Positions 1-64,000 of a DNA stretch of 64,000 nucleotides are shown here, in pieces; the stretch's first letter is position 1, and every line of letters begins with the position of its first letter. The notes beneath the pieces are model-generated. The model ran no database searches. It was not told the DNA's origin and was given only the letters and a program-made list of their open reading frames with translations. Source of the stretch: Chara braunii (Eukaryota > Plantae > Charophyceae); contig BFEA01000039.1 of NCBI GenBank assembly GCA_003427395.1, positions 2,156,371-2,220,370 of the forward strand. Reading direction: 5' to 3'. A program made the translations under genes and the position numbers.

Positions 1-1026
1 AGGATAGGTGGTACGAGGTAGAGGAGCTGCGTGGCCGCTATGGCGGAGTAGCGAAGGAGGGCGATGTCAGACATGGTGACCGTGGAAGTCAAAGATCTCG
101 TATGATATTTAACGGAATCAGGTGAGAAAGGTTGTGAAGTGGAGGATTTGATACAGGGCGAGTTGACTCTCGGTGTTAGATTAGTGGTAAGAGTGTTGGT
201 ATTGACGCAGGAGAATAGAAATGCTCCGCAACAACATTGGGGAACGACGGTGACGATTTTGGGATCGCTCGCCTCGGCTGTTTCCCGACGAGTTAAGACA
301 GGGAGAGGTGATCTCTAGAAATGTGAAGGATGGGCGACTCGGGTGGTGGGATCAGATCTGGGAGTGAGAGTGAGGCTATAGGACTGTGAAGATCTCAAAC
401 TAAGCGTGAGAGAGAGTGAATGGAAGGGGAAATGAACTTACCCGGGTCCTAGTAGAAAATTAATCCTCAGCCCATAGGCCTGAAAAGTAGTGGGACGAAA
501 GCGAGTCAGGGTGGACACACTTACCTGACTGGCTCTATGACAGTCGGCATTGGAATGGGGATGGATTGCTTCGCAGTGCACTAATTATGACCCACGTTTA
601 AAGGCGGATGCGGGCTAGCCAGAGCGGTAACAAGGAGAGCCACGATGTCGGATATTGATCTGCCTGTTGGCCGAAATACGGCCTATCTTATCAGCTTGCT
701 TGTGCGAAGGGAACCAGCCACCGGGGCTTTAATCCTATCAGATGACCGGTGTGTTGTTCATCCTATTGGTCGAAGCGACAACAAGCCAGCTGCGGGATAT
801 GGCCTTGACAGCTAACTGGCGGGCTGTTTAATCAACTGCGGTTAAAGCAGTTGGGGACGAAGGTATAACAGGGCGGTTTTGGTTGTGCCTTGGCCTGCAT
901 ACCGCTGACAGACCCTACTCGGTTCTACTGAGTACATTGTCGGGCAGCATATCAGGCGGAATTGCCACTCCCATGTCTCTGTGCCAGTACTGAGTGGAGT
1001 GAGGGGACCGGTTGCTGCACAATGTG

Positions 1027-1062
<36 letters not shown>

Positions 1063-2029
1063 ACCTTGTAGCCCTGGACAATTGCGATCTTGGTGCTGTC
1101 CCTTGTGATCGATGTCTGAGTCACAACTTTAGTGATTGCTCGGAGTTAAATGTTGGTTTCTATCGAACTACAGTTATTTTTTTAAATTAGATAGTTGTCA
1201 AACATTCTACTCAGAATCACGGGGCTACTACGATACGGAAGCAGTCCGCAATACTGTTCATAGGAGTAGCTACAAACTGCGGCTGTCCCTGTTGACTGCT
1301 GCATACCATTTGAGTACCGCTGAGACCATAGCTGACTGACTGCAGTCCGCTATGCGACGGTGACTGGGCTTGGGGAAAGGTGGCTGCTGCCGCAGCTCAG
1401 TAGAATAGTGGCTGAGGAGGTTAGTGCTGTGATTCAGGAGGTCGGCAGGGAGTGGACGTCGACGATTGACTGCAGAGAGTTGACCAAGCTGACACACTGG
1501 CTGCCATTGCGGGGCCCTGAGGCGAATTAAGATATCAACGCCCTCTCCGGTGAGCTTGAGAGCACCCCTCATGTATCTGAGAGTCTCAAAACCATCTCTT
1601 CCTATCCTTCTTACTCTAAGTCTGGTCTTGTTCTGAGGGGAAGGCGGCAGGCGGGATTGCAACTCGTAGGACCGCATCAAGACTCTGTGGGGAGTCCACC
1701 CACCGATTGCGGGAGCTCTGCCGGAGCCTAGGCGAGGCTCTGGAGGCAGGGAACAGACAGGTAAACCATTACTTTCCCTCTATATACCCGAAGTTATAAC
1801 CCGTATTTTTATTACCAGATGCATCTTTGACTAAATATATGGTGATCAGCCCTATCTTATTTTTTGTTTGACTTCAGAAGACTGAACCAGACTAAATAAA
1901 GGAATGTTTGTGAAGTCTCAGTTTCAGTTTTGTTGTTTGTATGAACTCAGACTGTTAAAAGAAACTTCATTTGGGGGAAAGGCAGGATGGGGGTTTGTTT
2001 TGCTTGATGATTGACCGGGTCATTAAGGC

Positions 2030-2970
2030 TGGGGAGTCCCCATAAGTTTGGGGAACGCCAACGCTTTGTTTTATCTTGGTCTTGCATAGAGAAGTTAGAC
2101 CCTTCTATAAGTTTAGGGGGTCTCATTACTCTGAAGGCTGGGATGTCCCCATAAGTTTGGGGAGACCCAGTGATATGGTTTGCATGGAGGGTCAGGCTGT
2201 TCTGTAAGTTCAGGTGGCCTGATTGCTCTGACCTGTGAGGGGTTTGATTGTGCTTGACTTTCAGGGACTCAGGGTGCTCAATAAGTTTTGGTGTCTTGGG
2301 TTGCTTTGTTTTCATTGGGATTTTACTTATTTTCTTTGGTTTTGGAACGAGGAGACCGAACTGTTCTGTAAGTTCAGGTGACTCAGTCTCTTCCTGCTCT
2401 TTATTCTGAAGAATTAATCTTGGCAAAGAGGTAGACCCTTCTGTAAGTTCAGGGGGGTTGACTAGATGCCACACGCATAATGGCTCAGATAGAAATGAAT
2501 CTGGCAGAGAGTTAAGACCCTTCTGTAAGTTCAGGGGGTCTGGCTCAAAGCCTCGCACATGCTGGAACCCAATGGTTATAACTTGGCTATACTTTATTTC
2601 TACTCTATCTAAGAACGAGCTAATCAGACTGTTCTATAAGTTTAGGTGGTCTGACTATAGCCGTATCACAACTTGAAGAGAGTACAACTAAGAATATAAT
2701 TGATGGTAAACTGGGGAAGGCTGAAAGTAAGTTAGTTCAGTCATATGCAGCCTTAGAAGACAAGGGTAAAGATAAGTATATATAACTTGAATACTTTAAA
2801 CAGTCCTGGGCGACTAGAGTGGTCTAGTCATGTGCCCAAAGAAGAAAAAGTAGTTGTGCCATCTGTTTGTGTATATTTGGCCAAGTCAGAACGCTCTATA
2901 AGTTTAGGTATTCTGACTCTAGGCCTGGCTAAGTTGAGCTGTTCTGTAAGTTCAGGCGGTCTGACCTATC
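2030..2970 (+). repeat. Array of ~11 stem-loops with loop R-TAAGTT-Y in LTR A (also 10805-12020 in B and 34595-35345 in C)
   Basis: ATAAGTTT or GTAAGTTC is repeatedly flanked by self-complementary arms, e.g. TCCCC/GGGGA, AGACCCTTCT/AGGGGGTCT, TCAGGC/GCCTGA, AGTCAGAA/TTCTGACT. Confidence 0.8.
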
Positions 2971-3249
2971 CCTTATGTAAGCTGGGTATAATGGGTTAAA
3001 TCGTTGAGAGGTTATGAACTATTGTTTGTTCAAGTTGAGTTTGGGGATGATGAGAGTACTTACCTTTGTGGTTTGGCTTGCATGTGGCTGAGTGAGGCTA
3101 CTACTTGGTCTGAGTTTCAGTTTGATAGGTAGTCGCTTTAGTCGCTCGCCACGTGCTAGAGCCATAAGAGTTAGTTTCAATTCCTGCATTTTCTGAGCTA
3201 AGTTTTTTCTACTTAGGTCAATTCTTGCATTTTCTGGGATTTTTTCTTA

Positions 3250-4060
3250 TACTTGGCTTTGTATAAATCTTGCAAGGCACTTTCTCTACAGAAAGCGCTG
3301 CCGAAATTTCTACAAAGCCAAGGAGTTAGTCAAAAGTTTGGCTTGTCAAAGCTTGACTTGTCTTTTTATTATATCTGACTTCGTAAAAATCTGGAAAGCT
3401 TCGTTTTCTAAAGGGAGTGCTGCCCAAATTTTTACTAATTCGGGGAGTTAGTCAAATTTTTAAACTTCCCAAAGTTCAACCTGTCTAGATTTTATATATG
3501 GCTTAGTTAAAATCTGGGAAGTCTCATTTTCTAAAGGGAATGCTCCCAAATTTTTGCTAATTCAGGGAATTAGACAAAATTGAACTTTGGCAAGTCAAGG
3601 TTGCTCTCAAATTCTGAACTTAGCTTTGTGTAAATTTTGGATCGACACTTTTTTAAGGGAAGTGTTGCCGAAATTTCTGCAAAGCTAAGAAGTTAGTTGA
3701 ATATTATCTAAAGTTGAACTCAGATTGTCTTTTGAGTTCATATCTGACTTAGTATAAATATGGAAAAGTCTCCCTTTCTAAAGGGAGTGCTGCCCAAATT
3801 TCAACTATTTAAGGAAGTTAGGCAGAATTTGACTTTCTAGAGTTAGAAATTATTTCTGCTTTATATCTGACTTAGTATAAATCTGGAAAGCCTCTCTTTC
3901 TAAAGGAAGTGCTGCCCTAATTTCTACTATTTCAGGGAGTTAGACAAAATTTTGATTTTCCGGAGTTAGTAATTGTTTTGTTTTTTTATCTGGACCCATC
4001 TAAATACTGGAAAGACACTTTTCCTACGGGAAGCGCTGCCGAAATTTTCTAAGTTAGAGG
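3250..4060 (+). repeat. ~120-bp tandem repeat (~7 units), each with a ~70-nt fold-back; fewer units in B (12315-12730) and C (35630-35950)
   Basis: Recurrent GCTGCC(G/C)AAATTT...GGAGTTAG. Arms CTTGGCTTTGTA (3252-3263) and TACAAAGCCAAG (3311-3322). Confidence 0.8.
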
Positions 4061-6831
4061 AGATCGATTATATATTGACAGGTGACGATTTTGATAGTCC
4101 ACTCCGACTAAGGAAAAACTACCGAATTGTTTAGAGGTAGGTTTGGAGATAGTTAACTAAGAGGATTTGGGTAAGATCAGGATATGAAGATTGTTTCCCG
4201 TGAACTTATAGGTTTAACCTGGAACATTGATCTCTCATGTGTTACAGGTCTTTTTGATCGTTTGATTCAAGTGCAGGACTAGACTCAGCTTGATCCCTTG
4301 AGGGTCGTCATCTGTTATCACTGATAACAGGTCGGTTGCTGATTCGTCGGTTTACGACTGAATTCCAGCTCACCCTCCACACTCAACCTAAAAGGCTTTA
4401 GCCCTGATGACTTCTTTTTGTTTTATTATGGTTTCACCCAGACTTTTATTGAATGACCATCTAACAAAGGTACTGAGTACTTAATTAAGGTTGGTTGGAC
4501 AGGAGGTTAGGGCTTGCATGGTTAAAGCAAGGGGTGTGAGTGTTGAAGATGGTTGGGGTAGACTTCGTGTAGTGTTTGGGCTGCCGATTGACTCGTTGAT
4601 GTGAATTGCAGGTATGTGCTAGGAATCAGATTCTGAATTTAGTTGCCTGCGATCACATATGTGCGCATGGCTGTGAGGGACTCCAATAAGACAATGAGAA
4701 GTGATCGTCGCATGTTTCCCCCTTATATATATATATATATATATATATACATGGGTGTACGTAGGGTGAATGTCTGCATGGGTTAAGGGGCCCAGTACAA
4801 AAGGGGATACCCAGAAGGTAAAACTGAGAGACCCAGGGATGACCTCTCCGTTTATTTTTGCTTTGCTTTTTGAGGATTCTCTTAGTCGGACGTTGGTCCT
4901 GGGTCGGGATTCAAGGTCCTTGTCCAGGACATCCCAAGCCCTAGGCTCTGCAGGGGAGGGGTTTTCCCTCACGGAGAGCCTATTTGCCTTGCCTACCGAG
5001 ACGCTCAGACCAAGGGCCGGAGGTCTCGTAGCAGCTGCACAACTATTCCTTCAGCCGTGCAATGTCGTGAAGGGTTAGACCCTCACGACACTTCGAGTCT
5101 GACACTTGAGTGTCATAAGCGGTACTCGGATCCACGAGGGACCCCTTGATTATGGGCACTACATAGTACGCCATCATCGCGACTGCTTGCGCACGCTTGC
5201 ATTGCGAGTCGATATGCGATAGCCCTGCGTCCGCGCGGTTTTATATTAAGTCTCATGCGCGATGCCTATCCGAATTCCGCATTGGAAAGTTATGGGACGA
5301 CCACCGAGGGGCTAGGAGCGTTGTCGCGTTGCTTGTGTGATGTCGTTTCGTAAGTGTGTGTGTGTGTGTGTGTTATTTTTGTGTTCGTAAAGTGGTGTGC
5401 GCGTGGTGTGTGCGATGCGTCCTAGTCGACCGACGATGAACCGCGCTTGGGACCTCAGCCCCCCAAGGTGCCGGTTCGTGTGCGGATCCGATAGAGGCGT
5501 ATTACCGCGCGTACCCCCTATGCTACAGCGAACGAAAAACGCCCTCGGCTGGTCCACCTCTGTGATTGCAAATGATTAGCTTTCGTACTCTCGACTGGTA
5601 GCTCGACAGGGATACGCCTACCGAAGAGAGGTGACAACTCCCTTAAGGTGTAGGTAAGTCGTGCCTCACGTAGGCCCTATCCTGTCGTAGGGGCTCGCGA
5701 GAGGTACGGCTGGCGCATTCGGCCGAAGCGGCTTGCGGAAGCTCTATACATATATTTGCGACAAAGGAATTAAACCAACTCCTGCGTGACGCGGCCGGGA
5801 GGGTCCCGCGCTGCCTCGTGTGGTGCAGGACCGATGCGCTCGACAAAGTGAGGGGACCACGACCTTGCGGATCTGGCGGTGATTCTTTTTGGGATATTGG
5901 AGAGATTGTCGTATTCTCTCTGTGTTGTCCCACAGAGGGTTTGTAAATGCCTTTTATGTGTGACAGACCTTTGCGTACGTCCGCAGTAGGCCTGTATTGT
6001 TGCGACACCGCATCGAGCCACTTGTGCTATTCTTGGGGCATCTATGAGAGACCCAACTAGGGGTATAACTGGCATCACTGAGGCGCAACCCTCAGTGTTG
6101 GCTGCTGATCAGCGCAAACTGACAACGGGCCCACGTCTCGCCAGAAGGGGTAAAGACTTAAAAGGGTGTGGCCACCCAACAGGGTTTTACTTGCCGCGGG
6201 ATGGCGTGGGATAAGAGTCGAGTCTTTTTGGAGTCCTGATTGAATATTTATCAGGAGGAAAAATCTATCGTGGCGCAATCTGCGAGGGCACTACCGCTAA
6301 AATAACAAACGCGGTGGGCTGTAGATTTCACACGATCACCCAAACTAAGATCGGTCAAGATGGAGACCTTGCCCTTCTGTATTAGACTGCAGGAGGTGTG
6401 TTGAGATAAGATTTATATATATATGTTTGATTGTGAGAATTATTTGAGGGAGGCGAGAGTGCCTTCTAAGGTCTCGGCTAGGGTCCCCGTCCCTCGTTAT
6501 GGCCCTGCGTGCACGGTAGAGACTAGGGACACTTAACGAGAAGCTGGCATTTGTCTAAGACAAAGGAGAGAGGACAGTTGAGGAATCCATTTTAAGACTT
6601 ATGATGTAGTATAGCGATGAGTATCCCACTGTTCTAGTATCAGGAAAATGGAGGTCCAGGTTGGAATCCTGGCTGCATAAAGTTATGTACGGGTTGATGT
6701 AGACCTCGAACCTAAGTCTGTCGGCTGATCGGATTGGTTCCTTTCTCGTCAGCACGTGGAGTTTCGGATGAATTCATAGCTTTCTGATTTGGCGAAGCAA
6801 CGTCCTCGTCGCTTAATATGGTCCGGTAAGT

Positions 6832-9800
6832 TGTCGGTGCGAATACCCTTACAAGGGTATCCACCCTGTTTTTTGCAAGCAACTGAAAATAAGTTTGGTT
6901 TAAAGTTTAGGTATACCGTGCGAGGCGAGGCTGCGTCTGTAGTTTAGGTTGACTGGATGGTTGACTAACATAAAGAGTGTGTGGGCGCCCAGATTTGAGG
7001 CGCGCGTGATCTTTTTATTTATTGATGATTGAAGAACCGTCGTGATCGTTGGTCGGATTTTTATTTTTTTTTATTAAGTTAGGGATTAATTGGATTATGT
7101 CTCGACTGATTGAAGCGCTTGCTTGTGACTTGTGCATACATGTGGAGAACGACATTGACAATGAGGCGGCCTTGAAGTCTTCTCAGTAAGGTTCGCGTGT
7201 CGCATAGTATCCATTTTATTTAGTTGCCTGTGATAACTAGACCGAGCTTTGGGCCTAGCACTATTGGTTATGGTGTCGGACTTTCAACGGGGAGATTTAG
7301 GGATCAAGATCGAGCGAGGACGACGCGGGGATATCAGAGTAGCTAGGAGATCGAACGGTTGAGGGTCCGACATGACTATCCCCCTTGGTTTTGCCATCGA
7401 CAGAGTCAAGTCCTAGGTATTTTAATAGTTTTATTGTCGTCTTTATTTATTTATTATTTGGCTCCGACATTTCTTGACTTCAACGCAATCCTGGATTTTG
7501 GGGACATAACGACGGTCGAGAACCTTGAGCGCCGGCCTTCCTTGGTTAACTTACGGGTTCCAGTGTGTTTGGGATGTTGGCGAGGTTCCTTTATCTTGTC
7601 CGCCTTGGGAGCACGGGCTGAGGAATTTAATATGTATGCGAGTCGACGGGTGATTAGCCCACGAGGATAAATAAAATTTGAGTAGCGTGAGGCCTTAGCA
7701 GACGTACCGCCCACCAGCGGCAAGTCTGTTGTGAAAGGGTTGAGCGTGTGCCTGTAGATGGGGTTACAAAAGATAGCGGGCCGTGCCTGGGGCACGGTGA
7801 GACGGCCGCTGTCCACCTGTGGACCCACCTCTACGTCGGTCTTTAAAGTTCTCATTCAATATTTGCTACTACCAACAAGATCAGCACCGGGAAACAACTT
7901 TACCCAGTGCTGGAGGCTCTGTGCCTGCCTACTTTGCACGAAGTTGGAGTCACGGTGACCAGGAGAGGAGGACGATATTGGCCTGTAGCATTAGGACCAA
8001 GCTTGTTCGAAGGGGTCGATCACTGTACCTCCCCTCTGGTCCTCTCCCCCTATGAACGTTAGCAGTCTCCGCTCAATGCTGTTCAACGGGGACCAACGGC
8101 GTATCTTTGGATAGCTGGGCGCGAAGTTACCCACAAAATACCTTCTGACCGTAGGCGGAAGGTGGAATGCTATGACGGGGCCGAGAGGTAGATGTTGGGT
8201 TGGCTCATATGAGGACGAGTGGAGCCGGCAGAAATGTTGGAGAGCAGAACTTCGGGCGGACTTAGGCATAGGGGCAAGACAGTAACCGAACTATGAGGTC
8301 GCTGGTTCCCTTGGAGGTCCTGGCGCTGGATAGTTAAATTCGGCCGCTATTGCAGGTCGCACCAACGCAATAGCGAGCGTGACGAACGTAGTGAGGAACC
8401 CGTGAGTGAACCCGGATGAAAATTTGTGTCGGGTGCTCTTGCAACGTCGAGGGAAAGAACAACTATGGTAGATAGATAAAAATCGATGATCCCACGTGTT
8501 GCTGAATGAAAACGGGCGGGGAAAGAGCTGATCGTGGTTTTTTTGGCTTAGGCGAATTCAATCGTTCTGTTAGATTTAGTAGTAATTTAGTGGTTTGGTT
8601 AGGATAGGTGTTAGAGGGTGCGTGAATGCAGCAGGGGTGATGGAGTTGGCTATGGAAGGAGACGTTATCTCACTCGATTCTGAACAGAATCGGGCAAGGA
8701 AAGATGCAGGTCGGGGGTTTTAGCGGTGGGCGATCTAGATTTTTAGGTTAGATTTGGACAAGGACTAGCGAATTAGGAGTAAAGAGGAACGTGCCTGCGT
8801 GCAAGCTATGGAGGAGGTAGTTAAAAGAGGTTGAATCTCGGTCGTTCTTTGATGGATTGCGACAAAATAAAAGTCTACATAGAGCCTGATAGAGGTTTTC
8901 GGGGTAGGCGACCCCGAATATGATCTTAGTTTAGTTAGGAAGTTAGTGGGAGATGAGTTAGAGAAAGAAGAGGTGCGCGAGTAGAGTCGGGTGGAAGAAG
9001 AGAGAGTATGGCGGGGGTGAAAGGTACGATTTGCCACCCGATTCTCCATGGAAACGAGTCAGAAAACATGCTAATCTTGGGTCTTTGGCCATTACGAATT
9101 AGATGGGAAAGACTAGTTTTGAAGATGGAGCGTAGGATCGAATGCTATGATGAGTATAGGCTGCGCCAGGGGAGTAGGTTGTTATTGCATAAGTATGGAA
9201 TAAACCTACCGTCATTCTAGGGAAGATTCATTCCGATTTTTATCGCAGATGTAGGGTGAACTTACCTGACTAAGTCGACTAGTGTTTACGAAGAGGCATG
9301 CTTGTTGAAACTCCTGCGACAAAGAAGTGCAAGATTGCACCCTCCTGTGTATATTATGAGACAGAACGAGCGAACCGGTATGAGGGGCTAGGCATATCGA
9401 TAAAGGGGGTCGAGATGAGAGAAGAGAGGGAGAAGGAGCCATGCACACTTACCTGACCGCATCTGATGAAGCCCCGACGGAGGATGAAATTTTGTTTTGT
9501 GCCTTGGCTAGCAGTCAGGAGGGGCTGCTCACGGGGTGCAGCTGTGCTTGCTGCCACACCCACAGCCGGGTTGATGCTGTCCGTGGTCACTGATCGTTTG
9601 GCAGACTAAGACATGCAAGATTAAGTATGAATGTGCTGCGCAGTCAAACTGTGAATGACTCGATCCGGACTTGTCATTTAGTTACCCGTATTCGGCCAAG
9701 GTCGTGGGCAGATTCGGAAGAGTGGAGTATCAACAGGAAAGAGAGGGAGAGAGAGAGAGATGTTTACAGATAATCGAGTGGGTGGATGTGGTTGACTGAG

Positions 9801-12800
9801 GAGGATCGTGTGGTGTACTTACGTTGTGCCGCTGGAGCTCCTCCGGAGACATGACTGGCGATGCGAGATGAGTCTTAAATCAGGCTACGGTACCAGACTA
9901 CATGGCAAGGTTGAAGACTTGCCTGTTCATCGGTGCGCCGCATGGCNTCTAGGTAGAAGTAACTTTGGTACAGCCACGCTGTTCGAGACTGATCTGATGA
10001 CCGGTATGCTACTCATCCTGTCGACCAAGATAGAGCGAATCCAGCCACGAGTTGGGTGCTTGTCGGTGTTTGGTGAGGGCTGCACAACCAGATACGGGAT
10101 ATTTGGGACAAGTGAGCATTGAGAAAGGGGTTGCAGGCATGGTTAGTTTCCGGTGTATTATTCCTCTCACCAGCCTGTGAGAGAGGGAAGACCAGTTGTG
10201 ACAATGCAGATTTAGCTATTAGCGACTGCACCGGTCGTCCATCTGTACAAGGTGGATGGAGGTCAACGGTCAATGGTATGGCTTCAGTTTGACCAGACCT
10301 GTTGGCCACCATTGCGGGGCCCTCATGCGCATGAAGGTACCAAGGCCCTCTCCTGTATCTCGAGAGTCTGAAACCCCTCCTTCTGCCCTTCTTAATCTAA
10401 GTCTAGTTCTGTTCTGAGAGGAAGGCAGCAGGCAGGATTGCAACCCGTAGAACCGCAACAAGACTCTGTGGGGAGTCAGCCCTCCGATTGCGGGAGCTCT
10501 ATCAGAACTAAGGAGGAATCTTGGAGGCAGGAATTTGAAAGGCAACCATTGCTTTCCTTGTATAAACCTAATTATAACCCATAATTGTAGTCATAACTAT
10601 GTTTGACTGAGTATGTTGCCTGTCTCCTTATCTTGACTTTCAGTTTGACTTTCATGACACAATTCAGACTAAGTAAAAAAATGATTGTGCAAATTCAATT
10701 TCAGTTTTTGTTGTCTGACTAAAAGCAGATTGTGGGATTGCATCTGGGGGAAGGATGGGAGGAAGGCAGTATTGCGTCTGTTTGACCAGGTCAACCTAGG
10801 ATTGGGAGAGTCTCCATAAGTTTGGAGGGCTCAGTGCTATGTTTATTTTGATTGTTTGACGGAAAAGACATGTTACCATAAGTTTGGGTGGTCTGGTTGC
10901 TTTGACTTGCGAGGGCTGAATGTGATTGCCTTTTCAGGGACCAAGCATTTTTTCATAAGTTTGGATTATTTGGTCACCTTATTTTTTTTTGGTTTTCTTA
11001 TGTTTATTAGTTTCTTCTTGTTTTATTATGAAAAGAAAGCTTAGGCGACAGACTCGACAAGTTCATATAAGTTTGGGAGGTCTGGTCTGAAGCCACGCAC
11101 ATGCTGTAACTAAAAGGCCAGATTTATTTATATCTTATATTATTTTACTTATGAACAAGTTAGTCAGACATTTTTTCATAAGTTTGGATGGTGTAACTAT
11201 AGTTTATCATAATTGAAGAGAGTACAACAAAAAAATTCCCATGAGAATTGAAAGTTGAAAAAATATTCCATAAAAAAAAGATCCTTCATATTTATATATT
11301 ATCATTCCAATGTTTGTTCAATTCTTAAAATTTCCAATTTAATTTGATAAGTTCCCGTCTAAATATGAGTTTTCTCCTCCAACTACATCTATTTGTTCAA
11401 GATGGAATGAAAGTCTGGACGAGTTTATGAAATGTTTTAGTTAGACTTTCGTTCTATTACAAAAAATATCGTTTAATTTAGATAATATTAACTTATTTAT
11501 GACGGAAAATCCTTACTTAGAATGGCAGTCCGATTAAAATATTTCATGAACTAATCCAAACTCTCATTCCATCTCTAGCATGCAGTTCAAATAAGAAGGG
11601 ATACCCCATTCTTAGAAGGAAAGTTTTCAAGTAAGATGAAAAATTTTAAAATTGGAATTAAATTTTTTAAGATGGAATGAAAATTTAAAATTTAGAATGT
11701 AATTTTATTCTAGAATGATTATTTAATTCTGGAAAAAATTTATGTTGTATTAATTAAGAATAAATATGTGGTAAGAAGAGGCAAGCTGACCCTCAAACTA
11801 AGTTGATCGGTTAGGTCATATGCCTCCTTACAAAATTAAGGGCGGATATATATATATATATATATCGTCAAATATATATAATTTGGATACTTAAACAGTT
11901 CAGAGCGACTAGAGCGGCCTAGTCATGTGCCCAAAGGAAAGAAAAGTTGTTGTGCAATGTGTTTGTGTATATTCAATGACTGAGTTAGGCAGGTTCCCAT
12001 AAGTTTGGGTGATCTAGCTTTATGCCTTATGTAAGCTGGGTAAAAGGGTATAAATCATTGAAAGATTATGAACTATTGTTTGTTAAGAATCGTAAGATGA
12101 CTTTGGGGGTGGGGAGAGTACTTACCTTCGTGGTTTCGCCGTCATGTGACTGAGTAAGGCTACTACTTGGTCCGAGTTTCAGTTCGATAGGTAGTTGCTT
12201 TAGTTGCTCGCCACGTGTTAGAGCCATTGGAGTTGGTTTCAAATTCTTGCATTTTCTGAGATAAGTTTATTTTTACTTAGGTCAATTTCTGCATTTTTCG
12301 GTATCATTTATTATACTTGGTCTTGTATAAATCTTGGTAAGCCACTTTCTTTACGGGAAGCGCTGCCGGAATGTCTACAAAGCCAAGGAGTTAGTCAAAT
12401 TTTGTCTTTTCAAAGTTCAAATTTTTTTGACTTTTTTGCTTCGTAAAAATCTGGAAAGTTTTTTTTTTCTATAGCGAGTGCTGCCCAAATTTTTGCTACT
12501 TTAGGGAGTTAGACAAAATTAGACCTTGAGAAGTCAAAGGACAAAATTAGACCTTGAGAAGTCAAAGTCATTTTAAATTCTAAACTTAGCTTTGTATAAA
12601 TATTGAAATAACACTTTCTGTACGGGAAGCGATGCCGAAATTTCTACAAATCTAAGGAGTTATTATAAATTCTGAGAAGACACCTTTCCTATGGGAAGCG
12701 GGGACGAAATTTTCTTAGTTTAGAGGAGTTCGATTATATTTTGACAGGTGACAATTCTGAAAAATTCACTCTGTATAGACGATATTTTGCAAGGGTCTAC

Positions 12801-14566
12801 CGTTCTTTTGACACTTGCTTAGAGACATACTTTGGCTTAGTTAATTAGGATGATTTGAGTGAGATCGTGATATGGGGATTATTTTCTATGGACTTATAAA
12901 TTTAGTTTGGGGATTGACCTGTCTTGTCTTACATGTCTTCTTAATCGATTGATTAAGGATTTGAGCTAGATTCAGCTTGGTCCTACGAGGATCATCTTCT
13001 GTTATCACTGATAACCAGTCGGTTGACGATTCGTCGATTTACGACGCTATTCCAATTCACTCTTGCCACTCAAGCTAAATGCTTTAACCTTGTTATTTGA
13101 TTTGTTTTGTTGTGTTTTCGCTCAGACTTTATTTGAATGGCCATTTAAAGAAAAATACTAAGTATTTCATTTTGAGAGTTGCACAAAGAATGAGGCTTGT
13201 ATGGTTAAAAGCAAGGGGTGTGAGTGCAAAAAATGGTTGAAGTTGACCCCATGTAGTGCATGGATTTTTGGTTGAATCTGTGATTTGATTGCAAGTATGT
13301 TTGGTGATTCAAACTCTGGTTTTGACTGGTTGCGCTCACATACATATATATATGGCTGAGAGGAGTCCCACTATGGTTGTGAGATGTGATCGTCACATAC
13401 TTATAACCCTCTATATATAAGTAAATATATAAGCCTTGAGTGTTTCGTGCGGCTTCTTTTGACCGCGCGTAAGGGTTAAGTTAATTATGGTTTCGAGAAA
13501 AAAAAGGATTTTCAATGTTATCCGTTGTTTTTTTTTTAGTTTTTTATAGTTGGACGTTGTAGTCCGTGGCAGTCGTCAAAGTCAAACCCCTTGATTTCTC
13601 TCCAGGACCTAGATAGCGAAGCTGGTCTCCAGGGCCATAAGAGACGATTGCCACCACAAGTATGAACCTGTGTACCACACACTCTGCACTGAGTACAGAA
13701 GAGGGTGTGGTTCTCAACCGCACTTGGCGGTTGTCCAGCGTTGAGAGATCATTCTCTCAAGGCGTGGTTGTCCAGCGTCGAGAGATCATTCTGTCAAGGC
13801 ACGTGTCAGCTGACACTTGAGTGTCGAATGCGACCCTCGAGATTAAAGAGGACCGCATGAGTATGGTTATCACATAGTACGCCATCACTGCGACCTCTTG
13901 CGTACGCTTACATTGCGAGTCGATATGAGTTAGCCCCGTGTCCGCGCAATTTTATACAAAGTCTCGCGCGCGACGTTAATCCGATTCCTGCATCGGAAAG
14001 TTATGGGATGGCTACTAAGGGACTAGGATTGTTGTCGCATTGTTTGTTCAGTGTCGTTCTGTAGATGTATATGTACGTGAGGGATGCATGTGTTTTTATT
14101 TTTATGTTCTTTATTGTGGTGTGCGCGTGGCGTGTGGGATGCATCCTAGTCGACCGGCGACGAGTCGCGCTTGGGACCTCAGCCCCCTAAGATGTCGGTT
14201 CGCGTGCGGGTCGGATAGAGGAGTAATATCGCGCATACCCCCTATGCTATGTCGGACGAGAAACGCCCTCGACTAGTCCACCTCTGCGATTGCAGCTGAC
14301 TAGCTTTCGTACTGTGGGCTGATAGCTCGGCGGGGATACCCCCACCGAAGGGAGGTGACAACTCCCGTAAGGTGGAGGTAAGTCGTGCCTCGCGTAGGCC
14401 CTATCCTGTCGTAGGGGCTCGCGAGAGGTATGGCTGGAGCACTCAGCCGGAGCGGCTTGCGGAAGCTGCATATGCATTTGCGACGAGGATTTAGACCAAC
14501 TCCTGTGTGACGAGGCCGGGAGGGTCCCGTGCTGCCCTTTGCGGTGCCGGACCGATGAGCTTGACA
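6832..14566 (+). mobile_element. Giant LTR copy B (subfamily 1, 7735 bp), probably a 3' LTR
   Basis: Starts TGTCGGTGCGAATACCCTTACAAGGGTA and ends GATGAGCTTGACA. Colinear with C. Preceded by TCGCTTAATATGGTC, the same motif found upstream of 3' LTR D. Confidence 0.82.
11231..11753. mobile_element. AT-rich foldback/MITE-like insertion in LTR B
   Basis: Absent from A and C at the homologous site after GAAGAGAGTA(C/T)AA. Internal ~57-bp inverted repeat, 11400-11456 vs 11519-11575. Confidence 0.55.
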
Positions 14567-16061
14567 GCGCTACACTTGGAGAGTCTTCGGGGGCAGAGGG
14601 GTTGGGAATGCCTCGTGGATCCTGCCGTTTGCAGACGGTCGCAGAGGGTAGTGCGAGGGTTGTTGTGTTGAGGAAGGGAGGCGACCCTGTCACCGTCGAG
14701 TAGGATGATCCTGAGACAGGACCGGCAGTGCGGGAGGACGATGAGGACTTTGAAGGTGAGGAGGAGGGTGAGGAGAAGGAGAGTGAGAGAGGGATAGTGC
14801 TAACGACGACGCCGACGAGGATGAGTCCCCACCGCCCTCATCGACGCGTGCTTCGAGGCGTTCTTCTGCGCCGACATCGTCATCTGCACGACGGAAGGGG
14901 AGGTCGACATCCGACACTCGGGGGGGTAAGGGCAGGCATAGAGGGAAGGGGAAGAGGGGTTGATGACCATGACGCCAACATTATGTTTTCCTTTACTTGC
15001 ACTGACTTCATCGTAGTCTCTGCTCTTGTTTTTTCGGTCGTGCTTTCTTATCTCATTGTTGGCAGGTAGTCACTGGTAGTCAGGTATTGTGCGTGCTGTA
15101 GTTGTATTTGTGTTCTTGGTTTTTTGTGTGTCCGATTTTGGTATGAGTAGGGCGTCTGTACAACAACATTAGTCGTACCAGAGTGGGTCGGCATCGCCGA
15201 CGCGACTTGTATAGTACTGTTTTTCCATTAGTCAGTATGTGGCAGTAGTAGGATTCATTGTATTATGTTACATTTTTCATGTGTTATTTCAGTGACTGGT
15301 ACTTCATTGCTTTTCATATCCTTTACATGTTCTGTGTATGATTTCAATTACGAGTGTTGCACGACGTTTCGTGTCAATTTTTTTCAGCGTGTGAATTTAT
15401 TGTTTAACTGTTGTTTACGTTTTTAATTTCATTTATTTCATTTGTTTGTTTGTTTAATTTGCCTGCAGAGTTGGGTGATTGCTCTCTTTTTGTTTCTTTG
15501 TAAATTGTTGAATGTATGTATAGAGACTACAATACTAACTTCTAATGTTTGGAGGTCACCATTGTCTCCATGCATACCTCTTCCTTGTCAAACATAAGCA
15601 AGTGTGAAGTTTCACACTTGCCTGTGTTTGACAAAGAAGGGGCACTCGTGGACACAATGGTGATTTGGGAGGCGGTGAGCAATGATTGGGTTCGGGTTTG
15701 GGGGGGGGTTGGGGGGGCTGGCAGATGGGGGGGGGGTTGTTGGGGGGTTGGGTTTGGGGTAGGGGGTGTGTGGGTGTCGTGTTCGGATCAGGTGGCAGGT
15801 CGGGGGGTTGTGACACTTGCAGGGGCGTCGTCAAAGGGTCCAAAGGGGGGGGGGGGGATGTAAATTTTTATTTTTTTTCGGTTTGAGTGTTCGGGCGAGT
15901 GGGGACACGTTTCCGAGGCCCAACTCGCCGGTTCCGTTTTTCAAAATTCAACGGAGCACCCCCGTTTTTGCGTTAAATGCGATTCAACGGGGGTCCCCAG
16001 ACCTGTTAAACACGAATAATGGTGTTCAATTTTACGCGTTTTCCGTTCATCGGACACACAA
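14567..16061 (+). mobile_element. Possible 3' part of a DNA transposon (acidic coding remnant, AT-rich 3' region, subterminal region)
   Basis: Coding-like DDPETGPAVREDDEDFEGEEEGEEKES stretch, then a UTR-like AT-rich tract. Ends ...GGACACACAA, similar to the MITE termini (YTGTGT), and truncates the PLE at ~16062. No catalytic motif seen. Confidence 0.3.
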
Positions 16062-16149
16062 CCGAAGTGCCATTCCAAAAAAATTGTCCGAATTTTTTTT
16101 GGCCAGGTACTCATTTCGCAGGGTTAGGACCTGCTTAGGAATACTTGAA

Positions 16150-17159
16150 TCTTATCTGACCTCTTGAAGTTAGGCACCTTGAACATGAAAGGAAAGGCGG
16201 GTTGCGCATACGTTATACCAAAGCAGAAGGATTTATTCCGTTTCATACTATTTCTCATACTTTCAATGAACCAACGATTCGTATCTTTAAGAAGATTTCG
16301 AAGACTCTGAATTTGTTGTTTAAAGCATTACCTCAAGGTTCTCATTTTAATTTACCTTCAGTAAGACATCTGGTAAGCAGAGTGATGACAGTAAATTCGC
16401 AGATGCAATGAGTTGGAATGGACGTCAAGGTGATGGCAGCATTGTACGACATAAAATACATGTTTCTAGGTTGTCGCATGATGAAATTTCCAGTGCATTG
16501 GATTAGATTCTTGACTATTTTCAGGATAGAAAATCTGTCGGAGTCAATTCGAGAGCAAAGGGAGCACCCTTACGGAAAAAGGAAGGAGAAGGATGGTGGT
16601 GAGTTGAGTTGCATGATATTAGGAAGTTTGTTAGATTCGAGTTGTCACACATGTAATACTATACACGGGCTTCTAATATTTTGTTGAAGCAGGTTGTGGG
16701 TATCCCCAAGGGAAAAAGTATGAGCCCGCTGCTTGCATGCATTATGTGTGCGCATGCAGAGTGGTGGTTTCTTGTCTCCTTGGGGTCAGACCGAACGTTG
16801 GTGGGCGGAGTCAGACTAATAGACGATGTTTCTGTCTTTTTGGCTTTTCAATATAGAGACTTGGGTCCATTGGCAAAGTCAATCGAATCAGGAAACTATT
16901 TGAAAAATGTTACCCTAAGCTATTAACTCTGAAACAAACTGATGATAAAACGGGGGCTTGGGACTTTATGAGATGCAAAATGGAAGTTGGACCAGATTAC
17001 CTGTACCTATGTAGCATTTAGAGAACCAAGAATGAGGACACAATTTGGACCTTGTGATAAATTGTACTGAAATCGGGACAAGAGTATCAGTCTTGGTCCT
17101 GCGAAAAGCAGAAGTTGGAGGGTATTACAGGGTGGCTTCATTGCACGGACCATAATACC
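16150..17159 (+). pseudogene. Penelope-like reverse transcriptase core, frameshifted and inverted relative to its element
   Basis: Motifs AYVIPKQKDL, LYDIKYMF (motif A), QVVGIPKGKSMSPLLA (motif B), RLIDDV (catalytic DD) and WDFMRCKM. Confidence 0.85.
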
Positions 17160-18043
17160 TGCACGAGTTCTTTTCCAGACCTCATCCTCCTGTTGAGTTA
17201 TCGTCACGTACCCTTAACTTCAGACGAACAAGTTACTTATTGCATCGTGGTACAGGTACAGACAAATCAATACAATGTCTCCGGGAGAAAAAAACAAATT
17301 GGAATACCTGTTTCTGACCCTCAGCACCTCTTCTGTCGATACTTCTAGGCCATTGTCAGTTGTCTCATTCATACATGCATCCGCCTCCTCGCGACTAACC
17401 TTCAGAGAGACTCGTACACCTCGAAGGACTCAGAAAATTTATGCGATGAAATTTTCCCACGAAAGTCCTTGCGGGCTTTTGAGATTTTCTTATCATTGTG
17501 CATACTCACGGGTACACCAGACACTTCCCCTATCTGACATCTTACATGGTCCCCAAAATAGGGCAAATCGTACCCTCTACAAGTGCAGGCCTACACTTCT
17601 TTTGAGGCGGCCTTGCGGTGATTGCAAAGGATATCGGCGACAGAGGGATTTTTAGTACCCACTAGCCTGACCTTCTTTTTAAAAATATCCTTAATACCAT
17701 ATGGGAAACCCGTATCTCCGACCTTTATATCATACAGTTTTCACACTTCTTCTAAACTTACTTTGTCATCGTACCGTACTCGCACAATTATCCTAGCACT
17801 AAAATTAAAACAAAAAACTTTCTTAATACTTCCATAAAAAAAACGCTTCAGTCGTTGCCGAGTTGCTTTCCATCTGAATTCCTTAACTGCTTGCAGTAGT
17901 TCTGTCAGAAAGTTGAGATCATGATGAAACAAGGATGCACGTTTCTTAGACTGCTTGAGAATCGACACCAAGAAATAGTGATTTCTCCTGCAATTTTTCT
18001 TCCATCTTCTTAGATAAACGAAATTAATGTTCTTTCCATCTTC

Positions 18044-18599
18044 CTGTGTAGCATCGTGTTCGCGTTCGGTGACCAAACCCGAACGTTCGGGACCAAACGC
18101 CAACGAGCGCCGAAACTCTCCGAATGCGAACATAAAAATATTAAAAAAAAAAAAAAAAAACGTTTCTCCAAAATATTTGAAAAAAATATATGTTATGTAA
18201 AATAATAATACAAACAACGTTTGCCTTGGAGGTGTGGTCAAATACGTAACCAAACTCGAGTTAAAAATAAAAAATAAATAAATATGACGATATATATATA
18301 TACATATATATATCGTCACAAACAGAACTGCCTGGTAAACTGTAGGCAGAGAGAGAGAAGAGGACAAGAAACGAGGGGCTGTGACAAACTGTTTCGTCGG
18401 AGTTTCACCGACTCATCAGGAGGCTGAACCCTCAACAGTCTGCAGAATCCCCTCACTGATTACACTGTAAATGATAATCTACCTTAACCAAAATCAAAGT
18501 AGACTATCACTCACCCACACCAGATGGAAAACTCTACAGACTGTCGGTTCACACCCCATCACAAGCCAGCAAAACATCCACGAAACAAAGAAAGGTCTG

Positions 18600-18630
<31 letters not shown>

Positions 18631-18733
18631 TTTGAATATGTTCGGTCGAACACTTTCGGGTGGCGTTTGGCCGAACACCCGAACATGTTCGGACATTCGG
18701 AAAAGCTCCGAACATGTTCGGTGTGCTACACAA
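18044..18733. mobile_element. hAT-like MITE (690 bp) with a nested ribozyme-bearing insert
   Basis: TIRs CTGTGTAGCA / TGCTACACAA; 8-bp TSD CCATCTTC at 18036-18043 and 18734-18741; subterminal GTTCG/CGAAC repeats. The empty site is visible in the duplicate at ~19367. Confidence 0.85.
18386..18441 (-). ncRNA. Type III hammerhead ribozyme (GUU cleavage triplet)
   Basis: Minus strand reads AGACTG-TT-GAGG gttcag CCTC-CTGATGA-GTCGG tgaaact CCGAC-GAAA-CAGTTT: full core plus stems I, II and III. Confidence 0.88.
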
Positions 18734-19719
18734 CCATCTTCTATATCTCGCTTACATTGTCGAAGTTGCACTCTCTTTTCGTCCACCACAACATCGGAAT
18801 TCCCAAATACCCGTTTGATTTTCTTCCATCCATCGCACCACACTTTTCCTCCTTCCGACTTTAAGACAAAACTTCGATGTCCCTTCTCTTCCTGGTCATA
18901 CGAAGAGTGTGAAATTCTGACCAAGCTATTCGATGAGGCTCCAATGTTCACACGAATCACGTCGACCGACCTGGTTCTGCTATTCCATCGACTCTTTTTC
19001 CTCTTCTATGTAAAAATGTCCTTAATGCTATCGGGGAAACCCGTATCTTCGATCTTCATATCATACAGTTTTCACACTCCTGCTAAACTTACTTTGTTAT
19101 CTTATTGTGCTCGCACAATTATCCTAACACTCAAATTAAAATAAAAACCTTTCTTAATACTTCCGTAAAAAAAAACCTGCAGTTGTTGCTAAGTTGCTTT
19201 CCGACTGAATTCCTTAACTGCTTGCAGGAGTTCTGTCCGAAAGTTGAGATCACGATGAAACAAGGATGCACGTTTCTTAGCCTGCTTGAGAATCGACACC
19301 AAGAAAGAATGATTTCTCCTGCAATGTTTCTTCCATCTTCTGAGATAAACGAAATTAATGTTTTTTCCATCTTCTATATCCCGCTCACATTGTCAAAGTT
19401 ACATTCTCTTTTCGTCCACTACAGCATTGGAATTCCCAAACACCCATTTGATTTTCTTTCATCCATCACACCACGCTTTTCCTCCTTCTGACTTTAAGAC
19501 AAAACTACGATGTCCCTTCTCTTCCTGGTCATACAACGAGTGTAGAATTCTCACCGAGCTATTTGATGAGGCTCCAATTTTCACACGAATCATGTCGACC
19601 TGCGTGGTTCTGCTATTCAAACTATTATTTTTCTCTTTCCATCGACTTTTTTTCCTCTTCTCTGTAGATCTCTCCTTCCTCCCTTTTCGTATCTTCATGG
19701 ATTATCGTTTTCTACTTGG

Positions 19720-20330
19720 TTTGCTTCCACTAGTCCTCGTATTAAGATTTGGCAACCAGGTTCAAATTAATAGATCTTCCAAGTTTAACAAACAATCCGT
19801 GTGACCCTTCAGAACCGGAATCAAGACATATTTGTGCACGCTAAACCGTTCTAACCACCTACGAAAACGAGACACAGATGAATCAACCACGATGCTTTGA
19901 CCCTTATGTTCAACCCTGCGTAGCACGCCAAACATGTTCGTGCGAACAGCTTGCGAACATGTTCGAGCGAACATAATTGTTTTGTCGTTAAAAAAATAAA
20001 AATAAAAATAGTTTTTCGGTTTTTGGTTCTTAACTCTTGATTGGCTACGAATTTGAACATTTATCCAAGTCAAAAGTTGCTTGTATTGTTATTTTACATA
20101 ACATATTTTTTTTCAGATTTTTTTGAGAACGTTTTTTTTTTTTTTGAATATTTTTTATTTTCGCGTTCGGGGGGTTTTGGGCGCTTGTTTACGTTCGCCT
20201 CCGAACGCGAACACGGTGCTACGTAGGTTCGAACCATCTAGCATTAACCGTTCCTTTGGTTTTTCCGATATACATAGCTCGAAACCAGGGTGATAGTCTT
20301 ACGTGTACTCAACTTCCAGCATCGTCAAAG
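19720..20330 (-). pseudogene. GIY-YIG endonuclease domain remnant, interrupted by a MITE
   Basis: S*VHVRLSPWFRAMYIGKTKGTVNARWFEH|KGQ...YVLIPVLK...LEDLLI*TWLPNLNT matches the GIY-YIG pattern (YIG-T, R, H, E...I...P-LN). Confidence 0.75.
19916..20226. mobile_element. hAT-like MITE (311 bp), same family as 18044-18733, opposite orientation
   Basis: TIRs CTGCGTAGCAC / GTGCTACGTAG; 8-9 bp TSD GTTCAACC / GTTCGAACC. Removing it restores the WFEHKG reading frame. Confidence 0.82.
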
Positions 20331-20519
20331 ATATCCGGATCTTCCTTCACCAATTTGGCCCAGTAGCCGACGATCTTGAAAAGCCTCCGTATTTTACCAC
20401 GAATTGCAAGCGTGACGATGGCCCAATAGAACAATGACTCGATTTTCTTCTTTACCGGTGTATTCTTTCGTAACTCGGAAACAGTTCTACAACATTTCCA
20501 TAGCTCCGAAGCGCTTATG

Positions 20520-21715
20520 CTACTTCACGCTAGTTTTTCTTTTTTAGACTCCAAAGATTCTTCTGATTTTTCAGACTCGTCAAAGTCTGACTCGCCTTCA
20601 CTCGAAGTTGACGATGGTTCCTCCATCACCTTACCTCTAGGAAATCTTGGTACTCCCTCAATCGTTCCTTCGGATGCAACTTGTGCTCGATGCTCTGCCA
20701 CAACTATCACTACTTTTGGCTTATGTACGTTCGACAATCCCGCTTGCTTGTATATTTTCTGAATTTTTCTGTAGTCAAGAATATCCAGATACTTGACTGT
20801 TTCATCAACGAATTGCTGCCTCGCCCCAATTCTTGTCCCTCTTGTGGCGCCTGTCCGAGTCAGATCGTTTTTCCTCCTAAAACTCTTCATCCCCACTGAC
20901 TGTGGCATCGTCTTCATCTTCTTCACGAACTTTGGAATTCTCGATGTTGTTGGAGGTGGATGCATCTTGAGAGGAGTAATATTCGGGTGACTGCGACAAG
21001 GATTCCTCCTCCTCTGTAATCGTAGGAACTTGCTTTTGTTTATCCGATATCCATAGCCTTTGTGTTCTTCCACCGATGTCAGAGATCTCGTCTTCCGAGT
21101 TAAATTATTTTTTTCCCATAGCTCGACGACGCTTTGGGCGTCCAGAAGCCGCCAATATGGATGCCTTTCCCGCTGGTACTCAGATGAGCTAGCAACGTCG
21201 ACCTCCTCCTGTGCTCCTCCTCATCGTTTCGAGAATTGTATATTCACAATTATTGCCAGTCTCTCGTCATTCTTTCGTTTTTCTCGTCGTTTTTTCACTT
21301 CCTTCTTGTGTCTCTTTGCTTCCTTTTCCTGTCTCTCACGCTCAATATGAATTCGCTCTTCCTTCGCTTTTTGCAACTTTTTCTCTCGTTCTGCAACCAA
21401 CAAGTTGACCAAATCCTTCACATTGTCCCTTTCTTCACGCCTCTTATAGTGTCTGGAATCCGCCAATAGAGATGGCTTCGCAGGTTCCCAATGTCTTCTT
21501 GGTGGAGTTGCGGATTGTCCTCGAAAATGTCGAAAGCTTCCTCCCGTAGATTGCTCGCCTCCCTTTTTGCGTTCCCGAGCTTCAAAGCGTTCCTTCTAGT
21601 ACAGTCCGTAATCTCGAGCATAGTGTCCTGGCAGTTTGCAGTTGTAGCAGATTTGAGCATTTCTTTGAGGAGCATCGCCCTCCCCGTTTCCACCGGCATG
21701 GCTCGATGATGCCAT
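20520..21715 (-). pseudogene. Gag-like N-terminal region of the PLE (CCHC zinc knuckle, charged coiled coil)
   Basis: CX2CX4HX4(C>Y) at 21608-21649, followed by K/E/R-rich broken ORFs 21221-21466 and 20525-21073. Confidence 0.6.
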
Positions 21716-21959
21716 CTCTAAGTTCTTTAGAGGACAAGGCCTCTTGCTCGTCGCCCGCTCGACTATATATCAGAGCTGCGTAAACGAGCTTGACCACCAT
21801 GGGGAGTATCGATCTTCCGCTGGTTACCAATTGCTTCACATATGTGAGAAACACACAAACAACACGCGTCCACCCAGATAGATAAACATTAATTTTTGCC
21901 TTCGTCAATGCCACCGACCAAGCCGCTCATCCAAGATTCCTCCAAACTTTTCAACAAAC

Positions 21960-22590
21960 TTGGTAGTACCTGTGACCGAAGCTGCGGGCAACTACCTGAG
22001 ACACAAATTTGCAGAAAGAGGCCGAGTATACATCAATAAAGATCTATATACTATCCTGTTCTATTCCTACAGGTCTAGCAACACATCAGCAGTAAACTTC
22101 CACATCTCGTTCTTTGTACGTGCAAAGTTCCGAAGTGCTGTTCCAAAAACGTTGTCTGAAAAGTTTTTCGCCCGGTACTCATTTCGCAGGGTTAAGACCT
22201 GCTTAGGAATACTTGAACGGACCATGGTATTACGTTCCATGCGATAAAGCCACCCTTTAATAGCCGCCAGGTTCTGCTTTATGCTGGACTAGGACTGATA
22301 ATCCTATCCTGATTTCTGAACAATTTATCCCGAGGTCCAAGTTGTGTCCTCATTCTTGGTTCTCCGAATGCTACCCAGGTACAGGTAATCTGGCCTAACT
22401 TCCATTTTGCAGCGTAGGAAGTCCCAGACCCCCGTTTTGTCATCAGTTCGTTTCAGAGTTAATAACTTAGGCTAGCATTTTTCAAATCGTTTCTTGATTC
22501 GATTGACTTTGCCAATGGACCCAAGGTCCCCATATTGGAAAGCCAAGAAGACAGAAACATCGTCCATTAGTCTGACTCCTCCCACCAACT
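21960..22590 (-). mobile_element. 5'-truncated second PLE copy (RT C-terminus + 3' UTR) upstream of the full copy; pseudo-LTR arrangement
   Basis: The reverse complement aligns to 16797-17159 and 16062-16149. RLMDDV motif; ORF ends ...FGTALRNFARTKNEMWKFTADVLLDL* at 22067. Confidence 0.78.
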
Positions 22591-22739
22591 TTCTATAAGC
22601 CCTAAAAACGAGTAACCATTCTTTTTTCTTTTTATTTTATTTTTCTTTCTATAATAGAGTAAATCCCATTTTCCTCTCGTTATTTTTTGCATTCGTTTTT
22701 TTTTTCCCCCCCTCTCATTTTTCATGTGTTCTTCGCGCC

Positions 22740-23450
22740 CAGTAGTTCGAGCCTCGGCAAGGCTCGATATACCAGCCACCCGAGGCTCGGAATTGATAGT
22801 TAGGCAAAGTACCGGTGGTTTAATAAACAGTCTAAGTTTTGGAAAAGTTTTTTTAAGAGCTTGGAGGAAACTTTTTCCTACAGAGCGGGATGACCCTACG
22901 ACTAAAGTTTTAGTTTTGAATTAGATCATCTTCAAACATTCTCTGATTTTAAACAGTTGGGGCACAAAGTTCTCTGCGCATGATTCTATCGGCCGTCATG
23001 AGAAAGTTCGGGTTGAAAGGGTCGTGGTGCATCTCAGGGACTTGTGAGATGAGGCCAAAAGGGACTGGAGGCCGCTCCGGAAAATTAAGGTGAAACTATC
23101 AAGAATGAGGAAGGTACAAATCTGTTTGAATGAAATCTAGCAAGCGATCCCTAAATCCTGGCTGTCGCTGCTAAGAGCTCCACAAATTTATGCGGTGGTA
23201 CTATGGCTGAAACCTCCCTCCAAAAAGAACCATATGGTGTATCATGTAACTAATGACTTGGGAGATGAGGGATGGGCAGCCCAAGAATGACAAGTACCAA
23301 ACGTCGTAGAGTATTCGAAGGAGTTCTTTCCACTTTAGAACTCAGTGATGTCTTCGCTCTTTGGAAGGCCTTCCGGAGATTGGGGTAAGTTTACACTTGA
23401 AGGAGGCCGGTTCCAGAGGCGCGAGATAGTGTGCATTTCTCCGGATGGGT
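22740..23450 (+). pseudogene. Fragment of an L1/Tx1-type LINE ORF2, region C-terminal to RT
   Basis: LRAWRKL...HLRDL*DEAKRDW...I*QAIPKSWLSLL resembles the post-RT region of L1-clade ORF2. Multiple stops. Confidence 0.5.
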
Positions 23451-23959
23451 CTGCAGCCTCTTGCTAAGGCTGCAGTGGATACCAACGAGGTGGGTTGGTT
23501 CGTCAAGATGAAAGTGGAAAAGCGTCTTACTGGACAGGTGCATGCCACCCAAAGGGTCGGTGGTAGCTCAACCCGGAGGGATGGAAGACGGGATACGAGG
23601 CAAGAGTCCCGAAAAACCAAAGATGGATGAAAGGAGATAGGATGCTCCAAGGGCGGGAGAAGGAAGAAGCCAGGAAGGAAGCCGAGGTAATGCTAACAGA
23701 AGAGGAGAGGAGGGAATCCCAAGGTACAATACCTTAAGGTTTGGGGGAAGGTGGAGAGAGAGAAGACACAAAGAATGGTAGCTGAGGCAATGACCAACAA
23801 AGGGGGAAGGGGCAGCAACCATCTTGGGTGAGCAAGATGAAAAACACAATGAAGGATAAAACAATGTGTGTCAAAAGGCAACCTGAAGGAGAATATGGTA
23901 GATCAAAGGGACAATGTGCAGACCTGCAGATCCCCCTAAAAAACCTCTGACGTGCCCGG

Positions 23960-25819
23960 ACGTTTTTTTTCACCCTATTTCTTCTCCCGACGGAAAATTG
24001 TATGTCATACCAGGGGGGTAGGAAAATCTTAATGAGGACCTACCCGACAAGCAAATTAGTGAAAAGGGAGATGATCTATACACATTATGACAACAATTGG
24101 GTTTTCCATGACGACGCTGCATACAAACCCACTAATGAAAAAATCAAGTGGATTTGTAAACAGTTAGAGGACATGAAAGAGAGTCCAGAGGCTAGGAGTT
24201 TTTTCTAATACAACCCATCTCCTCCACTGTATACACGGTCCTATCAATGTTCAAACAAGATAAAAAATGCATGGATAGCTGGATGAGATTGAAATGTGGT
24301 AGATCGGAGCTGCACATTTATCCCTGGCTTCCTAAAAAACTGGGACCCGAGGAGACGCAGGAGCAGATAATGCGAGACTACTATTGGGATTAACTTAGAC
24401 ACATCCCGATAGAGATACAAACAACTTTTATACATGAATTTCGCCAACGATATAACAGTGTAAACTTTATTGAGCCACTCCCGCCGTGTGTGGCGAAAAG
24501 AGACGACCACGTCATGCTTGCCATTGATCTGCCACAAAATCAACTCTTCACCATCGATGACATTATCTCATTCAGGGTGGGGGGGAAATATATCTAGTAC
24601 GTACAACTCATAAACTGCGTCCCTCGTGCTTCAGATGCCGAGCGTACGACCACCTAACTACGGAGATAACCTGTCCCCACCATCCTTTCAAACGCGAGCG
24701 GGTTACGGGCATACTTCAACAAGACCCGCTTCCCCCGACCAAGTGGACGACAGTGGACCCCAATCACAAAGGATAGGTGTATGTGGAAGAAAAGGATGAG
24801 AACGACTAAGTGAAAGGGTGGGAATGGGAAGGTCGGGGAGAGCCAAGATGGGACACCCGCCCCCCCGAGAGAAGGTTAACCGACCCCCCAATTTTCACCC
24901 TCATTTATAAAAAAAAACAAAGGGTCATTTTAACCATACTTTACACCAATCTTTAGAGTTTACTAACATATTGTAAGAAAAAAACCAAAAAATAAAAATA
25001 AAAATGGTACCCACCACATGTACCGAAGGACAAAAGTCCCCCTGCCCCCCTCCCCTTGGACAAAAAAAGAAAAACATAGGACAACAAGAACACCGACTAC
25101 ACCAACTACAACAACTATAGCAGAGGGGGAAATAAACAAACAATGCTCGCACCTTGAGGCGTGATCTGGGACGATACTTAGTTTCTGCTACAGGCAAAAT
25201 GGACAAAGGAGGGATAAAAGGAACCCCAAAGGAAAATGAGAAAAAAAATGAATCTACACAAGGAAGGGGTTTGACCTACAATCAACTAATAAGGGCAACA
25301 ATGGGAGAAGGGAGTCAAGACGTGAAAAACCAGGGGACGATAGTGGGAACTGACCAGCAGGACATCTTCCAAGATGCCTTTGGACCATCCCCCAGGGAAG
25401 AGGAAGAAATCCTGAGAGCCTCCCCTCCCCCCCCTTCCCCGCCCTCGGCGGATGAGGTGATGCTAGAGGCGGAGGAGACAAGGGAAGGACAGGGGGGGCA
25501 CGAGGAACGCTGGAAACGGCGGAGGAAAAGGTAAGAAGTGTATCAGAATGGTTAGTCCACAACCTGCACAACAAGTTCCCAGGCCTCCCTGAGGAATTAT
25601 GAGACGACACATATAGGGGACTCATCCCACTCCTAGAGGCTTGCGGGAGCTTTAGGGTAATCCTTGATCATGAGCTCCCACAGGGTTTGGGCTGGGAAGA
25701 GGTTTGTAACAAAATGTTGAGTATTGTACTCACCAGATTCAAGCCCCCTGAAAGGGGCCGGTGTCCCATGGACGGGGATGTTGTTGTGGTGGGAGAAGAG
25801 GCACAGGGTAGTAGTGAGA
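23960..25819 (+). mobile_element. L1-clade LINE, 5' part (ORF1 remnant)
   Basis: YW(D)*LRHIP and a CFRCRAYDHLTTEITC zinc knuckle (~24627-24675). The frame ...GEEAQGSSE continues in frame into METWTKG at 59111. Confidence 0.65.
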
Positions 25820-26443
25820 GAAGGTTTACAAATGTCTCTATTTTCAAATTATTTTCAACTCTGCTTCACACGGGTGTGAGGTACTTGGATGAGAAAACCT
25901 GAAACTGCTTTCAGAAGCCTTAGCCACTTTAGGTCATTTCAGAGGTTTCAGGCTTGCCTTCTTGAAACTCCTGAAATGATATGAAGAGGCTGAAAATCTG
26001 AAAGCGGTTTCAGATGTCTCCATCCAACCATTTGGATGGGGGGACGTGAAAATTCTTTCAGAAGCTTTAGCCAGTTCATATCATTTCAGAGATTTCAAGT
26101 CCCTTAATCTGAAACTTCTGAAATAATAAGAAGTGGCTGAAAATATGAAAACGGTTTTATAGATCTCCATCCAACCATTTGGATGGGGGCATCTGAAACC
26201 ACTTTCAGAAGCTTCAGCAACTTCAAATCATGTCAGAGGTTTCAGGTCTTCCCATCCGAAACTTCTGAAATAATATGGAGTTGCTGGAAATCTGAAACCG
26301 GATTGAGATGCATCAATCCAACCATTCGGATGGGGAGACCTAAAATGGCTTTCAGAAGTTTCAGCCACTTCAGGTTTTTTCGGAGGTTTCAGACCTCCCC
26401 ACCTGAAACTCCTGAAATGACTTGAAGTGACCCACAACAATGT
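25820..26443. repeat. 147-bp tandem repeat (~3.7 units), left part of a ~0.8-kb insertion whose right part is 58918-59098
   Basis: GGATG anchors at 25887, 26034, 26181 and 26328. The 13-bp direct repeat GGTAGTAGTGAGA occurs at 25807-25819 and 59099-59111. Confidence 0.8.
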
Positions 26444-28083
26444 TGTCGCGTGCGACGGTCCCCCGCCCTGATGGGGAGCGCTGAACCTCACGGTCGTGTC
26501 ACGCAGGATTTATTCCTTGAAATAACAGTAAGTCACCACTCCGACCGTGCGCGCGTTCTATATCTCTCACGGCGCCCTGCGACAGGTCGGAACGTCGCGA
26601 GGTACAACTCACCTCTACGCGAGAGCTGTCACCACCCTCTGGTAAGCGTATCCCTGCTGTTTTTACATGCCTTTGTAGAGGTAGGTCGACCGAGGGCGTT
26701 TTCTCGATCGCCGTAGCATAGGTAGACGCGCGGTTGAACGCCTAAGACTGACCCGTTTACGTGTCGGGCATGGGGGTGCTGATCTCCCGGACCGACTTAC
26801 AATTCAGGTCGACTCGACTGACGATCTTTCGCGCATATAAATCCTATTTTATCTCAACTTATCCCATAAATTATATATATTATATAAGTCCTTCCAAAAT
26901 ATATACATTCATGACAAATATAGTTCAAAGGCTGAGACTGAAAAGGCAAGGAGATGTCTTTTACATTTTTATACAAACAGAGACAAACATCAGAATGAAC
27001 AGAGCATCACAGACAAAAGTAGGTTCATGGCCTGTCAAATATGAATAAAAAATAAAAGATAGGCTCATGGTCTTTTAAAGAAACAAGATATGATTAAGGT
27101 TTTTTCGTCTTTGCCAATTGTCCTAATATATTCAACATCAAAGGGGTAAAGGTTGAGAACCCAAAGGTTACGATTCGACGAAATGTCTGAGTCGAGGCTC
27201 AGGTAAGCATAAACAAATGCGAGTTGAGTGAATAGCACGTGGTTGGTTGTTTTACTGACCTGCAAACAAGTGTCAATCGCATTACACAATCCTAGCAGAG
27301 TCAACCATTCATTCACTCTCACACACATTACACTTACGCTTTCAAATCCCTTTGCCAGACATTCTCTTTTCGACTCAGTTATTCAAGGACCTTTTTTTAT
27401 CAAACTTAGACCTTTCAGATGCTGACTCAAAAATAAAAAATTTCATTTAGTGCAAAGGTAGATGCAAAGTGTGGGTGTAAAGGGTGAGTGAAGGTTGAGT
27501 TGGTAAACCAACCTGTTTCTATAAGGCAACAACATGCAGTCTTGCATGGACTCATAATGAGTCTTCTTGAGTAAGATGACCTGAAAATACACACAGGTCA
27601 CAAAATCTCAACACCTCTCTCACTATTGCTCTATACGAAGTTCAGCGCTGTGAATTTCAATTTTTATCGGTGGACAAAAATATAATCTGATCAAATGTGA
27701 GTATGAAGTAAAAAGACTCCGACAGAAGCCTTCACCTCATACTTACTCAAGCAGTAGGATATCCTACCACTTGTTTTAGTATAATTGGTTCAGACCTAGA
27801 CAGACCATGGGATGACCCAATGAGTACCCCATCTTCAGTCTGTCAACCTAACTATCTAAGATATGTACACACGAAGAGACGAGTAATAAGATGTTCCTAA
27901 TCCTGGAGCCTTATCCTGTCACTCGTCCTACATCCATACATCAATCAATCTGCACTCACACTTGCTCTAGGCCAGCGTGCGCGAAGGTGATCACGTCTCT
28001 AGCTAGGAACGAGGTTCACATGCATCTCTCTGATTGCTCAGGCAATCAGATCAGAACAAAGGTGTAGGTAATGAAACAACAAC

Positions 28084-28138
28084 AAATAATAATAATAAAA
28101 ATAGTAATAATAATAATAATAATAGCAATAATAATAAC

Positions 28139-28186
<48 letters not shown>
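28084..28186. repeat. (AAT)n microsatellite; further (AAT)n, (CA)n and (CT)n tracts throughout LTRs D and E
   Basis: Directly visible; others at ~30053, 37955, 39247, 39836, 51757, 52854, 53927, 54425 and 56166. Confidence 0.95.
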
Positions 28187-28187
<1 letters not shown>

Positions 28188-30053
28188 CTATACATAGAAA
28201 ACTAAATTACAATAATCATACGGAAGTTCTGTTAGTCATGTAACAAATAGAAAGTTCAAATGCACCAAGATTTCATTCAAATGAGAGCGATATAATGACT
28301 TCCTGAGCCAACGTTCAGAATCTTTCAGGTCACATCCTTGCGGTATTCGATGCCTCTCTTTTCTACCTAGCGGGTTGTAGTCCACCTATGGCTGCAAGCG
28401 CCCTGTTGTACTAGTGCCCTCGTTGTACTATTGCGCCCCACTGTACGGCTGTGCCTCACACCACTTCAACACCACCGAGCGCACCCCAAGCCAGCTTGCG
28501 CACGCACAGATACTTGCGCAGCGTTGCAGCAGCGTGTCTGCTTTGCTTGCCTAGGTTAGAATGCCTTGGACTGGCTGGCTCCCTCCNTATATGGGAGGTG
28601 CTGCTGTAGCTGGACTGTTTGGGCCTTACCGTGGAAGTTTTNGGTAGCTTCTGGTTGGCCCNAGTGCTTGCGCCCAGGCCCATGTTTAAAGTTGATGGCT
28701 CCGGCCCCATTGTAGTTGGGCACTCTTAGATCTACTCAGACTCTGAACGCTTACTATGTTTGCATTTGGAACCGTGGGGCGGATGTGACGACAAAGCTGC
28801 ATTCTTATTGGCCCATGGCCTGTTCGTGGTGTGTCGGCTCCACACTGCATGTGCCCAGGGCATGGCAACCCACGTCCCGAGCTCAGTTGCCTGACGCAAC
28901 TGCTACTTCTAGAAGAGCCCAGGGTGAGGCCTAGATTGTTCTTCAACCTGCAGCGAGTGCTGCAACTATCTGAGACCCACCTCAGAGGACACTGAGACGA
29001 GCTCTTCTCGTGGATACTCAGGCCCGCCTTCACTTAGGGCGGCACGAGGTCTGCTGAGGGCCGCAACTCAGAACACGTGCATGTCTGATAAGGGTCCGTG
29101 AGGGCTCATCCCTTGCAATAATAATAATTATAATAATAATAAATATCTGTAGCACTCTGGGTCGACAGTCAGTGAAGACTAGGTAAGTTTCCTTCTTCCA
29201 TTTATGTCCGTCTTTCCCCCCCTTCTCTTTCTGTCACTTTCTCAGTGATTGTCTGTCTGTTTGTCCGTCTGTCTATCTTTACGTTTGTCTGTGTCTGTAT
29301 GTCCGTGTCTCTGTGTTTTTTCTGTGTGCAGGTACCCAGACAGCTGCAGGATCAAGGAGAAGTCTGCAACTGTACACAATTCAAGCCCTCGGTTGTGAGT
29401 CAATCCGTACGACTGTGGGAGGGGACCTGAGACCAGTCAGCCTTGTCGACCGCTTCATAAGGTCGGCCTCCGGGTGATCAACATTCAGTATTATTATGCT
29501 GCCTTGACGCCGGTTTGACGCTGGCTGTGCGCGGACGACGTGGGACTGTGGTAGCAGGTTGGCGCAGTCTATTCCGTGCGCCAGGCATTGCTTGCATGGC
29601 GCCACCACCTGTCTACAATGCTGCTGCGGTGCAGGCCACCTGTCGACATTGCTGATGTGGCGCAGGCCACCTGTCAACATTGCTGATGTGGCGTAGGCCA
29701 CTTCTCTGCACTGTTGATGTGGTGCTTTCATCGGTCTACGTTGCTGATGTCGTACCGGTCATCCATCTCTGCAGCTGTGGCACTGCCGCCATTCTCCCAC
29801 TGACGCGACATTGGCCACGCTGTCTACATGATGGTGCAGGCCACCTGTCTACAATGCTGCTGCGGTGGCACTGCCGCCGGTTTTACTGCCGACGTGGCAC
29901 TAGCCATGCTGTCTACTCTCCCTCCACTCTCTCCGTTTAGGGATAGCGAGATGTCGTATCAGATATCACCTTCACAGTTACTTAAGACATTGGGCAGATC
30001 TAAGTGTACTGGTACTATGATGTCCGACGAATCTTTCTGTTTAGTTTCATGAC

Positions 30054-30138
<85 letters not shown>

Positions 30139-30365
30139 TAAGGAATACGAGTGTGAACGTTATACAGAAAACCAAATTGCGAAATCACACATATGTCCAC
30201 AAGGTCGTGTCCAAGCAGAGAGAGTACAAAAGCACTGAGAACCCATCCATATACAGCAATACAATGAAGTAATGAGCCGATGCTCAAGCCCGTAGGCCAC
30301 ACCAACACAGTACCCAAAGTCGCTCCTCTATGTCTGGTGCCCAGTGCCCAACCTGCTCTAAACGT

Positions 30366-33300
30366 TGTCGATGCGAATACCCTTACAAAGGTATCCACAC
30401 TGGTTTTCGCAAGCCACAAAAAATAAGTTTGATTTAAAGAATGAGTATTTCGCGCAAGCACGCGGCTACGTCTGTGGCTTACGTTGACTGAATGGTTGAC
30501 TAGAACAGAGAGTGTGTGGGCGCGCAGAGTTGAGGCGCTCGTGATCATTTATTTTTGATTGATGACTGTGAAAGTCGGCGTAGATGCCGGCCGGATTTTC
30601 ATTTCTGATTAACCGAGGATTAGAAATATTCTGTCTTGTAACAGATATGCTTGCTGGTGATTTGTGCGTATATGCGGAGGACGACATCGACAACAACGTG
30701 AATTTTCGAATGTCTTGGTAGGACTGCGCGTTGCTCGGTGCTAGTTATGTTAGGTATTCGTCAGAGCTAGTCCAAGACTTGGGCCTAGCATTATTGGTTA
30801 TAGTGCCAGACTTTCATCGGAGAAATTCGGGGATCGAGGACGAGCGACGACGACGCGGGGATATCAGAGTAGCGTGAAGAAACCGAGGGAGTGGGGGCCC
30901 GACGGGGCTATCCTCCTTCGTCTTGCCAACGACGGCGTCAGGACGGAGCTAGTGTTTTCCTCCTTTTCTCGTTCGCCATGTTCTACCGATTCAAAACTTC
31001 TAAATATTTTTTTAATTATTTATTGACATATTATTTTTATTATCTGGTTCTGGCGTTCCTTGGCTCAGATGCGACGCCAGATTCGGAGGCCATCACGACA
31101 GTCGAGGACCCTGAGGGCGCACCTCGTCCGGCGGGTCCGCGTGTTGGAATACTGGCAAAAGTCCTCCATCACGTCGTGGTTGAGAACCACGGCGTGGCCA
31201 AAGTTTGAGTGCGTAATTGCACTTGGAGGGGGAAAGAGGGTCAGTAATGCAGGATGTATATGACCTACATTTCGGGTTCAATGAGGTCGTGTTGGGGTGT
31301 GTTGTATTCACGGGCTTACCTGAAGCGCAATTTTTATGGTGGCACATAAGTAACCCCGTGATGGTATTTCGGGAAACCCCGTAGCAGCTACATCCGTGCT
31401 CAAACCACCAATGAGGGAACATACAGGGACCATACCAACCAAAAGATGCGATACCTGCCACAGTGGGTGGACGACGATGGCAAAGGATCAGCCGGTAGCA
31501 TCAGGGCCGGACTTCTTCGATGGGCCGGTCACAATGCCTCCCTTTCGATCCCCTCCTCCTGTGAGTGTCCAGCGGTCGTTGCCCAATGCCAATCGAGGAA
31601 GACTGACAACATATCTCCGAGAGGTGGGTCAAAGTCGTCATCCGACACTGCGCTAGCAGCTATAGGGAAGGAAGGAGCCTGCAGCACTGATGTTGCATGC
31701 AGGTTGACCACCGGGCGGAAGGGCGAAAGGGCAGTCGAGCCAGGAAAAGGCTCGCTTCCTGGAACACCGGTCAGCGTCGCTAAGCAGAGGAGGAGAAAGG
31801 ACGCTACCGGGGCAAGCACTAACTAGAGGTGTCAGGAGCTATGCTGCAGACGACAGAAAGCGGAGGTGAGAACGGGCTTGGAGGGCCGTCTGTGCGACAC
31901 TGCGACTGCACAAACAAGGAGGGCTTGCGCTAAATTTATGAAGAATGAAACTAGTCGGGCGCTGCGTCGGGATGCGAGAGGGAGAGACAGATAGCACAGC
32001 CATGGCGGGACCAGGAAGCATATAACTCGCCCGTCTTTGACGAAAACGGGCGGGGAAAGGTGCTAACCCGAGTTTATCCGGCAGGGCGAATCGAGTGGTG
32101 GGGTTAGATTGGCGAAAAAGTTAGTGCCTAGGGAGTTAGAGTAGAAAAGTAATGCGCGGGGACATGGCGGAGTGAGGGAGGAAGAAGGGGAGATGAACGT
32201 GATATTGCTCATCTCTGAGCGGATTTGGATGAGGGGAGGTTCGTTGTAGGGGTTTTTCGTATGGGCGACCTCAAATCTGAGGTCAGTTGTAGTGTTAGAT
32301 TAGTAAGATGGGAGGTTAGTGAGAAAAGTAGTGTGCGAGCTACGGAGGAAGGAGGGACGACGAAAAAGGAAAATCGAGAGCTCGCCCGATTCCTTATGAA
32401 ATCGAGCGGGGAAAGATTCAAAGAGGAGGTTTTGAGGTAGGGCGAAGTGAATTGTGGAAGAAGATTTAGAAAAAGGTTAGTGGATTTAGAGTTAGAAGAG
32501 AGGATGAACCTAGACTGATGAGTGTTCCGGGTGCATGCGCAGGGATGCTGAAACTGAGAGGGACAAACAGGGCGTAGTCTAGGAGAAGCCACTCTCTCAA
32601 TCCTCCCGGGGTTTTGGTCCCGGGCGAGTCAGAATATGAAGTCAGATTGAGTAGAAAGTTAGTATAGGAAAAGGTTAGTATGAAAGGGACCGCGCAGAGA
32701 GCGGGTGGGAATGGATATGCCGGATAATTGAAAGACAGTGATCTCGCTCGATTCGGTGTAGAATCGAACGAGGTATGAAGGGGGGGGGATGGCGGTGTAT
32801 TGCGGGAGCTTCGGAGCACTACGGTTCTATACGGCGAGATCAAATCCATGGTCTATGGGGCTGTTCGACTGCTACGGCCTCCTCGGGTTGCGCTTGTGGA
32901 GGGAATAAACAGCGAATGCACCTACTCGCACTCTTGTGAAATATTCGTTTTCGATTTCCACCTGCTAAACTGGCAGGACAACCACAGGCAAGCGAGCAGG
33001 GACGGGGCCTTCTCAACCAAAGCTAATAACGGATCTATCTGCAGGGGTATCGACCAAGGAACGATAGCTGTTGGGAGGAGAGTCTGAGTGTACCAGGCCA
33101 ACCACAAGTCGCTTATGCGCTGGGACGCGCAACACAGTCAGGCTTAGCCCAGGCGGGGCATTGTTATGAGGCAATTGCTGCTGTATCTCTGCTGCCANNN
33201 NNNNNNNNNNNNNNNNNNNNNNNNNNNNNNNNNNNNNNNNNNNNNNNNNNNNNNNNNNNNNNNNNNNNNNNNNNNNNNNNNNNNNNNNNNNNNNNNNNNN

Positions 33301-36300
33301 NNNNNNNNNNNNNNNNNNNNNNNNNNNNNNNNNNNNNNNNNNNNNNNNNNNNNNNNNNNNNNNNNNNNNNNNNNNNNNNNNNNNNNNNNNNNNNNNNNNN
33401 NNNNNNNNNNNNNNNNNNNNNNNNNNNNNNNNNNNNNNNNNNNNNNNCACAAGTCGCTTATGCGCTGGGACGCGCAACACAGTCAGGCTTAGCCCAGGCG
33501 GGGCATTGTTATGAGGCAATTGCTGCTGTATCTCTGCTGCCAGCTCGACACCTCGTGGCATACTGATGTTCTTGGTGTTGGGGCTGCACACCGCTGTGCC
33601 TTCTGGTCACCACGACAGTCTTTGCAACAACATAATCGTATGCCTTGCTGTTCATTATGACTTCGTCGTCCACCATAGCAGTTGCGGAGATCGCTGTGGA
33701 CTGCAGCACTACTTTTGGTACGGTCGCTGTTTTGAACAGTATGACTACAGGTCCAATTGGGAGGTGAAATTATGATATAGAGGGAGTGGTTAGGTTGCAA
33801 GAGGTTGAGTGCGGCGAACTGCTGCTGCGTCGGTTGACTGAGCGCAGACCGCTGCTGCATCTATTGACTGTGCACGAACAACCGTTGTCTGTTGTTCATT
33901 GTTGCAGACTGCTGCACACTACCGCCGGCTATTGCTTGCTGTTACAGAGTGCTATGCGGCGGCGATTGGGTTGTTAAACTAGACAAGTAGCGGGTCAGTG
34001 CTGCGATTTGGGAGGTCGTTGGGGGATCGACGACAGGCAACTGACTTCAGTTCTGACCAAGCTGCTACTGCTTGGCCATCATTGCGGGGCCCTCAGGCGA
34101 GAGAAGATAACAAGGCCCTCTCCTGAGAGTTGAGTTGTCCCCTTCTTATATCTCGAGAGTCTGAAACCCCTTATCTTCTGCCCTTCTTACTCTCAGTCTA
34201 ATCTTGTTCAGAGAGGAAGGCGGCAAGCGGGGTTCCAACCCGTAGGACCGCAGCAAGACTCTGTGGGGAGTTAACCCACCGATTGTGGGAGCTCTGCCGG
34301 AACTTAGGAGGAGTTCTGGAGGTAGGGAACCATCAGGTAATCCATCTCTATTTGTATGACCCACTATACCCATGGTTGTCTATTCCCCCTGTAGTTTGAT
34401 TGGCGTATGCATGCCTGTCCCTATGATTTTTCTTTTCTCTTCAGGACATAACCAGACTAAGTAAAGGAACGCATGTACAATGTCTGTTTCAGTTTCATTG
34501 TTTGACTGAAAGCAGATTGTGGGGTTGCATCTGGGGGAAGGGTGGGAGAAAGGTTATATTGCATATGTTTGATTGGGTCAACCAGAGGCTGGGCCAGTTC
34601 CATAAGTTTGGAAAGGATCAGTGCTATGTTTATTTTGAATTGCCTGGAGAACCAGACATGTCCCATAAGTTTGGGTGGTCTGGTTGCTCTGACTTGTGAC
34701 GGCTGTTTGTGATTGACTTTTCAGGGGCCAAGTGCGTTCTGTAAGTTCAGGTGCCTTGGTTACCTTGGTTGTTTTGGGTTTCCTCTGTTTATTTGGTTCT
34801 GAACGAGGGGGTCTAAGCCGTTCTATGAGTTTAGGTGGCTAGGCCTTTTCCTGCTTTATTTTGAGAAAATGAACTTGACAAAGGGCAGACCGTTCTGTAA
34901 GTTCAGGTGGTCTAGCCCAATGCCACGCACAGCTGGATCAGAGAGGAACGAATCAAGCAGAGAGTCAAACTGTTCTGTAAGTTCAGGTGGTCTGACTCAA
35001 AGCCCGCATAGGCTTGAACCCAAGGTTATAATTTGGCTATATTTTATTATTATTTTATCTATGAACAAGCTGATCAGACCGTTCTATAAGTTTAGGTGGT
35101 CTGACTATGGTATATCACAACCTGAAGAGAGTATAATTAAGAGTATAACTTAAGGTAACTTGGGCCGGCTGGGCATTGTTTCTATGATGAATGGCACAGT
35201 CCTACACCCACCTTGAAAATTAAGTTAAGAGAGATATATATATCTTGGTCATTTAAACAGTTCAGAGCGACTAGAATGACCTAGTCATATGCCTAAAGAA
35301 GAGACCATGAACTATTGTTTGTTCCATAAGTTTAAGTGCCCTGACCTTATGCCTTATGTAAGTTGGGTATAAGGGGTTAAATAATTGAAAGACCATGAAC
35401 TATTGTTTGTTCAGGTATACTTTGGGACGGTGAGAGTACTTACCTTTATGGTTTAGCCTGCATGTGACTGAGTGAGGCTATTGCTTGGTCTGAGTTTCAG
35501 TTTGATAGGTAGTTGCTTTAGTCGCTCGCCACGTGCTAGAGCCATAGGAGTCAGTTTCAATTCCTGCATTTTCTGAGCTGACTTTAATTTACTTAGATCA
35601 ATTCTTACATTTTCTGGGATCTTTTGTTATACTTGGCTTTGTATAAATTTTGGTAAGCTACTTTCTTTACGAGAAGCGCTGCCGAAATTTCTGCAAGTCC
35701 AAGGAGTTAGTCAAATTTTTAACTTGTCAAAGTTAAATTTGTCTAAAGTTTATATATGACTTAGTAAAAATCTGGAAAGTCTCATTTTCTAAAAGGAGCG
35801 TTGTCCAAATTTTTGCTAACTCAGGGAGTTAGACAAAATTTAACTTTGGAAAGTTGAAGACTATTTTTGTTTTCACATTAAGGCCGATATAAATTCTAGA
35901 AAGACATTTTTCCTACGGGAAGCGCTGCCAAAATTTTCCTAGTTTAAAGGAGATAGATTATATATTTGACAGGTGGCGATTCTGGCGATCCACTCTGTAT
36001 AGGGGAGATTATTTTAGGGTCTACCTTTGCTTTGGGCACTGCTTAGCAATAGATTTAGGCTTAGTTAATTGGGAAGATTTTGAGTGAGATCGTGATATAG
36101 GGATTATTCTCCAAGGACTTATAGATTTAGCTTCAGGATTGACATATCTTGTGTTACAAGTCTTCTTGATCAATTGATTCAGGATTAGAGCTAGATTCAG
36201 CTTGATCCTACAAGGATTATCTTCTGTTATCAGTGATAATAGGTCAGTTGCCGATTCGTCGGTTTACGATTCAACTCCAATCCACTCCTACCACTCAACA

Positions 36301-37751
36301 TAAAAGCTTTAGTCTTGTGATTTGAACTGTTTGTTGTGTTGTCACCCGAACTTTATTTGAATGGTTATTTAAAGAAAAGTACTGAGTATTTTATTTTGAG
36401 GAGTTGCATAAGAGTAAGATTTGTATGGCTAAAAGCAAGGGGTGTGAGTGCAGAGGATGGTTGAAGTTGACCCCGTGTAGTGCATTGACTTTTTGGTTGG
36501 ATCTTCGATGTGATTGCAGGTATGTTTGGTGATTCGGACTTTGGATTTGACTGTCTGTGCTTACATACATATGTATATGGCTGAGAGGAGGTCCACTGTG
36601 ACTGTGAGAAGTGATCGTCATATATTAGTAACCCTTTATGTATATGTAAATACATATGTCTTGAGTGTTTCGTGAGGCCTACCGTGACCGTGTGTAAGGG
36701 TTAAACAGATTATGTTTTTGAGAGAAGAGGGAGATTCTCTGTTGTCCTTTGCTTTTTAGAATTTTATAGTTGAACGTTGTAGTCCGTGGCAGTCGTCAAA
36801 GTCAAACCCCTTAACTTATCTCCAGACCCTAGATGATAGTGCTGGTCTCCAGGGCAATAAGAGACGATGGCCACCACAGGTATGAACCTGTGTAGCACCC
36901 ACTCTCCGCAAGGAGCAGAAGAGGGTGTGGTTCTTAACCGCACTTGGCGGTTATCCAGCGTCAAGAGATTTACCCTCAAGGATCGTGTTAGAGGATACTT
37001 GAGTGTCGAATGCGACCCTCGAGATTAACGAGGACCGCATGAGTATGGCTACTACATAGTACGCCATCATTGTGATCGCTTCCGTATGCTTGCATTGTGA
37101 ATCGATATGAGTTAGCCCTGCGTCCGCGCGATTTCATACTAAGTCTCGTGCGGGACGCCTATCCGATTTTCCCGTCATAAATTTATGGGATGGCTACTAA
37201 GGGACTAGGAGTGTTGTCTCGTTGTTTGTTTTGTATCGTTCTGTATTTGTATATGTACGTGCGTATGTGTGTGTGTTTTTGTTTTTATGTTCTTAGAGTG
37301 GTGTGCGTGTGGTGTGTGGGGTGCGTCCTAGTCGACCAACGACGGGTCGCGCTTGGGACTTCAGCCCGCCAAGATGCAGATTCGCGGGTGGGTTCGATAG
37401 AGGCGTAATACCACGCGTACCCCCTATGCTACAAGGAACGAGAAACGCCCTCGGCTGGTCCACCTCTCTGATTGCAGATGATCAACTTTCGTACTGTGGA
37501 CTAGTAGCTCGACGGGGATACGCTCACCGAAGGGAGGTGACAACTCCCATAAGGTGGAGGTAAGTCGTGCCTCGCGTAGGCCCTGTCCTGTCGTAGGAGC
37601 TCGCGAGAGGTATGGTTGGCGCACTCGACCCGAGCGGATTGCGGAAGCTCCATGTCTGTATCTCGATGAGGATTAGAGTCCAACTCCTGCGTGACGTGGT
37701 CGGGAGGGTCCCGCGCTTCCCATGTGCGGTGCCGGACCGATGCGCTCGACA
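30366..37751 (+). mobile_element. Solo giant LTR C (subfamily 1, 7386 bp) nested in LTR D
   Basis: TGTCGA...TCGACA ends. The flanks join seamlessly in the sister LTR E at ~54221. Confidence 0.9.
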
Positions 37752-39239
37752 CTATCCTACATACAACTGGTCCACGCAACAGGCTCACTTCGACCCTCGA
37801 AGACCAACTTGACTGTCAAAACCATAGCCGACTCCTCTTCATGTACCAGGTACGTATCTCGTCACCCTCAATCAGACCTTGAATAACCCACTCTCGCCTC
37901 CTTCCTTGAAGACCACCAGATCACCCTTATCATATTACAACTACGATTAAAACATAATAGTAGTAATAATAACAAAAAAATAATAATAATAACAATAATA
38001 ATAATAATAGTAATAATAATAATAATAAAATAATAATAATAATAATAATAATATAATCAGACTCGCCTTCTTTTCCACTCCGCATACATACAAACAGATG
38101 GTGATTCATCCCGGCGCACTGCACCCACTCAAAGCTCAGAGATATGGACCCAAGAACATAGTTCAGACGCCAACTCGCTTCAACAGCCTATGGCGCAACA
38201 GCGCCTGAACATCCCAATTCTCGTCACTGTGTCCAACACCAATGTTCGCATACACCCAACTCTGGATCACCCTGAATACTCCACGCACACTCACTCTGTA
38301 TCTCACACACACACATACACTTACTAACTCTAACACTACAGCGACTATGGCCGCACTATTAAAGCAAGCTCATACACACACTCACACACAAATGTACGTA
38401 CATACACACACATACATACATACACATACGTATACACACACACATACGTACACTCTCACAAACATACGGGCAAGCACACACACAATCACGCACACACACA
38501 CATACATGCAGTGGTAGTGTAGAATCTGTGTTTAGTGGTAGGCGCATTCGATCTGCTTATCCTACCGATGAAAGTAGAGTGAGGCTAGTCGCGGGTCATC
38601 ACTCGTCATCACAGTTCGATGCCACCTCACAACCGGGGGACCACCCAAAGTGTGTGTAGAGACTCTCTCGTACTCAAGTACAAGGTCCTAACCCACGCCC
38701 GGAACGTCGCCATCATCGACTGAGAAGGTACGTATCTCTCCTCCCCTCTCCTCCTTCTTCTCCTTCTTCTTCTTCTCCTTCTTCTTCCTCTTTCTTCTTC
38801 CTCCCCCCTTTTCTCCTTCTCCTTCTACCTCTGCTTCTTGCGCATCCTTTTTCCACACAATCACCTTCCTTCCTCTGCACACCTCCTCCTGTCGCATACC
38901 GTAATGGTACAGACTATAACAAGAACCGACCTCTCTCACATAGTTCAGGATAGCACAACGGAAGGCTTATATACCAATAATAAACTCAATCAATATCGCA
39001 ATGCAAACCAAACATACGTCATCATCATCACATGGTGTGAAGGGTTCTGGCGACCACACAAGAAGAATGTGCCAGTACCCATACATACACAGCCGAAGAG
39101 GAGGGGGATCAGACCAAGAAGAGGGGGAAGATGGTAATGTCGTCAACACCAAGTCTTCAGTACAGGTCCCAAATCACCCCTTGTCGAATGTCTTAGTCCC
39201 AAGGTCGAGTCTGAATCCAAATGTCGTCAGGTCCCGAAG

Positions 39240-39310
<71 letters not shown>

Positions 39311-39843
39311 CGCTACCTCACACCTGTAAAGTGAAATGTATGGTTCTGATTACAAGTGGCCTTCGAAGATAGACAGAGACGGTAACGCATGCAGGCGAGA
39401 AACAGCGAATGAATGGTTTAGGACAGGGAGGAGGTGATTGCGCCGTGCACATCAAGATGCAATCAAAGACTACATGCGATCATAATATACAACCACGACA
39501 TCAGAAAACGCATCATCGTCATGTCCTCCACTATTGTGCCTTCTTCTCAACGGAATCGTTCATATCTAGCTTTCGCCATGCTCTCCCTCCCGTCTTCCAT
39601 CACCCGCTCATCGTTCCCATCCGCCCCTTTCCCGCGCGTCATCTGTCTACTCCTGCGCAACCCCCTTTTCCACGCGATCGCCTTCCTCCCTGTGCGCACC
39701 TCCACCTCTCACACCGTACCTGGCCACGATGCCAGGCATGTTCCATTCAAACGGGAAAATCGATCCCCCCCCCCTGTCTCTCTCTTTTGCACTCTCTCTA
39801 TGGGTGCGTTCGCCTGCTCACTCTATATCCCTTCTTCACACAC

Positions 39844-39893
<50 letters not shown>

Positions 39894-40481
39894 TCACACA
39901 CATACATACATACACATATTCTCATACGCAAACATGGTAATGTACCTACCCATATTTAGTGGTAGATTCATTTGATTTTATTTTTATTTTTATTTTATTT
40001 TTATATTTACTCATCTTATTGATGGGAGTTCCATGAGATCGATTGCGAGATACACACCCACGCACTCACACACACAAACACACACACACACAAAACACAC
40101 ACACACAAAACACACACACACACACACATCCGCACGAGCACAACCAAGCAAACAAGTGTAGTTGTGTATACTTCCATATTCTAGTGAAAGATTCATTCGA
40201 TTTTGTTAGTTTTTCTTGATGGAAGTGCCCTGAGATCCGTCGTGCGATTCACATGCACACAGTCACACGCAAGCTTACATACATATATCTACAATCGCAC
40301 TCACATACACACACGCATGGTAGAGAACGTTTCGACGTTCTAGCCAAAGATTCGATCGATTTCGTTCATCCTTCGATGGAAGCTGCACAAGGTCGTAGCT
40401 GCTGAAGATCCATACGGTTTGCTCGTCCCTCCGATGGAAAACTCTCTCGTACATTCTGCGCGTGTGTGTGTTCACTGCTTG

Positions 40482-40512
<31 letters not shown>

Positions 40513-42679
40513 GTGTAGTAGTGTATCTACCCAAGTTTAGAGGTAGATTCATTCGATTTTTGGTGATCGTATCGATGGCAGCAGAGTAAGTTCAATCATG
40601 GGTCCTACCTGTCATTTTCTCCCTTCGTCCTTCTTGTCGCCGTCGTCATCATTAGCGTCATCATGGTCGTCGTCAGTTAACCACTCAAGACTCTTCACCG
40701 GACCATTCAATCGGTGGAGGCAACGAACGATATGTACAAGGGTAGTTATGTAGTCATCACGAGTTGATGACTCGTGTTCACTAGGCCTTCCCCGATCAAG
40801 ATCGATAGTTACATCAATTTATCCCTGTACTGATGAACCTTAAGAAGTTTACCCGGGCTTTTAGGACTAGGCAAGCATCTTGGTGGATTCATCGGTGTAG
40901 TGTACGTGCGCCCAGGTAAGGGATCTCGCTCTCTTTTTTCCCCTTTTTTTTTTTCTTCTTACTCTTCCTCCTTTTCCTCCTTTTTCTCTTTTTTCTCTTC
41001 CCTCTCGTACTACTCCTCCCACTCTCTCTCCTACTATCTTTCCCTGCGTGATCCTACCTCCCCGCTTTCACTGTGCGCCCAGTTCTTCCAATTGTCTGCT
41101 TGCGCTATCGCTCTGCGCTCGCTCGCTTGCTTTCCCCATCACGATGACCCTGTTTGACATTTCCCCTGCCCGTGCGCTGCTACGCACTCGCTTGTGCCGT
41201 TCGTCGAGCGTTCAGCCCGACCGTGCGGACCACAGTCGCGTGTTGCTGTGTCCAGAGTCGAACAGATTTCGTAGAAACGAATCTGCCTGACTTTCCAATG
41301 CCGATTCACAAGGTGAATCTGTGAAAAGTTACTGCGGAGTTGGTGGGAAGACGAGGAAGAAAGAAAAATAAAATAAAAAAAACGAATCTAACTGATTACG
41401 AAAAATAAATAAATAAATAACAGATCTACTAACCAAACACCTAGTTGTGCCAAGTGTCGAATCCCTGATACAATCGGTTCTGACTACCCAACTAATTTTA
41501 ACTATCTCTACAACAGAGGTTGCGGGTTCAAGTCCCCGCCAGTCATTCACGGGTGAAAACGGAAGTAAAGCTCCTTGCAAAAAGGAGCTAACTTGGGGTC
41601 GGGCAGATTCAATCCCTGCGTCTCCAACTTGACATTCTGCGCCTTTAACCTACTAAGCTAACTCCTACTTCGAGTAGAAGAGGAGCAGCTCTTGTATATG
41701 TATAGGAGTGGGGCTCAGCCTGCCTAGTGGCCTGAGCCCGTTTCCAAGTCTGTGTGCTCGCACGCTTGCCGGCCTGAATGCTTGTTAGTGTACGTGTCGG
41801 CTTGAATGTGTGTGTGACCCGTCAGGGTACTTGGTAAATTGGAAGGCTCGAAGGACCGGTACTTGGCCGTAGCCACGACATTGAGGGTCGAGGAGCAGAG
41901 ATAAATGTGTCGGGTACATTGGGCCGAGTAGAAGAAGACAAAAATTAACATTTTTAGAGGCCCAGTACCGGTAGGTAAACAGGTACCAGCCCAAATCTTA
42001 GTGCGTGTCGTGGCCGTACCCGACACAACCCTAATCTAATCAACCCTTCAACCTTCTCGGTCGGAGGGTATTACTAATGGTCATAACCATGTTAACGTGC
42101 GTCATAACAATGCGCGCACATACGCTCGAAATTTTCTCAACGATTCGCCTCGGCCTCAATGGCCGAGGAAATCGTTTAAAGTGTCATGCCAAAGCGTGCA
42201 CACCCTTTCCATTCCAGACCGACCCTGTCACGGTAGCCAACGCCGTCGTTGTCTCAATTGCAAAAACATTGCCAAATACCCTTGTAAGGGTATTTGGTCC
42301 GACAGTATTCTTAGACCCTATTAAGCGATGTCCCCGCCGCTAAGGCCGTTTATCACAATGGTTCATACAGTTCCCCTTTACATCGACACGCTGTTAATGG
42401 AAGACCCAAAATTTGGGGTTTTTCGCCGCATCAGTACAAGCAATGTCGTGGAAAATATTGCGAACAAACTATGCAGGCTCATAATACAAACATAAAAAAA
42501 CGAAACAGGCAAAAAAACTTTAAAAAAAACTCAAAAGGACTATAAAACCTTATTCGGAGTAGCTTTCGGAGTTCGCCAATTTTTTTTCCGAATTCGGTGT
42601 TTTTGCCAACTTCTTCTTTATTCGTCCAAATACGTTGAAACTGAATACAGATATACCCTCAAGCACATACATATCAGAC

Positions 42680-42715
<36 letters not shown>

Positions 42716-42839
42716 GCAAACCATCGAAGTATGGCAATTTCGGTGAAAAATTCGCCGAAAATAACACCACCCATTAGCCACGAGTGTTCACATCGTTTCC
42801 CAAAATCAAATCAATTGATAAAATATAACAATATCGATA

Positions 42840-43034
42840 ACACCACTGGACGGATGATAATATACAAAACAACACATGTACTATCTCTTTCCTGTTTGAA
42901 AGAGAAGGTGAATCCCTTTATCAGGTGCATCTCTGATACCACTGGACGGATGATACAATACAAAACAACACATGTACTATCTCTTTCCTGTTTGAAAGAG
43001 AAGGTGAATCCCTTTATCAGGTGCATCTCTGATA
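42840..43034. repeat. 97-bp tandem duplication
   Basis: ACCACTGGACGGATGATA...GTGCATCTCTGATA occurs twice. Confidence 0.9.
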
Positions 43035-44307
43035 AGTGGATAGCCAAATCTGAATCCTTGGATTGAGATGCAATGAAGATTCACATTGCCTCCCTTGATA
43101 CATTCTACCATTGTCGGGATTCTAACCCGGGTCTCCCACATACCGAAAGCCCCTAAAACCAAACTCAATGAACCAATGGTGGAGATACTGGATCTGTACT
43201 ACTATGGCGAAAGTTACCAAGAGAAACAACGATTATCTTTCCCACATCTTTAGACTTTCTTTCCAGATTCTCGTTGGTTGTCCGAGGGGTCATAATACTT
43301 ACCCCCTTTGGACGCGGGTCTGAACCTAAACCATATTACCGTCCCACCCGAAGTCTGATGTGAGGGGATCTGCGGTCTCGGTCTAAACCCACCACAGTCC
43401 GGTTGACCAGGCCAGATCTGCGACCCATTGTGTTGTTATATTGACAGTGGTTCCCGTATTGGTTACGCAATAACGGGTAAATCCTCATATCCTGGGTTTT
43501 ACCCAGCTTCTAGACCTGACTCTCGACCGCTCTAGTAACCACCTGAGTTGATTCTCTCACTAGGGCAGCCGCCCTTCAGGTCTCAACTCTAGGCCAAAAC
43601 CAGAAGGCCCGCTGCCTGGTTATACTTGGTCAGCAGCCAACGCTGGGAGTTATGTCCCAACGATGTTAATTTTTTACCATATGCTTGGTAATTTAGTCCC
43701 TCAGACTGACCTCTTGGAGCGGATGAACGATGTTCTTTTCAATATATAGTAAAAAAATTAATAGACAAAATTCTCTCATCGTCAGGTTGCCACTTATTGG
43801 ATGAACGATTTGCATCCCAATATATGTCAAAAACAATTTATAAAATCACCAACAAGAACCATCTTGCATCATCGTCAGGTTGCCATGTAGTGGATGAACG
43901 AGGGGCATCATCAGGTTGCCACTCAGGGGTCGTGTCTTCCCGCCTCGATCACAGCTTGGTTAGACACACGTCTCGGGGATCTTTCAAAATAAGTAAAACG
44001 AGCCGAAAACCCAAAATAAATATACAATTTTTGGTTTCCACAATACCATTGATGCAAAAAATATATTTTCATAACATCAACAATTCAAAACGATCTCATT
44101 TCAAAATCTTTTAATCTTATCTAAGACTAACCTCATTGGGATGGTGAACGGTGCCTTCTGCAAAATATACATATTTCAAAAAGACGCTCAAAAGAGGATA
44201 CATCTCATGTGTCTTTTCATTGTAGGACCCATCTTTTGGTGTCCCTCCAATAATTTTCATGACTCAAAATAAGACTCAATTTTTTAGGTCACCGTCAGCC
44301 CTCCATT

Positions 44308-44713
44308 TTAGGGTTAGATCTTAAATAATCCAAATAAAAACCGACTCAATAAGGTATCGTACGAATACATCTATAATACTCGTTTCCGAGTATTAACCAG
44401 AACGTAGTCAAGGAGGATTAAACCTTCTTGAGATGATCATCAAAGATCAAAATATCATATCATGTCAATCAAATCACAACCAACAGTGAAGAAACAATTT
44501 AAAGACAACTTTAGGGTTAGATCTTAAATAATCCAAATAAGAACCGACTCAGTAATGTATCGTACGAATACATGTATAATACTCCTGTCCGAGTATTAAC
44601 CAGAACGTACTCAAGGAGGATTAAACCTTCTTGAGATGATCATCAAAGATCAAAATGTCATATCATGTCAATCAAATCACAACCAACAGTGAAGAAACAA
44701 TTTAAGGACAACT
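44308..44713. repeat. ~202-bp tandem duplication
   Basis: TTTAGGGTTAGATCTTAAATAATCC...GACAACTTT occurs twice. Confidence 0.9.
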
Positions 44714-47281
44714 TTTACTGTACGCAGGGTTTTTCCCCTGTTTTCACGGAACTTTTACAATACATATATAAACGACATTCTCCTGCCATAGAGAAATAAT
44801 ATAGTGTGAATAATAAGTAATATTACAAAAAGATGCTTGAACTGTAAAGGAAGTTCATGAAAAATCCAAACCGTTAAATCATATCACTGCAGACAAACAT
44901 AAACTTTCCACGAACAATGAGAACAATGGTTACAATAAAATATCATAAGAACAAATACAATGAAGATACAAAATAACAATGACATAACATTTATTTGCTC
45001 GCTTTTGCTTAACAGAGGTATATTGTGTCGAGGGGTGGTGTAATCCTACCAAAGGGATAGCATCTCAGATCCTGAACCCCGCTCTAAGACTGAGCCTCAC
45101 CACATCTTCCTCTGATTCCAAGGTTGAGTCCTTACCAGTTTTCTGTCAATAGAGTAGAACGACCCAATTTCACATGCTCCAGGTTGGTAAGGCATTGACC
45201 ACAGAGATGAGGTGGCCCTTCCCGACACAAGGTAAGGTTACCACTCCTTACCTCATGAAGAACAACAACCGCCTTCCCTATAGATAGCGTCCTAACAAGG
45301 CCCCAAACATTTTTCTCCCCTTCGATGATAGTGTAGTCACTTCTCCTCTTCAGAAAAGGCGACAACACCTCACTATGGACCAGGAACATTGTTCCGGCGT
45401 GAGTCTCACTACCACGTACGGGACTTTACTATACTCTCTTTAAGCTGTTTGGAAAAGTATAAGTCAACGTTGCAATCTTCTAAAAGACAGATTCTGCATG
45501 CAAACCTCCCTTGAGAGAATTTCTTCTCTTCAAAGGTAGTTTACTCCATTCACCTCCAGCCCCATGCTGAACGTGGATTTCATACAGTTTTTTACCCTTA
45601 TTGAAGAAAACAATTCATAAACATAGTCAATCAAGCACAAAACAGTCATCAAACAATCAATAAATATATACATTTATAATCAGTTTCAACTTCAGCCAAC
45701 AAGGAACAAGACATACAATAACGCATCACTTGAAACACATATCACTCATTCCTACATACATTCATTCATACCCAGTGATGCACATTCTCCATAGCGGGAA
45801 TAAATAGTTGTATCACTTTTTATATAATAATGTGATTCGAGGAGTTGAATAACCCTCAAGTGGATACTCTCATACTCTAATCATATTGAGTATAGCAAAT
45901 GAGATAGTTCTTTAATTAGATAGTCGCATGATATAGTTTCCAATGCTTGACCAACTAATAAAGTTTGAGTCCATTTTAATCTTTTTCAAGAATCCGATAA
46001 ATCTAAACGGGCTCTTTATGCAATGATTCATAAAGTTAAATCATTATCATACTTTATCAAATACAACCTCAAACAGATATGTATTTTTCAAGTAAATGAG
46101 CTAATATTACGCTCGCTATACTATTCGCCCCTAAGGATTAATCGGTCACCAAGTAGGTGATGACATAGTTAATTTATATCTTATGATCTTCTACGGGTTA
46201 AATATTCTTTTAATAAATAACCCTACTAATAAACTCTATATCACATCACCATAATGTTATAGACTTATGCCTACTACCGTGTTAGCCTCTAACTATTGAA
46301 ACAACTAAACATAGTATCGCCCACTTTCATTCCATTTACCTACATATATCATCTCACACTATGTTTATAATCGGTTTTCTAGGGTCTCTTTTACCAAACA
46401 CATCCGAAGCTTGCTTTTTCGCAATTTAGACCAAAGATCGAGACTCCTCGTACCAGAGTAGACCTGATATACGTTAATTCACTCTCACCTAAATGTACCT
46501 ATCAAATAGATGATTTTGCTATAGTACAATGTTGGCAGCATGATAACTCTAAAGTACATATATCTCACTGTATTCAGTAAGCTTTCTGAGAGGGTAATTA
46601 ATTTAGGCAGATAGTCTTAAGCTCATACGTCTCACGACCTAACCCCCAGAGTCAGACTATTATCGAGAGACATAGTCTATCATTAAGACCTATATCATAT
46701 CATTTTTAAGAACTTGATAATCTATTGAGATTTTGTAGCAATAATTAATAGGGTTAGTTTTATTTACAAACCTATAGTCAGAAAGTATGACACATGACTT
46801 CGCGAATGCACATGGTCTTTAAGTAGTTAGCCTAACAACTGTGTGCTTTCTAGGGTTCGGGAGGTCTTTTCGATACTCACATACATTATCCAACTCAAGG
46901 AGGGAATTATCAGTATGCTTCACCTTTCTTCCCCCTCACCTTAGCAACATCATTTCTCGCTATTTGGAAGGGGTCAACCCTTCTTATATTTTTCTAATAC
47001 TGACCTAGATCTGAGATTCAAGCCTCATTAGAACTAGTGCTTCCGCCAGTTTAGCCCAGGACAAGCAATACACGAAGCTACTATATTTGTCTTTCAGACA
47101 TTTCACCTATATGGCGGGTAACGAATAACCCCTCGTAGATTGTTGCGGCAAAATATAAGCGTAAACTCCATGCATAAGTAATGATCCGTTGGAACGACTT
47201 ACAAAACGTAAGGTGGATCATGTACACACGATGGTGGCGGAAACGCAAGGTGGGATAATTGAAGAAGCAAACTCTTCTCCC

Positions 47282-47940
47282 CTTCACGACGACAGTCGAT
47301 CCGGTAAAGAGTATGGTAACTCACACATGAGTACCTCATTTAGTTCATAAATTAGTGTCAGACACCTCTGCTCGTCACGACGACAGTCCATCAGGTAGAT
47401 GGTATGGTAACTCGCATATGAGTTAGTTCATAGGTTAGTGTCAAACACCTCTGCCCATCACGACGACAGTCGATCCGGTAGAGAGCACATAATTTAGCTC
47501 ATTAGTTATTGTTAGATACCTCTTCCCGTCACGACGACAGTTGTTATGGTACAGAGTACCTAATTTAGCTCATTAATTATTGTTAGATACCTCTTCCCGT
47601 CACGACGACAGTCGTTACGGTAGAGAGTACCTAATTTTAGTTCATAGGTTATTGTTAGAACCCTCTTCCCCTCACGACGAAAGTCGATCCGGTAGAGAGT
47701 ACCTGTTTTAGTTCATAAGTTATTGTTAGATACCTTTTTCCGTCACGACGATAGTCGTAACGGTAGAGAGTACCTATTTTTAGTTCATAGGTTATTATTA
47801 GATACCTCTTCCCGTCACGACGACAGTCGATCCAGTAGAGAGTACCTAATTTAGTTCATAAGTTATTTTTAGATAGCTCTTCCCGTCACGACGACAGTCG
47901 ATCTGGTAGAGAGTACCTAATCTAGTTCATAAGTTATTGT
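47282..47940. repeat. 71-bp tandem repeat, 9 units, in the LTR-element internal region
   Basis: CACGACGA anchors at ~47285, 47376, 47459, 47530, 47601, 47673, 47744, 47816 and 47887. Confidence 0.92.
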
Positions 47941-48548
47941 GACGGTCAAGTATTTGCAATGAGGTAGGATGAATATGGGAGGAGTACAATCTTATCATCG
48001 GATGGATACAAGAAAGTGACTCAAGCACGGTAATGAGCATAAAAGTATATTATGTATAAAAAATACTAAGTTATTTTATCAGGGGAGATTGTATGCTTGT
48101 GCTAGTGACCCTGATAACGTACAACCCTATACCATTCTCCTTTCTCTTTCCCTTTCTCTTCTTCCTCCTTCAATCTTTTTCCTCCTCAATGAAGTCAATA
48201 AGCCTATTCAAAAAAAAATTCTTGTCGTCTTTCTCTTGATTTCTAATTTTCGCGCCTTGGCAGCACAACACACAAATTTTTATGCATGACAACATATGCA
48301 AAACATCACTTGTAAGCTTACTGTTAATAAGAGCTAATAAGTAGGGGTCATAATGACGTGATATATAAATTAACACAACACGACTATGTGATTCAAGGAT
48401 ATGATGACGCGCACGCTGCTAGGCGGTAACTATATAGGGATGAGATAGTACGAAAATGACCGGATTATCGAGTATGATTATTGATTGAGCATGAGCATAA
48501 ATAAAGTTAAATTCAGTTAACTATTCCATCTCAGGTCTGAGCTTGTAA

Positions 48549-49320
48549 TAGGATGACCCTACGGGAGTTATACTACTACTACCTGAATGACTGCGAATAC
48601 CACTCCTTTGATCAAGCGATAGGACGACCCCACGGGAGCCTCCCATAACCTGATTCAATGTTAAACAAATACATCGTTAGTAATTACCTTTGCCATTTAT
48701 CAATGATACCCAAGCAAGTAGTAGGGTTACTCACATGAGAGTATCCCTCTACTGTCCAAACACAATCTCCTTATTCTTTCCCTCATCAGTTGATCCCCAA
48801 ATCAAACAAGTATTAGGATAACCCTCCCGGGAGTCATCTTACTACTACTTTGATGCGTAGACGATTAATCAAAAACAGCTCTTTGTCGACTCGTCCCGAC
48901 CGTTCATCTATCTTGACTATGCATTGTAAATGAGCAAAAGGTATGCCGACTCCTGCGGGAGGTCAGACAGATCGCCCCAGACTTAGGAGTTCGTGTACTC
49001 ACACAGTGGGTACTTAGTTCCTTTCCAAGTCTTTTCAGATCTGTGATAGGAGAGTCCCACGGGAGCCTCCTACTGCCTTTGCTTTTGTTAGTCGTTGAAG
49101 ACATGTACCCCACGGGAGTACCGGATTACCTCTTGGACCTAGTTCGTAAAGCAACAGAAAAGACGCACGGCATCTTCCTGTTACCAACGTCGAAGTTAGG
49201 CAAACACTTTATCAGATCATTACTTAGTCGGGTGAATGGCAGGGTAACTCTTACGGGAGTATCCCTTCATTTACCTCTGTCAGTTCATGCAAGCGGCGTG
49301 ACGACTCCACGGGAGCCTCC
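48549..49320. repeat. Cluster of ~10 dispersed hairpin motifs (GG.TRACYC...CGGGAGT/C..CC)
   Basis: Copies at ~48549, 48620, 48722, 48814, 48946, 48995, 49047, 49104, 49241 and 49303, separated by unique spacers. Confidence 0.65.
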
Positions 49321-50025
49321 ATCACAGGAGGAACAAAAGTCTGTCATAAACCTACAACTCATACACGGCTAAGGAGATACAGAGAGGGGAAGTAATATGA
49401 AAGCAAAGTTCATTTAAGTCAATGTACATTAGCTAAAATAAACGGAATAGTCTATCACACGTCTGTCCCTCATCGATTCTTCGATAATTTATGAGAGTCA
49501 ATTAAAGTCATTAACCTCTTCACAACTTAAGTTGACAAACGCGCCTACACAGACAAATAATCCGAGTACGTAAACAGAAGGAAGGATCCAGCATACGCAG
49601 ACACCTTCCTCAAATCATTAACCTCACTTCTACCTACTAAGTAAGAGTATTACATTCACTAGTTGTATCTTTGTCATAGACTCCTAACTATCCAATACCC
49701 TGGTCTGTTCTTTAAGGACGTTCGTAGGTAGTTGAAGTCCCGGACAATGCGATTATGTTCGCATTGTTGGTGTGACTTCGCATTCCTGCATATATTTTTC
49801 TTAGTGTCTAGCCGTGATCATCGTCTTACCAAACCCGGGTTCGTCTACTGAGGACCTCGGTTGGAAAGCGAGATCCCCAACAACGAGTTAACCCGTTGCC
49901 GGTGGGCATATTGCAGTATTAATGCTAATCATACTGACAATTAAATTAAACGTTGTCGTCTAGCGAGGACTTAAATTTACCAAACCCAGGTCCGTTCGCA
50001 CAGAACCCCAGCAGGCAACCGAAGG

Positions 50026-50042
50026 TCCCGGCAACGGCGCCA
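50026..50042 (-). promoter_or_regulatory. Primer-binding site complementary to the tRNA-Asp 3' end
   Basis: Minus strand TGGCGCCGTTGCCGGGA, 2 nt from the LTR end; matches the known Athila-type PBS TGGCGCCGTTGCCGGGGA. Confidence 0.9.
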
Positions 50043-50044
50043 CC

Positions 50045-51772
50045 TTTCGGGCGTGGCGGGTCCGCACCCTGATGGGGAGCGCTGAACCTCACGGTCGTGT
50101 CAAGCAGCATTTATTTCTTGGAATAAAAGTAAGTCACCACTCCGACCGTGCACGCATGCTATACCTCTCACGACGCCCTGCGACAGGTCGGGACGTCGTG
50201 AGGTACAACTCACCTCTACTCGAGGGACTGTCGCCACCCTCTGGTAAGCGTATTCCTGTTGCGCTACCGGCCCACATGCGAAGGCTTTTACATGCCTTTG
50301 TAGAGGTAGGTCGACCGAGGGCGTTTTCTCGATCGCCGAAGCATAGGTATACGTGCGGTTGAACGCCTAAGACTGACCCGTAGAACGACCCGTTTACGTG
50401 TCGGGCATCGGGGTGCTGATCTCCCGGACTGACTTTCAATTCAGGTCGACTCGACTAACGATCCTAAATCCTATTCTATTTGAACTTATCCCATAAATTA
50501 TATATATTATATAAGTCATTCCAAAATAGATACATTCATGACAAATGTAGTTCAAAGGCTGAGACTGAAAAGGTAAGGAGATGTTTTTTACATTTTTACA
50601 CAAAAGAGGCAAACATAAGAATAAACAGAGTTTTGACTTTAAAAGAGAAACAATCAGCAAAACATCACAGATAAAAGTAGGTTCATGACCTGTCAAATAT
50701 GAATCAAAAATAAAAGATAGGCTCATGGTCTTTTAAAGAAACAGGATATGATTGAGTTTTTTTCGCCTTTGCCAATATTCTTAAAGGGGTGAAGGTTGGA
50801 AACACAAACCAAATGTACAAACGTTACGAGTCGACAAAATGTCTGAGTCGAGGCTCAGGTAAGCATAAGTAAATGTGAGTTGAGTGAATAGCACGTGGTT
50901 GGTCGTCTTACTGACCTGCAAACAAGTGTCAATCACATTACGCAATCCTAGCAGAGTCAACCATTCATTCACTCTCACACACATTACACTTACGCTTTCA
51001 AATCCCTTTGCCAAACATTCTCTTTTCGACTCAGTTATTCAAGGACCTTTTTTATCAAACTTAGACCCTTCAGATGCTGACTCAAAAATCAGAAATGTCA
51101 TTTAGTGCAAAGATAGATGCAAAGTGTGGGTTTAAAGGATGAGTGAAGGTTGAATTGGTAAACCAACCTGTTACCATAAGGCAACAACATGCAGTCTTGC
51201 ATAGACCATAATGAGTCTTCTTGAGTAAGAAGACCTACAAATACACACAGGTCACAAGATCTCAACACCTCCCTCACTATTGCTCTGCACGAAGTTTAGC
51301 GCTGTGAACTTCAATTTTTATCGATGGACAAAAATATAGTCTGATCAAATGTGAGTATGAAGTAAGAAGACTCCGACAGAAGCCTTCACCTCATACTTAC
51401 TCAAGCAGTAGGATAACTCAAACATGAGTATCCTACCACTTGTTTTAGTCTAACTGGTTCAGACCTAGACAGACCATGGGATTACCCGCACAGGAGTACC
51501 CCATCTTCAGTCTATCAACCTAACTATCTAAGATATGTACACACGTAGAGACGAGTAATAGGATGTTCCTAATCCTGGAGCCTTATCCTGTCACTCGTCC
51601 TACATCCATACATCAATCAATCTGCACTCACACTTGCTCTAGGCCAGCATGCGCGAAGGTGATCACGCCTCTAGCTAGGAACGAGGTTTACATGCATCTC
51701 TCTGATTGCTCTGGCAATCAGATCAGAACAAAGGTGTAGGTAATGAAACAACAACAAATAATAATAATAAAA

Positions 51773-51832
<60 letters not shown>

Positions 51833-52853
51833 CTATACATAGAAAACTAAATTACAATATCCATACGGAAGTTCTGTTAGTCATGTAACAAATAGAAAGT
51901 TCAAATGCACCAAGATTTCATTCAAATGAGAGCGATATAATGACTTCCTGAGCCAACGTTCAGAATCTTTCAGGTCACATCCTTGCGGTATTCGATGCCT
52001 CTCTTTTCTACCTAGCGGGTTGTAGTCCACCTATGGCTGCAAGCGCCCTGTTGTACTAGTGCCCTCGTTGTACTATTGCGCCCCACTGTACGGCTGTGCC
52101 TCACACCACTTCAACACCACCGAGCGCACCCCAAGCCAGCTTGCGCACGCACAGATACTTGCGCAGCGTTGCAGCAGCGTGTCTGCTTTGCTTGCCTAGG
52201 TTAGAATGCCTTGGACTGGCTGGCTCCCTCCNNNNNNNNNNNNNNNNNNNNNNNNNNNNNNNNNNNNNNNNNNNNNNNNNNNNNNNNNNNNNNNNNNNNN
52301 NNNNNNNNNNNNNNNNNNNNNNNNNNNNNNNNNNNNNNNNNNNNNNNNNNNNNNNNNNNNNNNNNNNNNNNNNNNNNNNNNNNNNNNNNNNNNNNNNNNN
52401 NAGTGCTTGCGCCCAGGCCCATGTTTAAAGTTGATGGCTCCGGCCCCATTGTAGTTGGGCACTCTTAGATCTACTCAGACTCTGAACGCTTACTATGTTT
52501 GCATTTGGAACCGTGGGGCGGATGTGACGACAAAGCTGCATTCTTATTGGCCCATGGCCTGTTCGTGGTGTGTCGGCTCCACACTGCATGTGCCCAGGGC
52601 ATGACAACCCACGTCCCGGGCTCAGCTGCCTGACGCAACTGCAACTTCTGGAAGAGCCCAGGGTGAGGCCAGGCTGTTATTCAACCTACTAGAGTGCAGC
52701 AACTATCTGAGACCCACCTCTGGGGACATTGCGACAAACCCTTCTCGTGGATACTCAGGCCCGCCTTCACTTAGGGCGGCACGAGGTCTGCTGAGGGCCG
52801 CAGCTCAGAACACGTGCATGTCTGATAAGGGTCCGCGAGGGCTCATCCCTTGC

Positions 52854-52923
<70 letters not shown>

Positions 52924-53927
52924 GTCTGTAGCACTCTGGGTCGACAGTCGGCAAAGACTAGGTAAGTTTCCTTCTTCTCTTTCTGTCCGTCTCTCCCCTC
53001 CTTCCCTTTCTGTCACTTTCTCTGTGATTGTCTGTCTGTCTGTCCGTCTGTCTATCTCTACGTTTGTCTGTGTCTGTATGTCCGTGTCTCTGTGTTTTTT
53101 CTGTGTGCACGTACCCAGACAGCTGCAGGATCAAGGAGAAGTCTGCAACTGTACACAATTCAAGCCCCCGGTTGTGAGTCAATCTGTACGACTGTGGGAG
53201 GGGATCTGAGACCAGTCAGCCTTGTCGACCGCTGCATAAGGTTAGCCTCCGGGTGATCAACATTCATTCTTATTATGCTGCCTTGACGCCGACTTGACGC
53301 TAGCCATGCACGAACGACGCGGGACTGTGGTAGCAGGCTGGCGCAGTCTATTCCGTGTGCCAGGCATTGCTGGCATGGCGCCACCAGCTGTCTACAGCGC
53401 TCCTGCGGTGCAGGCCACCTGTCGACGTTGCTGATGTGGCGCAGGTCACCTGTCGTCATTGCTGATGTGGCGCAGACCACTTGTCTGCACTGTTGATGTG
53501 GTGATGTCATCGGTCTACGTTGCTGATGTCGTACCGGTCATCCATCTCTGCAGCTGTGGCACTGGCGCATGCCTCCTGTTGACGCGGTATTGGCCACGAT
53601 GTCTACATGATGATGCAGCGCAAACCACTCGTATCTGCTGCGGAGGCACTGCCGCCGGTTTTACTGCCGACGTGGCACTGACCGCGCTGTCTACTCTCCC
53701 TCCACTCTCTCCGTTTATGGATAGCGAGATGTCGTATCAGATATCACCTTCACTGTTACTGAAGACATTGCGCAGATCTAAGTGTACTGGNCTCCCTCCA
53801 CTCTCTCCGTTTATGGATAGCGAGATGTCGTATCAGATATCACCTTCACTGTTACTGAAGACATTGCGCAGATCTAAGTGTACTGGTACAATGATGTCTA
53901 ACGAGTCTTTCTGTTTAGTTTCATTAC

Positions 53928-53994
<67 letters not shown>

Positions 53995-54445
53995 TAAGGA
54001 ATACGAGTGTGAACGTTATACAGAAAACCAAATTGCGAAATCACACAGATGTCCACAAGGTCGTGTCCAAACAGAGAGAGTACAAAAGCATTGNGAACCC
54101 ATCCATATAGAGCAATACAATGAAGTAATGAGCCAATGCTCAAGCCCATAGGCCATACCAACACAGTATCCAAAGTCGCTCCTCTTTGTCTGGTGCCCAG
54201 TGCCCTGCCTGCTNTACACGCCTATCCTACGTACANCTGGTCCACGCAACAGGCTCACTTCGACCCTCGTAGACCAATGTGACTGTCAAAACCATAGCCG
54301 ACTCCTCTTCATGTACCAGGTACGTATCTCGTCACCCTCAATCAGACCTTGAATAACCCACTCTCGCCTCCTTCCCTGAAGACCACCAGATCACCCTTAT
54401 CATATTACAACTAGGATTAAAACATAATAGTAGTAATAATAACAA

Positions 54446-54542
<97 letters not shown>

Positions 54543-56163
54543 TAATCAGACTCGCTTTCTTTTCCACTCCCCATACATACAAACAAATGGTGATTCACCC
54601 TGGCGCACTGCGCCCACTCAAAGCTCATAGATATGGACCCAAGAACACAGTTCAGACGCCAACTCGCTTCAACAGGCTGTGACGCAACAGCGCCTTAACA
54701 TCCCAATTCTCTTCACTGTGTCCAACACCACTGTTCGCATACACCCAACTCTGGATCACCCTGAATACTCCACACACACTCACTCTGCATCTCACACACA
54801 CACATACACTTAGTAACTCTAACACTACAGCGACTATGGCCACACTATTAAAGCAAGCTCATACACACACTCACACACAAATGTACGTACATACACACAC
54901 ATACATACAGACACATACATATACACACACACATACGTACACGCTCACACACATACGGGCGAGCACACACACAATCACGCACACACACACATACATGCAG
55001 TGGTAGTGTAGAATCTGTGTTTAGTGGTAGGCGCATTCGATCTGCTTATCCTACCGATGAAAGTAGAGCGAGGCTAGTCGCGGGTCATCACTCGTCATCA
55101 CAGTTCGATGCCACCTCACAACCGGGGGACCACCCAAAGTGTGTGTAGAGAGTGTCTCGTACTCAAGTACAAGGTCCTAACCCACGCCCGGAACGTCGCC
55201 ATCATCGACTGAGGAGGTACGTATCTCTCCTCCCCTTTCCTCCTTCTTCTCCTTCTTCTCCTTCTTCTTCTTCTCCTTCTTCTTCTTCTCCTTCTTCTTC
55301 CGCTTTCTTCTTCCTCCCCACTTTTCTCCTTCTTCTTCTACCCCTCCTTCTTGCGCATCCTTTTTCCACACAATCACCTTCCTTCCTCTGCACACCTCCT
55401 CCTGTCGCATACCGTAATGGTACAGACCATAACAAGAACCGACCTCTCTCACATAGTTCAGGATAGCACAACGGAAGGCTAATATACCAATGATAAACTC
55501 AATCAATGTCGCAATGCAAACCAAANNNNNNNNNNNNNNNNNNNNNNNNNNNNNNNNNNNNNNNNNNNNNNNNNNNNNNNNNNNNNNNNNNNNNNNNNNN
55601 NNNNNNNNNNNNNNNNNNNNNNNNNNNNNNNNNNNNNNNNNNNNNNNNNNNNNNNNNNNNNNNNNNNNNNNNNNNNNNNNNNNNNNNNNNNNNNNNNNNN
55701 NNNNNNNNNNNNNNNNNNNNNNNNNNNNNNNNNNNNNNNNNNNNNNNNNNNNNNNNNNNNNNNNNNNNNNNNNNNNNNNNNNNNNNNNNNNNNNNNNNNN
55801 NNNNNNNNNNNNNNNNNNNNNNNNNNNNNNNNNNNNNNNNNNNNNNNNNNNNNNNNNNNNNNNNNNNNNNNNNNNNNNNNNNNNNNNNNNNNNNNNNNNN
55901 NNNNNNNNNNNNNNNNNNNNNNNNNNNNNNNNNNNNNNNNNNNNNNNNNNNNNNNNNNNNNNNNNNNNNNNNNNNNNNNNNNNNNNNNNNNNNNNNNNNN
56001 NNNNNNNNNNNNNNNNNNNNNNNNNNNNNNNNNNNNNNNNNNNNNNNNNNNNNNNNNNNNNNNNNNNNNNNNNNNNNNNNNNNNNNNNNNNNNNNNNNNN
56101 NNNNNNNNNNNNNNNNNNNNNNNNNNNNNNNNNNNNNNNNNNNNNNNNNNNNNNNATCCCTTC

Positions 56164-56238
<75 letters not shown>

Positions 56239-57028
56239 ATACTCACACAAATACACACACATACACACACACACACACACATATTCACATACGCAAGTGT
56301 GGTAATGTACCTACCAATATTTAGTGGTAGATTCATTTGATTTTATTTTTATTTTTATTTTATTTTTATATTTACTCATTTTATTGATGGGAGTTCCATG
56401 AGATCGACTGCGAGATACACACCCACACACTCACACACACAAACACACACACACACACACACACACATCTGCTCGAGCACAACCAAGCAAACAAGTGTAG
56501 CTGTGTATACTTCCATATTCTAGTGAAAGATTCATTCGATTTTGTTAGTTTTTCTTGATGGAAGTGCCTTGAGATCCATCGTGCGATTCGCACGCACACA
56601 CTCACACACAAGCTTACGTACACATATCCACAATCGCACTCACACACACACAAACACATGCATGGTAGAGAACGTTTTGACGTTCTAGCCAAAGATTCGA
56701 TCGGTTTCGTTCATCCTTCGATGGAAGCTGTGCAAGGTCGTAGCTGTTGAAGATCCATACGATTTGCTCGTCCCTCCAATGGAAAACTCTCTCTTACATT
56801 CTGCGCGTGTGTGTGTTCACCTGCTTCCTCCCTCTCTCTGTCTAGTTGTGTGTGTTTGCATGTGTGAGCAAGGTCGAAGAGCCAGCGGCGGTTGTCGTTG
56901 CCATCAGGCGGGAATGGGAGGGTGGAAGTCAAAGAACCACCGATGCCAACCATCGCCATCAACGGGGGGATGATTGTGCGTCCCAAACGAAAGGGGAATG
57001 GTTTCTCTGTTGGCGATGTGACATTCCT

Positions 57029-57091
<63 letters not shown>

Positions 57092-58917
57092 GCGTGTAGT
57101 AGTGTATCTACCCATGTTTAGAGGTAGATTCATTCAATTTTTGTTGATCGTATCGATGGAAGTAGAGTAAGTTCAGTCACGGGTCTTACGTGTTGTTTTC
57201 TCCTTTCGTCCTTCTTGTCGCCGTCATTATCATTAGCGTCATCATCGTCGTCGTCAGTTAACCGCTCAAGACTCTTCACCGGACCATTCAATCGGTGGAG
57301 GTGACGAACGGTATGTACAAGGTAACAAGGGTAGTTATGTAGTCATCACGAGTTGATGAAACGTGTTCACTAGGCCTTCCCCGATCAAGATCGATAGTTA
57401 CATCAATCTATCCCCGTACCGATGAACCTTAAGAAGTTTACCCGGGCTTTTAGGACTAGGCAAACGTCTTGGTGGATTCATCGATGTAGTGTACGTGCGC
57501 CCAGGTAAGGGATCTCGCTCTCTTTTTTCCCTCTTTTCTTCTTCTTCTACTTCTTCCTCCTTTTTATCCTTTTTCTCCTTCTTCTCTTCCTTCTCCTACT
57601 ACTCCTCCCATTCTCTCTCCTACTGTCTTTCCCTGCGTGATCCTACCTCGTCGCTTTCACTGCGCGGCCAGTTTTTCCACTTGTCTGCTTGCGCTATCGC
57701 TCTGCGCTCGCTCGCTTGCTTTCCCCATCACAATGACCCTTCTTCACATTTCCCCTGCTTGTGCGTTGCTACGCACTCACTCGTGTTGTTCGTCAAGCGT
57801 TCAGCCCGACCGTGCGGACCACAGTCGCGTGTTGCTGTGTTCAGAGTCGAGCAGATTTCGTAGAAACGAATCTGCCCGACTTTCCAATGCAGATGCGCAA
57901 GGTGAATCTGTGGAAAGTAACTACGGAGCTGGTGGGAAGACGAGGTAGTAAGAAAAATAAAATAAAAAAAACGAATCTAACTGATTACGAAAAATAAATA
58001 ACAAATCTACTAACTAACTACACACTTGTGCCAAGTGTCGAATCCCTGCTACAGTCGGTTCCAACTACTCAACTAATTCTAACTATCTTTACCACGGAGG
58101 TCGCGGGTTCAAGTCCCCGCTAGTCATTCGCGGGTGAAAACGGAAGTAAATCTCCTTGCAAAAAGAAGCTAACTCAAGGTCGAGGCAGATTTGATCCTTG
58201 CGTCTCTACCTTGACAATCTTCCCCTTTAACCTACTGAGCTAACTCCTACCTTGAGTAAAAGAGGAGCAACTCTTGTATATGTATAAGAGTGGGGCTCAG
58301 CCTGCCTAGTGGCCTGAGCCCGTTTCCAAGTCTGCGTGCTCGTACGCTTGCCGGCCTGAGTGCTTGTCAGCGTACGTGTCGGCTTGCATGTGTGTGCAAC
58401 CCGTCAGGGTACTTGGTTAATTGGAAGGCCCGAAGGACCGGTACTTGGTCGTGGCCGCGACATTGAGGGTTGTGGCGGGAAAAACACTCAAGTGGCGGGT
58501 AGGTCGGTACCACACCAAGCAGAGATAGATGTGGGGCCGAGCAGAAGAAGACAAAAATTAGCATTTTTAGAGGCCCAGTACCGGTAGGTAGACAGGTACC
58601 AACCCAAATCTCAGTGCGTGTCGTAGTCGTACCCGAAGCAACACTAATCTAATCAACCCTTCGACCTTCTCGGTCGGAGGGTATTACTACTGTTCATAAC
58701 CATCTCAACGCGCGTCATAACAATGCGCGCGCATACTCTCGAAATTTTCTCAACGATTCGCCCCGACCTCAATGGCCGAGGAAATCGTTTAAAGTGTCAC
58801 GCCAAAGCGTGCACACCCTTTCCATTCCAGACCGACCCTGTCACGGTAGCTGATGCTGTAGTTGTCTCAATTGCAAAAGCATGCCCAAATACCCTTGTAA
58901 GGGTATTTGGTCCGACA
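50045..58917 (-). mobile_element. 5' LTR E (subfamily 2, ~8.9 kb including gaps)
   Basis: Direct repeat of D; ends ...GGGTATTTGGTCCGACA on +; adjacent to the PBS. Confidence 0.87.
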
Positions 58918-59111
58918 ACGTTGGATCAAAACAAAAAAAGTCAAAAAAAAAAAACCCTCATAAAATTTGACCCCCAAACCACCTATAAATCCTGAAATGG
59001 CATAAAGTATCTTTAGGTCATTCTAGTGATTTCATACCTCTCCTAACAGACTTCAGGATCTTTCATTCTGAAATTTCGGGAGGTCGTTAACCACTTGTGG
59101 TAGTAGTGAGA

Positions 59112-62017
59112 TGGAAACATGGACCAAAGGCAACGAGGATAAGGGGAAGTGTGACTTGGATCAAGGAGGAGAGAAATCTGTTGTGGGTTTGCATACATGT
59201 TCCGTGCTGGACATTAAGGAAGGAGTGAAGGAGGGGAAAGACAAGAGACAACCCAAGAAAGGAGCCACAAGGAAAAGAAATGGTTGGGCCAATGGGGGTG
59301 GAAGGCATGCTTAGGGGTAAAGGAGAAGGAGGAGACTCCTCCTTATCACCACGACCCCAGCCCCCCCTTCTAGAACGTCCAGATGATGGGCTTGTAGGAA
59401 AGAGAAAGAAGTTGAGACACGTCCTTGAAAAAGGTTAGTGGTTTCAGTCCCTAACCAAAATAGGGGTAATGCCATAATGATTGTCGCGATGAGGAAAAAG
59501 GAGGGGTGGTGGGAGGGGGGCCTAGCGGATCCGCCAAATCCTCATTATGGCGGCGTTACCTTACAAGGATGGCCCCCCAATGTTCCATTATGACCGTCGA
59601 TAGAGGAAGGGGTCTTCCAGTCGGAAATGCGAGAGTTTTTGGATAGAACCTTTCAACCAAGGGCAATGTCGACAAGGATAGTACCTGTTCGTGATGTTCG
59701 AGCCAGACAAGGAAGCGAGTCTGAGGTGGTTCTCACAAAATGCGATATTGGACCTTCAAATCTTGAAAATTAAAGGCAGTGGAAGTTGGACGGAGGATAA
59801 CGTCAAGATGACACTGCAAGGATCTAGAAGAAGGGGTACTTATAAACGGCGGGAGCAAAAGAAATAGGTTGGCATCTGATGGAATGAGAAACACTATGAG
59901 GGAGATGAGAGAGACAAAGAGAAAAAGTGGAAAATGGACTTGACAAAGATCCTATATGGGAAAGACAAACAATGGGTAACAGGTACAAGGGAGGCCGATT
60001 TGGATCTACGTTTCTTGAGTGTAAATGGTCTGGAATCAGCCCCATCCCAGAAAAAACAGGCGATATGGGAACAATTAAGAGGGGTAGAGGGGAGAGACTG
60101 GTCAGACGGCATCTGCATTCAAGAGACCCACCTTATGAACACAACATAACACCACCAAGCACATAAGGAGATCTGACCCTTCCAAGCCTTCCGGACGCAC
60201 GCAGTACGGCCCGGAAGTGCAGGGGTGGCCATTTGGGTCCCCCCCAACTCAAGAATTGAACCTCAACCTGGGAAGGGGACCAAGAGGAGGGGAGGTGGGT
60301 ATCAATTATAAGAATGTTGGAGCGGGAAGTCGTGCAGATACTATGTATATATGGACCAAATGAGGTGGGAGCCGGGAGGACCTTCTTCGAGGATATCCAA
60401 AACAAGATCCATAACGGAATTCCAGCTATTCTGACATGAGATTTTAGCGCGGCCCCGGATCCCCAGTTGGACAAATGGAGGCTACCTTCCCCATGCCCAA
60501 CATATGTAGAGGTGGACGAACAAATTATCAGAAATTTATGTGGGGTGCTGGACTTGTTTGACCCTTTCCGTAAACTATTCCCAAATTGGCATACTTTCTT
60601 GTGCTTCAGAAAGAATGATTCAGATAGAGTATCGAGATCAATAATCGACCTGATATTGATACCGCACGACCTGGAAGGGGCCGTGCAGATAGCGGAGGTA
60701 TTCCCACAAAGCGTGTTCCCTGGTCTTGACCATGCAATGTGTGCTGTTAGACTCTCTTTTAGAAAATGGCCAAACTAGGAGCTGAGATTCTATAAACTCA
60801 ACACGTCCCTACTAACAAGAAAATGATTTCAAAACTTCATACATGATGTATGGCAGTATTGGAAATCACATAGAGAGACACTTCATAATGACATCACGTG
60901 GTTTAATAAGGGATTGGCTTTTGTAGCCAAAAAATCTGGTGAATTCGCTAAAACACTCACTGCGTAGAGATATGCGGAAAAAATGGAATTACGACAACAA
61001 CTTTGTCAGCTTAAACAACAGCAGGAACAAAACGAAGGAACGAAAGGGAGTGAAATTACAACTGCCATAGAGGAGACAGAGACTCGATTGCTCTCATACA
61101 TGGAACACAGATGGCAAGGGGTACGAATCAAAAGGAAGCTACACAAGTATAAAACAGAAGGAAAGATGAATTCCTGGTTCGTCGCCTTGTCTAAGCTAAG
61201 GATAGGAAGGTCCACCATGGAAGCATTGTATGATCCGGCACAACCTCAGGGCCATGTGGCTACTTCGATGCCCCATTGCGTCCAGATAGCAAGAGGTTTT
61301 TTTCAAGACCTTTTTAGGTCACGAACAAAGGATAGACCGTATGAACGAAGAAAGATAGAAATAAAGAACTTTTTGGCGCCTCTGCAGAATTCGCTTTCGG
61401 ACCAGCCAAGGGCAGCCCTTGAGATGTTGTTGTCCAAAGAGGAGGTATGGTCGGCATTGATGCTGATGGAGGAGGAGAAAACCCCGGAGATAGATGGTCT
61501 CCCCAAAGAGTTCCGGGAGACCATGTGGAGTACAATAACACAAGATCTTATGGATTATTATCATACGGTGTGGATCACGGGTCAGATGGGGGAATTGGTG
61601 GGGCAATGGATTCTGACCTTATTGCATAAGAAAGAAAATAAAATGAACAAAAGGAACTGTAGGTCAATCACCTTGCTGCCGGTGGTCTACAAGATGGTAG
61701 GAAAAACCCTGGCTAATCACCTTGCTAGGGTAATGGAGGACATCATCCACCCAACACAGAATAGATTCATCAAATGTCGTAAGATCCAGAACAACATTTT
61801 GCTTGGCCATGAGGTCATCAAATTGTCACAACAATCTAATCACAATGCTGCCATGATCTATGTAGATTTAAAAAAAACATATTATCGTGTGGATTGATTC
61901 CTCCTGGATAAGTGTATGGAGAAGATGAACTTTGGGCCGACCTTTAGAAGGTGGATTGAGATCCTGCATCAAAACGCTCCAACGACGATCCACGTGAATA
62001 GCAGATTGCCCCCTGCC
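59112..62017 (+). mobile_element. L1-clade LINE, 3' part (ORF1 end, APE endonuclease, RT N-half), truncated
   Basis: APE motifs FLSVNGL, CIQETH, GVAI, YGPN, IDLIL, DH (60004-60778) and RT motifs to ~62015. Confidence 0.88.
60983..61897 (+). pseudogene. LINE ORF2 reverse transcriptase remnant
   Basis: KTPEIDGLPKEF, RSITLLPVVYK, IHPTQNRFI, VDLKKTYYRVD. Premature stop; the YADD region is missing because of truncation. Confidence 0.88.
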
Positions 62018-62362
62018 TAGTATGTGACACCCGCGGCCTAGGCCGCGGACAATTCGGCCGCAACCTAGGCTGTCATGCCTAGTTTGCGGCCCGATATTTT
62101 GGATATTTTTTAAGGGGTTAAAAAATAACTAAAAAAAGAGAGATTGTAGGGTTTTGAAAACCCTACCCCCCCCCCCTTTTTTTTTTGAATTTGATTTAAT
62201 TTAGGATTTATAAAAAATAAAAAATAAAAGTCGATTAAAATAAATAAATAAATAAAAATAAAAGAAAAACATGATTTTTTTTTTTAATTTTTTTTTTTGT
62301 GACTGATATGGAGTCGGAGTTCGAAAATTTTTGCCAAGGTAATTGTTTTTTTTCCCCCCCAT

Positions 62363-62422
<60 letters not shown>
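62018..62422. mobile_element. End of a palindrome-rich non-autonomous DNA element truncating the LINE
   Basis: Abrupt end of RT homology; perfect palindrome CCGCGGCCTAGGCCGCGG at 62031-62048; AT/poly-T interior. The other end is not visible (gap). Confidence 0.4.
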
Positions 62423-63130
62423 NNNNNNNNNNNNNNNNNNNNNNNNNNNNNNNNNNNNNNNNNNNNNNNNNNNNNNNNNNNNNNNNNNNNNNNNNNNNNN
62501 NNNNNNNNNNNNNNNNNNNNNNNNNNNNNNNNNNNNNNNNNNNNNNNNNNNNNNNNNNNNNNNNNNNNNNNNNNNNNNNNNNNNNNNNNNNNNNNNNNNN
62601 NNNNNNNNNNNNNNNNNNNNNNNNNNNNNNNNNNNNNNNNNNNNNNNNNNNNNNNNNNNNNNNNNNNNNNNNNNNNNNNNNNNNNNNNNNNNNNNNNNNN
62701 NNNNNNNNNNNNNNNNNNNNNNNNNNNNNNNNNNNNNNNNNNNNNNNNNNNNNNNNNNNNNNNNNNNNNNNNNNNNNNNNNNNNNNNNNNNNNNNNNNNN
62801 NNNNNNNNNNNNNNNNNNNNNNNNNNNNNNNNNNNNNNNNNNNNNNNNNNNNNNNNNNNNNNNNNNNNNNNNNNNNNNNNNNNNNNNNAAACAAGAGGTA
62901 ATGCACACTAAGAAGACGTACGAGGCACATAAACGACACGCAACAACAAAACGCATAGGCTGGGGGGCACGGGGGAGCCAGGCGAGCACAAAAACACGAT
63001 AGGACGAGGCATAGACAGACTTAGACATTGAGCTGAGAAACAAGTAGACCGACGGAAACAAGCAAACCGAAAAAAATACAAGTCCCAAGAAAGTCGAAGG
63101 ACCGAAAAAAATAGAAACTGATGATAACAA

Positions 63131-63184
63131 GATTGTTTCGTCGGAACTGCACCCACTCATCAGGAGGCTGAACCCTCGACAATC
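63131..63184 (-). ncRNA. Type III hammerhead ribozyme (GUC cleavage triplet)
   Basis: Minus strand reads GATTG-TC-GAGG gttcag CCTC-CTGATGA-GTGGG tgcagtt CCGAC-GAAA-CAATC; one mismatch in stem II. Confidence 0.88.
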
Positions 63185-64000
63185 CACGGAATCCCCGTAC
63201 TTGATGGTTTGTGTCATAAACCCTTTGACCCTTGTTGAAGACAAACTGTCCCCAAGAGGAACATAGCAACGGACAACAACCTTGTGAAGCACCAGGCAAT
63301 ACAAATAGAGGCAACAAGGCTGCACAATGCCAAAAACGACTGCAAGGAACGACATGGCACGCAACACGATTGCCGTGTAGTGAAGCACAAGGCAACACCA
63401 GCAAGGCAACAACACTGCAGGGGACGACAGGGCGAGTGAACCAGCAGCTGGACAACCCTGAAGCGGAGCACAAGGCACCAGCAACAAGGCAACCAACCTA
63501 CAGGGCACACAAGCGGTAAGCACGGAAGGCACGACCAACAGATGAGTAGCACGGCAGCGANGCAAAGGCAACACCAACAACGTGGTCACACCGCACAACG
63601 AACACATCGACCTGCAAAGAACCACATGCGAAGCAAACGAGACAAGCAGCAAGGCAACGGTGGAGAGCAGACGAGGACGTCCATACATCCAACATAGAGC
63701 AAAGCAGCACATGACCTACTTCGAGTCACATNACGATTGAACCCCCCAGACTGTTGGTTCCCACCACCCACTGAACCATGNAGTCGCTCCGACGAACATC
63801 CGTCATCACCGANAGNCAACATAGACATCCCGAACCGAAAAGCCCCCAAAAGAGTGTAGTAGGCACTCCAAACGAGGAAGTACCGACTGTTTGGTGCTAC
63901 TTAAGGGTGCTCAGTTGGACACGCAAAAAAAGTTAGAAAAAATCAGGGGAAGAACAGACAACAGAAAAAAGACTGACAAACATAAAACCGATTGTGTGTG

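Follow-up and report, generated by a model that had tools for sequence, protein, structure and literature searches.

Three copies of one repeat family (A, B and C) in the genome of the charophyte Chara braunii carry, on their + strand, arrays of 6 to 11 hairpins with a near-fixed UAAGUU loop. The arrays lie in a 64,000-nucleotide stretch of contig BFEA01000039.1, referred to below as the window. The array is real, under selection and, apparently, uncatalogued. The explanation towards which we lean, with moderate confidence, is that it acts as a multivalent protein-docking site on the RNA of a very abundant non-coding mobile element.

Loops that stay fixed while their stems change freely and still pair are the mark of a protein that recognises a stem-borne loop. 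Under the docking explanation, the same-loop hairpins would be kept by selection on the + strand of the element, and a single protein species would recognise the UAAGUU loop presented by its short bulged stem, with avidity raised by the many copies of the docking hairpin. Because the element copies contain no recognisable protein, the reader would likely be supplied in trans. The likeliest candidate would be a mobilisation or packaging protein from an autonomous partner, and the second choice a host export or stability factor. If this RNA reading is true, an uncatalogued motif has been multiplied in a relative of the land plants, within one of its major repeat families. It would also point to a loop-reading protein, for which the array is a ready-made multivalent pull-down bait, and would offer a direct test of non-coding mobile elements capturing proteins in trans.

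Features of the three element copies, with positions counted from the first letter of the window
Feature	Position	Strand	Remarks
Hairpin array A, 11 units	2025..2970	+	loop clustering, folding, pairing tests, covariance model; kept-unit loops 2043-2947
Array A loop starts	2043, 2108, 2152, 2205, 2282, 2369, 2444, 2526, 2637, 2899, 2947	+	
Hairpin array B, 6 units	10799..12023	+	kept-unit loops 10817-12000; loops 10817, 10879, 10956, 11068, 11179, 12000
Hairpin array C, 8 units	34585..35350	+	kept-unit loops 34603-35327; loops 34603, 34666, 34742, 34826, 34898, 34978, 35087, 35327
Second array in A, six units of ~120 nt	3245..3959	+	long imperfect hairpins, two-sided changes
Second array in B	12310..12679	+	3 units aligned
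Second array in C	35626..35848	+	2 units aligned
Conserved block directly before array	1490..1765		also B 10295-10545, C 34065-34342
Conserved block directly after array	3040..3270		87-90% between copies
Copy B, whole	6832..14566		7.7 kb, TG...CA ends
Copy C, whole	30366..37751		about 7.4 kb including N gap, TG...CA ends, no target-site duplication
Right-terminal block of copy A	5099..5845		conserved, ends ...TCGACA
Empty paralogous site for insertion C	54205..54236		junction 54221/54222

Hairpin units and their likeness to known RNA motifs

We counted 70 occurrences of the hexamer TAAGTT in the window, where 42.9 +/- 6.0 were expected and none of 100 shuffles reached 70. The matches cluster on the + strand, in the three spans singled out by the initial annotation. 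Each match was folded in context and 25 hairpin units were kept, 11 in A, 6 in B and 8 in C, in agreement with the approximate counts (11, 6 and 8) given beforehand. Five exact + strand matches inside the spans formed no unit and were dropped (2728, 2930, 11348, 11799 and 35221). About 600 bp of AT-rich sequence (roughly 11250-11860) interrupts array B, and the match at 11348 lies in this insert. The unit at 34826 in array C has the variant loop TGAGTT, one base off TAAGTT, and the first four units of array A are a duplicated pair of units.

The units follow one design, in which a UAAGUU hexaloop caps an apical stem of 4 bp; below it come a single-base bulge on the 5' side and a lower stem of 6-8 bp. 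In a fixed register, the four apical pairs are standard in 96 of 100 cells, and the lower stem with its one-base 5' bulge is paired in 142 of 200. The description of stems that differ yet mostly pair, with a bulge that is often a U, was confirmed. The loop is closed by A-U in 17 of the 25 kept units and by G-C in 8, other closures being absent (0/25). Thus, the reported lack of mixed closures holds for the kept units but not for the dropped match at 11348, which has an A..C closure. The spacers had been called unique. Within one element they are mostly unlike each other, with 2 of 63 spacer pairs, both in A, beating all 200 shuffles, but between A, B and C they are clearly homologous. In the alignment of the three copies, the units stand at matching positions.

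A covariance model built from the 25 units recovered its training units, and no other match was better than E 2.2. In the whole window, there was no Rfam match at gathering score. At E up to 5, five weak matches were obtained in 1300-5900, none of them in array A, and four in 33450-37760, where one (35179-35261, - strand, E 3.3) falls between units of array C and none on a unit. As no Rfam family matches, the earlier statement that no known family fits the units stands. The papers listed in the literature searches, among which the Chara genome paper and repeat libraries did not figure, gave no description of the motif or of the repeat family; the repeat tables of that paper, or any repeat library, may already name the family.

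IRE, TAR and the Xist A-repeat were compared with the units by design, a sequence relation being tested through Rfam only. In the IRE array of the transferrin-receptor 3' UTR, one protein reads several hairpins that have hexaloops, variable stems and a single bulged base on the 5' side. The Chara array shares the hexaloop, the one-base 5' bulge, the variable stems and the non-coding location. However, the IRE loop is CAGUGN rather than UAAGUU, and the Chara units have a 4-bp apical stem, a bulge that is often U, a mobile element as carrier and no Rfam IRE match. HIV TAR and the MS2 and PP7 operators are alike in their short apical stem, bulge and fixed loop but differ in loop sequence. These hairpins exist naturally as single or few copies, MS2 arrays being engineered, whereas the Chara element has 6-11 spaced copies. 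The term "MS2-like", under which the array was initially described, is an analogy only. Xist A-repeat and CsrB/RsmZ-type RNAs also combine tandem same-loop hairpins, U-rich or variable linkers and avidity, with no sequence relation to the array; they are a host lncRNA or bacterial sRNAs, whereas here the carrier is a high-copy mobile element.

ENEs grip the poly(A) tail with U-rich internal loops. The UAAGUU units, which combine a single bulge with a fixed apical loop, have a different fold. The triple-helix ENE is reported from plant retrotransposons, Evade among them, as a structured RNA that aids mobility (PMC12501189). The ILS of the I factor is described as a retrotransposon RNA stem-loop that is read by Egl-BicD, thereby recruiting host machinery, and varies in stem sequence (PMC13186709). 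As described there, ILS-type signals require 3' bulges and two helices, upper and lower, each 6 bp or longer, and tolerate loop change. The Chara units, by contrast, have a fixed loop, an upper stem of 4 bp and a bulge on the 5' side.

Pairing, loop constancy and strand preference

Over the 12-pair structure, 79.3% of cells are paired, compared with 66.6% in shuffles (0/500) and 27-48% when the structure is slid, and 9 of the 12 pairs show two-sided change. Unguided RNAalifold predicted the four apical pairs only. Pair 4 is U-G in 15 units, C-G in 5 and U-A in 4. Among 49 differing apical pair comparisons, 24 were two-sided and all paired, 16 were one-sided and paired, and 9 were broken. In reads from other copies, one closing pair is altered at each of its two bases (2204 G>A and 2211 C>T), in 21/33 and 22/34 in X12 and at 36% and 25% in X1; the rates are similar on both sides and unphased.

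At matching units of A, B and C, the loops differ at 1 of 156 positions. The A-C alignment showed differences at 1/42 loop positions, 13/56 in apical stems, 39/117 in lower stems and 74/333 in spacers; stems change at the spacer rate and loops do not. Under neutral decay at 10-20%, 80-90 of 100 apical pairs would survive and 15-30 loop changes would arise, against the 96 and 1 observed. The loop served to select 24 of the 25 units, which makes its invariance partly circular. Altogether, the pairing and loop statistics support the proposal that selection acts on a single-stranded structure of the + strand with a fixed loop.

Copying between units inflates the covariation counts. Four fully paired types of apical triplet account for 21 of the 25 units, so that as few as three double changes, followed by unit-to-unit copying, could suffice. 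Homogenisation copies both arms at once and thereby mimics compensation. On these grounds the array might be a functionless, satellite-like by-product, in which a palindromic unit was duplicated and homogenised by gene conversion or template switching. The small number of apical types would fit such a history, as would the drift of B mostly to one apical type and of C to another, the clear two-unit duplication in A and the unit-skipping joints found in reads of other copies. We nevertheless consider it unlikely, because the loops are far better kept than the spacers (1/42 against 74/333), and because the lower stems of units U1, U3, U4 and U8 are unlike in sequence and still paired. Moreover, G-U greatly exceeds C-A in two separate arrays, a bias that strand-neutral palindrome repair does not predict.

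On the + strand of the UAAGUU array, this bias amounts to 61 G-U against 10 C-A (p 1e-5 against spacer composition), and to 31 against 10 when the two consensus wobble columns are left out (p 0.052 against spacer composition). Folded as RNA, the units had a mean z of -2.46 on the + strand and -1.84 on the - strand (p 0.026). Relative to shuffles, the whole of array A gave z -3.34 (+) and -3.94 (-), with 20 shuffles each, the + strand being no better. With DNA parameters, unit folding was weak and displayed no strand preference (mean z -0.99 on + and -1.17 on -).

These DNA values bear on the idea that the hairpins form in single-stranded DNA, where they would be recognised by the enzyme that mobilises the element, a tyrosine recombinase or an HUH transposase. 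Insertions by such enzymes are expected to lack a target-site duplication, as insertion C does. Weak, strand-neutral folding as DNA argues against this idea, together with the many G-T pairs, which suit RNA, and the location of the array about 3 kb from the nearest end rather than at a terminus; we regard it as quite unlikely. It is harder still to credit that the units are double-stranded DNA binding sites, forming an enhancer array in a U3-like region with incidental stems. Their fixed 8-bp core is repeated, and enhancer repeats are common in U3 regions. However, the flanks change in pairs rather than staying fixed, and the wobble bias is strand-specific, which makes this the least probable of the explanations considered.

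A second array lies just downstream of the UAAGUU array. It is unrelated to the UAAGUU units, and its number of copies varies by element. The consensus of 11 aligned units folded at -9.81 kcal/mol on the + strand versus -3.16 on the - strand. In this consensus 94.3% of cells are paired, with G-U 17 versus C-A 0, the structure having been predicted on the + strand, which favours that strand. G-U is thus favoured over C-A in both arrays, as the initial annotation had claimed for the + strand of the first, and the second array lends this strand preference independent support. Its role may be that of a further docking module or of a precursor for small RNAs.

Abundance, transcripts and surroundings of the array

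The summed depth of DNA contigs, which is not a copy number, was 240,000-1,100,000 over the terminal blocks and 7,700-57,000 over the array, single contigs having about 4-20. The family is clearly very abundant. Within 1065-4720, depth is greatest in the conserved block directly before the array, for DNA contigs as well as for RNA run X11. Patterns made from the array and the terminal blocks had no match beyond the window in metagenome contigs, and neither had a two-unit pattern in viral contigs nor a terminal-block pattern in prokaryote genomes.

In poly(A) libraries, family reads over 1065-4720 numbered 202 of 8.9 million (X11) and 4003 of 16.7 million (X12). Family RNA is present at a low level, almost all of it from copies other than A. 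Reads at least 99% alike to copy A were so few (1/202 in X11 and 26/4003 in X12) that they speak for transcription of the family rather than of copy A itself.

First mates in X11 lay mainly on the - strand, with a summed bin depth of 91 versus 12.5 over 1065-4720 and of 12.6 versus 0.95 within the array, where there were only about 15 reads; these and the following strand figures are sums made by hand over bin tables, from libraries of uncalibrated polarity. At the right end, first mates on the - and + strands were 27 versus 11 in X11 and 49 versus 23 in X13. X12 was unbiased over the array (158 versus 152) and biased in the opposite direction at 3017-4602 (907 versus 370). First mates on the - strand correspond to + strand RNA if the libraries are of the dUTP type. 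Under that condition, the suggested + strand transcription agrees with X11 and X13, but X12 gives a mixed picture. No RNA joints and no common start or end were listed for family reads.

Splice-site likeness raises another explanation, in which the units would serve host RNA processing, for example as U1 snRNP decoys or, within an intron or UTR of the element transcript, as signals for its processing. GUAAGU is the 5' splice-site consensus and is contained in the G-C-closed units, and donor-like motifs common to several copies are found around the array on both strands. One of these, a minus-strand motif that follows the array in each of the copies A, B and C (3059, 12121 and 35439), counts against the docking explanation. 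Nevertheless, a processing role appears very unlikely to us, because the G is present in only 8 of the 25 units, where it is paired in the stem, the 17 A-U-closed units are without GU, and no spliced RNA joint is among those listed.

Several further features surround the array. A possible intron of about 110 nt, with a + strand donor-like motif, a pyrimidine tract and an acceptor-like motif, lies just before it in A (1759-1877) and C (34335-34445); there was no spliced read for it among those listed. Conservation before the array stops exactly at a minus-strand ATG (1505-1510). A conserved hairpin of another design, with a related loop sequence, stands straight after the last unit (2978, 12032 and 35359). 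The other conserved blocks gave mixed signals in three-sequence consensus folds, which are too shallow to judge. Finally, a 228-codon minus-strand open frame across array A was rejected as a gene, having no Pfam match and no counterpart of similar length in B or C.

The carrier element

A, B and C are mostly 65-85% alike across their right 4.4 kb. B and C have a 580-bp left block in common, and their middle is poorly alignable. B and C start with TGTCG and all three copies end with GACA, giving TG...CA termini with a 6-bp inverted repeat. The end of the right-terminal block of A is a true terminus, because other copies continue from there into unrelated DNA, which tends to start with GCG. In DNA contigs this right end is a sharp boundary, with a loose-end agreement of 0.35-0.36 over 150 and 134 contigs. 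The left end of copy A was not found within the window.

Copy C sits inside a different repeat, of which the window contains a second copy that lacks the insertion. Neither of the two complete copies has a target-site duplication: the flanks of C join without duplication in the empty paralogue, and those of B differ from each other, with no empty site for comparison. Five ends were inspected by eye in both orientations for a PBS or PPT, and neither a TGG-start within 10 nt nor a purine tract was seen. gag and pol were not found in the element copies. The 78 ORFs from copies A, B and C and from the A-B interval gave no Pfam match at cut-off. Six read-through frames of B 6832-10433, the part of the elements covered by this kind of scan, gave none either. 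Of 94 ORFs, one reached a curated Pfam cut-off; it corresponds to a LINE-type RT fragment (60968-61894) and lies outside the elements. Neither a binding protein nor an autonomous partner was found in the window.

The LTR label of the initial annotation is unproven: C lacks a target-site duplication against its empty paralogue, and PBS, PPT, gag and pol were not found, so that the placement of the array in a U3/3' UTR is no more than putative. As in solo LTRs of Ty3/Gypsy, the ends are TG...CA with a 6-bp inverted repeat, but the carrier is without the 4-6 bp target-site duplication, PBS and PPT of an LTR element. DIRS-like elements make no target-site duplication. The carrier resembles DIRS, PAT and Ngaro in this absence (observed at one site, that of copy C) and has no long inverted or split direct terminal repeats; self- and cross-BLAST of the terminal blocks found no internal or inverted copy of either. 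Such repeats belong to DIRS and PAT as presented in PMC8557442. An autonomous partner of this type would encode RT/RNase H and a tyrosine recombinase; the six frames of B held no coding remnant. Most Replitron families, according to PMC10288648, also lack a target-site duplication, as C does, but they have short direct terminal repeats, whereas the carrier ends are inverted. LTR-like ends without target-site duplication thus match none of the classes testable here. The carrier may be a giant solo LTR or a recombinase-mobilised non-autonomous element.

The 1-kb interval between A and B (5846-6831) is multi-copy, and other copies show it joined to the left end; at least five of the contig pieces listed bridge the left flank of B and its left end. 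B may therefore be attached to an internal domain, a result that keeps the LTR reading alive; the interval itself might represent either such a domain or a preferred target.

Building on the docking explanation, a bolder and in our view doubtful proposal is that Chara has a high-copy, unclassified 7.5-kb non-coding mobile element, without target-site duplication, whose RNA scaffold of two hairpin arrays would out-compete the autonomous partner for the mobilisation protein by multiplying the docking hairpin, which would make it a naturally occurring tag of high avidity.

Other repeats were observed in and around the copies. A small palindrome opens the conserved right block (5100-5116 and 13811-13833), and in B and C it is followed by about 12 bases that resemble the left end of the element itself. 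The variable middle contains degenerate tandem repeats of about 200 bp (8480-9000 in B and 32040-32800 in C). A repeat of about 8.8 kb is present twice with 88-93% identity (26466-42304 and 50067-58917), its first copy being interrupted by C. In a neighbouring element, a decayed Penelope-like RT remnant (16591-17100) has a single match, to a Chara braunii protein (E 1.6e-18), whereas the other protein searches had no match. Finally, a 71-bp tandem repeat at 47268-47940 contains TAAGTT and is unrelated to the hairpin array.
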